From a virus (taxonomy: Duplodnaviria; Caudoviricetes): a stretch of 52,067 bases of DNA. Below the pieces are notes generated by a model that worked only from the letters and a program-made list of their open reading frames with translations, had not been told where the DNA came from and did not search any database. Of the stretch, positions 1 to 52,067 are shown in pieces; the stretch's first letter is position 1, and every line of letters starts with the position of its first letter. Made by a program: the position numbers and the translations under genes. Location: IMG/VR virus record IMGVR_UViG_3300034691_000021, positions 1-52,067 of that record. One strand, given 5' to 3'.

Positions 1-1
1 C

Positions 2-241
2 AAAGATGAAGACGAAGAAAAGGTGGTTCTGGGCTTACAGATCAGCCTGAGTGAGCAGCAAGCCAACTCGCTCATGCGCTTTAACGAAACCTGCGAAGAC
101 GGCCAAGAGTACGACGTGCCTCGGCGAATCCTGAAATCCCTCACATATGTCGGCATGGTTCGTTGGTGTGGCGGCTCTCGATTTGCGATCACAGACGCCG
201 GCATCGCGGCCGTTGAAGAGCTCACGGAGCATGCCAAATGA
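2..241 (+). CDS. Hypothetical early protein, 5'-truncated by window edge (winged-helix-like C-terminus)
   Basis: Frame is open from position 2 (KDEDEEKVVLG...); ends with an ITDAGIAA motif; ATGA overlap with next ORF. Confidence 0.6.
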   Translation, partial: KDEDEEKVVLGLQISLSEQQANSLMRFNETCEDGQEYDVPRRILKSLTYVGMVRWCGGSRFAITDAGIAAVEELTEHAK

Positions 242-360
242 AACGCACAACCCCCTCACCCCGCAAGCCCCGCCCCGACGTCCACGACTGCGCCAAAGGT
301 CGGATGCATGACGCACCGAGGAAGGTCGTAACGACTATGCCCGGAGGCTACATCGCATGA
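238..360 (+). CDS. Small hypothetical protein, 40 aa (MKRTTPSPRKPRPDVHDCAKG...)
   Basis: Translated by hand; ATGA overlaps at both ends. Confidence 0.55.
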   Translation: MKRTTPSPRKPRPDVHDCAKGRMHDAPRKVVTTMPGGYIA

Positions 361-815
361 GCAAGCACATCAGCAAGATCAAATACGCTTACGAAATATT
401 CAAACCGAGCAGTCTCGACGGCCACTTTGGCGGCGGGTTCAACTCTCGCGTTCAGGGTATTGCACTGGCCGATGCAATCGACGGCGCATATAAGTCCGAG
501 CGTATGCAGGGCTGGTACAAGGCCGACGAAATGATCCGTGATGGCAAGATCTACTTCATTCATCCGTTCCCGCACGGCCAGTGCAAGTCCACCGGCTTCG
601 TATATGGCGGCACCTGGGCGTGCAATAGCTGCAACACCGACGGCTTCCAAAAGCCTTGGTGGGCAATCCGAGTGATGAAAGACGGCGGCGCATGGTGCGT
701 GGCCGGCGAAGGCTTCCAAGACCTTCAGTCCTCTGACAACTACGCCTACGGCGACACCCGCGAAGAAGCCCTTAAGGCTTACGCCGAACTGATGACCAAA
801 TCAGTCGCCGCCTAA
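357..815 (+). CDS. Hypothetical protein with CxxC motif
   Basis: ORF track; GGAGG upstream; coupled to previous ORF. Confidence 0.75.
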   Translation: MSKHISKIKYAYEIFKPSSLDGHFGGGFNSRVQGIALADAIDGAYKSERMQGWYKADEMIRDGKIYFIHPFPHGQCKSTGFVYGGTWACNSCNTDGFQKPWWAIRVMKDGGAWCVAGEGFQDLQSSDNYAYGDTREEALKAYAELMTKSVAA

Positions 816-838
816 TCCCCGCCACTCTGGAGGCGACC

Positions 839-1087
839 ATGTCAACCAGCTATGCAGACAGTGCGCAGGCCCGTGACTGGGACAGGCGCTACGACGCTTG
901 GGGCCGCGAGAAGAAGGCGAAGCCCGAAGAGTTCCACGACTACGAGGCCGAAGCACTCAAGCGCACCCAGATGCTCGCTGATCGAGCGGCACGGCTGCTG
1001 GAAGAACGCAAAAGCCTCCAGCGCCGCATCGGCCTCGCCATGGCGCAGATGGAAATGATCTGTCCGCCGGCAGGAGGCGAAGCATGA
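839..1087 (+). CDS. Hypothetical early protein
   Basis: GGAGG RBS; ATGA overlap with next ORF. Confidence 0.7.
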   Translation: MSTSYADSAQARDWDRRYDAWGREKKAKPEEFHDYEAEALKRTQMLADRAARLLEERKSLQRRIGLAMAQMEMICPPAGGEA

Positions 1088-1299
1088 ACACGAGCAATCA
1101 CGACCTCGCTACCGGCATGCTCGAAGGTTACGTCCAAAGCATGATTGATCCGCAGTGCAGCGCGGTCGCGGTTAAGGCATCAGCCAGTACCGCACTACTC
1201 ATCTTCCGCACGCTGAGCATCATCAGCGCCGAGGATGAAGCCTACTACACCGAGCGCTTGCGTCGAACCTTTGAGCATCGGCAAGGGAGAACAGCATGA
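1084..1299 (+). CDS. Hypothetical early protein
   Basis: AGGAGG RBS; coupled. Confidence 0.7.
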   Translation: MNTSNHDLATGMLEGYVQSMIDPQCSAVAVKASASTALLIFRTLSIISAEDEAYYTERLRRTFEHRQGRTA

Positions 1300-1430
1300 C
1301 CATCATCGTGAGAAACGCCAAAGCAATGACCGAAGCCCTGAATCGTCAGGGCTTTTTTCTGGTCGCTGATCTGCCTCAGCGCATCAAGGTTCAGACCCGG
1401 CGCGGCATGCTGGTTGTGAGGTTGCCGTGA
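1296..1430 (+). CDS. Small hypothetical protein, 44 aa (MTIIVRNAKAMTEALNRQGFFLVADLP...)
   Basis: Translated by hand; GGGAG RBS; ATGA/GTGA overlaps. Confidence 0.6.
   Translation: MTIIVRNAKAMTEALNRQGFFLVADLPQRIKVQTRRGMLVVRLP
1334..1358 (+). terminator. Intrinsic terminator lying inside the 1296-1430 ORF
   Basis: agccctga-atcg-tcagggct followed by a T tract. Confidence 0.55.
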
Positions 1431-1648
1431 TCGCCCAACAAGGTAATGGGTGGGCGATCTGTCACGACCAGGCCGGGATTCTTCTTTACACGGCCTGCGG
1501 AACTCGCTCAGTAGCTATCAAGCGATTTCTCGATATGTCTCATGGCAAGAACAACCACTCTTACGCCCACTGGCGCCGCGCTAAGCGTGAAGGCTGGCGC
1601 GCCTCTCATATCATCGTTGACGAGTTGATCTTTGGAGGTCAGCCATGA
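1427..1648 (+). CDS. Hypothetical early protein
   Basis: GTG start overlapping previous stop; GAGG RBS. Confidence 0.6.
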   Translation: MIAQQGNGWAICHDQAGILLYTACGTRSVAIKRFLDMSHGKNNHSYAHWRRAKREGWRASHIIVDELIFGGQP

Positions 1649-1779
1649 AATTCCAACTCGGAACCCGAATCTACACCTTCCAGGAGCTGATGAACCGAAT
1701 CGACATGGAGTTCTGGTCTGTCCATAAACACGGCCGCGAGCAGTACACCTTCGTTCCGGTTCAGTACAGGGGGAAATGA
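1645..1779 (+). CDS. Small hypothetical protein, 44 aa (MKFQLGTRIYTFQELMNRID...)
   Basis: Translated by hand; GGAGG RBS. Confidence 0.6.
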   Translation: MKFQLGTRIYTFQELMNRIDMEFWSVHKHGREQYTFVPVQYRGK

Positions 1780-1780
1780 G

Positions 1781-1900
1781 ATGAAACCACTCTTCTGGAT
1801 TCTCGCCTGCGGCCTGACGGTCGTCATGCTCCAGTACATGCTGTTCCAAGAGAACGGCTCTCCGAGGCAGATCAGCTTTCCTGTGGCGGTGGTGCGATGA
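1781..1900 (+). CDS. Small membrane protein, 39 aa (MKPLFWILACGLTVVMLQYMLF...)
   Basis: Translated by hand; single hydrophobic segment; coupled. Confidence 0.55.
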   Translation: MKPLFWILACGLTVVMLQYMLFQENGSPRQISFPVAVVR

Positions 1901-2283
1901 GCGAATTGTTCAGGTCTAGAAAGGATTTGGTCGTCAAGGTTTGGAATGCAGGCGATGACGACGAGCCCTTCATCTGCGCGGTGAATGGCGAGGCCACCAT
2001 CGATGCTCTGGCTGAGATCGAGGAAGAACTCAAGGGCGAGCATGAGTTCAGCAGCGGCCCCGGCGAATACGTTTACTGCGCCTGCTATGACCAAGGCGAA
2101 AGTGATGAATTCGGAAATGTTCTTTTCCGTCCGTATTGGGAGCTGACAGAAGTCTCTTTCGAAAAACCGGACTGGATGAGTATGTCGCATGAGCCCGACA
2201 AGCATGTGCCGCAGACCGGCGAGCCATGCACTGATTGCGGTTCGGCTTCCTGCTCATTCAAGCACAACTGCTTTCCATTCTGA
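1897..2283 (+). CDS. Acidic hypothetical protein with C-terminal Cys cluster
   Basis: ORF track; CTDCGSASC motif. Confidence 0.7.
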   Translation: MSELFRSRKDLVVKVWNAGDDDEPFICAVNGEATIDALAEIEEELKGEHEFSSGPGEYVYCACYDQGESDEFGNVLFRPYWELTEVSFEKPDWMSMSHEPDKHVPQTGEPCTDCGSASCSFKHNCFPF

Positions 2284-2292
2284 GGTGATGCC

Positions 2293-2409
2293 GTGACCAG
2301 CTATCAGCGCGCCAAGCGTATCTACATGCTCCGCGGCTCAGCCATCGTCCTCCTCGGCACTACCTTCGTAATGCTGGCCAGCGCCTACGTCGGTCAGCTC
2401 ACCCAATAA
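2293..2409 (+). CDS. Small membrane protein, 38 aa (MTSYQRAKRIYMLRGSAIVLLG...)
   Basis: GAGGTG RBS, GTG start; one TM segment. Confidence 0.55.
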   Translation: MTSYQRAKRIYMLRGSAIVLLGTTFVMLASAYVGQLTQ

Positions 2410-2449
2410 CTAGAACTCATACGCCGCCTGCATGGCGGAAGGAATCGTC

Positions 2450-3526
2450 ATGTCCACGCAAACTGAACTGGCCGTTGTTCCGCCGAAGGAAACAGCGCTG
2501 ACCGTATTCACCACAGAGAAGGGCCTCGAACCTTGGCTGCAAAAGATTCGCGCCGAGGTAGACGATTTCAACAAAGTCCTTCCAGAACTGACCACCCAGA
2601 AAGGCCGTGATCGCTACGCCTCGATGGCGCACAAGATCGCCAAGTCAAAGACTGCGCTGGAAGCCGTAGGCAAGGAGCTGTCCGCGCAACAGAAAGAGGT
2701 GCCAAAGCGCATCGACGCTGAACGTAAGCGCGTATGGGACACCCTGGAAGCTTGGCAGAAGGAAGTCCGCAAGCCGCTGGATGACTGGCAGGCAGCCGAA
2801 GACCGCCGGATTGACGCAATCAAGGCTGATATCGAGAAGATCAGTGATCACGCCATGCACACGGATGGCGTCACCGTTGCCGACCTTGAGGAACGCATTG
2901 CAAGGGTTGAAGCAGTTGTCATCGCAGACAAGTGGGCCGAGTTCCAAGTGGATGCAGCGTTGGCAAAAGAGAAAGCGCTGACAACCCTTTACACGGCCCT
3001 GACCAACCGCCAGCAGTACGAAGCCGAGCAGGCAGAGTTGGTGCGACTTCGTGAAGAAAAGGAAGCCCGCGAAAAGAAGGATAACGAGGACCGTATCGCT
3101 CGCGAAGCATCTGAACGCGCCACAAGGGAAGCCGAGGAAAAAGCTCGCGACGAGAAAGCCGCGGCAGAAAAGCGTGAAGCTGATCTGAAGCTGGCCGCTG
3201 CCGAGTCCGAGCGCAGGGCCGAGCAGGCAAAGCGTGAGCAGCTCGAAGCAGAACAAAAGGCCGAGGCTGACCGGCTGGGCGCCATCGAAAGCCAGAAGGC
3301 CGCAGTCGAGCAGGCCCGGCTGGATGAAATCGCGCGACAGCAGGCCGCAGCAGACGAGATCACCCGTCAGCAAAAAGAGCGCGAGGCCGACATGGCGCAT
3401 AAAGGCGTGGTAATGCGCGCAGCCAAAGAAGCCCTCATCAGTATGAATATCACCGAAGAACTGGCGAAAGCCATCGTCCTCAAGATTGCTCGGGGCGAAG
3501 TTCCAAACGTAACGATCAACTTCTGA
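2450..3526 (+). CDS. Long coiled-coil protein of the recombination module (DUF1351/TolA-like)
   Basis: E/A/R/K-rich heptads; position upstream of the recombinase ATPase. Confidence 0.75.
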   Translation: MSTQTELAVVPPKETALTVFTTEKGLEPWLQKIRAEVDDFNKVLPELTTQKGRDRYASMAHKIAKSKTALEAVGKELSAQQKEVPKRIDAERKRVWDTLEAWQKEVRKPLDDWQAAEDRRIDAIKADIEKISDHAMHTDGVTVADLEERIARVEAVVIADKWAEFQVDAALAKEKALTTLYTALTNRQQYEAEQAELVRLREEKEAREKKDNEDRIAREASERATREAEEKARDEKAAAEKREADLKLAAAESERRAEQAKREQLEAEQKAEADRLGAIESQKAAVEQARLDEIARQQAAADEITRQQKEREADMAHKGVVMRAAKEALISMNITEELAKAIVLKIARGEVPNVTINF

Positions 3527-3534
3527 GGTGCCGC

Positions 3535-3678
3535 ATGAACACGCCACGAATGGCCGCCCAGCTCGACTGGATGCAGGTCGGTGCGTTCTCGCCTGAGCGA
3601 TTCACTGGCGACCAACGCAAGGAATACGAAGACGAAGCCCGCCGCATACAGCGGCAGTGGGATAACCAACCAATCTGA
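3535..3678 (+). CDS. Small hypothetical protein, 47 aa (MNTPRMAAQLDWMQVGAFSPERF...)
   Basis: Translated by hand; GAGGTG RBS. Confidence 0.6.
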   Translation: MNTPRMAAQLDWMQVGAFSPERFTGDQRKEYEDEARRIQRQWDNQPI

Positions 3679-3689
3679 GGTAACTCGCA

Positions 3690-4556
3690 ATGTTCAAGAA
3701 AGCCGAACGCAAGCAGGCCAAGCTACGGCTGGCACTTGCTGGCCCATCAGGGTCTGGGAAAACCTACTCCGCACTGCTGCTCGCGACTGGCCTTGGCGGG
3801 CGAATCGCAGTCATCGATACCGAACATGGTAGTGCGTCCCTGTATGCCGATATCGCTGACTTTGACACGATGGAGTTGCACGCCCCTTATTCGCCAGAGC
3901 GATACATCGAAGCGATCGAAGCAGCTGAGCAGGCTGGATACGACACGCTGATCATCGACAGCTACTCGCATGAGTGGACAGGTTCAGGTGGCTGCCTTGA
4001 GTCAAACGAAGCTGTCGCCCACCAGAAATTCCGTGGCAACACTTGGGCGGCATGGAACGAAACCACCCCGCGCCATCGGAAACTGACAGACAAGATCCTG
4101 ACCAGCTCGCTGCACATCATATGCACCATGCGTAGCAAGACCGAAACCGTCCAGGGTGAGGGCAAAAAGATCCTCAAACTCGGAATGAAGTCCGAGCAGC
4201 GCGACGGGACTGATTATGAATTCACCGTAGTACTCGACCTGACTCATGACGGGCACACCGCGATGGCCAGCAAGGATCGGACGAAGCTGTTCGACCAGCC
4301 AGAGTTGATCAGCGAGGAAACTGGCAAGCGTCTACTGGCTTGGCTCAACTCCGGGGTCAGCCCAGAAGACCGGGCAAAAGAACTGCTAGTAGACGCGCTA
4401 GCTGACATCGCGGCAGCGGAGGACATGCCATCCCTGCACTCGGCGTTCAACGCCGCCAAGGTGATCGCGCTCGGCTTTGATGATCTGGTTCAACAGGTCG
4501 TTTTCGCCAAGGACAAACGCAAGGCTGAGTTGGACCCCGAGAGGAAGACAGCATGA
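3690..4556 (+). CDS. Sak4-like (AAA_24/RecA-fold) recombination ATPase
   Basis: Walker A GPSGSGKT, IDTE, Walker B LIIDS, YEF motif. Confidence 0.8.
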   Translation: MFKKAERKQAKLRLALAGPSGSGKTYSALLLATGLGGRIAVIDTEHGSASLYADIADFDTMELHAPYSPERYIEAIEAAEQAGYDTLIIDSYSHEWTGSGGCLESNEAVAHQKFRGNTWAAWNETTPRHRKLTDKILTSSLHIICTMRSKTETVQGEGKKILKLGMKSEQRDGTDYEFTVVLDLTHDGHTAMASKDRTKLFDQPELISEETGKRLLAWLNSGVSPEDRAKELLVDALADIAAAEDMPSLHSAFNAAKVIALGFDDLVQQVVFAKDKRKAELDPERKTA

Positions 4557-5263
4557 ACGCCTACATCAGCAACGATCTGAACATGGTCAAGGCACTCGAT
4601 CCTGACCGCCATGCACTGGCCCTGAAAATGGAGGCCTTCTTGAATAAGGGAGGGACTATTGAGGTCATCGGCATTGGTCGAAGCCTCTTCAGTCCGATCC
4701 CGTTCAATAGCGAGGTCTTCTCAGGATCGCCCAATGTCGCGCAACCCAAGCGCGATCTGTCGGTGAAGATCAAAAAGTCAGCCAAGGGAGAGGCCGAAGA
4801 GGCAGCGATTGCCGAGAAGCTGAAGGCCTACCACGACAGGGGTGTTGTGGCAGCGGCCAAGGATCTGCACATCAGCACTCGGCGCGCCAATCACATCGCA
4901 GCGCAGTACGGCGTCAAGTTCGCCTGCCGGGTATCGCTAGCGGCTCGCCAAGAGGATCTAGCACTGGTCCCGCAGATCCGCGCCCTGATTATTGAGGGCC
5001 TAACGCAGGACCAAATGTGCGCACGACTGCATATCGGTCGTACAACGCTGAAGCGCGTGGCTGGGCAGAACGGACTGAAGTTCCGCAGTCAGGCCGACCA
5101 TTCAAAAGACCTTGTGCTGGTCGAGCGCATCAAGGCCATCCGGGATATCGGCTGCACCCGAGCTGCCTGCGCCAGACAGCTCGATATCAACCCGAAGGTT
5201 CTGCTGCGACTGATCGCCGAGCATGAGATCGACTTTCCTGTCAGAACGCCGGGGGCCGCATGA
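4553..5263 (+). CDS. DNA-binding protein with three tandem HTH-like repeats
   Basis: Repeats AAKDLHISTRR / MCARLHIGRTT / CARQLDINPKV. Confidence 0.7.
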   Translation: MNAYISNDLNMVKALDPDRHALALKMEAFLNKGGTIEVIGIGRSLFSPIPFNSEVFSGSPNVAQPKRDLSVKIKKSAKGEAEEAAIAEKLKAYHDRGVVAAAKDLHISTRRANHIAAQYGVKFACRVSLAARQEDLALVPQIRALIIEGLTQDQMCARLHIGRTTLKRVAGQNGLKFRSQADHSKDLVLVERIKAIRDIGCTRAACARQLDINPKVLLRLIAEHEIDFPVRTPGAA

Positions 5264-5724
5264 GCAAGGTTCGCAAGCCTCACAGTCTCAAGAATCGCAT
5301 CGAACGGTCATGCCGGGCGCTGCTCAGTGCCAACCACGTCGCCGTGGTGAACATCGACCCCAGCGGCCGGCAGGGGATGATCAACTACAAGTCGTTCAAG
5401 AACATCGCGCCAGGAGAGATTGGTCAGGCTGTCTGCGGCATTCCTCACCGCTGGACCCTGTACCTGAGCGTCATGTGCCTGGATGCGCGCGGCGACCGCT
5501 ACACCAAATCGGTCGAAGTAGCGCCGGATGGCGTCTACCTGTCCGACCACCTCGCGGACGTAATCGAGCATTGCTACAAGGAACTGCGTGGCTCTGCCAA
5601 CCCGGCTCAGATGGTGGCTTCGGGCTGGATTGCCATACCGGAATCCGTATCGCTCGACGAGGCCCATGCGGCCCGAATATTCGAAGCGGTCGGCTGCTGG
5701 AATCAGCAGAAGGTCGCGGCATGA
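5260..5724 (+). CDS. Hypothetical early protein
   Basis: ORF track; coupled. Confidence 0.75.
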   Translation: MSKVRKPHSLKNRIERSCRALLSANHVAVVNIDPSGRQGMINYKSFKNIAPGEIGQAVCGIPHRWTLYLSVMCLDARGDRYTKSVEVAPDGVYLSDHLADVIEHCYKELRGSANPAQMVASGWIAIPESVSLDEAHAARIFEAVGCWNQQKVAA

Positions 5725-5805
5725 GGCGCATCAGCAATCAGGCGCGCGAACGCCGACGGCAAACATGGCTGGATCTGCCAGCCCACGGAATTGAAGAGGT
5801 GGATC

Positions 5806-6117
5806 ATGGCAGCGGAACAGAAAGCGCGCTCAGCCAAGACGGCACTCAAGCGCAAGGCTCGGGGCGAGGAAGAGATCAGGCTGCACTGCATGGCCGGCAC
5901 ACGCCAAGCACTCGCTGAATTGATGGCCTGGAACGGCATCGAGGAACAGGGCGAGGCCATCACGCTGATGATTCACCATCTTCATGCATTAGGGCCTCAA
6001 AAGTCCGCGCCACTGCTTACCGCCCCGCGACACGAAATAACCATCTCTGAATCGTTGCGCACAAAATTGCAGCTCGCCTACAACCGCGAAGCCCTGCGCA
6101 TCTGTCACGATGAATAA
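5806..6117 (+). CDS. Hypothetical protein, possible ribbon-helix-helix regulator
   Basis: GAGGTGG RBS before MAAEQK; basic N-terminus then strand-helix-helix pattern. Confidence 0.65.
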   Translation: MAAEQKARSAKTALKRKARGEEEIRLHCMAGTRQALAELMAWNGIEEQGEAITLMIHHLHALGPQKSAPLLTAPRHEITISESLRTKLQLAYNREALRICHDE

Positions 6118-6171
6118 CCCACTTTAACGAATCACGCCAGCCGGCGAGGCCATCTGGTGCGCGGAGGCTAA

Positions 6172-6402
6172 ATGAATGACTGGATCGCTTGTAGCGAAAA
6201 ACTGCCCGAGATCGATCTGGGCGCGCCGAAATACGCGCAGCGGGTTCGCGTCATAGCCGGCAATTCTCGATACGTCGGCGAGCTTGAATTCGGAACCAAC
6301 GCTTACGCAAAGAGGATTGACCCGCACTGGCAGGAAACGAGCGGGCGCGAGGCTGTATGGACACCAACCCACTGGATGCCGATGCCAAGCTGCCCAGTCT
6401 AA
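6172..6402 (+). CDS. DUF551-family protein
   Basis: WIACSEKLP...PTHWMPMP signature. Confidence 0.75.
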   Translation: MNDWIACSEKLPEIDLGAPKYAQRVRVIAGNSRYVGELEFGTNAYAKRIDPHWQETSGREAVWTPTHWMPMPSCPV

Positions 6403-6457
6403 CGAAACACCCTCGCACTACCCACCCCCAATCACCCTCACCCTTCCGGGAGGCCCT

Positions 6458-6601
6458 ATGTCATCCAAAGGAAAGCTCAAGGCTGGCTATTTGGAACTTG
6501 GATTCCGATGCGAGTACTGCGGGAATCCTCGGAGCCAGTGCCGAAACGACAAATGCTCCAAAGCCCGGCAGCGGGAACACGCACAGAGGAATGAGCCATG
6601 A
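6458..6601 (+). CDS. Small Cys-rich (Zn-binding) protein
   Basis: GGAGG RBS; CEYCG...C...C. Confidence 0.6.
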   Translation: MSSKGKLKAGYLELGFRCEYCGNPRSQCRNDKCSKARQREHAQRNEP

Positions 6602-7119
6602 CAGCCAAACTGTCGCCTGACTCGATCGGGCTGATTTTCACGATGAATGCAGCGGGGCATCCGGCAGATGAAATTGCCGATGCGGCGGGCTGCTCGTATC
6701 CGAACCTGCGTGCCGCCCGACTGGATGTCTGTCGTCTTGAGGCTCGCGAGCATGTAGTACGGAATGCAAACGATGAATTCCAATCCGAGCTGGCTTCGCT
6801 GCGGGAAGAGCTGGCCAAGCTCAAAGATGCCGCAAGGGTTGCAGGCGAAGTAGGCGCGCCGAACTTCCACGCAATGAAGCAGCGCCTTGCAGCCACCGAG
6901 CAGCGGAATGCGGCCCTCGAAAGCCTGATCCATCGCGCGCTGTTCTCGGAAGTAAATGACGGCTACGTTGACCGTTTTGCGGCAAGGGATGAATTGAAGG
7001 TTTTACTCAAGCCCACCGAATCGGGAGCAACCGAAAAGTGCTTGTCTGACGGCGGCACTTGCGGTCTCGGCGGCCAGTGCCATATGTGCCCGCACAAAGA
7101 ATCGGGAGCAAGCGAATGA
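6598..7119 (+). CDS. Mosaic hypothetical protein (HTH fragment + coiled coil + Cys-rich tail)
   Basis: EIADAAGCS HTH start; coiled coil; duplicated ESGA motif. Confidence 0.6.
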   Translation: MTAKLSPDSIGLIFTMNAAGHPADEIADAAGCSYPNLRAARLDVCRLEAREHVVRNANDEFQSELASLREELAKLKDAARVAGEVGAPNFHAMKQRLAATEQRNAALESLIHRALFSEVNDGYVDRFAARDELKVLLKPTESGATEKCLSDGGTCGLGGQCHMCPHKESGASE

Positions 7120-7169
7120 TCGCCCTCACCTGGTTCTACTGCGTGTACTGCCGCAAGGTGCCGAGATGA
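7116..7169 (+). CDS. 17-aa mini-ORF (MIALTWFYCVYCRKVPR)
   Basis: GGGAG RBS; ATGA overlap at both ends. Confidence 0.4.
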   Translation: MIALTWFYCVYCRKVPR

Positions 7170-7327
7170 CGCATCAACCGAAAGGCGGCATGTGTCGCAC
7201 CTGCGTCCACGCCCACCGCAATTGCAGCCACCTCCCCTTCAGCACCATGCCGGCGCTCGCCCGGGACGGCCAGACCGTTATCGTCCGATGCACTGACTTC
7301 CAGCGCCGCGCACAGCCTCAGTTGTAA
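7166..7327 (+). CDS. Small Cys-rich protein, 53 aa (MTHQPKGGMCRTC...VRCTDF)
   Basis: Translated by hand; AAGGTG RBS. Confidence 0.6.
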   Translation: MTHQPKGGMCRTCVHAHRNCSHLPFSTMPALARDGQTVIVRCTDFQRRAQPQL

Positions 7328-7378
7328 ACCCCTAATTGACAACTCAAGCCTGCCGGTGACTGCGGGCGAGGAATTCCT

Positions 7379-7873
7379 ATGCTCGATGCAAATATCCACC
7401 ACTCACTGAACGCACTCACTGCAAGCCAGCTGGCGAAGCTGCTCGTCATGCGCAAGGGGCTTGAGTTCGGCTACGCCTACACGTTCACCGATGATGATGG
7501 GCAGGACAGCAATATCGACAATGCTTTTCTGTCTGCTGCGCCGGGCGAACTACTCGACACCCTGTTCGACGAGAACGAGCATGACGACGCCATTAACGAG
7601 GTACGTTATGAGGCTGAAGACGTTCGCGGCATCCCTTCTTGGTGTCACTACAGCTGGGAGCGCAACTACGAGGTCGACGTGAAGGCCTTTATCTTGCCCG
7701 ATGGCCGAGCTCTTGCCTTTTGTGAGATGAGCGGCGGCGGAAAGCACGGGGAGCCAGACGCCTACCCTTGGGTTGACGAGGCCAAGTTCATCAAGGTCTC
7801 CGGCGTCGAAGAGCGCGTCATCAAGACTTACAAGTTTGAAGATATTCCAGAAGCCTCAGAGGTGACGGCATGA
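7379..7873 (+). CDS. Highly acidic hypothetical protein
   Basis: GAGGA RBS; D/E-rich. Confidence 0.75.
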   Translation: MLDANIHHSLNALTASQLAKLLVMRKGLEFGYAYTFTDDDGQDSNIDNAFLSAAPGELLDTLFDENEHDDAINEVRYEAEDVRGIPSWCHYSWERNYEVDVKAFILPDGRALAFCEMSGGGKHGEPDAYPWVDEAKFIKVSGVEERVIKTYKFEDIPEASEVTA

Positions 7874-7958
7874 TCTTCGCCCCTCTCTAGCACATCCTGC
7901 GCCACAACCAATTCTGACTACTCCCCTGCTTGCCGCCCCGCGCGGCCGGAGCATCCCT

Positions 7959-8153
7959 ATGTCTCGCATTGAAGAAAGAGAAGGCTGGAACCTGGCTGAT
8001 CAGTTGATCGAGGCCGGGCGCCAAGTAGATCAGCGATTCGGCGGCGTAGATCGCGTCATCGCCAACATTGAACAAACTGCCGCGCTCAGGCCAGAAGGCT
8101 ATCGGGCAGGCATCCAGAAACGCATCGAGGTGGAACGCCATGGCAACGTTTGA
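7959..8153 (+). CDS. Hypothetical early protein
   Basis: GGAG RBS. Confidence 0.65.
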   Translation: MSRIEEREGWNLADQLIEAGRQVDQRFGGVDRVIANIEQTAALRPEGYRAGIQKRIEVERHGNV

Positions 8154-8352
8154 TGTGCACGAACAGAACGCAGACGGTCGGCCGGGCAAGCTGCTCGACA
8201 CCATCGACCGCGTACCGGAAATCCATAAGTCGGGGACGTTTATCGAGTTCGATGGCGAACTTCAAAGAGTGTTCACCGGTATTCGCAATTTCATCATCGT
8301 CACCCAAGAGCGCTGGGCTCGGGTGTCGGCTGCAGCGTGGAGAAAGGTATGA
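8140..8352 (+). CDS. Hypothetical early protein (MATFDVHEQ...)
   Basis: GAGGTGG RBS. Confidence 0.6.
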   Translation: MATFDVHEQNADGRPGKLLDTIDRVPEIHKSGTFIEFDGELQRVFTGIRNFIIVTQERWARVSAAAWRKV

Positions 8353-8606
8353 AACACAAACTCTACTCCGGCTTGCAGGTTGGCAAAGTCACACTTATTC
8401 GAAGAGTTGAAGGCGAGAAAGGTCGCGGCCCGCGCTGGATCTGTCGCTGCGAATGCGGCGAAGAGATTGAGAAAAGCAGGGATACGCTTACAAATCCGGC
8501 TGTTGTCCAGCGCTGCAAAAGCTGTTTCGTGAAGTCGCAGCGAGCCTATTCGAACTTGCGAATTGCTACAGGCCTTCCTGCAAACCAATGGAGTGCGAAA
8601 CCATGA
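8349..8606 (+). CDS. Zn-ribbon protein (WxCxCxCG...CxxC, as in N-termini of phage HNH/AP2 proteins)
   Basis: WICRCECG and CKSC motifs. Confidence 0.65.
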   Translation: MKHKLYSGLQVGKVTLIRRVEGEKGRGPRWICRCECGEEIEKSRDTLTNPAVVQRCKSCFVKSQRAYSNLRIATGLPANQWSAKP

Positions 8607-9106
8607 GCGAAACCATGAGCGAACAAATGCGCGAAGAATTCGAGGTATGGGTTAAGAGTCTCTCCCCAAACCGATATCTATCTACAGAGCGATTCTGTCC
8701 GCTTCATGGTGTGACCGAAGGTGAATACAAAGGCTTCACCGTCCAGAACTGCTGGGAGTCGTTTCAGGCAGCGCGCAAGACTGGCTTCACCGCCGTCGAC
8801 ATGGGCACCGCAGAGGCTGACGGGTTCAGGGATGGGGCGGCTAGCCATTGGCAGCCGATAGATACCTGCCCCAAGCACGTCGACGTCCTGTTCTTCCATG
8901 AGCGCGATGGCGTGATCGCTGGCCGCCTGACCGATGCCGATTCCTTCATGACCGATAAAGAGCGCGATGAGTTTGAGGGTGGCGATGAGGCCCAGTTCTG
9001 CATCGACGCGTTCGGCTTTGGGCACTGGGGTGTTTGCCGCATGGATGGCGCTGAAGCGCCGTCGCACTGGATGCCATACCCACCAGAGCCTGAGGTGAAG
9101 CCATGA
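8603..9106 (+). CDS. Mosaic protein with C-terminal DUF551-like domain
   Basis: WQPIDTCPK...PSHWMPYPPEP. Confidence 0.7.
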   Translation: MSETMSEQMREEFEVWVKSLSPNRYLSTERFCPLHGVTEGEYKGFTVQNCWESFQAARKTGFTAVDMGTAEADGFRDGAASHWQPIDTCPKHVDVLFFHERDGVIAGRLTDADSFMTDKERDEFEGGDEAQFCIDAFGFGHWGVCRMDGAEAPSHWMPYPPEPEVKP

Positions 9107-9345
9107 CCAACTACAGCAACCTAAAGCGATTGGCCGATGCCGCCCCGATGGCCATGACCATGACGAATGGCGGCGAAGAGCATAAGGCGCTGACTGCCTT
9201 CACGGACGAGGTAAAGCGCCTATTTGGGAATGATGTCGGCATGGCAAGGGTGTTGATCGCTGAGAACGAGGCGCTGCGCAAGGAATGCGCCCTGCTCAAA
9301 GCTGACAATCAAGCGCTGCTGGAACACCCAGAGGACGCACTATGA
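9103..9345 (+). CDS. Ead/Ea22-like coiled-coil protein
   Basis: YSNLKRLA...LIAENEALRKE pattern. Confidence 0.55.
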   Translation: MTNYSNLKRLADAAPMAMTMTNGGEEHKALTAFTDEVKRLFGNDVGMARVLIAENEALRKECALLKADNQALLEHPEDAL

Positions 9346-9836
9346 GCAAGCCAGAAGCTGACTCGCAGCCAACAACAGGCCACGCAATTCCGCAATGGCT
9401 GCGCGACCAATTCGACGCTATCGAGCTGCAAGTCAGAAAGATGGGCGCCGAGGCCGTATTCACCCAGATGCGCACGAAGGTGCAGGCCTACTTTGAAATG
9501 CTGCGATCGGTAGAGAGCGGCAGGGCCGGTAGAGATCTAGCCATCATCACCCAGCAGAAGAACCTGATTTCTTCCTTGCGCGAAGATCTGCGGGAAGCAA
9601 TCGCCATTGATTGCAGCGATGACGTAATTGAAGCCTGCGCCGAAGTTGAGCGCACCGGCACGCCCGGCAGCGTGATTCGCGAGATGAACGATGAGCTGGT
9701 AGATCTGCGCAGAGACGCTGAGCGCTTCCGATTCATCGAGCAGGACGCCGACTCTGGCATGCGCTGGATCTACGGTGATGACTGGATAGCCGTAATTGAT
9801 GCCACTGGCTTTCAGGCCATGAGCAAGGAGGGTTGA
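9342..9836 (+). CDS. Hypothetical protein
   Basis: LRRDAERFRFI motif common in lambdoid ea-region genes. Confidence 0.65.
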   Translation: MSKPEADSQPTTGHAIPQWLRDQFDAIELQVRKMGAEAVFTQMRTKVQAYFEMLRSVESGRAGRDLAIITQQKNLISSLREDLREAIAIDCSDDVIEACAEVERTGTPGSVIREMNDELVDLRRDAERFRFIEQDADSGMRWIYGDDWIAVIDATGFQAMSKEG

Positions 9837-9837
9837 G

Positions 9838-10116
9838 ATGGTCAAATACAAGACGATCAGCCAGTTCGCCACCGAAAGTGGCTACACTGAGGCCGCGATT
9901 CGAGCAAAGATCGCTGACGGCACATGGCCCAAGGGGCTGGTGTGGAGGCATGCGCCGGACAATAAACCTCTTATAAGTGTGGATGGGTATGCGGAATGGG
10001 TGGAAAGCGCAGCGGCGTCAGGGCGGCGTCCAAGAGTAGCATTGAGATCAGCTTCATGTTCGAGGGTGCCCAATGCCGCGAGCGCCTCCCAATTGAGCCC
10101 ACCCCCGCTAATCTGA
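9838..10116 (+). CDS. xis: Excisionase
   Basis: Small basic winged-HTH (QFATESGYTEAAIRAKIADGTW) directly upstream of and overlapping int. Confidence 0.8.
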   Translation: MVKYKTISQFATESGYTEAAIRAKIADGTWPKGLVWRHAPDNKPLISVDGYAEWVESAAASGRRPRVALRSASCSRVPNAASASQLSPPPLI

Positions 10117-11168
10117 AGCGCGCCGAGCAGCACAAGGCCGCTATCGAACTGGCGATCTACAACGGCACGTTCGACTATCTGGCCACCTTCCCCAAGTCCA
10201 AGCGAGCCAATCGGCTTGGATATCAGACCGGGCAAGTCCCGCTATCGAAATACCTCGCAAGCTGGCTGGAGAAGAAAGAGAAGGGGCTGAAGGCCAGCAC
10301 AATCGACGGCTATCGGAAAATCATCGACGGGGTTCTGGTGCCGAAGCTTGGCGACCATCCCCTGGTGCTACTCAGTCGCAAGATGATCAAGGAGGCGATG
10401 GCGAGCATGGATGCTTCGAACAAGCGCCTGTCGAACGTGCAGAGCTGCCTGAGATCAGCTCTGAACGATGCGGTGCATGACGAGCTGATCGAGATCAACC
10501 CGATGGCGGGATGGACGTACTCGGTCAGGGAGAAGCCGAAGACCGAGGACGAGATCGATCCGTTTTCGCCTGAGGAGCAGCGGCTGATTCTGGCCGGCAC
10601 CGACGGGCAATACCGGAACCTGTTGCAGTTCGCCATGTGGACCGGGCTGCGGACCAGCGAACTCATCGCAGTAGAATGGGGGGATGTGGATTGGTTGCGG
10701 GGGGAGATACGGATATCGCGAGGACTGACCAGAGCGGCCAAGGAAGCAGAGTTGCCGAAGACGGCGGCGGGGATTCGTAGCGTGAAGCTTTTGCCAATGG
10801 CGCTGGAGGCGCTGACGGCTCAGAAGGTGCACACCTATATAGAAGGTGGCGTAATTTTCCATGACCCGCGATACGCCAAGCCGTTCGACGGCGATCAGGC
10901 CATTCGCAAAAGCTTCTGGATACCGACGCTCAGGAAGGCAAAGGTTCGGTATCGGAACCCGTACCAGACCCGGCACACGTACGCATCGATGATGCTGTCG
11001 GCCGGTGAGCACCCAATGTGGGTCGCAAAACAGATGGGCCACGCTTCATGGCTGATGATCGCCAAGGTGTATGGCCGATGGATTCCAACCGAGAACGACA
11101 CCTCAGGCAATAAGGCCGTCGAGATGTTCGGGGCGCCGGTTCAACTCCCTAAGGAGGAGTCAGCATGA
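9996..11168 (+). CDS. int: Tyrosine integrase with N-terminal arm-binding domain
   Basis: TGLRTSEL (R), PKT (K), YQTRHTYAS, QMGH, VYGRW (catalytic Y). Confidence 0.95.
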   Translation: MGGKRSGVRAASKSSIEISFMFEGAQCRERLPIEPTPANLKRAEQHKAAIELAIYNGTFDYLATFPKSKRANRLGYQTGQVPLSKYLASWLEKKEKGLKASTIDGYRKIIDGVLVPKLGDHPLVLLSRKMIKEAMASMDASNKRLSNVQSCLRSALNDAVHDELIEINPMAGWTYSVREKPKTEDEIDPFSPEEQRLILAGTDGQYRNLLQFAMWTGLRTSELIAVEWGDVDWLRGEIRISRGLTRAAKEAELPKTAAGIRSVKLLPMALEALTAQKVHTYIEGGVIFHDPRYAKPFDGDQAIRKSFWIPTLRKAKVRYRNPYQTRHTYASMMLSAGEHPMWVAKQMGHASWLMIAKVYGRWIPTENDTSGNKAVEMFGAPVQLPKEESA

Positions 11169-11536
11169 GAGCAGTTCTATACACGCACGACATGGAGCCA
11201 ATCACGGTGATTGAGCTTCAGCCGTGGGCGTGGCAGTACCTGCGAGAACAGCGATCGGTTCGACTGGCTGTCCACCGGCCTATGGCAGCACACTACAACC
11301 CGGACGCCGACAATGTACCGAAACTCGACATGAGCATGTGGATCGTCCATATCACCGCCGAAGTCCTTGTTCGCGGGAAGCACTCGAGCCTGATGCTGTT
11401 CACCCATGACGAAGAGGCGGCGCTACTGCTGAAGTCCGAACTGTTACCGGGCCAGCACCGTGATGTTCAGGATCGCGAAAAGGCCGCAATGGCCAAAGGA
11501 TTCATGAGCGCGCTAAATATGCTCGGCAAACTGTAG
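11165..11536 (+). CDS. Hypothetical protein between int and attP
   Basis: AAGGAGG RBS; ATGA overlap with int stop. Confidence 0.7.
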   Translation: MRAVLYTHDMEPITVIELQPWAWQYLREQRSVRLAVHRPMAAHYNPDADNVPKLDMSMWIVHITAEVLVRGKHSSLMLFTHDEEAALLLKSELLPGQHRDVQDREKAAMAKGFMSALNMLGKL

Positions 11537-11595
11537 TTTCAGCAGCTTTTCAGCAGCATTTGCCGTTTCGCCCAGCAAATACAGGCATCGGCTGC

Positions 11596-11621
11596 GGGTT
11601 CAAATCCCCCCGGCTCCACCA
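11596..11621 (+). other. attP core = 3' end of tmRNA (ssrA)
   Basis: gggttcaaatccccccggctccacca: T-arm plus acceptor 3' strand and CCA; 5' T-stem is imperfect, so it is only a fragment. Confidence 0.85.
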
Positions 11622-11635
11622 ATTGAGACACCTTC

Positions 11636-11658
11636 GAAGCCCGCCCAGTGCGGGTTTC
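11636..11658 (+). terminator. Hairpin that would terminate the restored ssrA after integration
   Basis: gaagcccgc-ccagt-gcgggtttc. Confidence 0.6.
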
Positions 11659-11777
11659 GCTGCATCTGGACCTTGGAATGTTGCTGAGGGTTGTTGTGGA
11701 TTGATGTCGATTCGCGCCAGCTTCAGCAGCTTTTCAGCAACATCCATCTCAGGCGTTCTGCCTACCGAACACAATCC

Positions 11778-12293
11778 CTATTTTGAAAGACTGTCGAAGG
11801 CCTGCTCGCAGGTTAAGCCCCGGGATCGGGCTTGGTCAGCAACTTCAGCCAAGTCGCCCGCTCGCTGGTCAGCGCGCTTGAGCACGTCGGCGAGCACCAG
11901 GGCGGCGCGGGTAGCTGCCTTGCTTGCGGCGGCAGTACAGGAATTGCCGCTGGCTTCACTGGCTGCGAGTCGAGCGGCAAGGGCGTCGGCTGCCCCGCGC
12001 ACGCTGTCAGCAGAAGCGCGAGCAGTGGCAGCATCAGCCGTGGCTTGATCGATCGTGCGTTGACCATCTTGGATCGCCTTGTTGATGGAGAGTTGACGGG
12101 CTTGTTCTTTGGCGCGCTCGCGGGTTTCGTTCTCGAGTGCAGCGGACTTGTCGTCAGCATCGCGCTGGTGCCAGGCCGACAACCACTTGGCATCGGTTAC
12201 GCTCACGCCGTGATGATAGGCGCCGAACAGAGCGCCAGCCACCAGCAGCACCGCAGCTATATAAGGAAGAAATCGCAGCCAGATGGAAGTCAT
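11778..12293 (-). CDS. Rz: Inner-membrane spanin (Rz, DUF2514-like)
   Basis: N-terminal TM plus Ala-rich coiled coil, C-terminal GLTCE; follows the endolysin. Confidence 0.85.
   Translation of the reverse strand: MTSIWLRFLPYIAAVLLVAGALFGAYHHGVSVTDAKWLSAWHQRDADDKSAALENETRERAKEQARQLSINKAIQDGQRTIDQATADAATARASADSVRGAADALAARLAASEASGNSCTAAASKAATRAALVLADVLKRADQRAGDLAEVADQARSRGLTCEQAFDSLSK
11813..12067 (-). CDS. Rz1: Outer-membrane lipoprotein spanin embedded in Rz
   Basis: MVNARSIKPRLMLPLLALLLTAC lipobox; Pro-rich mature part; alternate frame wholly inside Rz. Confidence 0.8.
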   Translation of the reverse strand: MVNARSIKPRLMLPLLALLLTACAGQPTPLPLDSQPVKPAAIPVLPPQARQLPAPPWCSPTCSSALTSERATWLKLLTKPDPGA

Positions 12294-12841
12294 GCCAGAA
12301 CCTTCAGCGCTGCGTTATAGAAGGCCAGACGCTCGGCATAACCGTTCAAACCACCATTGATGCGCCGGGTGATCATCTCGAACGATCCTGAGTCGGCCAA
12401 CGCATTCAGGTTGCGCGAGTTCCAGAACCACGCAGCGGACTTGCACGCCCACTCGGCCTGCTCTAGCAGTTCAGGAGTACGCAACAACCGATCGTCACCG
12501 AACAGCGCCTTGCTGCACGCGAAGTAGTTGTCGTGCCCGGTGATCTGGATCAGGCCACGGCCGCAGTACTTCTGGCCGTCACCGTCCGCCTCGGGCGTGT
12601 TGCCCAATCGCTTGGCCAATGTCCCGGTATCGTACTTGCTCAGGTACTGGTCACCGCCGAGCTCCCGGACGTACCGGAACTGGCCCGACTCATGCCCCAC
12701 CTGGGCAATGAACGCCGCCATGCGCAGCCGAGTGTTGATCTGGAAGCGATCCATCGCCAAATTCAGCGCAGACGCAAAAACGCCGGCTTGCTTGCCGGCG
12801 TTCGGGAGGATCTGCAGCAACTGCTGCGCGGTGATGGGCAT
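12290..12841 (-). CDS. Endolysin, glycoside hydrolase family 19
   Basis: AFIAQVGHESG, GRGLIQITG, INGGLNG motifs. Confidence 0.92.
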   Translation of the reverse strand: MPITAQQLLQILPNAGKQAGVFASALNLAMDRFQINTRLRMAAFIAQVGHESGQFRYVRELGGDQYLSKYDTGTLAKRLGNTPEADGDGQKYCGRGLIQITGHDNYFACSKALFGDDRLLRTPELLEQAEWACKSAAWFWNSRNLNALADSGSFEMITRRINGGLNGYAERLAFYNAALKVLA

Positions 12842-12871
12842 GTCAGACGACCTGTTTGGATTGGATATCGA

Positions 12872-13441
12872 TCACTGGAGCAGTGCTGCCGCTGTAAGTC
12901 TCTCTTGGGCGCCTTCCAGCAAGGCTGAGATGATCTGTTGGCGCTGCTCGGCAGTTAAAGTGATGCTGCCTTCAGGGGGAGACGGAGGTAGCAAGTTCGC
13001 TTTGACGAAATGCATAACGTCCAGCTTCCCATAACCCTGCATGACCTCAATGGTTTGTCCAGGGCCTGCGGCTGAACTGTTTGCATAAAGCACAACGTTA
13101 ACAAACCCGTCAAAATCCGAAGTGAAAGGCCACGCTGAGCCACCAGCAAAGACTTTATGGTGCTCTGCCGGGGTTACATTTCCACCAGCAGGCGGAAGGA
13201 TGCTTTTGCTCAGAGATGTATCAGTTGCTGACACGCCCAATGTTACAAAGCTACCTATTTGTACATTGTACGGCTGCTCAGATGTAACTTCTCCACGGAA
13301 CGATGCATAAATTATGTCTCCGGCTTTTGCGGAAATTGGTACGGAGTAGCAGACTTTAAAATCGTAGGCATTTTTGCTTTGCATTATAAGAAGCCATGGA
13401 GCCTTCTCAACTTTATCTTGGTAAAGATTCAGATCAAACAT
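12872..13441 (-). CDS. AT-rich hypothetical beta-rich protein (moron)
   Basis: ORF track; visibly lower GC than flanks. Confidence 0.6.
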   Translation of the reverse strand: MFDLNLYQDKVEKAPWLLIMQSKNAYDFKVCYSVPISAKAGDIIYASFRGEVTSEQPYNVQIGSFVTLGVSATDTSLSKSILPPAGGNVTPAEHHKVFAGGSAWPFTSDFDGFVNVVLYANSSAAGPGQTIEVMQGYGKLDVMHFVKANLLPPSPPEGSITLTAEQRQQIISALLEGAQERLTAAALLQ

Positions 13442-13626
13442 TTGATATGCCTATGCAAAAAAATGGGGTAGGGAGGTATCAGCATCGACTTTCATTTAAT
13501 TGAATAGTAAAGCAACGCTTTGCGCGCTGAATTAATATTAATGGTGCTTATTTTTACCGCAGAAAGCCATAGCCGACTGACTGCGGGGTTTATGGTTGGC
13601 GAGAGATGATGTCAGAGTTATTATAT

Positions 13627-14553
13627 TTATGACAGCCTGTCTGTAACAGACAATAAAACCTTTGAGGATTTAACCTCTACATCATCCACAAGCAACTTAC
13701 AGACTTCAATAGCTGTATGTCCGCCACAGGAAATAACTACCGCGTCGGGTCGCCTAGAAAGAACCTGCCCTGGCGTCCCAAAATAAATACCGTCAAACAC
13801 CTGAGAATCAACAAACCTTATTTTTTTATTGTTGATATGTGAATATGCGCATGGGTATGGCGGCGATTGCGCACGGATGAAATTGTGAACATCAACAGCA
13901 TTCAGACTCCAATCAACTAGCCCGTCAACCTCAGTGCGCTGGCCGCAATAGGTGGCCTCGCTATCGTCCTGACTGAAAATCCTGGCCTCGCAAGAGATCA
14001 GCTTTACCCACTTATCAGGAAGCTCCTCGATCAGTCTGCCCTCTATCTTTTTGAGCACGGAGCCCACATTATCTTCAGCAAGTACCTCAACCTTGACCTG
14101 ATGCAAAACATCCCCATCGTCCATTCCTTCAGATATTTTGAAGACACTACTTCCAGCGTACTTGTCTCCATTCAAGATTGACCAAACCAGCGGCGCACCA
14201 CCTCGATATTTTGGCAATATCGAGTTGTGCACCCCCCACAACCCATTCGGAACAAGTCCAATAGTTTCGCTATCAATAAGCCAATACCACCCACATACGA
14301 ATCCAATGTCAGGCGCAAAATCAATGACCATTTGTTTTGCGGCTGCAGGAGATGCAGCTACCAAAAGATCGATATCGCACAACCGAGCAAAATTCTGAAA
14401 CTCAGTCAGTGCAGACCTCGGATCATTTGAGTCATCTGGATGTATAATTATCCAGCGCATTGATTGCGATACGCTGTAAATAGACTTAAACACAGAAAGC
14501 CCGAGTGCCTTGGAGCCTATAAAGACAGCTGTCAATTTAATATCAATAGACAT
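13627..14553 (-). CDS. N10-formyl-THF-dependent formyltransferase (Fmt/ArnA-like, probably sugar N-formyltransferase)
   Basis: HNSILPKYRGGAP, MDDGD, C-domain IRAQSPPYPCAYS; AT-rich. Confidence 0.85.
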   Translation of the reverse strand: MSIDIKLTAVFIGSKALGLSVFKSIYSVSQSMRWIIIHPDDSNDPRSALTEFQNFARLCDIDLLVAASPAAAKQMVIDFAPDIGFVCGWYWLIDSETIGLVPNGLWGVHNSILPKYRGGAPLVWSILNGDKYAGSSVFKISEGMDDGDVLHQVKVEVLAEDNVGSVLKKIEGRLIEELPDKWVKLISCEARIFSQDDSEATYCGQRTEVDGLVDWSLNAVDVHNFIRAQSPPYPCAYSHINNKKIRFVDSQVFDGIYFGTPGQVLSRRPDAVVISCGGHTAIEVCKLLVDDVEVKSSKVLLSVTDRLS

Positions 14554-14680
14554 TTAAAACCTCAGAGCCAAATTTGCGAATGCCGAGTCAGCCTACAACT
14601 CTACACCATTTCTTTCAGGCTCTGAAGTGCGCCATTATTCCAGCGGCTTGCGGCGATCTTCTATGGAAGCCAGGCTGGCT

Positions 14681-14893
14681 TTACTGGTCAATGTTAAGCA
14701 GGGCCGCCACGTCCGGATTTTTCGAGAGAAACTCCCGCAGTTTATCGACTGGATCCACTGCCAGAGCAACCTCTGGCGGCGGCAGGGAAGACGCATCAAC
14801 CACAATCCCGCCGAGACGCTCGGCTTCGACATTTATGTCGACACCGTCCGCCACTCCACCCACAGAGCCATCAGGATAAAGAATTGCTTTCAT
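14681..14893 (-). CDS. Small tail-fibre-associated protein
   Basis: Directly after the fibre gene; PVDKLREFLSKNPDVAALL C-terminus. Confidence 0.6.
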   Translation of the reverse strand: MKAILYPDGSVGGVADGVDINVEAERLGGIVVDASSLPPPEVALAVDPVDKLREFLSKNPDVAALLNIDQ

Positions 14894-14894
14894 G

Positions 14895-16334
14895 TTATGG
14901 CGCTCCGTAAACGATAAGTGCTGTCGGCGCTACGTTCGTATTGACGCCGCCGGAATAAAGAAAGGTGATAAACCTTAACTTTGTGGTGGTTGAGTTGGCG
15001 AGATCGATAATGCCAACGTAGATTTGCCCCGAAAGAACTGCAAACATTGGGACAATTACGAGATTGACAATGTTGCTGACTATGGCCGCATTCAAATTTA
15101 TATCGAATGATCCAGCGCTTACGCGCGTAATCGATGTCACTGAAACGGACCCGGACTGCCCCTGAATAGTCGGTGGCGTAGCTGTTCCGTCAAACCGCAA
15201 AATCAATCTAGGCTCAATGCCAGTGGGCGTTGTGTTCTTCTGGTAGCTCACGCAAGCCCAGTTACCGGACCCAAGGGAAACAAAGTCTGCAGTATCGCCA
15301 GAACCAACAAGAATATTGGCGCCGCCTGGCAAGATCATCGCTGTGGCGTTGTGCGTCAGCGTCAGCGCGCCCTGGAATACCAGCCGGCGCCATCCAGACG
15401 CAATGGTATCGAACGCGGTAATCGTGGTCGTGCCGCTGATGTTGATCGTATTGGCCGCTGCTGCTCCAATGTTGACCGTTGCCGCCGAGGCCAAGGTGAC
15501 TGGTGGCGCTTCGTTAAAGACGCTCCCCTGAATCGGGTCCAGGACTACAAAGTCTGTACCGTCATACTCGACGTCAGTCAGTTGGTTGGCAGCGATATTC
15601 GCAGATACCTTCGCGCCGGACGAACTGTATTGTTTCAGGTTTTTCGCGCCCAGCCCGGAGACATTCAGCGTCCCGCTGGCCGCTGCCGCCGCATTGAATT
15701 TCACCCGATAACGTTGGTTTGCTGCATAGCCACCAAGCGCTGGGACTGGCGTCAGCGTGAATGCCGGCGCGGTGCCTGCGGTGGTGAAGGCGGTCTGCAC
15801 CTGATTGACAGCTGGGCCTGCAGCGCCGGTGCAAAACAGCAGCACATAAGAGCCGGTTGTTGCGTTCCATTGAATCCAGGCAATCCCGTTGGCGATCATC
15901 TCACCACCAACCAGCGCAGCCTGTGTCGCCCCAACGAGCGCCACGGTTCCGACACCGTCGTTGATGGTGCTGGCCCCGGAGTTGGCGTTAGCGACCTTGA
16001 AGCGCAGCGGCGTGCTTTCACTTCGAGCAGTGATCGTCGGCACGAAGTTGCAGACATAGGCATTGGCTGCTCCTGTGTCAGCCACAAACATGCCTTGGCT
16101 CGCCGCATCACGCAGGGCCGCATCCAGTGGGCCTTCATCGACCCACGCAGAGTTCGCAGCATTGCGACGTTTTAGCCGGCTGGTTCCGGTATCCGCCCAG
16201 AGCTGGCACGGGAACGACGGGCTCGGGGCCGAGGAGCCGCTGCTTAGCGATGCCAGCGCCTGCAGGGCTGCGTTGATATCAGCCCGCACAACGACGCCAG
16301 CGCCGTTTGCAACGTCCATATCGTGTTGCGACAT
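14895..16334 (-). CDS. Side tail fibre / receptor-binding protein
   Basis: MSQHDMDVANGAGVVVRADINAALQAL anchor; repeated Gly/Ala/Thr beta modules. Confidence 0.8.
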   Translation of the reverse strand: MSQHDMDVANGAGVVVRADINAALQALASLSSGSSAPSPSFPCQLWADTGTSRLKRRNAANSAWVDEGPLDAALRDAASQGMFVADTGAANAYVCNFVPTITARSESTPLRFKVANANSGASTINDGVGTVALVGATQAALVGGEMIANGIAWIQWNATTGSYVLLFCTGAAGPAVNQVQTAFTTAGTAPAFTLTPVPALGGYAANQRYRVKFNAAAAASGTLNVSGLGAKNLKQYSSSGAKVSANIAANQLTDVEYDGTDFVVLDPIQGSVFNEAPPVTLASAATVNIGAAAANTINISGTTTITAFDTIASGWRRLVFQGALTLTHNATAMILPGGANILVGSGDTADFVSLGSGNWACVSYQKNTTPTGIEPRLILRFDGTATPPTIQGQSGSVSVTSITRVSAGSFDINLNAAIVSNIVNLVIVPMFAVLSGQIYVGIIDLANSTTTKLRFITFLYSGGVNTNVAPTALIVYGAP

Positions 16335-16337
16335 AAA

Positions 16338-19300
16338 TCAGTACCCCTTAGAGATGTAGTCAATCGAGCGGCCTGATTGGGCGACCCCACTGGAATTGCG
16401 GATAACCACCGTGAACCCGGTTGCTGTTTTGGCTGATACGTCCGGCCAATCGCCCGCCGCCAGACTTTGCGCGGTGATGCTTACGGCTGGGGAAGCGTTG
16501 AAAGGAGGCGTGTAGGTGACGGTTAGTCCGGTGTCAGGAACGACGATGTCGTTGCCGCTTTCAATGCGATCAGGCATGTCGATAACCACCTCAAGCTTCG
16601 AGACGTCGATCCAGTTGTTGGTCTGCTGTACCGATCCGCGCAGTTCAAAATCGAACAGGCGCGCCCGGTAATCACCAACCACAAATGGCTTCCAGGCTGA
16701 CCAGACTGGCGGCCCAGCGACATCGGATGTGCGCACCCATAGCGAAAGCGTGGCGCCATTTGGCGGGTCGCTATCCAGGCTGGTGATCGCATCGAAGTCA
16801 GAGATTGAGTCGATGTACGTGCCGTCGTCATACAGCGCCGCCACAACATCGGCGGTCAGTCGGCAGTCATAGACGTAGCCAAGATCCGACGGCGCGGTGA
16901 AGCTGTAGGTGAACGAGAGCAACGAACCGCCTGTCTTGTCGATCTCACCCAGCAACGCATCGATGTCAGGAATGTCATCGAATGCGCCAGAGCCACCCAT
17001 CCTCAGAAGGCCACCCGAAGCCGTGGCATTGACTGCTACACCCGGGAAGGTTGGTGATTCTGTGACCGTCAGTACGACGTTGTTCGGCAGCGGCACCTGC
17101 GCATCCGACCAAACCTCAGTGATCGGGCCACCAACTCCAGAGGAGTCGACCGCGCGCGCCAGGTACTTGCCGGGCAACAGTGAAACGACTGCCGACGTCG
17201 AGCGCCCCGCCACTTCTGTCAGCGGCAATGCCGCATCCCAGTTGGCCGAGGTGTTGCGCGAATGGCGAACGCTGATGCTGCCGCCGAGTTTCACGTCAAG
17301 CTCTGGAACCGGGTCCCATGCCAGTGTAGCCACGCTGTTGATCACGTCTAAACGAAGCCCGACCAAGGCCGAAGGTGGCGCCAGCAATGCCTGGGCGATG
17401 TAGGTCTGCACAAAGGCAGGGCCTGCAATGCCAAGCACTGACTTTGGCGTTACCCGAACAGACCATTCGCCAGACGAGGCCGCTTCGAAATCGATACTCG
17501 GCGACGAAACTTCGTTGACGTACTCCCAGTTTCCGCCCGGTTTCTTGGCTTCGATCTGATAGCGCATCGCACGCGCCGGCGGCGTCCAACTGACCGACAG
17601 CCTGGCAGCGGCCAGACCTGTGCCGGTATCGTAAAGCGACTCAAGGAACGTGAGCTGCCCAACCGCATCAGGAGCGCCAAAGTTGACGTTGCTGATCGGG
17701 TTGTCTACGTCCGGCGTGCCAAATTCGACCTCGTCGAACTTGTCAGGGTCGTGCGCAATGGCGCTGATTACGTAAGTCCCATCGTCGCCCTCGGCTATCC
17801 CGATCACGCGAAACTTCTGCGTTTCCAGTGCCGCAGTGGAAAACGTCCATGGGGCTGAGGCCAGTGGAGCTGAGGCCAGCGGCGGCGAAACAGTGACCGA
17901 CGAAGCGCCGGCAGCAATGGTTACGGACGCGGTTGCATAACTTCCGTTGGCAAGGACAACGCCAATCACACCTGTACCGGCCAAGCCAATAGGCGCATCC
18001 AGCAGCAGAGTCGAAGCCGTGCTTCCAGAAAGCAGTCGGCCGCCGTTCCTGGCTCCAGCCCGATTCGCGTCGGCGATATCGATGATGTCGCCCGGCAGCG
18101 GCAAAGCGCCATCGGCACCGGCGGCAAACGTCACCGCCTCGCTTTCGGCGTACAGCAGCCAACGGCCCAAGCGGCGAGCTTGCCCGCGCGAAGTGCAGCC
18201 GATGGCCACGACATCGCTTTGCTGGATACGGTTCCATTTCGCGATCAGCTCAGGGCGCTCGACGATCTCGACCGACTGCTTGTATTGCTGGAGTGGATCA
18301 TTCCACGTTACCGCCGCCACGTTGAAGCGCTGATCAGAGGCGACCGACTGATAGTTGAACTCGCCGCCGACCACGTTCGAGTTGTTGAACGGGTAACGGC
18401 TGGCTGAGCGCGGAGCATCCTGAACAGCGGTGAGTGATCCGCCAGCCCAGAAGCAGATAGCTCGGAACACCGATACCATGTCATTGACCAGCTTCCAGGC
18501 GTCCGCCTGAGTCGTCAGCGCTAGGTTGCAGGTGAAACGTGGTTCCATTGCGCCATAGCCATCAGGCACCAGCACGTCACAATACTGACCGATGCTGTAC
18601 AGCGAATATTTGTCGATCAGCGTGGAGTCGAGCAAGCCACCAAGCCCGTAGCGGGTATTGGTCAGCATGTCGTACCAGATCCACGCTGGGTTATCTGTCC
18701 ATGATCTGGTGAATGTGCCATCCCAGGAGCCGGTATAGGCGCGGGTCAGCGGGTTGTAGTTGCTCGGGATGAGTACCTTGATGCCTTTGATCATGAACGC
18801 CATGCGCGGAATGCTGGCGAACTGCTGGGCATCAATCGAAAGCCCGAGCATCGCAGTGTTCGGGTAGCGCAGCTTCTCATCCCAGATCAACGTCATGCTG
18901 TCGAAGAAGGACCGGTTCTGAATCGCGGCACTGCCTGAGTCGGCCGTCAGTCTGGTGGCCCGAACGTAACGCGGTAACCCGCCAGATACTGGAAGCCGCA
19001 GGTAGTAAGACATCTGCGTGCGGCTCATAGTCTTAGCGCCGACAGCCTGGTCATTGCACAGAGGAATCCAGGCGCCGGACCCTAGCTTTCCCTCAAGCCG
19101 GAACCAGAATTGCGAGCCGTTAGTGTCGCCGTTCGACGTGTTTTGCTCAGAAAGCTGTGGAGTGCTGATAGTGATCCGAACGGCATCAACATCAGTATCG
19201 GTGATGGCGCGCTCAATCGAGACGGCGTATTTCATCTCAATGCCGACTGACTGCTCAGCCTCAAGGCCGGTAATCGGCATGTACGTCTGCCACTGGGTGC

Positions 19301-19553
19301 CAGGGCGGGTATCAATGCCGACGTTGCTGAAGTTGTAACTGGAGTCAGAGTTCTGAAGCGGGACATCATCGAAAAAGATGCCCTGATTGCCGCCAACGAT
19401 GCCTTCGATCTCCCCTTCACTGATCGCATGCAGGACTCGCACATGCTGACGCGAGCGAATGCTGTCAGGCGCCTCTACAGCTGCCCGCGCAGACCCACTC
19501 CCGCCGCCACCCTTGCCGCCACCGCCTTTGCGGCCAACAATGACTTCGCTCAT
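16338..19553 (-). CDS. Central tail tip / host-specificity protein (lambda J-like)
   Basis: ISEGEIEG, WTDNPAWIWYD, GCTSRGQARRLGRW, FN3-like region. Confidence 0.92.
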   Translation of the reverse strand: MSEVIVGRKGGGGKGGGGSGSARAAVEAPDSIRSRQHVRVLHAISEGEIEGIVGGNQGIFFDDVPLQNSDSSYNFSNVGIDTRPGTQWQTYMPITGLEAEQSVGIEMKYAVSIERAITDTDVDAVRITISTPQLSEQNTSNGDTNGSQFWFRLEGKLGSGAWIPLCNDQAVGAKTMSRTQMSYYLRLPVSGGLPRYVRATRLTADSGSAAIQNRSFFDSMTLIWDEKLRYPNTAMLGLSIDAQQFASIPRMAFMIKGIKVLIPSNYNPLTRAYTGSWDGTFTRSWTDNPAWIWYDMLTNTRYGLGGLLDSTLIDKYSLYSIGQYCDVLVPDGYGAMEPRFTCNLALTTQADAWKLVNDMVSVFRAICFWAGGSLTAVQDAPRSASRYPFNNSNVVGGEFNYQSVASDQRFNVAAVTWNDPLQQYKQSVEIVERPELIAKWNRIQQSDVVAIGCTSRGQARRLGRWLLYAESEAVTFAAGADGALPLPGDIIDIADANRAGARNGGRLLSGSTASTLLLDAPIGLAGTGVIGVVLANGSYATASVTIAAGASSVTVSPPLASAPLASAPWTFSTAALETQKFRVIGIAEGDDGTYVISAIAHDPDKFDEVEFGTPDVDNPISNVNFGAPDAVGQLTFLESLYDTGTGLAAARLSVSWTPPARAMRYQIEAKKPGGNWEYVNEVSSPSIDFEAASSGEWSVRVTPKSVLGIAGPAFVQTYIAQALLAPPSALVGLRLDVINSVATLAWDPVPELDVKLGGSISVRHSRNTSANWDAALPLTEVAGRSTSAVVSLLPGKYLARAVDSSGVGGPITEVWSDAQVPLPNNVVLTVTESPTFPGVAVNATASGGLLRMGGSGAFDDIPDIDALLGEIDKTGGSLLSFTYSFTAPSDLGYVYDCRLTADVVAALYDDGTYIDSISDFDAITSLDSDPPNGATLSLWVRTSDVAGPPVWSAWKPFVVGDYRARLFDFELRGSVQQTNNWIDVSKLEVVIDMPDRIESGNDIVVPDTGLTVTYTPPFNASPAVSITAQSLAAGDWPDVSAKTATGFTVVIRNSSGVAQSGRSIDYISKGY

Positions 19554-20164
19554 ACAGGGATCGCCTCTGCCCATGTACCGATTGCGACCACGCTTGAGCC
19601 GACCAGCATCTGCCCGTAAACGACAGGAACCGGAAGGCCTTGCTGTGTGGAGTTGAACGCGCCGTTGAAGAGGTAGCTCGGCTTGTTTTCTGTGACGCCC
19701 TGCTCTTGCTGGCTTCCTGTTTTTGGGACTGGCGTGAGCATTTGGATGACTCCGCCGATCGTCATAGCGACGCCTACTTGCATCAGGGGTACGCCTATCC
19801 AGGCTTGGCCGAAAGCTGATGCAATTGCGCCGACAGCGATCAGAGCAACACCAACAATGGTCTGGAAAAGGCCGCCGTTCTTGCTTCCGGAGACGACCGG
19901 GACAATGCGAATCTCGGTTGTACCGCTGATGGTCAGGCGATCGACCCCAACGTTTTCACGGTTGCGGAAGATCGCGTACCTCATGCCGAGCCGGGCCTGA
20001 GCTCGAATAAAATCTTCGAACCCATCAATGGTGTGTTTAATGGCGCTGAAAGCTTCTTGCGTCGTGCCGGTTTCGAGCTGGCGAAAATGCTCGCGGCCGA
20101 ATGCCTGAGCCAGGCTGCCAGACAACAAAATCTTGGTCATGGCCGTGTTGTTGGCAGCAGACAT
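19550..20164 (-). CDS. Tail assembly protein I
   Basis: IRIVPVVSGSK, QGLPVPVVYG motifs. Confidence 0.9.
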   Translation of the reverse strand: MSAANNTAMTKILLSGSLAQAFGREHFRQLETGTTQEAFSAIKHTIDGFEDFIRAQARLGMRYAIFRNRENVGVDRLTISGTTEIRIVPVVSGSKNGGLFQTIVGVALIAVGAIASAFGQAWIGVPLMQVGVAMTIGGVIQMLTPVPKTGSQQEQGVTENKPSYLFNGAFNSTQQGLPVPVVYGQMLVGSSVVAIGTWAEAIPV

Positions 20165-20180
20165 ACTTTTCTCCAGGCAA

Positions 20181-20203
20181 TAAAAAACCGCCCGTAGGCG
20201 GTT
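20181..20203 (-). terminator. Intrinsic terminator after the lipoprotein moron
   Basis: aaccgcc-tacg-ggcggtt followed by TTTTATTGCC on the - strand. Confidence 0.6.
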
Positions 20204-20220
20204 CATTTGTTTTCAGTTGA

Positions 20221-20556
20221 TCAGATGCAGGTTTTGGCCGCGTCCTTCCATCCCTGCGTTCCTGTCCAGTCCGTCGGCAGAAACACGCGGACAGATGAGC
20301 CAGTTGCGCTCTCATCGATGACCGCAAGAGCGACGATACCAGTGAAGGCCGAAGAGGCTGCGATCTTGTACCCGGTTTCGGTTTCGACCGAACTGGTGGA
20401 TGAATTGAACTCCTGCCACTTCGGTGACAGGCACCGGGCCAGGCTCTGCGGGGTCTTGCTGGAGACTCCGGAGTAAGCCGGAGCATCTTGCTGGAGACCC
20501 GAAGTCGTGCAGCCGAACAGCATCATCATGAACAGTGCAGCAACGACCATACGCAT
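20221..20556 (-). CDS. Lipoprotein moron
   Basis: Lipobox LFGC; GGAGG RBS; own terminator. Confidence 0.75.
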   Translation of the reverse strand: MRMVVAALFMMMLFGCTTSGLQQDAPAYSGVSSKTPQSLARCLSPKWQEFNSSTSSVETETGYKIAASSAFTGIVALAVIDESATGSSVRVFLPTDWTGTQGWKDAAKTCI

Positions 20557-20690
20557 ATTGAGCCTCCAAGTGTTTTGGCGACTCTAGCAGGGAAGGCGCG
20601 GCTGTACGAATTCCCAGTAACGCCACAAGAGCATTGGATAGTAGTTTCTCGATGCCCGTTTTTGGGCGCCAATGGAAATGGAGAGCCACG

Positions 20691-21329
20691 ATGCTTGTTG
20701 TATCCCACTTTGAACTGCACGAAGCCGCCAGTCGCACACAGCCTTGGGGAAAAACCGAATACGTGGAGGACGCAGGTCAGTACTACAGTTTCCGAGAAAA
20801 ACCAGAACTCATACGGGAAGTGCTTGAGGACTTCAAGCCACACAACGACCAAAGAGCTGTGCAGCGCTTTTACGATCTTCTCGAGTGGCTAAACCAGCCA
20901 CGCGCCTTCTTTGAGACAAATGATTGCGCCCTGCGCCCACCAACAGATAACAACCACCCTCAGTTTCAATTTACCAAACGAGTTAGCGGAAGACTTGAGT
21001 TCTTCTATCGCGACCAAAAAATCAACCTGAACAAGGATTTGACCAGGTCGCTATACAGAGCGCTCAGTCTTCACCTCCAGGTAGAAAGGCCCGACTTTCA
21101 CAACGCCATCTTTGACATTTCCGGCGCTCCGACGGATTACATCGACCTGCCCGGGGGCGAGCATGAGCGTACAGGGGTGCGATTCAGCATCCATTTCAAT
21201 GCGTATGGAAATGGGGATGCGGATGCCTGGGACAATCTTTATGTCGCTATCGATGGCCTTTTTAACGCCTTCGAGGGAGTAGATCGGGAGCTCGACGGGG
21301 CGATACTGAAATTCCCCAAGCCCTGCTGA
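20691..21329 (+). CDS. Hypothetical protein, counter-oriented moron in the tail operon
   Basis: GGAGAG RBS before MLVVSHFE; fills the K-I gap on the opposite strand. Confidence 0.7.
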   Translation: MLVVSHFELHEAASRTQPWGKTEYVEDAGQYYSFREKPELIREVLEDFKPHNDQRAVQRFYDLLEWLNQPRAFFETNDCALRPPTDNNHPQFQFTKRVSGRLEFFYRDQKINLNKDLTRSLYRALSLHLQVERPDFHNAIFDISGAPTDYIDLPGGEHERTGVRFSIHFNAYGNGDADAWDNLYVAIDGLFNAFEGVDRELDGAILKFPKPC

Positions 21330-21339
21330 CTTCAGTGCC

Positions 21340-22077
21340 TCAATTAATTTCACAAGGTGCTCCTACATCTTTGTAGGTCAAGAAGTGCGTCGTGCGTTCG
21401 CGGAAAGCCGCGCCGTAGACTTCTCGACAGCTCAGTCGCCCATAGAGATGATGCAGCAGGATGTCGCCATCCAACCAGATCGCGCCGTGACACGGTGTTG
21501 GGCTACCGATGGCCATGATGACCACGTCACCATTGCGCGGCGTTCTGGTTTCGACGAAGCCAGCCTTGGCGAAGTTCTCCATGTAGAGATTCCCGCCGTT
21601 GTGCCACCAATCATCTGCCCGATAGAAGTCCAGCAGATCAATGCCACGCTCCTGTCGGTAGTAATCGCGAATCAGCGTGTAGCAGTCTATGGACCCGTGC
21701 ACGAATACGCGGCCTTCCAGCGGCATCTCGCCGGCGGCTGGCATCTCGTGCCAAGTTGCCACGCCGTCTTTCAGGCCGACGATCCACCACGCCATGCGGC
21801 TGACCGCGTGACTGGCAATATCGTGAAGGCTGGGTTCTGGGCCGGCGTCCGGGTGTGAGTGAACGACGGCGATGATGTCGCCAGCGTCTTCGGCCGCAGC
21901 GTAGTCTTCCGGGTGCAGAATGAAATGATCCAGCTCTTCCGACTGGTTGCGGCATGGGATGTACCGAGGCTTGCCACGGGCATTGATGACGAGACCGACA
22001 GCCTCGTGCGGGTACTCTGCAAGCGCATGCGCCTCGGCGTCCGCTCGGCATTTATTGAGCAATTCAGTCATGGTCAA
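21340..22077 (-). CDS. Tail assembly protein K (JAB + NlpC/P60)
   Basis: HSHP...PSLHD; DCY; H-G-A-I-W. Confidence 0.92.
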   Translation of the reverse strand: MTMTELLNKCRADAEAHALAEYPHEAVGLVINARGKPRYIPCRNQSEELDHFILHPEDYAAAEDAGDIIAVVHSHPDAGPEPSLHDIASHAVSRMAWWIVGLKDGVATWHEMPAAGEMPLEGRVFVHGSIDCYTLIRDYYRQERGIDLLDFYRADDWWHNGGNLYMENFAKAGFVETRTPRNGDVVIMAIGSPTPCHGAIWLDGDILLHHLYGRLSCREVYGAAFRERTTHFLTYKDVGAPCEIN

Positions 22078-22766
22078 AGTCTCGGAACGCGGGCGATGCC
22101 GGGGAAGCCGCCGAAGGGAAGCTCAGCGAATGGACCAAAGCGCAACTTGCAGCCCGTCATGGTTCGGCTGCACTGGTCTTTGGTCGGGTCGCTGGTTGGG
22201 TTGTTCGCGTAGTCCGCAACCGGCGGGCCGGCGTATCCGCACTCACTCGAGCGGTAAGCCCACAGGCAAGTGCCGGCCACTACCTGGCGCCGCGGCAGCT
22301 TCACGCCTTGCAGATCGAGCGGCGAGCCAAGATCGAATTCAATTGCGGTCGGCGTCTCGTTGACCTTGCGGGTGATGAACCATGTCTCTACCGGATATTC
22401 CTCGGCCGGGTTGGCCGTCGGATTACCGCTGACAAAGTTCACCGCATCCAGGTACTTGACCAGCGTGCGGCGCCGTTTGAGCTTGGCCCACAACAGGTCT
22501 TCATACTGCCGGCACAGCGCCGAAATGGTTCCGCCGAAGTTGCCGACCTGAAGCTTTGGCCGGGCCGGAGAACCCTGGCTCGGCGTGCCGAAATCCAGTG
22601 CCTGAAGTGGCCAAGGCGTATATGTAACCCCTTGCCAAATAACCGAACCCAGCAACTGATTGGTCCCAGCGTGGAAATGGAACGTCTGATCGGGAAGGAC
22701 AAGATCGAATCCTTCCCAGATCGCCAGCCCCTTCGCCAGCGATAGCTGCCCCTGAAGTTCACTCAT
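22074..22766 (-). CDS. Minor tail protein L
   Basis: CLWAYRSSECGY...C...GCKLRF Fe-S cysteines; FGGFPG. Confidence 0.92.
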   Translation of the reverse strand: MSELQGQLSLAKGLAIWEGFDLVLPDQTFHFHAGTNQLLGSVIWQGVTYTPWPLQALDFGTPSQGSPARPKLQVGNFGGTISALCRQYEDLLWAKLKRRRTLVKYLDAVNFVSGNPTANPAEEYPVETWFITRKVNETPTAIEFDLGSPLDLQGVKLPRRQVVAGTCLWAYRSSECGYAGPPVADYANNPTSDPTKDQCSRTMTGCKLRFGPFAELPFGGFPGIARVPRL

Positions 22767-23092
22767 TCGTAAACCTCCTCAAAGGTCGCTGACAGGCCAT
22801 CAACACCCTTGCCAATGTTGGTTCGCATCCACTCACGACACACAAACTTCCCGGTAGGCTGGCCGGTGTGCACGTAGTCGAACGCATCAATGGCGCCCCG
22901 CGCAGCAAGGAAGGCATCGATCAGGTCGATCTCTGCCTTGGGCCGCTTGAAGGTCAGCGAGTACTTGCGCGGCTGCCGGTTGATGCCAGTCCCCTGCCGC
23001 TGTTCGTACCCGTCGCCGAACTTGATGGGCTTGACCGTCGGGGTGACCGTCTTGCTGGCGTCGTAGGTCGGAACCCATGTAAATGTCGGCAT
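22763..23092 (-). CDS. Minor tail protein M (distal tail)
   Basis: FGDGYEQR...GIN, ATFEEV. Confidence 0.9.
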   Translation of the reverse strand: MPTFTWVPTYDASKTVTPTVKPIKFGDGYEQRQGTGINRQPRKYSLTFKRPKAEIDLIDAFLAARGAIDAFDYVHTGQPTGKFVCREWMRTNIGKGVDGLSATFEEVYE

Positions 23093-23101
23093 GACGCCTC
23101 C

Positions 23102-25873
23102 TTATGCGAGTTGCCCGCCGTTACGGCGAGCGGTGGCGATTTCCTGACGGCAGACGACCTTGATGGCTTCGGCCAGGCGTGCCGGATCAGGTGAAGCGCC
23201 GCCACCTTCGGAGGCATCCACCGTAACGTTGACCTGGATCGTGCTGGAGTTGGCCCCGCCACGGACGCCGAGACGTCCCTGCGAGTCGCGAGCCAGAGGA
23301 ACGATCGCCTCAGGCCCCGCCTCGCCCATCACGCCGGTTTTTCCGTTGGCCATGCCGAACGCTGTCGGGGTACTGACCACGCTGTCGGAGAAGGCGCCGC
23401 CATTGGCGAACATCTGCACGCCGCCGGACCACGCGCCGCCCTTCGCTTGCGGGAAGTACGTCGAGGAGTATCCAGCCTGCGTGGAGCCGGCCGAGGTCGC
23501 GCTGCCGCCGAAGTACGAGCCGGCCGCCGAAGCCGCCAGACCGAACAAGCCGCTCAATGCCGACGAGCTGGCCTGCCGTACCGCGATCCGCGCCATATCG
23601 GCGAGAATCGACTTGGCGAAGTCGGCAAACGACAGCTTGCCGGTCATGGCGAACTGGACAATGGCGTCTTCCATGGAGCTGAACGCGTTGGTGAACAGGC
23701 TTTTCGTCTGCCCAGCCACATCGCGCGTCGACTCCAGGTAGTTCTCCCAGGCCGACGATGCGCCAGCAGTCCAGCTTCCCTGCGCCGAAGTCATGTCGTC
23801 ATAGTTGGCGACCACCGTATTGCGCAGATCCTGCTGACTCTGTGCGACGGCTTTCAGCTTGGCGTTGTACTCGTCGAGGCTCATGCCGCGCGAGCCGTCG
23901 CCGTACTGGTTCGCCAGATCGATGCGCTGGGCGTTGGCCTTGTCGTCGATGCCATTGAACTGGCTTTGCAGCCCTTTCTGACGGTCACCCATGCCAAGAC
24001 TTGCCGCCTCGCGCTGCCCTTGCTGGCGGAGCGTGATGTTTTGCTGATTCAGCGCATCGGTGTAGGTCTGGATGGCCAAGGCCTGCTTCTTCAGCCGGCC
24101 CTGCTCATTGGTGGCGAGCACTTCAAGCTGGCTGTCGGCATCCTTCTGCGCCTTGACCATGTTGGTGCGGGCGTCGGCGATCTTCTCGTCGAGCTGAATG
24201 CGTTGAGCGCCAGTCGTGCCGGTCTTGTCCTTGACTGCCTCCAGTGACGCAATTTCAGCCTGATAGGCTCCAGTGACCTCTTCGCGCTCCGCCCTGATCA
24301 ACGCAGTGCGCTGGTCAAGGTAGTTCTGTTGAGTGATCAGGCCAGCCTTCTGCTGTGCCTCAAGCTCTTTCTCCGAATTGGAGTAAGTGGCCTGCAGTTC
24401 CTTGATTGCGTTCTGGGCGTCGTTGTAGCCGCTCAGGTTGAGCTGATTGGCTTTCCCGGCCGGCTCCTTGTTCTTGTCCTTTATGTTCTGGATGGTCTTG
24501 GCCACCAGATCAGCCTGGACCAGCGGGTTATTCGGATCGGCTTTGCGCAGATCCTCGACGTCCCGCTTGTACTCCTTGATCAGCTTGTTGCGCTTCTCCT
24601 CATTGGTGAGGTTCGAATCGCTGATCGCTTTCAGCTTGGCGGCGGCGTCTATGCCTTCGCGCTGAATCGTTGCTCTGTCGCCTTCAGCCTTCGAGTTCGC
24701 CTCGATCTGGACCTTGGCGCGTTTGAGGGCGCTGATCTGATTTTCGATGAACTTCGTCGAGTCGCTTCCAGCGCCGAGGCTGTCAGGGAACAGATTGGCG
24801 AGAAAACCGTCTTTACGAGACGCGAGCAGTTTTTCGCGCTCGGCAATCTGCGCATCAATCGACTGAGTGCGGCCAACATCGAGGGTTGCATCCAGCGCGC
24901 CGGCGGCGGCCGATTTGACCTTCTTCCAGGCGCTTTCGATCAGGCCAAGGTTGGCCGTGACGTCAGTAGTCCGGGTTTTGATCGTGTCGGCGTAGGTTTC
25001 CGTCAGCAGCTTGGCAGCGCCGATGGTGTCGCCCTGCTGATTCAACGCAACGATCTGCGAGTAAACAGCGGCAGTGAGGAAGTTGTACTGGTCGTTCAAC
25101 TCCTTCGCGGCGGCGACCGGGTCCTTGCCAATCTTGGCGAACTCGGCAACCGTCTCTTCGACGGCCTTGCCAGTGGCTGACTGCATCTCAAGCGCAGCCG
25201 TGGCCACGACGCCGAAGCTTTCGCCAGCGATCTTGCTGTTACCGGCAAGAGTGGCCAGCACTTCAGCCGCCGCACCGGTGGTTCCGATGGTTGAACTGAT
25301 CTGCGTGGCCAGCGAACTCAATTGGTCAGCGCTACTGCCCGCGGCGTTGCCGGTGAGGATCAGTGCCTTGTTGTAGGCTGTCGTCTCTTCGCTGCCCTTG
25401 TAGTAGGCAATGCCCAAGCCAGCAGCCGCAGCTGCAGCCAAGGTGAACGGATTGACCAGGCCAGCAACGTAGCCGCCCAGGGCGCGAGCAGCAGGACCAA
25501 TACCGCCGAACATATCCTTGAGCTGGCCGCCTTGTTGCAGGAGAACAGTTAGTGGAGCCTGACCACCTTGAAGGCTGGTGATGATATCAGTGACTTGAGC
25601 CGGTACGCCGCGCAATGCGGCAGCAGTTTGCGCCGCTGATACGCCTGTGGCCGCAGTCTGCTTGCCGAGCTTGGCCGTGGCAGCCTCAGCCGCTTTCGTC
25701 TCAGCCGCCATCGCCTTTATGGAGGCGCTGGCCTTTTTGCTCTCACCGGACAGGCTTTCCGTTGCCTTCTCGGCCTTCGCGCCAGCCTGCGCCAGGCTAT
25801 CCAGTTCCGTGGACGCCTTGGCTACGTCACCGGTTTCTACCTTGATCCCAAGGCTGGCGATGTCTTGTGTCAT
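23102..25873 (-). CDS. Tail tape measure protein (lambda H-like)
   Basis: 923 aa, helical; QQGGQLKDMFGG; MGEAGPEAIVPL. Confidence 0.93.
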   Translation of the reverse strand: MTQDIASLGIKVETGDVAKASTELDSLAQAGAKAEKATESLSGESKKASASIKAMAAETKAAEAATAKLGKQTAATGVSAAQTAAALRGVPAQVTDIITSLQGGQAPLTVLLQQGGQLKDMFGGIGPAARALGGYVAGLVNPFTLAAAAAAGLGIAYYKGSEETTAYNKALILTGNAAGSSADQLSSLATQISSTIGTTGAAAEVLATLAGNSKIAGESFGVVATAALEMQSATGKAVEETVAEFAKIGKDPVAAAKELNDQYNFLTAAVYSQIVALNQQGDTIGAAKLLTETYADTIKTRTTDVTANLGLIESAWKKVKSAAAGALDATLDVGRTQSIDAQIAEREKLLASRKDGFLANLFPDSLGAGSDSTKFIENQISALKRAKVQIEANSKAEGDRATIQREGIDAAAKLKAISDSNLTNEEKRNKLIKEYKRDVEDLRKADPNNPLVQADLVAKTIQNIKDKNKEPAGKANQLNLSGYNDAQNAIKELQATYSNSEKELEAQQKAGLITQQNYLDQRTALIRAEREEVTGAYQAEIASLEAVKDKTGTTGAQRIQLDEKIADARTNMVKAQKDADSQLEVLATNEQGRLKKQALAIQTYTDALNQQNITLRQQGQREAASLGMGDRQKGLQSQFNGIDDKANAQRIDLANQYGDGSRGMSLDEYNAKLKAVAQSQQDLRNTVVANYDDMTSAQGSWTAGASSAWENYLESTRDVAGQTKSLFTNAFSSMEDAIVQFAMTGKLSFADFAKSILADMARIAVRQASSSALSGLFGLAASAAGSYFGGSATSAGSTQAGYSSTYFPQAKGGAWSGGVQMFANGGAFSDSVVSTPTAFGMANGKTGVMGEAGPEAIVPLARDSQGRLGVRGGANSSTIQVNVTVDASEGGGASPDPARLAEAIKVVCRQEIATARRNGGQLA

Positions 25874-25897
25874 GCCACTCTCCTGACAATAAATTCA

Positions 25898-26215
25898 CTA
25901 CGCCTCAGCCATGACAGCGAGCGCTTCGGCCTCCATTACTTGAAGGTCAGGAAATAGTTCGGGGATTTGCCGCTTCTTGATGCCGATGAGGGATGCAACT
26001 TCGCGGATGACCGAGTAGTCGAGCCCGGTCGCTCCTGCAGCACCGGTGCGCCACTGGGTGCCTAGCGCATTGAACAGGCGGAAGACTGGCCAGTTGTCTG
26101 GCCAGATCTCCGTGTCTCCTTGATCAAGGTCGGCCAGGGTCATCCCTAACTTCGCCAGTTCCTCAGCATCTGCGCTGCGCTCGTACATCGCGCGCGCCGC
26201 GGCGATCAGTTTCCC
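25898..26215 (-). CDS. Tail assembly chaperone, frameshifted T portion (DUF1799-like)
   Basis: TQWRTG...GLDY motif; frame stays open back to the slippery site. Confidence 0.8.
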   Translation of the reverse strand, partial: GKLIAAARAMYERSADAEELAKLGMTLADLDQGDTEIWPDNWPVFRLFNALGTQWRTGAAGATGLDYSVIREVASLIGIKKRQIPELFPDLQVMEAEALAVMAEA

Positions 26216-26589
26216 CGGCGGGCTACCGCGTAGGCTGACTGATAGGCATCAATCACAGCTGCAGGCGCGCCGACGCAAGTCGTGACCAGCTCAGTGATCG
26301 CCTCATCGGTGAAGGCCTCTTCGAAGCTCCAGCCGACGACGATATCCTTGAGTTGACCAGCTTCCAGAGCAATCTGCCCGGCAGTAGCCTGCTCCCATGT
26401 GGAGCCATCCTTGATCGATTCCTTAATCAGGGCATCGCGCTCGGCGTTCCACTTGTCGTAGTACTTCGACAGCTCCTTGCGGTCTCGGTACTTGAACTCG
26501 AACTCAACCTTGATCGGTTCACCACCAACACGCGGGATCTCGACTTCAGCCTTGAACGTGGCGTTCTGGGCAATCTTGAAGCTGGCCAT
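26206..26589 (-). CDS. Tail assembly chaperone G
   Basis: Between tail tube and TMP; ends ...RRGN-stop. Confidence 0.85.
   Translation of the reverse strand: MASFKIAQNATFKAEVEIPRVGGEPIKVEFEFKYRDRKELSKYYDKWNAERDALIKESIKDGSTWEQATAGQIALEAGQLKDIVVGWSFEEAFTDEAITELVTTCVGAPAAVIDAYQSAYAVARRGN
26209..26215 (-). other. -1 ribosomal frameshift heptamer G GGA AAC
   Basis: X XXY YYZ immediately before the G stop; -1 frame reads GKLIAAARAMYE into the T ORF. Confidence 0.85.
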
Positions 26590-26598
26590 GTGGTTTCC

Positions 26599-27246
26599 TT
26601 ACGACGTGTAACGGGTTGGGTCGGCTTGCTGGGCCAGCGAAACCGTCTTGGTCATGACGTTGTTGCGCGAGATGGCCGGCTGCTTCGAGAACGAGGTGAA
26701 GACACCGTAGTAAATCTTGTCCACGCCCGGCAGGTTGAGACGAGTCGCCTGAATGGTTCGAGCAGCATCGGCAGCAGTAACAACCGGCACGTAAGGCAGC
26801 GACGGGTCATCAGCAACGGTGATGGTCATGCTGGCGGCAGATTTGTCGGTAGGGATCTGGAAGCCTTGCTGCGCTTCGAGGAACGCGACGGCGGTGTAGT
26901 TTTGCTCGCCACCGGCGGACGCGAAGTCGGTCACTTGCGGGATCTGCACCCAGGTCAGGACCTTCTTCAGGGTGCCAGCGCCGGAACCAGCCGGGTAAAC
27001 GGTGGTGTCAGTGGTGTCGATGTTTTCGAGGGTGATCGCGGTAGCGGTAGCGGTCTTGACGCGAACCACTCGGTTATTCAGCGCAGTCCAGCCGGAAGCA
27101 ATCAGCACGATGTCGCCAGAGACCAGCGTGGCACCCACGGTCGTGCAGATCGCTTCAGTGGCGTTCGTGACTGCAGAAAAAGCGAGTGCGGTGGCATAGG
27201 TGGCGCCATGTTCGAATGTCGCACCGTTCGGGAGTTTTACGGCCAT
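26599..27246 (-). CDS. Major tail tube protein (Phage_tail_3-like)
   Basis: MAVKLPNGAT..., WVQIPQV...SAGGEQNY. Confidence 0.88.
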   Translation of the reverse strand: MAVKLPNGATFEHGATYATALAFSAVTNATEAICTTVGATLVSGDIVLIASGWTALNNRVVRVKTATATAITLENIDTTDTTVYPAGSGAGTLKKVLTWVQIPQVTDFASAGGEQNYTAVAFLEAQQGFQIPTDKSAASMTITVADDPSLPYVPVVTAADAARTIQATRLNLPGVDKIYYGVFTSFSKQPAISRNNVMTKTVSLAQQADPTRYTS

Positions 27247-27316
27247 TGGTGTTTCCTCTATGCAGAAATGACAAAACCCGCTCAATGGCGGGTTCTGGGT
27301 TTGCCCAATGGGCGGA

Positions 27317-27739
27317 TTAGGTTGTGATGTCGGCGCGGTAGGTGATCGACAGCGGCAGCGTGGTGGTCGTGTCGCCTGGCTGGGCCGAACCGGTAGACAT
27401 CGGCGCGCGGACGTAGACGGTGAAGGTCGTCTTGGTCAGGCCGAGGTTGTTCGGGAACAGCGCGGCGATCTCGTCTGCGATCCCTTCAGCGGTGCCGCGC
27501 CCGATGCCGGCCTTGGTCACCACGCTCACTTGAAAGATGCCACGGTAAGCCGTGTGCTTGCCTTCGAGGTCTTCGCTGGTCGTGTTGGCTGGCAGCAGGA
27601 AGTCGCGCAGGTAGGGCGAACCGTCAGCCGGCGGGGTGAAGGCGACATCTTCATAGGCAATCGGAAGTGCCGGCACCCTGGCAGTCGCCCACGTCTTCAA
27701 GCGGCCTTCAAACAGGCTGCGGATGATCTTGTCTGACAT
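27317..27739 (-). CDS. Tail terminator (DUF4128-like)
   Basis: GIFQVSVVTKAGIG; synteny. Confidence 0.8.
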   Translation of the reverse strand: MSDKIIRSLFEGRLKTWATARVPALPIAYEDVAFTPPADGSPYLRDFLLPANTTSEDLEGKHTAYRGIFQVSVVTKAGIGRGTAEGIADEIAALFPNNLGLTKTTFTVYVRAPMSTGSAQPGDTTTTLPLSITYRADITT

Positions 27740-28308
27740 CAGGGGAGCTCCGAAACGGCGCGGTCTATGAACATCTGCACCTCGAGTACCGAGACGCGGA
27801 CGACACCGACAGGTGCTTGGCTTGAATGCCCGTACTCGAGACGCTGAGAATACGGGAGGTTATTCATCATCCAGATTGTTCCTACCTGAGTTGTGAACCC
27901 CTGGATCACCGTCGAACCGTCGCCCTTCGAGTCTTGCCCGGTCGGATCAATGCGCTCCAGCGTGCCGGTCTTGGCTACGTCGAAGCTGACCTGCCAGTTA
28001 CCCCGGAAGCGCCCGCCGACATAACCGCCGCCGGCCGTGAGGTCCATGCTGTCTTTGATCAGTCGGCCGGGCTTCATCCGACCATTCTTGGTCAGGTTCG
28101 CTGGATCGGTGCGCAACTCGGCATTCAGTCGGGCGACTTCGTTGTTGTACTGGGTCGCGGTCGCGTTGGCCGCCCATAACTCAGGGTTGCCAACGGGGGA
28201 TCGGTCCACCACAGCGCCCAATAGGTCGATGGCGACCTTCTTGATGACGGTCTCGGCATTGGCTTCGGCTTTCTCGGCGAACGCCTTCAGATCCAATGCG
28301 AAGCTCAT
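27739..28308 (-). CDS. Tail completion protein (HK97 gp10-like)
   Basis: RSPVG...GRFRGNWQVS, NNLPY..RLEYGHSSQAP. Confidence 0.85.
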   Translation of the reverse strand: MSFALDLKAFAEKAEANAETVIKKVAIDLLGAVVDRSPVGNPELWAANATATQYNNEVARLNAELRTDPANLTKNGRMKPGRLIKDSMDLTAGGGYVGGRFRGNWQVSFDVAKTGTLERIDPTGQDSKGDGSTVIQGFTTQVGTIWMMNNLPYSQRLEYGHSSQAPVGVVRVSVLEVQMFIDRAVSELP

Positions 28309-28694
28309 TTTCTGGCCTGCACGCTGAAGCCGACGTTGAGGCCGGCGTAATTCCAGGGCTCGACGTTCTGCACCGTGTAGGTGTCGCCGTCGAACAGGAT
28401 CTTGTCTTGGCTGACTGGCTTGGGCATGTCGGCACCAGTCAGTAGTACCGGGGAGATCAGCAGCTTGACGTCGCCTCGCTTGATCAGCGTTCCGTCAATA
28501 TCGCTGCTCTTGTAGTTCTCGCGGACGCCTGAGCCATCGAACTGGTCTGGGGTTGTCGGCATATTCCCGGAGTCAGGGTCATAGTCGCCTGAGGTGACGC
28601 GGATCAATGACAACTCCAGCCCTTTTCCGCCCTTGCTGCGCGGAGCCAGCAGCCTGATCGCCATGACCTTGGCTCGATCATAGATGTCGGTCAT
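28305..28694 (-). CDS. Head-closure / head-tail joining protein
   Basis: IDGTLIKRGD motif; synteny. Confidence 0.75.
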   Translation of the reverse strand: MTDIYDRAKVMAIRLLAPRSKGGKGLELSLIRVTSGDYDPDSGNMPTTPDQFDGSGVRENYKSSDIDGTLIKRGDVKLLISPVLLTGADMPKPVSQDKILFDGDTYTVQNVEPWNYAGLNVGFSVQARK

Positions 28695-29197
28695 GAGCGC
28701 ACCATGGAAATGCTGCTGCTCGATCCGTCGATGAACTGGGCCATCATCTTGTCAGTCTGGCGGTAACGAACCACGCCATTACTGTCCATGTATTCGGTTT
28801 TCAGTGGGCCGACGGTTTCGGACTTGATGATCCGGTCTACGTCCTGATCAAGCTCGCCTTGCCCGGCCTTGAAGGCCATTTCGGCACAGGTCTGGGCCAT
28901 TGGATTCGGCACCGCATCGCTCGGCCAGTATTCGCATCGGCCACTGTCCTTGCGGCGCGCCTCGTAGCGGGGCCACGACAGCGCCTGAGTCGAGTTGACC
29001 CGATAGCCGCAGAAGCGCATGCCGTAGGTACGCTCGATGTAGTCCGTGCCTCTACGCAGCGCCTGCTCTTTCTCGGTCGTGCTCAGTGCAGCCCAGATCG
29101 TGTTGCCGCGGGCGTCGTGATAGGCGTCGGCGTAGCTGACCGAGCACAGGGACTCAGCATCCGCGCGCCCGGTGCCATCTTCAACAATGAGTGCCAT
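28691..29197 (-). CDS. Head-tail adaptor (often annotated DnaT-like)
   Basis: MALIVEDGTG, QALSWPR, ETVGPLKTEY. Confidence 0.8.
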   Translation of the reverse strand: MALIVEDGTGRADAESLCSVSYADAYHDARGNTIWAALSTTEKEQALRRGTDYIERTYGMRFCGYRVNSTQALSWPRYEARRKDSGRCEYWPSDAVPNPMAQTCAEMAFKAGQGELDQDVDRIIKSETVGPLKTEYMDSNGVVRYRQTDKMMAQFIDGSSSSISMVRS

Positions 29198-29200
29198 GTG

Positions 29201-30253
29201 CTACCCCAGCGGGAAAGGTTGTGTTTGCCCGACGAGCGGACGCGTGTTCGTTTGGCCGTTGAGCGGATAGACCTGCTCCTGTCCGGCAAGCGGCAGGGTT
29301 TGGGTCAGTCCATGCAGTGGATAGGCCTGAGTCAGCCCATCAAGCGGATGATGTCGAGCGGTGGCGTCGGTGCCGGTCGCGTTTCCGTCAGCAGGATCAA
29401 ACGACACTTCGTCGATGGTGCCGGTCGTTACCGCTGAACCCGACACACTGGTCGCCGGCGCCGTGAAGATGATCGGCACGAATGATCCATTGGCCGATAC
29501 CGAAGGCAGTGCCGAACCTGTGGGAGCGGACAGCCCCATAAAGGCCGGAGAAACAGACTTAGACGCGCCACCTAGAGCAGTTGCACCTGTGGGAGCGAGT
29601 GTGATCGATGCAGGCGCTGCCGAGGCGTTGCCGCCTGCCGATGTACTGCCAGAGGCTGAGGCATTCGGCGCGGCCTGGGTGACGCTGGCCATCGAGGCCG
29701 ATACGCCTGCCGAGCCAGCACCAGACACAGCCGGCGAATTCAGCGACACAAAAGCGATGGCCGCAGATCGTGTCGCGGATCCGTTTCCGATTGCAGTTGG
29801 CGCGCTCGTCGTGATCGCAGCAGGAGCCGCAGACCGTGAGGCGCTACCAGTGGCAGTCGATGCAGGAGCAGACAGCGCCAGCGAATCAACAGCAGCACTG
29901 ATGGACGCATTCGCAGTCCCGGCAGCCGTACCGATTAAAACCGACAGCGATACTGCGGCAAATGATCCGCTCGCCTCAGCATCAGGTGTCCCGGCTCCCT
30001 CGGCCGAAGCGTCAGGCGCGGCAAGCGTCACCTCAGCAAATGCGCCAGAGGCCACAACATCATCCACGCCTTCAGCGACAGCATCCGGAGCAGACATGGA
30101 CACTGAAGCCAGGCTGCCGAACGCATCCGGACCCTCGGCCCGCCAGAATTCGCCAGCGATCAATGATGGCGTCTGGCTTTCAAGCCGCTGCGTCACCAGA
30201 TCCGTCGTAGTCAGCCTGCCCGAAGGCGCAAACCTCCAAGCATTAAAGGCCAT
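29201..30253 (-). CDS. Ala/Ser-rich repeat protein, putative virion appendage scaffold
   Basis: 11 ~19-aa repeats plus five C-terminal 9-aa PLxG repeats. Confidence 0.7.
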   Translation of the reverse strand: MAFNAWRFAPSGRLTTTDLVTQRLESQTPSLIAGEFWRAEGPDAFGSLASVSMSAPDAVAEGVDDVVASGAFAEVTLAAPDASAEGAGTPDAEASGSFAAVSLSVLIGTAAGTANASISAAVDSLALSAPASTATGSASRSAAPAAITTSAPTAIGNGSATRSAAIAFVSLNSPAVSGAGSAGVSASMASVTQAAPNASASGSTSAGGNASAAPASITLAPTGATALGGASKSVSPAFMGLSAPTGSALPSVSANGSFVPIIFTAPATSVSGSAVTTGTIDEVSFDPADGNATGTDATARHHPLDGLTQAYPLHGLTQTLPLAGQEQVYPLNGQTNTRPLVGQTQPFPLG

Positions 30254-30257
30254 GGGA

Positions 30258-31055
30258 TCACCCGTTTACGACTTCAATCGTCATGTCGAAGATGCCGGTC
30301 GCCGTGCTGTCAGGCGTGACGATCGCCATCAAGGCGCTGTCCGCAAAGATCTGCGGCATGCCTGTCTTCAGGAAGTCGTGCGTGTCGCCGAAGTTGGCAG
30401 CCATCACACGACCAGACCAGAGGCGGCGCAACACCAGGACGTTGAATGTCCCGGCAGATGATACCGAGCTGGTGATCGACTCAATGGTCCGGACGCCGGT
30501 GTCGCCCGACTGAAGAGGCAGCTGAACCATTCGGCCGACAATCGGTGCGGCACCGGTGGCAATCGTGCCGGTCGTGCGGCCCGTTGTCCCGGACTGGTTC
30601 GTGTAGGTCACCACGATACTTTGGTTGCCCGTGAACGCCGTTACCGCCTCGATCCAGACCTCTGTGTTGGTGAAGTCCGTGCCGCCAATCACCCGGCCCG
30701 AATAGCTGGGCTGAACTGACAGCGTGGTCGAGGAGTTGAACGCATACGCGCCAGCCTTCCACAGGCAATCGAACAGCGTGATGCGGCAAGGCACCGTGCT
30801 GCCGAAGGAGATGTTGCTGATGTAGCCCGTATTGCCGCCGCCGAACGCGTTGATGACCGGAAAGCCGGCCGTCGCATCAGTAGGTACAATGCCTGCCGTG
30901 GTGTTCGTCCCGGCCAACGTACCCGCGCCCGGGTTGCCAGCCGCCTGAATCACCTGGGTAGGCATCAGCGCAACCGCCGTCACCGACGCCGTCTTGGTGA
31001 TCTGCACCCGCTGCGAGGCGGCAGCGATATAGCCGTCAAGCGTCGTAATAGCCAT
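30258..31055 (-). CDS. Beta-rich putative virion appendage/tip protein
   Basis: Thr/Gly-rich all-beta pattern; in the head operon. Confidence 0.7.
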   Translation of the reverse strand: MAITTLDGYIAAASQRVQITKTASVTAVALMPTQVIQAAGNPGAGTLAGTNTTAGIVPTDATAGFPVINAFGGGNTGYISNISFGSTVPCRITLFDCLWKAGAYAFNSSTTLSVQPSYSGRVIGGTDFTNTEVWIEAVTAFTGNQSIVVTYTNQSGTTGRTTGTIATGAAPIVGRMVQLPLQSGDTGVRTIESITSSVSSAGTFNVLVLRRLWSGRVMAANFGDTHDFLKTGMPQIFADSALMAIVTPDSTATGIFDMTIEVVNG

Positions 31056-31063
31056 CAGATCAC

Positions 31064-31483
31064 CTAGCGGTTGACGTAGAGCGGAGAGGACAGCGTCACG
31101 GTAAACGTGCCCGCCGTGCTGGTGACGGTGCCGCCGAAGTCCACGAAGGTGACCAGCTCGTCAGTAGCAGCAGTGCCGACCGACTTGTAGATCCAGGCAC
31201 CGACGGCCGAAATGGTCGCCGAGGTGAAGGCTGCAGGGTTGCCGAAGGTCACCGCCACGCGGTTGTTCGACGTATCGACTGAGCCGACAGTGCACGTTAC
31301 CGTCGCGCCGCCCGTTGCGTACGAGCCTGAGGCCGCCACTTCAGTGACGATATCGTTGCGGAAGTCGAAGGTGTCCAGCTCAGTCTCGGACGGAACCGCC
31401 GAAACCAGCAGCATCTTGAACGTGCCGGAGAAGTAGGCATCAGCCATACGCTTCGGGAGGAATAGCGAATTCGCTGATGCCAT
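31064..31483 (-). CDS. Small beta-sandwich virion protein (appendage subunit)
   Basis: TFKMLLV...EVAASGSYATGG...VDFGG.VTST.GTFTV pattern resembling phage minor structural proteins. Confidence 0.7.
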   Translation of the reverse strand: MASANSLFLPKRMADAYFSGTFKMLLVSAVPSETELDTFDFRNDIVTEVAASGSYATGGATVTCTVGSVDTSNNRVAVTFGNPAAFTSATISAVGAWIYKSVGTAATDELVTFVDFGGTVTSTAGTFTVTLSSPLYVNR

Positions 31484-31486
31484 GAC

Positions 31487-31654
31487 TTATACCTCTTTCC
31501 AGCCGAGCAGTCGGTGCGCGGCCAAACAGGTCGGATGCACCATTAGGGTTTCGCCGTCTTTGCATACGGCAATCAGGTGACTTTCATCCGCCTGATTTGA
31601 ATTCTCGTCAGCGGCAGCCTTGGCGGCGCGCTGTTCTTTCGTCAGACCAGCCAT
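31487..31654 (-). CDS. 55-aa protein after the capsid gene (MAGLTKEQRAAK...VHPTCLAAHRLLGWKEV)
   Basis: Translated by hand; AGGAG RBS. Confidence 0.65.
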   Translation of the reverse strand: MAGLTKEQRAAKAAADENSNQADESHLIAVCKDGETLMVHPTCLAAHRLLGWKEV

Positions 31655-31672
31655 CTTTCACTCCTGAACACA

Positions 31673-31690
31673 CAGGGGCCGAAGCCCCTG
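31673..31690 (-). terminator. Hairpin after the major capsid gene
   Basis: caggggc-ttcg-gcccctg (UUCG loop on - strand); weak U tract. Confidence 0.5.
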
Positions 31691-31706
31691 AGCGTTATTC
31701 GGCGTA

Positions 31707-32837
31707 TCAGCCCAGAACCAAGCACACGTGCTCGGATTGAACCACTTTGAAGCCCCAGGCCAGGTGCAGCTCCCAGGTGGTCTGACCGTACTGCTGGATT
31801 TGCAGCAGCAGGTAGGTCATGCCGTTCTGATCGCTGATCAGCATCTGGTCGATGGTGGCGTTGTCCGGCATTGCTGGCGGACGCATGATGCCGACGACAG
31901 CGCTACGTTCGAACGCGAGGTTCGGTGCGTAGTTGTTGCCGACGGTCATGGCGTTGGCGGTCGGGATCACGATGCGAGCACCAGGACGGCCGAGGCTGAC
32001 AGTGCCAGGAGCAGCAACACCGTTGTTGATGACGTACTTGTTGGTCGAGTCGGCCGCGAAGGTCACAACGTCGCCCGGCAGAGCGGTGCCGGTGCCAGTC
32101 ACCAGAGCGATGTCGCGCACGCCAATAGCAGTCGAGCCGCTGGTGACGTAGGAAGCGCCAGTACCCTTGGTGTGGGTGGTGATGCCGGCCGATTCGGTGA
32201 TAGCGAAACCGAACTGACGCAGCAGGCGACCGCTACGGCGCTCTTCGTCGCTACCAGCCTGATAGGCCTGTTGGATGATGCCGAGCTTGCGGGCAGCAAC
32301 ACCAGCGCTCGAATCGATGCACATCTGCAGGTCAGCCAGAGGCGCGCCGTTGTCCAGCAACACCTTGCGCGCGTCGGCGATGATGTTGATGTCAGTGGCG
32401 AACGGGTTGGTGCCGGCGGTGCCTACGGCGCGGGATGCGCCCTGCTTGATGGCAGCGGCGCAGTCAGCTTCTGCCAGGTTGCGCAGCGAGCGCATGCCCT
32501 GGGCAACGAGTTGGCGAACCCATTCGTTGTCAGTGCCGCCGTTTTGCAGGCTTTGCAGCTGCTCGCCGGTCATGTGCCAGCTGACTTTCTTCGAGGCGGT
32601 GATCGCCACGTCGACGCTGGTTGCAGTCGCATCATCGCCAGCCGCTGCAGCAACGCCAGGGGCGAAGTCAGTCGGAGTACGGGATGGTGCAACAGGCACC
32701 TTGACAGTGTCACCTTTGGCGACTTTCTTGTCGTCGAAGTTGGCACTGATCGAACTGATTACCCCGAACGCTTCGTTCGAGACTTCTTGGGCAGCCGAGT
32801 ACAGTACCGGCTGCAATGCGGTGAGAACGTTTGCCAT
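31707..32837 (-). CDS. Major capsid protein (P22 coat-like, HK97 fold)
   Basis: 376 aa after scaffold; GDTVKVPVAP, LAWGFKVV...LG. Confidence 0.88.
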   Translation of the reverse strand: MANVLTALQPVLYSAAQEVSNEAFGVISSISANFDDKKVAKGDTVKVPVAPSRTPTDFAPGVAAAAGDDATATSVDVAITASKKVSWHMTGEQLQSLQNGGTDNEWVRQLVAQGMRSLRNLAEADCAAAIKQGASRAVGTAGTNPFATDINIIADARKVLLDNGAPLADLQMCIDSSAGVAARKLGIIQQAYQAGSDEERRSGRLLRQFGFAITESAGITTHTKGTGASYVTSGSTAIGVRDIALVTGTGTALPGDVVTFAADSTNKYVINNGVAAPGTVSLGRPGARIVIPTANAMTVGNNYAPNLAFERSAVVGIMRPPAMPDNATIDQMLISDQNGMTYLLLQIQQYGQTTWELHLAWGFKVVQSEHVCLVLG

Positions 32838-32902
32838 GTGGCGGTTTCCTTAAGGCAATAAAAAACCCGCACATGGCGGGCCTTGGTTTGGGGTTTGGTA
32901 GA

Positions 32903-33661
32903 TCAGCCCTTGATGGTCATGCCGCCGCTCATCGCTGCCGCCCGATCTTTCGGGGACAGTGCGTCGAACGCTGCTTGGGTCATGGTCTTGGAGCCATTCC
33001 CGCCGCCATGGCCTGCGCCGCCACCGTTGCCGGTAGCAGGGAACCAATGCGGGCGGGTTTCTTTCATTTCCGCCATCCACTCTTTGAGCGTCAGCGGCTT
33101 ACCGTCTTTGCCGTACTTGCCCTCGCGGGCGACGGGGTTACCGTCATCGTCAAGCTCGAAGTCGCGGGATGCGGCGAGCATGGCGTCTTCCATGGCGTAC
33201 TTGTGCACGCCTGCTTCGGTCGCAGCGCCGATCACTTCACCCTTCAGCACGCGCGAGGCGTACTTCTCGGTGCGGCTGGATGCATTGGTCGCGGCGTCCT
33301 GTGCCAGCTTCAGGTCTTTCTCGAAGCCAGCCTTCATGCGATCGGCACGCTTGGCCAGGACGGTGTCGATGTCGCCCTTGGCAATGAGCTGGGCTTCTTC
33401 GTCGTTCGCAAACTTCGAGAGGATGCCGCGCACTGCTTCTGGATCGATGCCGTCGAAGGACTTCAGCTTCTCGCCGTATTCCTTCACCTTGCCGAGCAGT
33501 TCGGAGTTCTTGCTCTTCAGGCCATTGGTGACTTCGGAGAGCTTCGAATCGAACAGGGCTTGCTGCTCTGGCGTGAATGCTGCCCCCTGGGAGCCACCAC
33601 TACCTTCGCCGCCTTCACCACCACCTTCTTCCTGCATGAACAATTGCTTGAGCTTGAACAT
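32903..33661 (-). CDS. Capsid scaffolding protein
   Basis: GLKSKNSELL coiled coil; PHWFP...GGGAG; MTQAAFDALSP C-terminus. Confidence 0.85.
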   Translation of the reverse strand: MFKLKQLFMQEEGGGEGGEGSGGSQGAAFTPEQQALFDSKLSEVTNGLKSKNSELLGKVKEYGEKLKSFDGIDPEAVRGILSKFANDEEAQLIAKGDIDTVLAKRADRMKAGFEKDLKLAQDAATNASSRTEKYASRVLKGEVIGAATEAGVHKYAMEDAMLAASRDFELDDDGNPVAREGKYGKDGKPLTLKEWMAEMKETRPHWFPATGNGGGAGHGGGNGSKTMTQAAFDALSPKDRAAAMSGGMTIKG

Positions 33662-33743
33662 CTGCTAACCCCTTGGGTCTGTTGGCCGCCTGGCGGCAAT
33701 AAAAAGCCCCGTCATGGACGAGGCTTGTGTGAATCGCGGGCAT

Positions 33744-33769
33744 AAAAAAGCCCAGCGGTTAGGCTGGGC
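33744..33769 (-). terminator. Intrinsic terminator closing the ncRNA locus
   Basis: gcccagc-ctaacc-gctgggc followed by TTTTTT. Confidence 0.75.
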
Positions 33770-33865
33770 TCTGCCGGTTACCTTAATCCGGCGCCAAACG
33801 TTTCCATCTGGCGGTTCATTCCGGCCTGATCCGCAGCGTTGTGCTGTTTCACTACCGGTGTAGAG
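33769..33865 (-). ncRNA. Putative tRNA-shaped multi-stem RNA
   Basis: CUCU/AGAG closing stem; CAGC/GCUG; CGCCAGAUG-GAAA-CGUUUGGCG; terminal GCCGG..CCGGC arm. Confidence 0.45.
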
Positions 33866-33904
33866 GGTAGAAACACCCCGGCGGATGCCAGGGCTGCTTG
33901 AATT

Positions 33905-34017
33905 GGGTGGAGGGCCGGTGCTGATCTCCGGCTTGAAAAGACTTGGCGCCATTTGGGTGCACCCCGCCGCGCCTGGAACAATCCATAAGTCGCCCATCAG
34001 CCTGGGCATTCACTCCA
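33905..34017 (-). ncRNA. C4-like (P1 c4 family) tRNA-shaped antisense RNA
   Basis: GGAGUGAAUGCCCAGGCUGAUGGGC...GCCGGAGAUCAGCACCGGCCCUCC; complementary loops GCUGA/UCAGC. Confidence 0.65.
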
Positions 34018-34021
34018 TAAG

Positions 34022-34273
34022 CTATGTGACGACGACGCGCTCGCCTTTGAGCAGGCACACGACGCAAAGCAGCGCCTTCGTCCCGCCAGTTGGCTTGCCG
34101 TTCTTCATCAGGACGCCGATCAGGCTGACGACCACTTCCCTACCGCCACAACGATGGCACTGAACCATCGCCTCAGGCTTCGGCATCGCACGCACACGAC
34201 GACGCACCTGCTCGGCCGGGGTGTCCGGTTGAGCGGTGCCGTCGATTACGTGGAAGCGGGGTTTGTCGGTCAT
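34022..34273 (-). CDS. Zn-ribbon hypothetical protein
   Basis: CHRCGG...CVVC. Confidence 0.7.
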   Translation of the reverse strand: MTDKPRFHVIDGTAQPDTPAEQVRRRVRAMPKPEAMVQCHRCGGREVVVSLIGVLMKNGKPTGGTKALLCVVCLLKGERVVVT

Positions 34274-34569
34274 ACCTTGTCGACGATCGCCCGAACGGCC
34301 TGCAACTTGACTAGCATGTCGGCCGTTGGGTTGTGGCAGGCAACAGGCCCGTTCTCAGCCATGAACTGTGACATCGGGCTCAATGCGTAGCGGATATCAT
34401 CAAGCAAATCGCGCAGCCTGACTATTTCAGCACCGGCCTTATCCAGAACAGGCCATGGGTCAGCCTCGATCTGCTTACGAGACGTCTCAACCATTCCCAT
34501 CAGGCGGAGATACTTTTCCTGCATCTGGCCTGCGGTGATCTTGTCCGAGATATCGACAACGTTGCTCAT
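34270..34569 (-). CDS. Hypothetical protein (MSNVVDISDK...)
   Basis: AGGTG RBS; ATGA overlap. Confidence 0.6.
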   Translation of the reverse strand: MSNVVDISDKITAGQMQEKYLRLMGMVETSRKQIEADPWPVLDKAGAEIVRLRDLLDDIRYALSPMSQFMAENGPVACHNPTADMLVKLQAVRAIVDKV

Positions 34570-34591
34570 GGCACCTACCCGTGTTGTTCGG

Positions 34592-35707
34592 TCAGGCCGC
34601 CATCTTAGCAAATGCCGCAGCGTCACGGGCGCGCATCTGGTCGAGCGTCATCCACTCGCCGGTCGGCGTGTAGAAGTCCTCCAGATCAAGCCTGCCATCC
34701 TTCAGCAACTGAGCGCGCACCGGGCCTAGAACCTCGATCTTGCGGGCGTCCGACTGGCGGTTGAGCCATTCCTTATAGTTGAGATCGCCAGGGACTTGGC
34801 CATCCATAGAGGCCCGCTGTCCGGGTGTCATGGAATCGATATCAATTCCAAGCTCGCGCCATGACTTGGTGCGAACGATTGATGTGCTTCGGCAGCAGAA
34901 GTGCAGGCGCCCAGGGCCTTGAAGCCAAGGGATCTTGTGACCGATCGGCTTGTGCGTGACGGGCGTGTATGACTTTTTGTCGCGGATGATGCAGCCGGGA
35001 GAGGTTTTCAGGTCGAGGACCGAGGTCCAATCTTCCGACTTCAGGATCTCTTCATTGGCTTTATTGAACTCATCCCGCGCAGTCGCCGCAGTATGGCTGA
35101 CAGCCGTCCTGACGACCGCTGCAAGGTCTTTGCGGGGCCGCTCAAGGAAGCCGTCGGCGTATCCAGTAGCCCGAGAGCCACGAATGCCGCGAATGATCTG
35201 GTCAGTCGTCTTGCCTTCGAGGTAACCGGTGCGGATGGCGTTGCGGATCTTGACCATGCGGTCGGCGGCGATCTCGGTTGACCAGTTGCGCAGTAAGCGG
35301 CCCTGGAACGGGCGAGACATCGCAGCCGCGTATGCCTGCTCGGCACTGACACTGGCAATCGGGAATCGAACCTGAACCGGGTTAGGAATGGCCGACTCGA
35401 ACAATGCTCGCTGCCAGCTCACCTCGTAGCCTGCCAGGTCCTTCAGGTCGTTCTGTAGCTCAGTGGCTACCGACGCATAGGTCTGACTGTTGATCAGTCT
35501 CACCTGATCCAGCAGCAGCTCCAGGCGCTCAACCGTGAAGGACTCAGCCGGCAGGCGCTCTAATGCAGCGGACAATGCCGCCGAGAGGCCAGCATCGGAC
35601 CTGTTCAGCAGCGCAATGATCCGCCGGACCACGCCAACCTTGTACTTTTCGAGGCTGACCGCGTGGGCCACCTGCTCGTCCTCGATGATCTGGTTGACGG
35701 TTGGCAT
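34592..35707 (-). CDS. Minor head / head morphogenesis protein (SPP1 gp7/MuF-like)
   Basis: VVRTAVSH, LDLKTSPGC, HFCCRS. Confidence 0.85.
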   Translation of the reverse strand: MPTVNQIIEDEQVAHAVSLEKYKVGVVRRIIALLNRSDAGLSAALSAALERLPAESFTVERLELLLDQVRLINSQTYASVATELQNDLKDLAGYEVSWQRALFESAIPNPVQVRFPIASVSAEQAYAAAMSRPFQGRLLRNWSTEIAADRMVKIRNAIRTGYLEGKTTDQIIRGIRGSRATGYADGFLERPRKDLAAVVRTAVSHTAATARDEFNKANEEILKSEDWTSVLDLKTSPGCIIRDKKSYTPVTHKPIGHKIPWLQGPGRLHFCCRSTSIVRTKSWRELGIDIDSMTPGQRASMDGQVPGDLNYKEWLNRQSDARKIEVLGPVRAQLLKDGRLDLEDFYTPTGEWMTLDQMRARDAAAFAKMAA

Positions 35708-37099
35708 TTAGAGAGTCCCGAGGCTCGGCCCCTGTTCAGCAATCTTGGCCTGCTCGACCGCCCATTTGATGTCTTTCGACACCACATTGCGGCGTTGCAG
35801 TTCGGAAAACAGCGTCTCGTCCGAGATCTTGCCAGCCAGGTTCAGCTGAATCAGTGCTGGGATCGAGATCTCAGGGATGTAGTCGGAGTCGAAGTTCCCG
35901 TTGACAGTGACGTGACCGCCCTTCTCGGCGCCGGTAAGTTCAGCGAAGAACTGAAGGATCTGATCGATGGCGTCTTCGAGCTGTCCGGCCATTGTCTTCA
36001 GCGGGCTCAACTCTTGCGCAGCATCATCTTCAGCCTGGAACACGGTCTTCGTGGCCGACTTTTCCTTCTCGACGAGCTTCGCGCCTGCGATGCGCATCTG
36101 GTCTTCGAGGCTATCAAGCGAACCCTGGCCTGCTTCGATGGACTTACCGGTGTGCTCGACCCACTCCATTTTGCCATTGGTTGGCAGCTTGGTAGCGGAT
36201 GCGGTGCCGACCTTCAGCTCCCACGTATCATCATCGATGCCCGAGATAGCCAGCATCGGCACCCGGGCGACGTGCAGGATGTTGTCCTGATCGCTCTGTG
36301 AGCGCCAATGCTTGACGTTGAGGTGTGCGAGCTCAAGTAGTGGCGGCTCGGCCGTCATGAAGCCTTTGCGCTTGGTGTAGTAGGTGGTCAGCGGGATATG
36401 GCTCAGCGATGTACGGCCTTCTTTGTGCAGCATCCACGACTTTTTGCCTTTATCGTCTTCCTTCTCGCGGTAGGTCTTCCATGCACCAGGGAGCAAGACA
36501 CGAATCTGCTTGATCTCTTTGACGCCGAACTCACCATCCTCCTCCTCAACCGACTCCATGTAGCGGAACTGGGTCAGGACGTGCTCACCACCATCATTGC
36601 TGGATCGCCAGCCAATGACCTGCTGAGGGCGAATCATGATCACGTAGGGGCGCGCTTTGACAGCCTGAGCATCGGCCAGCGTAACCAGCTCACCCTCGCC
36701 CTGCGGTTGGATGTTCGGGTACTCAGCCAAGGCATGGCACAACCCATGCGACAGCGCCTGGGTGAAGAATGTATCTGACCATACCTGCAGGTTGTTGCCT
36801 TGGCGGTCGATGTCTTCGATGAAGACCTTAATCTTCGGCGGGACATCCTCGCCTATCGTAATAGGTTCGGCGAACACCCGGCCTGCGTTGTTCTTGATCG
36901 TCTCGCTGTAGGCAGGGATCAGGGTCGAAAGGCTCAGACGCTTCTGATAGTCGCAGTCTTCCTCCTTCGGCCACTTCGGCAGCAGCTGCTCGCCTGCCTC
37001 GCGCATCGCCCGGGTGCCGCCCATCAAAGGATCGACGATGGCCCAGTCTTCGCGCATGGCGCCTACTGCCGGTAGCGTTTTGCTCGGGTCATCAGACAT
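35708..37099 (-). CDS. Portal protein (DUF4055-like)
   Basis: 463 aa after TerL; GGTRAMREAGEQLLPK, PPLLELAHLN. Confidence 0.88.
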   Translation of the reverse strand: MSDDPSKTLPAVGAMREDWAIVDPLMGGTRAMREAGEQLLPKWPKEEDCDYQKRLSLSTLIPAYSETIKNNAGRVFAEPITIGEDVPPKIKVFIEDIDRQGNNLQVWSDTFFTQALSHGLCHALAEYPNIQPQGEGELVTLADAQAVKARPYVIMIRPQQVIGWRSSNDGGEHVLTQFRYMESVEEEDGEFGVKEIKQIRVLLPGAWKTYREKEDDKGKKSWMLHKEGRTSLSHIPLTTYYTKRKGFMTAEPPLLELAHLNVKHWRSQSDQDNILHVARVPMLAISGIDDDTWELKVGTASATKLPTNGKMEWVEHTGKSIEAGQGSLDSLEDQMRIAGAKLVEKEKSATKTVFQAEDDAAQELSPLKTMAGQLEDAIDQILQFFAELTGAEKGGHVTVNGNFDSDYIPEISIPALIQLNLAGKISDETLFSELQRRNVVSKDIKWAVEQAKIAEQGPSLGTL

Positions 37100-37101
37100 A
37101 T

Positions 37102-38382
37102 CTAGATTCTCAGAGGTGCGGTAGAGGCGGTGCGCTTGACGATCGGGAAGCGCTTCATGATGAAGTAGCCAAGGGCGTCGTTCGGGTCTTCCGTGCCGTC
37201 TTTGTTCGGTTCGCCCTGGTCGTTGTAGGTCTGCTGTTCAAGTACGCCTGTTGCGACCGGGCAGAGTTCGGTGTTGACCTTGTAGCGGCGCTCACCGTCG
37301 CCATTGAGGAACATGGCGTTGACGGACAGCACTCGGTCACGCACGGCAGGGTTCGCCGGGTTGACGACAAGGGTGAAGCCAGCGGTTCGAAGCAGACTGT
37401 GATCGGTCTCGCTACCGTTGACGCTCTTGCGGTTGTTGCCGCTGGCATCCGGGTAGATTGAGATGTGATGGCCTGGGTACTTAGCCTTCAACGCATCGAT
37501 CATCGCTGGCGTGTCGAACACATGGGTGATCTCGCCCAGCAGCATCGGCTTGCCGTCGCGGATGACGTGGACCATTGCAGCCATTCGACTGATGTTGAAG
37601 TCGAGGCCTATATGCAGCGCCTCACCGGGCTTGATCGTCTCGCTGGTGTGGTTGAGCACCCGACAGAAGCTCGGGTACACGCTGCCAGACACCAGATTGA
37701 CGAACTTCCCGTCGATGTAGGCATCCACCAGATTCGCCGGGTACGACTCTTTGAGCGACCCGATGTAGTCCTTCGGCAGGTTCTTCGCGTTATCCCGCGT
37801 ACTGGCATGCACGATGCCGTATAGCGGGCGCTGGCTCGGGTTAGCGGCCAACTCGCGCACGAACTTGCGATAGACCCAGTTGAAGCCTTCAGGTGTCGTC
37901 GTGACGTCAATCGTGTTCTGGTCACGGCCAGGCCAAACGGTCGACATCCGCGCAATGATCTTTTTCCACGCGCTGTCAGCCTTCTTGATCGGCATGCAGT
38001 CGATCTCATCGACCAATGCGTGCGCAATGTTGAAGCCGACGATGCGGTGCGGGTGCTCCATGCTCTTGCACACGATGGTGCTCAGGCAGCGCCCAAGGTT
38101 GTCACGCAGGTAAACGCGCTTCTTGCTGGCCACGATATCGGCGAACAATCCGAACGCCTGTGCGACCTCTGGCATCGTCTCGTAGAAGATGTCGGCGATC
38201 TGCGGATAGGTCGGGGCGAAGTAGCCCTGTGGAATGCCAGGATTCTCCAGCGCGTTGATGCACATGCGCACGCAGCCAACGAACGTCTTGCCGCTACGGT
38301 AGCCGCCGACGAACGCTGAGAACTTTTTAGGGTGGCTGATGAACTCGAACTGCGGCCTATTCAGCTTCAGGGTCGCTTGCAT
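37102..38382 (-). CDS. terL: Terminase large subunit
   Basis: GGYRSGKT, LVDEID, TTTPEG, GLDFN, DALGY. Confidence 0.93.
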   Translation of the reverse strand: MQATLKLNRPQFEFISHPKKFSAFVGGYRSGKTFVGCVRMCINALENPGIPQGYFAPTYPQIADIFYETMPEVAQAFGLFADIVASKKRVYLRDNLGRCLSTIVCKSMEHPHRIVGFNIAHALVDEIDCMPIKKADSAWKKIIARMSTVWPGRDQNTIDVTTTPEGFNWVYRKFVRELAANPSQRPLYGIVHASTRDNAKNLPKDYIGSLKESYPANLVDAYIDGKFVNLVSGSVYPSFCRVLNHTSETIKPGEALHIGLDFNISRMAAMVHVIRDGKPMLLGEITHVFDTPAMIDALKAKYPGHHISIYPDASGNNRKSVNGSETDHSLLRTAGFTLVVNPANPAVRDRVLSVNAMFLNGDGERRYKVNTELCPVATGVLEQQTYNDQGEPNKDGTEDPNDALGYFIMKRFPIVKRTASTAPLRI

Positions 38383-38914
38383 CTTCCACCCCGATGATTA
38401 CTTTCTTGGGCTCGGGCAGGCCCTTGTTCGGGTCTTCCAGTTCGCGGCGGAGCTTCTCGTTGGTGAGCCGCTTGTTCTCGATCTCGATGCGCTTCAGCTC
38501 GCCATCAAGGTCAACATGTTCTTTGTCGCTGAACAGTTTGAGGTGCTTACCAAGCAGCTCGAATCCCTTGAGGACGTTCTTTGCGTCAAACCCAAAGGCT
38601 GGGGCCAGATCTCCGTCAGGTGTATCAACGAACACCGGAGCGCCCGACCGGTCCAGCACGGGGGCAACCTGGCGGCAACGCTCGATGACCTCAACTATCC
38701 CGGCGAGCACATAGTCCTGCGTAATGCCGGTCCTTTCCGACCTCCCCTGCATCGCATTCTTGAGTGCTTTCGCAATCTCAGGTTTTGTCAGGTTCTCTTG
38801 CCCAATCGATGCAGCCGTCTTCTTGCTGTAACCTGCACGGATAGCCGCTTGCGTGGCATTCAGGTCTTTCAGGTACTCGTCGACGAAGCGCTGCTGTTTC
38901 GCTGTCAGCGCCAT
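38357..38914 (-). CDS. terS: Terminase small subunit
   Basis: LTAKQQRFVDEYLKDLNATQAAIRAGYS; ELLGKHL. Confidence 0.93.
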   Translation of the reverse strand: MALTAKQQRFVDEYLKDLNATQAAIRAGYSKKTAASIGQENLTKPEIAKALKNAMQGRSERTGITQDYVLAGIVEVIERCRQVAPVLDRSGAPVFVDTPDGDLAPAFGFDAKNVLKGFELLGKHLKLFSDKEHVDLDGELKRIEIENKRLTNEKLRRELEDPNKGLPEPKKVIIGVEDASDPEAE

Positions 38915-39013
38915 AGGGATTCCTTGAGACTTTGGTGCCTCGCTGGGGCAGGTCTTGAAATAGAGGCTGGTTGCCGGTATTGATGAGGATCAACTCAACG
39001 CAAGGAGAGCACC

Positions 39014-39214
39014 ATGGCTCGCTACATCGTCAAACCACCGCAACCGAAAGAGTCTGTAAAGGGCTTTGAAGTCAGAGACGAAGACTTCCGCCCCCACTAT
39101 GAAGCCATTCACTTCCATATCGTCGATACGGTTACCGGGCAGCACGCAGGTGATTTCGAGCATGAGGCTGATGCCATCGCTCGTGCTGCTGAGCTGAATC
39201 ACTCCAACCCATAG
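39014..39214 (+). CDS. Small counter-oriented hypothetical protein
   Basis: AAGGAG RBS; fills the gap on the opposite strand. Confidence 0.55.
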   Translation: MARYIVKPPQPKESVKGFEVRDEDFRPHYEAIHFHIVDTVTGQHAGDFEHEADAIARAAELNHSNP

Positions 39215-39224
39215 GTGTTCGCGC

Positions 39225-39656
39225 CTACTCCGCCTTGATGGTCAGCGTTCTGATCTTGCCGCCAGTGCAGCTATCTCGCTTCATGGCCATCTCGACGGCT
39301 TGGTAGGCAGATGCGCCCATGTCCATTGCGGTGTAGGCATGGTCTGAGCCGCTGCCGATCGCATAGGGGCGATCAGTCAGCACCTGGCTCTTCTCGATGC
39401 CTTCCTCGTCGTCATGGCTTACGTACCAGACCTCACCACCAAGCACTACCAGGGCGTACGCACCTACTGAGGTTTGAGGGTCGCCGAAATAAGCATCGAC
39501 CAGCTTGTTGATGCCTGAGGTATTCCCGCAGAACACAAACCTGACACCATCCCGCTCAACGCATTTGTCAAAGTCGTCATAGACGATTGTCCCTGACCCA
39601 GTTGTTGCTCGACCGTCATAGGCGATGATGCCGTCCTTGTAGGCGATCGTAGTCAT
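39225..39656 (-). CDS. HslV/proteasome-beta-like Ntn protease
   Basis: M-TTIAY (Thr1), D..K spacing, AIGSG, DSCTGG. Confidence 0.8.
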   Translation of the reverse strand: MTTIAYKDGIIAYDGRATTGSGTIVYDDFDKCVERDGVRFVFCGNTSGINKLVDAYFGDPQTSVGAYALVVLGGEVWYVSHDDEEGIEKSQVLTDRPYAIGSGSDHAYTAMDMGASAYQAVEMAMKRDSCTGGKIRTLTIKAE

Positions 39657-39829
39657 TTGGTCGCCTCATCAGTAGGGATCACTTCACGGTATCGCTTGGC
39701 GATACGCGCCTGGGCCTGCAGCTTCTCTTCATCGGCCTCAAGGCCGGCGAGATAGGCAAAGGTGTGCACTGCCACGACGTAGAACCTGAACCACCATGGG
39801 TAGTAGGCCTTCAATGTGAGCGTTGCCAT
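39653..39829 (-). CDS. Small hypothetical protein, 58 aa (MATLTLKAYYPWWFRFYVVAV...)
   Basis: Translated by hand; ATGA overlap with the protease gene. Confidence 0.5.
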   Translation of the reverse strand: MATLTLKAYYPWWFRFYVVAVHTFAYLAGLEADEEKLQAQARIAKRYREVIPTDEATK

Positions 39830-39944
39830 GGCGTCACCACGCGGATCTGCAATCTACTACCAGTATTCCAGCCGTTTCAGCCGGATATGCGCAGTCTATT
39901 GCGTGTAGAGAGTGGCGCCCGCACGAAGCCAGGCACCCTTTGGT

Positions 39945-40205
39945 TTAATCGGGGATCTTGCAGATGTGGCCGCGCCGGGCGATCGCGTAGAGGATCACCG
40001 CGGCATGCAGCGTCATCGCGAACGGGCTGATCGGGTGACCCTTGATGTTGAGGATGAAGCTGCCGAACGCGGCGATGGCCACCAGGTAGAACGAGATACT
40101 CAGCAGAGGCTCGTCCATAGGGCGCACACGGCGCAGGTACTCAGCGGCAGCGATCACCACCAGCACACACAGGAATGCATCGACGACTTGCAGGATGGTA
40201 TGCAT
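39945..40205 (-). CDS. Multi-TM membrane protein (holin/antiholin-like)
   Basis: Three hydrophobic segments; coupled to the holin. Confidence 0.65.
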   Translation of the reverse strand: MHTILQVVDAFLCVLVVIAAAEYLRRVRPMDEPLLSISFYLVAIAAFGSFILNIKGHPISPFAMTLHAAVILYAIARRGHICKIPD

Positions 40206-40522
40206 TACGCACCTCCCGAGACGCCAAACATTCCCGGCAGTGCTTTCTTCAACAGGGGAATGATGTTCATGGCCAGCAGGCCAATCAGGAACGCGACGCC
40301 GTATTGAGTTTCACCGCCCGGTTCAAGCTTGAAAAAGCCGATTGCCAGAGGCGTGCAGAAGATTGCAGAGCAGAACCCGGTGAAGAATGCCCAGAAGGCT
40401 TGCTTGCGGGTCAGGCCCTGTAGAAACGTCAGCGAGAGGATTGCTCCCGCGAAGCCAGCAATGATAATGCCGTACTTCGCGAGCAAGACGCCGGCGGCAG
40501 TGGTGCTCGCGGGTTCGGCCAT
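40205..40522 (-). CDS. Holin
   Basis: MAEPAST start; three TM segments; near the start of the late operon. Confidence 0.7.
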   Translation of the reverse strand: MAEPASTTAAGVLLAKYGIIIAGFAGAILSLTFLQGLTRKQAFWAFFTGFCSAIFCTPLAIGFFKLEPGGETQYGVAFLIGLLAMNIIPLLKKALPGMFGVSGGA

Positions 40523-40592
40523 GGCGTGACTCCAAGGAATAAAAAAGGCGCCAGTGTGAGGCGCCAAAACGCTGGGGAGCGCGGTGAATTAG

Positions 40593-40847
40593 TTAATCTG
40601 CCGGGGTGATGTCCACGTAGTAGGCCTTCCCCTGTTCCAGCTTTTCAGCAACATGGGTGGCCATCGTCAGGTTGAACTCGCCGAATGGTGTAGCCTTGCC
40701 GAACACGGCGTTCTCGTCGGCCGGGTTTCCGGTGTCGGGCGAGTACACGGCGCCAAAGCGAACCTTGGAGAGAGGATTGCTCTCGTTGGTGTACTCGTGG
40801 GGCCAGATGCCGTGACAGATCAGTTTGCAGCGAATGCGTGTGGTCAT
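40593..40847 (-). CDS. Hypothetical late protein
   Basis: ENAVFGKATPFGE...GKAYYVDITPA. Confidence 0.7.
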   Translation of the reverse strand: MTTRIRCKLICHGIWPHEYTNESNPLSKVRFGAVYSPDTGNPADENAVFGKATPFGEFNLTMATHVAEKLEQGKAYYVDITPAD

Positions 40848-41020
40848 GGGTTGCCTCTGCAGTTATGGAGGCAGGTTTGTCTATCAGTCTTGCGCCTGCG
40901 GAATAAGTCAGCCACAGCAGCACTCCCGGCTTAGAGCGACGGGTGTGGCCGGGCTGAAATTACTGGGCTTGATACGCCCGGGAAAGCATCCACTTAGGTA
41001 GCGGCTTTCCTCGGAGGTAC

Positions 41021-41053
41021 AAAAAAGCCCGGACTTTGTCCGGGCTTTTCTTT
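41021..41053. terminator. Bidirectional intrinsic terminator
   Basis: aaaaaagcccggac-ttt-gtccgggcttttcttt. Confidence 0.8.
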
Positions 41054-41068
41054 TGCTACCAAGCGTAT

Positions 41069-41368
41069 TCAGCAGCGCATCAGGCTTTCACCGAAGCCGA
41101 CACCTTCCGGGTCAGCCTTGATCGATGTCATCACGAAGTGATTGCTGGATGCGCGCAGGTTACTTTTCAGATCTTGGCCATCGGACTGGCTACCCGTTCG
41201 CCACATGGCGAGGGTGAGCTCCAGTCGCTGCATGGCTACACCTTGCGGCTCGGCCAGAGCGGTCAGGTGATAGCTGACGGCTCGCAGAGGCTCGGCCATT
41301 GCACCCATCGAGAAGCAGGCGAGGCATGCGGCGAACGCAAACCCCAGATACGTGGCGAAACGTCGCAT
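41069..41368 (-). CDS. Small secreted protein, first late gene
   Basis: Signal peptide MRRFATYLGFAFAACLACFSMGAMA; GAGGA RBS. Confidence 0.65.
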   Translation of the reverse strand: MRRFATYLGFAFAACLACFSMGAMAEPLRAVSYHLTALAEPQGVAMQRLELTLAMWRTGSQSDGQDLKSNLRASSNHFVMTSIKADPEGVGFGESLMRC

Positions 41369-41406
41369 ACGGCATTCCTCGTTGATTTTGGTTTTCTTCG
41401 GGCAAT

Positions 41407-41434
41407 AAAAAACCCGACACGGTGGCCGGGTTTT
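41407..41434 (-). terminator. tR'-like terminator after the late promoter
   Basis: aaaacccggc-caccgt-gtcgggtttttt. Confidence 0.75.
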
Positions 41435-41465
41435 GTACTGTCATTCTTTAACACGCAAGAAGGAC

Positions 41466-41506
41466 AAGATAGTGATTAATCTATGCCAGTCTGCCACTTT
41501 CGTCAA
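41466..41506 (-). promoter_or_regulatory. Late promoter PR' with putative Q-binding and pause elements
   Basis: TTGACG-17 bp-TAGATT; TGGCA direct repeat in the spacer; TATCTT -10-like element near +1. Confidence 0.75.
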
Positions 41507-42048
41507 GCGGCAATATCACCAATCAGGCCCTCTGCATCCAAAATCCCCTGAGCCTCTGCCAAAGCAGCGTCAACCATGCTCTTCAGCTCCTTGCAGATGG
41601 CTGACTTCCAGCGGTATTGGGTGCGCTCAGCGGTAGGCTCATCGAGCCAGTTGTCCATGCAGTACCACCCGGACGGCAGGACATTGGTCGAGCGCTTCCC
41701 TTCTTGCCCTGGCAGCTTCGGCATTGCCCAAGTGACGACAGCAGCATGACGGAACCGCTCGGGGGCTGGCGACTTCATAGCCTTGGCGATGGTCACGATC
41801 GCGTCATGCTTGCGCTGGGTGTGCGTGGAGTACTGGGCCAGCAGAGCCAGCCAGTGCGCCGGGGCAAGGCCTTTACGCAGCCGGCTGAAGACCATGCAGT
41901 CGACGAGAAACGCCGCCTCCTTCCCAACGATCTCCCCCTTCTGCTTGGCGCACTGGACCTTCGGCTCGAAGTCATTGCCACCGGCCGAGTTGATGGTTTC
42001 GGTGGCCAGAGCGCGGACCACTGCGGATACCACGTTGCGATAGGTCAT
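41503..42048 (-). CDS. Late-gene antiterminator Q-like protein
   Basis: Last nin gene; stop codon overlaps the -35 of PR'; C-terminal HTH-like TAERTQYRWK. Confidence 0.7.
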   Translation of the reverse strand: MTYRNVVSAVVRALATETINSAGGNDFEPKVQCAKQKGEIVGKEAAFLVDCMVFSRLRKGLAPAHWLALLAQYSTHTQRKHDAIVTIAKAMKSPAPERFRHAAVVTWAMPKLPGQEGKRSTNVLPSGWYCMDNWLDEPTAERTQYRWKSAICKELKSMVDAALAEAQGILDAEGLIGDIAA

Positions 42049-43184
42049 GCTGCCACCTCCTTGAGCATCGACGGATGTACGGTGTGACGGGCCACTTCGC
42101 CGTGCTCACGGTGCAGGACGATGGCCTTCATGTTCTGGCGCGATCTCCAGCCGCCGGCGTGGGCGTAGCTGTCACCCGGGGCCAGGGTGTTGAACGACTC
42201 CACGGTGCAGCCTGGGTATTCCTTCTTGCTTTCGTGGTGGATGTGCCCGGTCCACCAGTAGCGGTGCAGGGTTTCGCCCCAGTCCTTGGCGCGGTCGGTC
42301 GCCATGACGCCCGGCAGCTTGTCGGCCTTGCTGGTGTGCCCGTGGTGCATGCCGATTAGGTTCTTGCCCCAGCGGTAGTAGCTGAAGACGCTCGGCGAGG
42401 TTTCGACGGTGACGCGCGGCTCATTGGCGTACAGGTGGGAGAACAGACGGCTCAACCAGACGGCACCAGTCTCGTCGTGGTTACCGATGACGTGGACTAC
42501 ATGCACGAACTTGTGCTTGGCCAGAGCCGACTCGACGCACTGGCGCATGGCGAGGATCAGGATGTCGACCATCTTGGCGTAGCGGCTGTCTGCGTCGAGG
42601 TGGTGCCCACTGCGCGGGGTGATGGCAGCCATGGAGTCGTAGTGAGCGGCGTCCCCGAGGTTGACGATGATCGCCGTCTCGGTTGGCGGCGCTGACTCGA
42701 CCAGCGATGCCATGGCTGCGCAGTGCACGCGCTCGGCAATGCTCAGGTCCCAATCTTCGCCGCACTCAGCCGCCCATATGTACTCACCGAAGTGTGGATC
42801 GCCAATTGGGTAGGCCGTCATCAGGTCAGGAAGGTAGTTGCCAGCGAAAGGGCGCGCAGGCACGTGCGGAAGGTCCTTCACCGCCGCCTCGCATGAGGCC
42901 TCAATGAGGGCCTGTAACGCTTCACCGTCAGTGTTAGTTTTAATCCAAGACAACAACGGCTCAGTTTCACCGCGGCGCATGAGCTGGGAAGTCCCTTTGA
43001 TCTTCAAGAACGACGGCAGCTTCGTCTCGATGTGCATTTCCGGGATGTGTCCGCGAAGTGCGAGCTTGGCCTTGCGCTTCTCGATGCTCCGCGGATTCAT
43101 CTCGAAGTGCTTTGATGCCTGGGAGATGCTCATCGTCTTGAAGGCTTCGATGAGCTGCTCGTCCGTGACTTTGCGTTCGGCCAT
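42045..43184 (-). CDS. Calcineurin-like metallophosphoesterase with N-terminal HTH
   Basis: GDPH, GD, GNHD, HGH, GHIHH motifs. Confidence 0.85.
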   Translation of the reverse strand: MAERKVTDEQLIEAFKTMSISQASKHFEMNPRSIEKRKAKLALRGHIPEMHIETKLPSFLKIKGTSQLMRRGETEPLLSWIKTNTDGEALQALIEASCEAAVKDLPHVPARPFAGNYLPDLMTAYPIGDPHFGEYIWAAECGEDWDLSIAERVHCAAMASLVESAPPTETAIIVNLGDAAHYDSMAAITPRSGHHLDADSRYAKMVDILILAMRQCVESALAKHKFVHVVHVIGNHDETGAVWLSRLFSHLYANEPRVTVETSPSVFSYYRWGKNLIGMHHGHTSKADKLPGVMATDRAKDWGETLHRYWWTGHIHHESKKEYPGCTVESFNTLAPGDSYAHAGGWRSRQNMKAIVLHREHGEVARHTVHPSMLKEVAA

Positions 43185-43723
43185 TACTGAGCTCCTGCGA
43201 GGGCATTATCGACGCCGGATTTCAGCTCATCGATTGTTCCGTTGTTGCTGATGACGACGTCGGCCACGGCCGAGATATCGAACTGCTCACTTGCGTGGGC
43301 ACTTACCGCGGCGGCTCCGGAACGCTCCAGGGCGATCACTTGGCCGCCCTGCGCTTTCACCCAGAGCACTTCGTTCTCAAAGCGAACGTCGGTGATGACC
43401 AGATCCTCGCCGGCGGCCTGCGCGGCCTCCCACCGGCGCTGCGCCATCAGCACCCAGAGCTGCGGGTGAACCAGTTCGCGGCCCCATTCAGTCCCCAATG
43501 TCTGGGCCATCTGCCGCGGGCTTTTGCCAAGCCAGCCGATGACCACTTCCTTGGTGTCGCGGTCGATCAGGTCTGACGCAGGGAAAGCCCCGAGCGCGCC
43601 GAGCATGGCGCGGATGGGGTTTGCGAATGCGTACTGCTCGAAACCGTAATTCTCCACCAGGTGCGCGCCGGCCGTATCCTTGCCACTGCCGGCCTTGCCG
43701 GCGATACCGATAAGACGGCTCAT
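43184..43723 (-). CDS. Deoxynucleoside monophosphate kinase
   Basis: GKAGSGKDT, FANPIR, QTLGTEWGR, ITDVRFENE, HASE. Confidence 0.88.
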   Translation of the reverse strand: MSRLIGIAGKAGSGKDTAGAHLVENYGFEQYAFANPIRAMLGALGAFPASDLIDRDTKEVVIGWLGKSPRQMAQTLGTEWGRELVHPQLWVLMAQRRWEAAQAAGEDLVITDVRFENEVLWVKAQGGQVIALERSGAAAVSAHASEQFDISAVADVVISNNGTIDELKSGVDNALAGAQ

Positions 43724-44064
43724 GCCGCCACCTTCGATGCATGGATGATCTTCATGCCGAGGCGCTCTGCGATCATCACTTCAAGCTGAGCCCCCTTCGA
43801 ATTCTCCCAGCCCGGGAGTAGGTAAATGGAATCGCACAGACCAAGCCGAGTCAGGTCGTAGGCCAAGTAATCCGCCCAGTCAGCACCATCGACTAGCCCG
43901 TGATCAGCCGGGTTCTCAACGATGTACCCGTGCGTGCGTAGGATGCCGGCCGCCGCATTGAACGCCGGGAAGTTGAAGTCTTCGATCCCAGTCATAGGGC
44001 CGGCAACGTAGATGCGGTTGGCGCGTTCGCTGCGCAAGGTAACGCCTGATTTGACTTCACTCAT
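43720..44064 (-). CDS. DUF4406 / nucleoside 2-deoxyribosyltransferase-fold protein
   Basis: IYVAGPMTG...NPA...CD.I..LPGWE.SKGA.LE. Confidence 0.85.
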   Translation of the reverse strand: MSEVKSGVTLRSERANRIYVAGPMTGIEDFNFPAFNAAAGILRTHGYIVENPADHGLVDGADWADYLAYDLTRLGLCDSIYLLPGWENSKGAQLEVMIAERLGMKIIHASKVAA

Positions 44065-44264
44065 GCCGCCTTCCCCTGTGTCGATTCAAAGTGTTCGTTG
44101 CATGCCGCCTTGGCTTTTTCGTAGTCCATGCCCGAATGCAGAATGTTTCCTGACGGCAGGCGCGCGACGTAGGCCCATTCCTTTTTGGCGTTCATCACGT
44201 ATTTGCAGATCATGTAGCCGCTGTCGGAGATGAGCCGCCACTCGGTGTCTTTTTTCCACTTCAT
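44061..44264 (-). CDS. Hypothetical nin-region protein
   Basis: ORF track; coupled. Confidence 0.6.
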   Translation of the reverse strand: MKWKKDTEWRLISDSGYMICKYVMNAKKEWAYVARLPSGNILHSGMDYEKAKAACNEHFESTQGKAA

Positions 44265-44268
44265 GGCT

Positions 44269-44442
44269 TCACCCGAAAATCAGTGCGAGAGGACCGGTAA
44301 TGGCGAGCGCCCAGCCAAGCAACGCCAAACATCTGGCCAGCCTGTAGTCCTCGTCCTTCGCTACCCACAAATTCCAAAGCTCATGCTCTGTAGGTGACTG
44401 GATATGGCCTCTGAATTTTTGCTGCATGTCTTCGTAATTCAT
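44269..44442 (-). CDS. Small membrane protein (MNYEDMQQ...)
   Basis: C-terminal TM; ATGA overlap. Confidence 0.55.
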   Translation of the reverse strand: MNYEDMQQKFRGHIQSPTEHELWNLWVAKDEDYRLARCLALLGWALAITGPLALIFG

Positions 44443-44564
44443 TTCACACCCCGCGCAATCCGATCCCGGCGAAGCAGCTTGTAGATCCCTGTGCCGCAGG
44501 CTGCGTATCCAAGTACGAGGAAAACCAACCACAAGAGCAGAGGGGTATTGATTTGAATGATCAT
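44439..44564 (-). CDS. Small membrane protein, 41 aa (MIIQINTPLLLWLVF...)
   Basis: One TM segment, basic tail; coupled. Confidence 0.55.
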   Translation of the reverse strand: MIIQINTPLLLWLVFLVLGYAACGTGIYKLLRRDRIARGVK

Positions 44565-44692
44565 GATCCCCACCCCGCAAACGTGCTGGCTACGCGGTAA
44601 TAGGCTGGACGGCCGAACCAAGTTCCCGGAAGGCATGGGCCGCATAAAAAACATGCCCCGAGCAGCACTACGCAAACCTTGATGATATTCAT
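44561..44692 (-). CDS. Small Cys-rich protein, 43 aa (MNIIKVCVVLLGAC...), possible lipoprotein
   Basis: Translated by hand; AGGAG RBS; ATGA overlaps at both ends. Confidence 0.45.
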   Translation of the reverse strand: MNIIKVCVVLLGACFLCGPCLPGTWFGRPAYYRVASTFAGWGS

Positions 44693-45309
44693 GCTGCTCT
44701 CCTGAGTTCACGGGTCTTGGCGCGGTATTCGGCGGTAATGGCTTTCAGGTCTTCGATGGTGTACTTGCGCACCGACTGGTCGGCTTCCAGCGATTCAACC
44801 TCGAGCAAACCGATGCGCTTGATCAGGCCGATTCGATAGTCAATGGCGTTGCCAGACAGGTAGCGGTTGTCCTGCTTGCTTTGGGCATGGCAGTTGCGCT
44901 CGTCGAAGCGGAGGTGCGGAGCGGCACCGACCGACCTGTAATGCCCTGCATCGACGGCGTTTCCAGCCCAGTCCAATGGACGCCCGCTGGAGATGCAGGC
45001 ATGCCCGGCGAGCTGATCACGAACCCGGATGAACTCGTTGAAAGCCTTTTGCGCGTCCCGCATGTAGTCGCCGCGACTTTTAAGGGCCTCTTTTCTCACC
45101 TTGATGTCGCGGCGATCGATATCAGCCAAGGCCTTGCGAGTGGCTTCCTGGCCTTTCTCCGACTTTCCGTGAGCGATGGCGCACTCGACTTCTCCGCACA
45201 CCGCCTGCGAGCTTCTGGAGGGCGCGAACATCACTCGGCACTCCGGGCAACGCTTTCGGCGCGGCGCGGATGTGATCGGGGTTTTGCGTTGCAGTGGGGT
45301 GCGCTTCAT
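44689..45309 (-). CDS. ninG: Recombination endonuclease NinG/Rap
   Basis: FNEFIRVRD, CISSG, DAGHYRSVG, LRFDERNCHAQ. Confidence 0.9.
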   Translation of the reverse strand: MKRTPLQRKTPITSAPRRKRCPECRVMFAPSRSSQAVCGEVECAIAHGKSEKGQEATRKALADIDRRDIKVRKEALKSRGDYMRDAQKAFNEFIRVRDQLAGHACISSGRPLDWAGNAVDAGHYRSVGAAPHLRFDERNCHAQSKQDNRYLSGNAIDYRIGLIKRIGLLEVESLEADQSVRKYTIEDLKAITAEYRAKTRELRRAA

Positions 45310-45776
45310 GCGGCCTCCTTGCTGAGCAGGTCGCCGAAGAACACGCCCTTGGCCGTGAAGTCATCAACGATGCGATCGGTGTAGGCGATGCCCTGGGCGC
45401 GATTGAACAGGCTGGTTACCGGGAAACCGTCCGGGCCGAACAGCTTGCAGTCGCCCATCATGGCCAGCTTCTCTTCGTAGGGCAGATGGCGCATCACCCG
45501 ATACCAAGCCTCTTGGAACTCGGGGTCATCGTTCAGCAGGATCTGCACACCAAAGTGGAGCTTGCAGTGCTTTCGTGCATCCGTCGCATCGCCGATCTGC
45601 GTCATCTCGGCAATGCGCTTGTAGAACGCGAACCACAGCGCGTTCTGGTCAAGGGTGCGGTCCTTTCCCGGGCGCAGCGACACCACCACGAACTTCTTCT
45701 CGCGGAACATGGCGGTGAGCATGCCGATGGCTTCGGTGAGTTTGCTGGAGCTGTTCACGCTGATTTTGTCAGTCAT
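45306..45776 (-). CDS. NinB/Orf-like recombination mediator
   Basis: RTLDQNALW motif; upstream of ninG. Confidence 0.6.
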   Translation of the reverse strand: MTDKISVNSSSKLTEAIGMLTAMFREKKFVVVSLRPGKDRTLDQNALWFAFYKRIAEMTQIGDATDARKHCKLHFGVQILLNDDPEFQEAWYRVMRHLPYEEKLAMMGDCKLFGPDGFPVTSLFNRAQGIAYTDRIVDDFTAKGVFFGDLLSKEAA

Positions 45777-46000
45777 GGCTGGACTCCAGTCTTCTTTCTC
45801 ACCTTCCCTTCCGCCTCAAGCTGACGCATAGTTGCGCGCAGCGTTTTTAGGTCATAGTGAAACTTGAGGTACTTTCCGATTAGTCCGATCTTGGCGTTGA
45901 TTGTCAGGCCAGCCACAACAAGCATCCCGAACACAAGAGTGGCGCCACCTATCAGCATCACGCCGTAGCCCAGCCACAAGGCGATTGAATCAATAGTCAT
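45773..46000 (-). CDS. Small membrane protein
   Basis: N-terminal TM; coupled. Confidence 0.6.
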   Translation of the reverse strand: MTIDSIALWLGYGVMLIGGATLVFGMLVVAGLTINAKIGLIGKYLKFHYDLKTLRATMRQLEAEGKVRKKTGVQP

Positions 46001-46215
46001 AGCCGCCGCACTCCCTGCTTCACCAGCGCCACCCGCTCAGCACAACCCACGCACAGCTGCACCCCCGGAATAGCCTGACGGCGGCCTTCCGGGATCTCTT
46101 CTGAGCACTCTTCGCACTCAAAGGCGCTGATGCCGGTGTAACGGGGGATCTGGGCGATGGACCGATTGAGGGACTCTTCGATTGCCTCATCGGCGAGATC
46201 GGCGATATCAACCAT
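45997..46215 (-). CDS. TraR/DksA-family C4 zinc-finger protein
   Basis: MVDIADLA (D3-D6-A8), CEEC...IPEGRR..PGVQLCVGC. Confidence 0.88.
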   Translation of the reverse strand: MVDIADLADEAIEESLNRSIAQIPRYTGISAFECEECSEEIPEGRRQAIPGVQLCVGCAERVALVKQGVRRL

Positions 46216-46759
46216 TGGAAGGCTCCTTGGCAGCGCGGCGCGCATCGTGAAAGGCCAGAACCTCTTGCATGCCGTTGTCGACCGCGACGATTTCCCGGTC
46301 GAAGTAGGCCTGAGCGAGCGTTTCGTTTTCAGGTGGCAGCTCTCCAGGGCCAACCAGCGAGTTGTAAATCCACATCATGGCGCCCTCTGCGCCAAGTCCA
46401 TGCTCTTCCTCGATGACCGCCGTGCGCATGGCAATGATGTAGCGGCCGAACAGCAGATCCAGCTCCTTGATCCGCATGCGGGCGACTTCGTTCTCGTCCT
46501 TCAGCTTGTCGCGTTCACCGATCAGGGCCAGCACGGCGACTGGGTTGGCGGCCGCGTAATACTGGGCAAGTGTCGAAGCGTGCGACTCGGCGTCGTATTG
46601 CTCGGTGTCGATTGTCATGACGGGGTAGCGATTGCCCTCCTCGTCCACCTGGCCGACCTGCCAGTCAGGACCATTCTCGTCGCAGGGCCAGCACTTGGTG
46701 AGGTTGTCCCAACCAGCCATGCCTTCGGCCAAATTCTTCAATTCACTGTGGTCGGTCAT
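46208..46759 (-). CDS. Ead/Ea22-like protein
   Basis: YAAANPVAVLALIGE motif. Confidence 0.7.
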   Translation of the reverse strand: MTDHSELKNLAEGMAGWDNLTKCWPCDENGPDWQVGQVDEEGNRYPVMTIDTEQYDAESHASTLAQYYAAANPVAVLALIGERDKLKDENEVARMRIKELDLLFGRYIIAMRTAVIEEEHGLGAEGAMMWIYNSLVGPGELPPENETLAQAYFDREIVAVDNGMQEVLAFHDARRAAKEPSNG

Positions 46760-47472
46760 TGGGAAAGCTCCTGATTCTTGTTCTTGCCGAATTTCGCGAG
46801 CAGCAGTGCGCGGGCTGACTTGCCGTCGGCCGGGATGCCTTGCTGGAGGATTCGCGCTTGGGTTTGTTGGTCGGCCAGTTCGTTGGCCAATTCGAAGGCG
46901 GTCTTCTGGCTGTCGTGGCCGATACCGGCCAGGATCTTGCCGTCGAGTGGCTGGCCTTCCTGAGCGCGGCGGATGACGATCGCGTAGGCCCGGTCGAAGC
47001 GTGCGCGCATCGACTTGTCATCCTGCTTGGCCGATCTGAGGTCGAAGATCCCCGTCTCGTTGGCAGCGATGCGGACACCGTCGTGGCTGTAGGTGCCGAT
47101 CAAGGCTTCCATCCACGCATCAGCGGCAGTCGGTAGGCCAAAGTCCTCAGCGCTTGGTGTGCACATGGCGATGAACTCACCAACGCTCGGCGCGAATGGT
47201 CGGCTCAGCTTCCTGCACTTCTGCACACCGAACTCGATCTGCTCCAGGGTGCGAATGCCGACGGCGGCGAACTCCTTGATCCATTCGGCCTTAGCAGCGT
47301 CCAGTGCTTCGGTCGACGGCCATGCCTGGCGCCACGCTGGAAATATCCCACGCAGTCGGCGGAACAGTTCGTTCACCACTTCTGCCGTCTGTGGCGTCAC
47401 AGGAAGCGGCTCAGGACGTTCTACGACCGGAAGGTTGCCAACGGTGGCCATGAGTTGCTGAACAGTCTTCAT
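46756..47472 (-). CDS. Replication protein P-like helicase loader
   Basis: IFPAWRQAWP, PFAPSVGEFIAMC; follows O. Confidence 0.8.
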   Translation of the reverse strand: MKTVQQLMATVGNLPVVERPEPLPVTPQTAEVVNELFRRLRGIFPAWRQAWPSTEALDAAKAEWIKEFAAVGIRTLEQIEFGVQKCRKLSRPFAPSVGEFIAMCTPSAEDFGLPTAADAWMEALIGTYSHDGVRIAANETGIFDLRSAKQDDKSMRARFDRAYAIVIRRAQEGQPLDGKILAGIGHDSQKTAFELANELADQQTQARILQQGIPADGKSARALLLAKFGKNKNQELSQ

Positions 47473-48233
47473 GGGCTCACCACGAGGTTTTCAGCCCATG
47501 CAACGCTGTCGAAATCAGGCTCCGAGGTTTGGCGGCGAACAGGGAATGGATGGACGTTGCTTGTGACCTTGTCCGGGAAGATCCCGGTCCAGCCGTTGGA
47601 GATCGAAGTTGACAGGACTTGGTCTGGGCAGCTGTGACCAATGAGGGCCTTGGCCTGTTGCTCGCAGCTCTTGGCGGTCAGCGGTTTGCGGATCTCCTTG
47701 CGGTGCTGGCACCAGTCTGCCCATGCCTTGTCGGACACGTTGTCAGGCTTGGCCGTCAAAGGGTCGAACTTTCCCGCCTTCACCGGAGCGCGAGCGACAG
47801 GCTTTTGATCTTGTTCTTCTCTTCTCTTCTCTTCTCTGGTCACGCTTTTGTCCGAATCACTAGCGGACACATTGCGGACACCCACAGATTCACGGGAGTT
47901 GCGCTTCCTTTCCGAGTCATTTGCGCGACGTTTTGCGCTCTTTCCGTTGTGCTCATCGAAGCGAGGCATGATCAAACAGTGGTCATCGGTGATGCAGGCC
48001 CACTCGACGTCAACCATGGCCTGGGTGAAGCCCTGCCAGCCAATAACGGCATCCATTGCATCAAGGGTGTAGCCATGCAGCACGCCATCGTCTGAATGGG
48101 TGTCAAAGATGCTCCACGCGACATGCAGTCCGCCGATTACCCGCAATCTGTCCGCTTTCAATGCGGACACCATGCGGAAAACTTTCGGATGGGTTTGCAG
48201 TTCAATTCTCATTTTGATCCAGTCCCCGGCCAT
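47469..48233 (-). CDS. Replication initiator O-like protein
   Basis: MAGDWIKMR N-terminus; REEKRREE linker; C-terminal SISNGWTGIF. Confidence 0.85.
   Translation of the reverse strand: MAGDWIKMRIELQTHPKVFRMVSALKADRLRVIGGLHVAWSIFDTHSDDGVLHGYTLDAMDAVIGWQGFTQAMVDVEWACITDDHCLIMPRFDEHNGKSAKRRANDSERKRNSRESVGVRNVSASDSDKSVTREEKRREEQDQKPVARAPVKAGKFDPLTAKPDNVSDKAWADWCQHRKEIRKPLTAKSCEQQAKALIGHSCPDQVLSTSISNGWTGIFPDKVTSNVHPFPVRRQTSEPDFDSVAWAENLVVSP
47812..47881. other. Putative replication origin inside O
   Basis: (ttctc)n pyrimidine tract beside repeated gcggacac / tgtccg motifs. Confidence 0.5.
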
Positions 48234-49015
48234 TACGCGGCCTCCTTCAAAACTTGAAGTTGCTGACTACCTGATGTGTCAATCAGTGCTTCAACGTCGG
48301 CAAGCGAGTACGCTCCGCAAGTCATCTCGACCAAAAGCTGAGCGCGGCCGTTGCTCAGCCAGGAGCGGGGCATATGTCCGTCGTTGCCTAACTGAGATAG
48401 GTAAGTTCTTGGCAGGCCAAGACGCTCCGATACGGCCATGCGTCCGCCGGCAGCAATCATCAGAGCTCTGAACCCGGTAGCTGGTACTGCGCGCTCATGG
48501 GCAAGCGTGCGGCCCATAGTCGAGTTGTGGCATACGGTGGCGATGTAGATATTCCCGATTGCATAAGCGCCTTCATCGCCAACCCTGCACATGCAATAGC
48601 CGGTCTTGCCGCGCCCACGCTCAGCCCATTTCCCGGAGTTCTCCCAGACTGTCCACCAGTCCCAGAACTTCAATTCCCATTTGATGCCTCGGGATTTGGC
48701 GTGCTTTAACTGATGATCAAACGCATAGAAGGGAGCCTTCGCGCCGTCCCTGCGCTCACCGCGAACAGCCTTCAGCTGAGCAATCGAACACCCATATTTT
48801 TCAAAGTGGGCGCGCTCCTTATTTGCCTTTTCCGTCGCGCGCCGAATCGAGGTTGTCAGCGCCCGGCCGCCTTCGCATGCCTTAACGCCACGAGCGGCGA
48901 GAATTTGGCCTATGCGCTGCTTGGATATCGAATACTCCTTAGCGATCTCAGAAAGACGTCGCCCCTGTTTGAAAAGAGAAACAATGGTGTTATGCTTTTC
49001 CCGGTCAAAAGACAT
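48233..49015 (-). CDS. HTH / HNH-like nuclease / HTH protein inserted before O
   Basis: LSEIAKEYSISKQRIGQIL HTH; AKSRGIKWEL...CMCR.GD.GAYAIGNI....HN beta-beta-alpha-like motif. Confidence 0.6.
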   Translation of the reverse strand: MSFDREKHNTIVSLFKQGRRLSEIAKEYSISKQRIGQILAARGVKACEGGRALTTSIRRATEKANKERAHFEKYGCSIAQLKAVRGERRDGAKAPFYAFDHQLKHAKSRGIKWELKFWDWWTVWENSGKWAERGRGKTGYCMCRVGDEGAYAIGNIYIATVCHNSTMGRTLAHERAVPATGFRALMIAAGGRMAVSERLGLPRTYLSQLGNDGHMPRSWLSNGRAQLLVEMTCGAYSLADVEALIDTSGSQQLQVLKEAA

Positions 49016-49038
49016 TTGTGTTTTCTCCAGATGTAACG

Positions 49039-49069
49039 AAAGAAACCGGGATTGCGCCCCGGTTTTTTT
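49039..49069. terminator. Bidirectional terminator (tR-like)
   Basis: aaagaaaccggg-attgcgc-cccggtttttttt. Confidence 0.65.
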
Positions 49070-49126
49070 TCGTCTGCGATTTGGTGGTTGGTGTCATCAG
49101 ATCCTCAATAGTCCCTCGGGGACTTA

Positions 49127-49312
49127 TCAGCCCTTACGGAATGGGCGAACGTTGCTTCTTGACGGTTCAACCCTTGTCATCCTGTCCATGGCTTTTTTTA
49201 GAATCCTTGCCGCAAGCTCTTCGGGAGTGATTCCGGCCAACTGCGCTAACAGCTCGAGCTCGGCAATCCCTCTCCCGTCGAGCTGGACTTCCAGCTCTTT
49301 TGTTTCAGGCAC
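49127..49312 (-). CDS. Small RHH-like protein
   Basis: AAGGAGG RBS; GTG start. Confidence 0.6.
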   Translation of the reverse strand: MPETKELEVQLDGRGIAELELLAQLAGITPEELAARILKKAMDRMTRVEPSRSNVRPFRKG

Positions 49313-49330
49313 AGGTCCTCCTTGGGCACT

Positions 49331-49519
49331 TCAGGCCACATCAGTCTTCGCGGTAAGCTCTTCCATCATCTGGGTCAGTCCGCGCTCAAGAATCTCGCGC
49401 GCTAGTACGGCTTTCTGGGTGCGCTGATACCTGGCCATGGCGGTCAGCAAATCGTCGGCGGCGTCATCCAGGCGAACCTTGGTGGGTTTGTCGTGTAGGT
49501 GGGTCGGGTCTGTGTACAT
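49331..49519 (-). CDS. CII-position regulator (RHH-like)
   Basis: TKVRLDD...KAVLAREILE; directly after cro. Confidence 0.6.
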   Translation of the reverse strand: MYTDPTHLHDKPTKVRLDDAADDLLTAMARYQRTQKAVLAREILERGLTQMMEELTAKTDVA

Positions 49520-49550
49520 AGGTCGATTCCTTGCGTGGTTTAAAAGTTAT

Positions 49551-49757
49551 TTATGCGGCGGATTTTTTGGCAGGCGCTTGCGAGGGAAAGGGCCGCACTT
49601 CTTCGGCAGTAAAACTGCCGTCAGGGTGTTCGGTGACGTAGATGTCACGGCCGACGCGAATGGCTTTGCTGAGGCCGCCCTGGGTCATGTCGAGGAGGCG
49701 AGCGGCTTCGGCCTGCCCCTTCTCTTGTGCGAACTGCGTGATGTGCTTGCGAGTCAT
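49551..49757 (-). CDS. cro: Cro repressor
   Basis: GQAEAARLLDMTQGGLSKAI HTH; EEVRPFPS as in lambda Cro. Confidence 0.92.
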   Translation of the reverse strand: MTRKHITQFAQEKGQAEAARLLDMTQGGLSKAIRVGRDIYVTEHPDGSFTAEEVRPFPSQAPAKKSAA

Positions 49758-49787
49758 GGGTTGCCTCCACGATGGGTCATGACTCGG

Positions 49788-49864
49788 ATATTACCTATGG
49801 CATTTAAGAAAGGCAATACCTATGGCATTTGTCGTATTATTACTCGAAGGAATAATATTTAGGG
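49788..49864. promoter_or_regulatory. OR region: PR, PRM and three 15-bp operators
   Basis: PR (-) TTGCCT-17-TAATAT; PRM (+) TTGTCG-18-TAATAT; operators attacctatggcatt 49790, aatacctatggcatt 49815, degenerate 49839. Confidence 0.8.
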
Positions 49865-50641
49865 ATGAGCAAAAAACCTTTACCTGCCGATAAAAGAGAG
49901 GAGTGTCTTCGACTGAAGGCAATCTTCAATTCACGCAAGTCGGCCTTGGGCTTGACCCAAGAGAAGCTGGCCCACGCACTGGAAATGAACCAGAGCTCTG
50001 TCAGCCACTATATGAACGGAGTTAATCCGCTGAATGCCCCCGTGGCTGCTGCTTTTGCACGGATACTGGGCGTTGAGGTTTCAGAGTTCAGTGAGCGCCT
50101 GGCCGATGAGATTTCGAGGATGACGACGGGCGCCCCAGCAGTTCGTCGAGAACTGTCAAACGCAGAGTTCCTCGGACCCATAGAGGTGTGGGACGATGAC
50201 ACTCCGCTCGATGATGACGAGGTCTACGTGCCGTTCCTCAAGGAAGTAGAGTTGTCTGCAGGACAAGGCCGCACCGCTGTACAGCAGTCCCACAAACAAA
50301 AACTGCGTATGGGCAAGATCACAATGCGCAAACAAGGCGTCCAGCCCTCAGACGCCGTATGTGTCACCGTTAGCGGTAATAGCATGGAGCCGGTCCTTCC
50401 GAACGGCTGCACAGTAGGTGTGGACCAAGGAACCACATCGGTAACTGATGGAAAGATGTACGCCGTCGATCATGGCGGCCAACTCCGCGTTAAAACGCTT
50501 TACCGTCTCCCTGGCGGCGGCATCAGGATGCGCAGCTTCAATCGTGACGAGCACCCTGATGAGGAATACACCGCACAAGAAATGCTGGAACAGAACATCC
50601 TGGTTCTAGGCCGGGTCTTCTGGTCGTCCGTTCTCTGGTAG
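49865..50641 (+). CDS. cI: CI repressor (HTH + S24 autopeptidase)
   Basis: LTQEKLAHAL HTH, SAG cleavage site, GNSMEP, VKTL. Confidence 0.95.
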   Translation: MSKKPLPADKREECLRLKAIFNSRKSALGLTQEKLAHALEMNQSSVSHYMNGVNPLNAPVAAAFARILGVEVSEFSERLADEISRMTTGAPAVRRELSNAEFLGPIEVWDDDTPLDDDEVYVPFLKEVELSAGQGRTAVQQSHKQKLRMGKITMRKQGVQPSDAVCVTVSGNSMEPVLPNGCTVGVDQGTTSVTDGKMYAVDHGGQLRVKTLYRLPGGGIRMRSFNRDEHPDEEYTAQEMLEQNILVLGRVFWSSVLW

Positions 50642-50648
50642 CCCCTTC

Positions 50649-50670
50649 AAGCCCGGTTTGCCCCGGGCTT
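50649..50670 (+). terminator. Hairpin after cI
   Basis: aagcccgg-tttgcc-ccgggctt. Confidence 0.5.
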
Positions 50671-50747
50671 CCGATGCACCCTTCTCGCTGAATTCCCCTC
50701 CTTTCTCCCCAGCTCCGAAAATTATTTCATCGTCTATCGAAAATAAT

Positions 50748-50789
50748 ATTGCCATTGGTATTGACGACTAATAATGCCAGTGGTAATTT
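50748..50789 (+). promoter_or_regulatory. PL promoter with two OL operators
   Basis: TTGACG-17-TAATTT; attgccattggtatt 50748, aatgccagtggtaat 50773. Confidence 0.8.
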
Positions 50790-50820
50790 TATCTCAACGC
50801 CACAGAACAACGAGGCGCCA

Positions 50821-50849
50821 GGGCCTGAAAAGGTTCGAGCTCTTTAACA
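50821..50849 (+). promoter_or_regulatory. boxB-like hairpin followed by consensus boxA
   Basis: gggcct-gaaa-aggttc then GCTCTTTAACA. Confidence 0.7.
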
Positions 50850-50855
50850 TTGATA

Positions 50856-51001
50856 GACCGCCGAGCCTGCAGGCATAGCAGGCCAGCCACCACCCAAGTG
50901 AGATGGCTGCGATCAGGTGTGACAGCCCTGAAGCTGTCATCCAAGTGGCACGCAGGCCCCGAGCGATGTGGGAAGCGTGATCCGGTGTGAGCGAGCCGGT
51001 C
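50856..51001 (+). ncRNA. Putative structured PL-leader RNA
   Basis: Four consecutive hairpins enclosed by gaccg/cggtc; no credible ORF. Confidence 0.45.
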
Positions 51002-51079
51002 CTGAGAGATGAGATACCCAAATATTTACTGATGCCGCTTCGATGAGGCGGCATTGGAAATTAAACCGGGGGCAAGACG

Positions 51080-51355
51080 ATGATCACCATCCATAAGCAC
51101 GCTGTGTTTCTCGGCGACACATTCACCATTGGCCTGCCAGAGGGCGCCACCTTCCTATCGCTTCAGATGCAACATGGAAAGCCGCAGATGTGGTTTCGAG
51201 TTGACGACAGCAGGCCAGTTCGTCCTCAAGTTTTCGGGATCTGCGGCACAGGCCAAGAGATTCCACCGCAGGTTGCCTCGGCTCCATTCTTGGGAACCTT
51301 TCAGATGGATGCTGGCGATATCGTGATTCACGTTTTCGGCGGCATCTACGCATAA
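51080..51355 (+). CDS. Hypothetical early protein
   Basis: First ORF after the leader; GTG..IP...FLGTFQ...HVF pattern. Confidence 0.7.
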   Translation: MITIHKHAVFLGDTFTIGLPEGATFLSLQMQHGKPQMWFRVDDSRPVRPQVFGICGTGQEIPPQVASAPFLGTFQMDAGDIVIHVFGGIYA

Positions 51356-51373
51356 GTACCAACGGAGAACACC

Positions 51374-51490
51374 ATGCTCCAGATCATCCTAATCGGCGCA
51401 GCGCTGAGTCATGTGCGGCCAGAACCGCCTGACGCAGTTCAACTGCCAACCGATCCACCCGGGTATATCCGGGAAAAGCCGCGATTGTAA
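51374..51490 (+). CDS. Small protein, 38 aa (MLQIILIGAALSHVRPEPP...)
   Basis: GGAG RBS; translated by hand. Confidence 0.45.
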   Translation: MLQIILIGAALSHVRPEPPDAVQLPTDPPGYIREKPRL

Positions 51491-52035
51491 TGACGGGGTC
51501 GAAAGCGTTCTGGCGCTGACTTCCCTGCCAAAAAACCACAACCATACTGAGCGATACCTAGGATACAAACTTGATGCTTCAACCGGTCGCTGCCTCCAGT
51601 AGAGAGCGACCGGATATCAGATGGCTTCCTGCTGTTTCAGGCTGTCCATCTGGCTTTACAAATGCCTCTCACACCCCGGGAGGCATTCGAAAGCCACGAA
51701 TGGAGCAAGACCGAATGAACGAATCAAGCAAATCGCAAGCTACTGAGCCGAGCTATTCGGATCACAAGTAACTACCCCTCTCCGTGCACGTCTTGCCAGA
51801 CGCAAATGGCCCGATATCTCCATGGTGATGGAGAGGCTGTATCGGAATGGCCACTGTGACAATGCCAGCGCCGTGATTGCAAAGCGGTTTGCTTCAGTGG
51901 TCATTCTCATGCAGGTACAGATTCCAACTACCGAGGAATGCTCGGTAGTTCAACTCAACGCGGAGGATTTGCAGCCATATAATAGACAACAACGATCCGA
52001 CGCCTCATGCGCCCGGTCGTGACGTAGGGAAGGTA

Positions 52036-52063
52036 AAGCCTGACTTCGGTCGGGCTTTTTATT
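52036..52063 (+). terminator. Intrinsic terminator (tL-like)
   Basis: aagcctgac-ttcg-gtcgggcttttt. Confidence 0.8.
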
Positions 52064-52067
52064 GGGC

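Follow-up and report, generated by a model that had tools for sequence, protein, structure and literature searches.

To our knowledge, chain-like fibers are represented by a handful of cryo-EM structures from 2023 to 2026, all of them on the tails or necks of podophages and myophages, and the work on the phage GP4 fiber reportedly dates to 2023. As described in the available text of the Bas63 report, the whisker dimers of this phage are arranged "like beads on a string," with incomplete sandwiches that are completed by a rope lying in their grooves (PMC12609058). In phage A1002, 11 fiber dimers dock on a nozzle-rope by augmented beta-sheets, per the accessible part of its description (PMC13730344), and excerpts of these two reports present GP4 as having a separately encoded rope that bears five dimers (PMC12609058, PMC13730344). 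For the phiCbK head filament, gp76 is the proposed filament protein, and in the portion of the 2012 report available to us it was not detected in virions (PMC3556154).

Here we describe a locus with a related design in a stretch of 52,067 nt (hereafter, the window) from IMG/VR record IMGVR_UViG_3300034691_000021, an uncultured virus known from sequence alone. Three of its genes, encoding proteins of 139, 265, and 350 aa, are predicted to form a chain-like (beads-on-a-rope) virion fiber. We place the probability of the fiber core, in which the 139 aa protein is the bead and the 350 aa protein the rope, at roughly 65%. The design itself is not new, being the "chain-like fiber" or "collar-whisker" architecture of GP4, VP1, A1002, Bas63, and Sf14.

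Gene order of the locus

A run of four tightly packed minus-strand ORFs of 55, 139, 265, and 350 aa separates the major capsid gene (31707-32837, minus strand; phrog_283, E 1.3e-65) from the gene of the head-tail adaptor Ad1 (28691-29197, minus strand; PF20557, E 1.2e-43; phrog_477, E 2.4e-45), with intergenic gaps of 3, 8, 4, and 3 nt across the run to the adaptor. The original prediction had placed such a block between capsid and adaptor, and both the ORF coordinates and the families of the flanking genes confirm it. The first gene past the capsid gene, the 55 aa ORF (31487-31654), matched phrog_1514, a family of unknown function (E 1.3e-6). An ORF of 56 aa occupies the equivalent position in the related loci L008 and L009, and BLASTP at E<1e-5 matched the 55 aa ORF in 0 loci; we do not count it among the fiber genes. 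It is followed by the genes of the predicted bead subunit (31064-31483; phrog_644), the 265 aa protein (30258-31055), and the rope (29201-30253). Pfam returned 0 matches for all four ORFs, PHROGs returned unnamed families only and none for the 265 aa protein, and a blastn search of the module against phages matched the capsid gene alone (68%, two Synechococcus phages). A promoter scan found none, and the five terminator-like sites that it gave are all on the plus strand, opposite to the module.

The window also encodes a complete and separate lambda-like tail module (J, I, K/L-like, M-like, and tape measure), and a tail-fiber role for the four-ORF module was set aside because the window already has this tail tip set. 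No Ig-like collar, adaptor, or nozzle anchor protein was recognized in the window using Pfam and PHROGs. The gene context says that the head or neck is where the fiber would be found, with the capsid vertex of the original prediction as a candidate site only.

The rope protein and its repeats

The 350 aa protein was originally claimed to carry 11 copies of a repeat, and five example peptides were quoted. All five are found in the protein, and the 11 copies were recovered as units of 20-26 aa over residues 44-300 (29354-30124, minus strand). The periodicity exceeds chance: relative to 500 shuffles, the BLOSUM62 autocorrelation reaches a z of 6.6 for a lag of 22 and of 5.1 for a lag of 24, with multiples at lags 44-50 (z 3.2-3.7). 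Additionally, a Smith-Waterman alignment of one half of the protein to the other scored 136, as compared to 71 +/- 9 for shuffles, and 0 of 300 shuffles scored as high. Tandem Repeats Finder found no DNA array corresponding to these units, and thus the repetition is at the protein level only.

On either side of the repeats lie two different kinds of sequence, neither of them listed in the original prediction. Residues 1-40 (30134-30253), hereafter the anchor, are conserved in an alignment of the ORFs that follow the 265 aa gene in other loci and carry the motif W-R-x-x-P-S-G-R ... F-W, which includes W6, R7, P10, G12, R13, F36, and W37. A strict HMM of the anchor, built on 38 residues, was run on the ORF following the 265 aa gene in 38 loci and scored a match in 19, of which 17 had served as seeds. 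The C-terminal 50 aa (residues 301-350; 29204-29353) consist of six short "PLxG" units that recur every 9 aa, visible as self-similarity at lags 9 and 18. This tail is invariant in the close relatives L008, L009, and L012 and is entirely different from one phage lineage to another; we infer that it is the end that docks on the virion. The ropes of these same three relatives are 325 aa long, one 23 aa unit fewer, and so have 10 repeats where the window has 11. Repeat number therefore does vary among relatives, a comparison that the original prediction had proposed.

A tblastn search of the rope against phages gave 0 matches, and a word-indexed search retrieved one protein (P0001), in which repeats of this type follow another kind of N-terminal domain. 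Other relatives were probably missed by the word-indexed search because of low-complexity words, and were later found through gene neighborhood. The ORF that follows the 265 aa gene was compared over 38 related viral loci, and in 25 of them its best autocorrelation is at a lag of 18-24 aa with z of at least 4. The repeat sequences are unrelated among these loci, and the period alone is conserved.

The bead protein and its predicted complex with the rope

Bead subunits of chain-like fibers and whiskers are ~105-170 aa long and have an N-terminal helix and an incomplete beta-sandwich. The AF2 model of the 139 aa protein (pLDDT 94.4, pTM 0.87) has a helix at residues 9-17 followed by strands. In VIA-align, its best match was the Sf14 neck chain 9c39_K (Z 9.0, 107/108 residues), followed by chains of KP1 (Z 7.9), Bxb1 gp31 (7.8), phi812 (7.6), HFTV1 (6.9), 7-7-1 (9rkv_A, 6.8), and GP4 Fiber I (8jou_a, 6.6). 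Ranks 1-7 are thus all phage chains, and the score falls to Z 3.9 at rank 8, an unrelated chain. Foldseek retrieved connector chains of Bas63 (9mt4, probability 0.92-1.0). The predicted fold thus matches that of chain-like fiber and whisker bead subunits, and in seven solved phage structures the relatives of the bead form part of the virion.

By sequence, a profile of 19 bead-family members, the window's included, matched 8jou_a with E 2.2e-9 over residues 1-138 of 140, and the subfamily of the 139 aa protein is linked to the rest of the bead family through bridging sequences (E 4.8e-10 to 5.6e-5). The direct link from this subfamily to solved beads is weak: its profile A2 alone gave nothing under E 1.4 against solved beads, hhalign of A2 to the GP4-like subfamily gave a probability of 3%, and profile A5 reached Bxb1 gp31 at only E 0.0097. 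The bead family comprises 881 clusters at 90% identity. Among 41 viral loci, the HMM detected a bead homologue in 19, and single-sequence hhalign in 16 of the 22 HMM-negative loci found no bead (best probability 20%).

The original prediction had called for a multimer prediction of the 139 aa protein with rope repeats. Two copies of the bead and rope residues 112-165 (two repeats) gave ipSAE values of 0.62, 0.70, and 0.66 (median 0.66), as compared to 0.23 for the best of three control complexes, with a contact agreement of at least 62% and a partner pLDDT of at least 55 across runs. Of the 80 solved complexes used for calibration, 58 attain the ipSAE pass mark, as do 2 of the 110 mismatched pairs; the set-up of this calibration set was unlike that of this job, in which the rope alignment had only 4 rows. 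We would like to note that the passing score may also stem from the model having learned solved relatives (GP4, Bas63, Sf14, and A1002). In the predicted complex, both bead copies contact rope residues 112-139, a single repeat, through bead residues 2-5, 9-10, 75, 80, 91, 95-98, and 112-139. With two bead copies on each repeat, a rope would bear ~22 beads and not 11, and the 11:1 stoichiometry first proposed does not agree with the model, which points to about 22:1. The remainder of the donor-strand idea fared better: a repeat template whose strands complete a small beta protein is supported in silico by the predicted bead fold, the predicted complex, and the co-variation described below.

The 265 aa protein and its cassette

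The AF2 model of the 265 aa protein (pLDDT 93.1, pTM 0.91) is a jelly roll. Its structural matches are generic jelly rolls only, with Z up to 7.7 and all below 8, among them the capsid cement proteins of Pam1 (7eel_H, Z 6.3) and KHP40 (7dou, Z 5.9), which fall in this generic range, the PRD1 vertex protein P5 (Z 6.5), and trimeric knobs of the TNF/C1q type (Z 6-7). Birnavirus and geminivirus capsids, retrieved from the PDB by Foldseek, were weak whole-chain matches (rmsd ~20 A), and we read them as generic jelly rolls. The 265 aa protein had no Pfam or PHROG match, its family profile A1 had no match in profile searches of the PDB, its matches in the ESM Atlas were all unnamed viral clusters, and no enzyme family was found by sequence or profile search. 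The protein contains a "KAGAY" motif, which resembles one of alginate lyases; an assignment as an alginate lyase was dropped, as lyases are absent from every search.

The 265 aa family is a large, uncharacterized phage family: we counted 2885 clusters using a 90% identity cutoff and 3351 representatives using one of 50%. Six charged residues of the protein are invariant (D96, R121, E136, D185, R210, and D249). Across 40 loci, it is 45-82% identical to the window's copy, L007 being excluded from the comparison since its 265 aa ORF was missed by the ORF caller, and in contigs with assignments to several bacterial phyla the identity is 40-66%. The original prediction had named this protein as a possible adhesin; such identity over several phyla speaks against a host-specific adhesin role. 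The gene is duplicated in tandem in L025, L032, and L033, and in a natural fusion (P0261) the domain is joined to a region with a 20 aa period (z 5.7). Some variants of the domain, read by eye, have Ig-like and SPRY/ConA-like modules added to them, suggesting that the domain is exposed on a surface. A search for the anchor and the 265 aa protein found neither in a named phage record and matched three uncultured records only.

In 35 of the 40 comparable loci, the 265 aa protein is the only match among the window's 13 structural proteins (BLASTP E<1e-5). The remaining five loci are L008, L009, and L012, which share the same backbone, L006, which shares the bead and rope, and L033, which shares the bead. 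The cassette sits amid head genes in all five loci scanned using 10 neighbor proteins (L002, L011, L021, L036, and L041), where the neighbors belong to unrelated lineages and include portal, scaffold, protease-capsid fusions, and Hc3. A portal gene adjoins the cassette in L011, per PHROGs, and in L007, judged by size and position only. Other loci have an ORF of ~100 aa after the rope and ORFs of 62-97 aa before the 265 aa gene, to which PHROGs gave no name.

Co-variation was assessed in 18 cassettes using Mantel tests, which leave shared ancestry in, with 4 of the 18 being close relatives. The bead and the rope repeats vary together (r 0.57, equaled in 0 of 2000 permutations; partial r 0.50 given the 265 aa protein). 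For the anchor and the 265 aa protein, r is 0.52 (equaled in 18 of 2000 permutations), and the partial r is 0.47 once the bead is taken into account. The partial r of the anchor with the bead, given the 265 aa protein, is 0.18. L006 has a 265 aa gene of the L007/L011 type, yet its bead and rope are of the window type.

Proposed fiber and rival explanations

In the fiber that we propose, the 350 aa protein would be an extended rope along which each of ~11 repeats of ~23 aa offers a strand and a loop, clasped by a pair of 139 aa proteins through beta-sheet augmentation. With one bead pair per repeat, the number of repeats would set the bead count (~22) and the length of the fiber, which we estimate at ~30 nm from ~27 A per dimer, a spacing derived from the A1002 figures (~300 A of rope, 11 dimers). 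In silico, support extends to the repeats, the bead fold, the interface of bead pair and repeat, the co-variation of rope and bead, and the head-block context. The orientation of the rope, the position on the virion, and the biological role are further steps that we infer. The conserved N-terminal ~40 aa of the rope may bind the 265 aa jelly roll as an end piece, and the lineage-specific C-terminal tail may attach the fiber to the particle at the neck or head. Placement of the 265 aa protein at the rope N-terminus draws on the anchor co-variation and the P0261 fusion, and we regard it, together with the polarity of the rope, as a tentative assignment at somewhat below even odds. GP4 Fiber I and the phiCbK head filament have been proposed to attach first and reversibly to cells or surfaces, and the fiber would probably have a similar role.

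The polarity could also be reversed, with the 265 aa jelly roll as a virion-proximal base resembling a penton base or cement protein, located at a capsid vertex, at a threefold site, or around the neck. The anchor would then plug into this base, and the variable C-terminus would point outward. Such an arrangement would fit the jelly-roll matches to the Pam1 and KHP40 cement proteins and PRD1 P5, as well as the tandem 265 aa genes, and the binding of a conserved N-terminal fiber tail to a base is the adenovirus arrangement in the available text on phage 7-7-1 (PMC12796354). We nevertheless consider it unlikely, since a base docked on the capsid or neck should co-vary with them, and the 265 aa protein is conserved while the head genes are unrelated, its identity holding at 40-66% over contigs of several phyla. 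The same conservation across unrelated capsid families makes a capsid cement role less likely. Additionally, every jelly-roll match is generic and under Z 8, and the rope N-terminus is the free end in A1002 and Bas63, per the accessible text on these phages (PMC13730344, PMC12609058).

Two further explanations depart from the bead-on-rope core itself. The 350 aa protein could be an autonomous and probably trimeric beta fiber, such as a triple beta-spiral or solenoid, with the 139 aa protein an unrelated decoration or neck protein. The adenovirus shaft is a homotrimer with ~15 aa repeats and a terminal knob, and the repeats of the 350 aa protein, in which Pro and Gly come after an alternating-hydrophobic strand, appear to resemble shaft repeats. 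The likeness of the 265 aa fold to TNF/C1q-type knobs and the 22 of 41 loci with no bead homologue detected would also suit a fiber of this kind. In contrast, the structural matches of the 139 aa protein assemble along ropes or fibers, the predicted complex of a bead pair and a repeat beats its controls, and rope repeats co-vary with the bead independently of the 265 aa protein, as in L006, making an autonomous fiber highly improbable. We regard it as more improbable again that the 265 aa protein, or all three proteins, act in assembly or in the infected cell as a chaperone or enzyme. The unusually high conservation of the 265 aa protein over unrelated phages and phyla is more like that of an enzyme, as are its invariant charged residues, but its searches returned no enzyme family, the cassette lies amid head genes in all scanned loci, the bead relatives are virion proteins, and the added modules on 265 aa variants suggest surface exposure.

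Comparison with known systems

The bead-on-rope fiber would share with chaperone-usher pili an incomplete beta fold completed by a strand of another polypeptide. Each pilus subunit gives its own N-terminal strand to the next subunit, whereas in the window one rope would supply all strands and thereby count the subunits, and there is neither homology nor an usher. GP4 has a bead (Fiber I gp80, PDB 8JOU) of ~140 aa with the same fold and profile homology as given above, and a rope that is its own gene product and carries serial dimers, per the available text of PMC12609058 and PMC13730344. The GP4 fiber, as described there, sits on a podophage tail via an Ig-like fiber-tail-adaptor and has five dimers. 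In contrast, the window has a siphophage head block, 11 rope repeats, and an N-terminal anchor with a 265 aa jelly-roll partner.

A1002 (gp39 nozzle-rope, gp40/gp41 dimers) has 11 dimer docking sites and a free rope N-terminus in the accessible text (PMC13730344), and by our own arithmetic its fiber-dock of ~330 aa for 11 dimers gives a spacing comparable with that in the window, where each repeat takes up 23 aa. It differs, per the same text, in that the rope is the N-terminal part of the nozzle protein and ends in an Ig-like domain, that there are two bead proteins, and that the fiber wraps the tail tube (PMC13730344). The collar-whiskers of Bas63 and Sf14 include the best structural matches of the 139 aa model, and the whisker genes of Sf14 adjoin the portal gene in the head block, per the available text of PMC11821841, as in L007 and L011. 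Their rope, as far as the available descriptions go, extends the N-terminus of an Ig-like collar protein by a short stretch and carries two dimers, and their beads are ~107 aa long with no detectable sequence similarity to the 139 aa protein (8% identity).

Taken with these systems, the family sizes given above suggest that the bead-rope design is far more common than the solved cases. The window suggests that it is encoded in siphophage head blocks too, and its occurrence as an exchangeable cassette is suggested by the loci compared here, where complete ropes range from 187 to 1236 aa. One of these loci (L050) is a prophage of Novosphingobium aquae AS3R-12, with an ORF of 146 aa, a 264 aa protein, and a 970 aa rope of period 22 (z 15.2). 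A small bead gene beside a protein with an 18-24 aa period provides a signature for such fibers in metagenomes.

Among cultured phages, the nearest relative of the window's bead is phiCbK gp75, which is 138 aa long (tblastn 39-42% identity, E ~1e-3, 38 records; bead HMM 63.8 bits). Similar to the window, gp75 is directly upstream of gp76, these genes adjoin head genes, and gp76 has a 22-24 aa period over residues 1700-2560 (z 6.6 and 5.4). gp76 differs in its length of 2799 aa, in the Gly-rich and ConA-like domains that precede its repeats, and, by eye, in being without the N-terminal anchor motif, and no 265 aa homologue was found in gp74-gp77. An HMM of the window's 11 repeats scored -59 bits on gp76 (shuffle mean -8.9), not above shuffles, and the likeness of the two sets of repeats therefore rests on period and inspection by eye. 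Together, phiCbK gp75 and gp76 carry a bead-plus-rope signature like that of the window. We consider it possible, if somewhat less than an even bet, that the bead, the 265 aa end piece, and the rope form a mobile three-gene cassette for head or neck fibers measured by repeat number, present in uncultured phages by the thousands as well as in prophage contigs assigned to several phyla, that the 265 aa protein and anchor are a new, universally conserved terminal unit, and that the ~200 nm head filament of phiCbK is a giant version of the same fiber, with gp75 pairs on ~37 gp76 repeats.

Structural block and proposed rope protein

The window is a 52,067 bp IMG/VR virus record, 94% complete per CheckV, with a siphophage structural block on its minus strand. 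The block runs terminase, portal (phrog_145), MuF-like head morphogenesis protein, scaffold (phrog_206), and major capsid protein (phrog_283), followed by four ORFs of 55, 139, 265, and 350 aa with intergenic gaps of 3-8 nt. Adaptor Ad1 (PF20557), Hc1, Neck1, tail terminator, major tail protein, and tape measure come next, and then a lambda-like tail tip (M-, L/K-, I-, and J-like proteins).

The 350-aa protein (the proposed rope) is Ala-, Ser-, Gly-, and Thr-rich and consists of an N-terminus of ~40 aa (the anchor), 11 units of 20-26 aa over residues 44-300, and a C-terminus of six 9-aa 'PLxG' units. The four packed ORFs and the long repeats of the original prediction were both confirmed: the autocorrelation peaks at lag 22 (z 6.6) and lag 24 (z 5.1) against 500 shuffles, and the half-versus-half Smith-Waterman score is 136 compared to 71 ± 9 for shuffles, with 0 of 300 shuffles scoring as high. 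The long repeats are statistically real. No tandem array was detected at the DNA level.

The sole word-index match of the rope was P0001, a 457-aa protein from an NCBI source. Its N-terminal half is different and globular-looking, and is followed by repeats of the window type with periods of 24 (z 4.8) and 48 (z 6.6); this repeat type is therefore also joined to other heads.

Two further observations concern the block. At 31673-31690 (minus strand), 17 nt past the capsid gene stop and ahead of the 55-aa ORF, a GC-rich hairpin with a 7-bp stem and TTCG loop is followed by a T-rich stretch; it was not called by a consensus scan, and may be an attenuator reducing expression of the genes downstream of the capsid gene. 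Adjoining the tail-fibre genes at 13627-14553 (minus strand), a 308-aa ORF matches phrog_9240 (E 1.4e-19), annotated as phosphoribosylglycinamide formyltransferase-like, which is unexpected beside tail genes.

The 139-aa protein as a bead

The AF2 model of the 139-aa protein (28-row alignment) is a single domain with one N-terminal helix followed by strands (pLDDT 94.4, pTM 0.87). Compared with about 48,000 PDB representatives, its top seven structural matches are all phage virion chains: Sf14 neck 9c39_K (Z 9.0, rmsd 3.0, 107/108 residues), KP1 9f4a_AY (Z 7.9), Bxb1 'tail wing arm gp31' 9d93_Ra (Z 7.8), phi812 9euf_b (Z 7.6), HFTV1 9h4p_BD (Z 6.9), phage 7-7-1 9rkv_A (Z 6.8), and GP4 Fiber I 8jou_a (Z 6.6); rank 8 reaches only Z 3.9. 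Foldseek added four further chains, of the Bas63 connector (probability 0.92-1.0, TM 0.44-0.64). By its predicted fold, the 139-aa protein is a phage bead.

The profile of the 139-aa protein alone retrieved no solved relative, and aligning it directly to the GP4-like subfamily with hhalign gave a weak match (probability 3%). Iterative HMM searches over ORFs of the related loci connected the 139-aa type with another, larger subfamily via bridging members in L026 (4.8e-10), L013b (4.6e-5), and L017 (5.6e-5). The joined-family profile (19 members) covered residues 1-138 of the 140 in GP4 Fiber I (E 2.2e-9), and the profile of the 139-aa type with the bridges matched Bxb1 gp31 at E 0.0097. Assignment to the bead family is thus based on fold and transitive sequence links together.

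Predicted bead-rope complex

A complex of two 139-aa copies and rope residues 112-165 (rope alignment of 4 rows) was predicted with ipSAE of 0.62, 0.70, and 0.66, the best of three controls reaching 0.23. These scores pass a mark that 58 of 80 solved complexes attained, against 2 of 110 mismatched pairs; the pass may stem from likeness to solved complexes, and the alignments and chain numbers differ from those of the calibration set. Contact agreement between runs was at least 62% and partner pLDDT at least 55. In the predicted complex, both bead copies contact rope residues 112-139, exactly one repeat, through bead residues 2-5, 9-10, 75, 80, 91, 95-98, and 112-139, with the closest pairs joining bead residues 112-135 to rope residues 115-122.

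Taken literally, this would mean one bead pair per repeat, so that 11 repeats would hold ~22 beads. The fibre would be ~30 nm long at ~27 Å per dimer, a value derived from the 300 Å A1002 rope with 11 dimers in the accessible text of PMC13730344. The original prediction had proposed a ruler of repeats filled by strand complementation, each repeat taking one 139-aa copy. A ruler filled in this way is still the best explanation of the repeats, with the amendment that the subunits probably bind as pairs, per the predicted complex, and not singly.

The 265-aa protein

The AF2 model of the 265-aa protein (pLDDT 93.1) is a jelly-roll sandwich with long insertions. Its PDB matches are all below Z 8 (nucleoplasmin 7.7, PHM 7.5, TNF/C1q 6-7, PRD1 P5 6.5, and Pam1 cement protein 6.3), a level that is generic for this modelled fold; in BFVD, seven unnamed phage proteins share the fold (E 1e-12 to 1e-19). 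The family counts 2885 clusters at the 90% identity level and 3351 representatives at the 50% level, none with a name or Pfam domain. Members at 40-66% identity occur in contigs assigned to Alpha- and Betaproteobacteria, Bacteroidota, Acidobacteriota, Zixibacteria, Planctomycetota, and Syntrophia, although such MAG labels may be incorrect where the contig is from a phage; one 227 kb contig is from the isolate Novosphingobium aquae AS3R-12. Among 11 bacterial-contig loci analysed, 8 have a periodic neighbour (best lag 18-22, z 5.0-18) and 5 a detectable bead.

Seven homologues of unusual length were examined among the 150 best representatives. In P0261 the 265-aa domain is fused to a region of 20-aa period (z 5.7), which supports a physical link of the 265-aa protein to the N-terminal side of the rope. 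P0349 has added Ig-like repeats, and P0368 and P0323 added SPRY/ConA-like modules (domains recognised by eye from sequence); such extra domains suggest surface exposure. P0242 (541 aa), judged from the match table alone, comprises two 265-aa copies fused head-to-tail. Together with the tandem 265-aa genes of L025, L032, and L033, this fusion hints at a hetero- or pseudo-oligomer. The 265-aa protein had been proposed as an adhesin capping the fibre; its apparent conservation across phyla argues against a host-specific adhesin, and it could act as a stopper, nucleate assembly, or bind some common ligand.

Cassettes in related loci

Searching IMG/VR with the 265-aa protein yielded 41 loci, of which 3 end right at the 265-aa gene and 38 have a following ORF. 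This ORF has a best lag of 18-24 aa with z of at least 4 in 25 of the 38. The repeat sequences are unrelated between lineages, and complete rope proteins range from 187 to 1236 aa. Outside the period criterion are L007 (lag 8, z 8.2), L021 (lag 10, z 4.9), L022 (lag 20, z 3.0), and L023 (lag 20, z 3.6). A second 265-aa copy comes next in L025, L032, and L033, followed by a periodic protein in L033 (lag 22, z 8.8) and L025 (lag 21, z 4.2); no periodic protein lies directly downstream in L026, L027, L029, L030, L034, and L039. With a strict HMM built on residues 1-38, the anchor was found in 19 of the 38 loci, 17 being the seeds of the HMM and two new (L007 and L015). Bead homologues were detected in 19 of the 41 loci, 15 of them directly upstream of the 265-aa gene; single-sequence hhalign retrieved no bead in 16 tested of the other 22.

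Similarities were compared across 18 cassettes having all three parts, with shared ancestry still contained in the correlations. Rope repeats track the bead (Spearman 0.57, 0/2000 permutations as high; partial 0.50 given the 265-aa protein), and the anchor tracks the 265-aa protein (0.52, 18/2000 permutations; partial 0.47 given the bead) and not the bead (partial 0.18). Shuffling of parts is nevertheless visible in individual cases: the 265-aa protein closest to the window's is that of L005 (score ratio 0.85), whose bead and rope are of the other class, and L006 combines a window-type bead and rope with a 265-aa protein resembling those of L007, L011, and L013 (0.92-0.94).

Small ORFs accompany some cassettes. 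A conserved one of 62-97 aa, absent in the window and of no family found, lies between a bead-sized ORF and the 265-aa gene in L004, L013, and L017-L020; the bead-sized ORF matches the bead HMM only in L013, L017, and L020. Beta-rich-looking ORFs of 90-112 aa directly follow the rope gene in L002, L007, L010, L011, L014, L015, L020, L038, and L041. The post-rope ORFs form several small families (L002/L003/L011; L007/L010; L020/L038) with no function in PHROGs, and could be collar or anchor proteins missing from the window.

Place on the particle

When ten neighbour proteins in five related loci were scanned against PHROGs, the cassette lay among head genes of unrelated lineages in all five. 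The order is portal, bead, 265-aa, rope, 94-aa ORF, and protease-capsid fusion in L011; the same in L041, with a 178-aa ORF lacking a bead HMM match in the bead position; portal, 264-aa, repeat protein, scaffold, and capsid in L021; capsid, 124-aa, 261-aa, and repeat protein in L036; and 265-aa, rope, 102-aa ORF, and Hc3 in L002.

The 265-aa protein is 45-82% identical to the window's across 40 loci compared (L007 was left out, its 265-aa ORF being uncalled and hence giving zero matches). In 35 of these, the window's 13 structural proteins gave no match besides it (blastp E<1e-5). The window's backbone is common only to L008, L009, and L012 (Ad1 85-89%, tail terminator 81-94%, capsid only 35-36%); further exceptions are L006 (bead and rope matched) and L033 (bead matched). 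Across the neck and tail genes, these three backbone relatives are 67-94% identical to the window, and their scaffolds 53-54%; inside this single lineage, the capsid gene (31707-32837) has apparently been exchanged.

A part docking on the capsid or neck should co-vary with them, and the 265-aa protein co-varies with neither. The rope C-terminal tails are wholly different by lineage (some consist of short strand-like repeats, some are basic, and some are acidic helices with terminal Leu runs), and the free end of the rope is the N-terminus in the available descriptions of A1002 and Bas63. From these observations we infer that the C-terminal tail is virion-proximal and the anchor and 265-aa protein are distal. 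Both the neck, as for whiskers, and the capsid, as for a head filament, are possible sites of the fibre; the capsid vertex of the original prediction is a candidate position.

Comparison with known fibres

Among named cultured phages, relatives of the window bead were found in the phiCbK group only (38 records: 35 Caulobacter, 2 Bertelyvirus, 1 Brevundimonas; 39-42% identity, E 5e-4 to 2e-3). In phiCbK (L044, NC_019405.1 36300-52000), gp75 (locus positions 759-1175; 63.8 bits with the bead HMM) lies immediately upstream of gp76 (1250-9649; 2799 aa), with scaffold and capsid genes a few genes earlier. The accessible text of Gill et al. 2012 (PMC3556154) gives gp76 as the most probable protein of the ~200 nm head filament, undetected in virions; we found no later identification in a literature search covering few subscription papers. 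Residues 1700-2560 of gp76 have the same period as the 350-aa protein (z of 6.6 at lag 22, 5.4 at lag 24, and 5.3 at lag 46), which at 22-24 aa would mean about 37 units, and units such as G-x-I-G-T-I-x-V-x-x-P are recognisable by eye; the window-derived repeat HMM was not significant on gp76. The phiCbK head filament may thus be a bead-rope fibre.

In the published descriptions, each monomer of the Bas63 whisker combines an N-terminal helix and a small sheet with an 'incomplete sandwich' that a rope polypeptide completes, and the GP4 rope is a separate, longer gene product with five Fiber-1 dimers aboard (PMC12609058). The A1002 nozzle-rope gp39 has 11 docking sites for fibre dimers, with an augmented beta-sheet between the rope and each dimer, and the fibre proteins listed are A1002 gp40 (147 aa) and gp41 (171 aa), GP4 gp80 (140 aa), and VP1 gp11 (160 aa; PMC13730344). 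The Sf14 gene table (portal gp29, whiskers gp30 and gp31, decoration gp33, capsid gp34; PMC11821841, in part) places whisker genes within the head block. In phage 7-7-1, homodimeric 'garland' proteins (gp014) surround the tail fibres, per the accessible text of PMC12796354, and we infer from size that 9rkv_A is gp014. The design itself is already described as a bead-on-rope architecture in GP4, A1002, and Bas63; the window would be a variant with a separately encoded rope within a siphophage head block, in which the N-terminal anchor is conserved and the 265-aa partner is new and very widespread.
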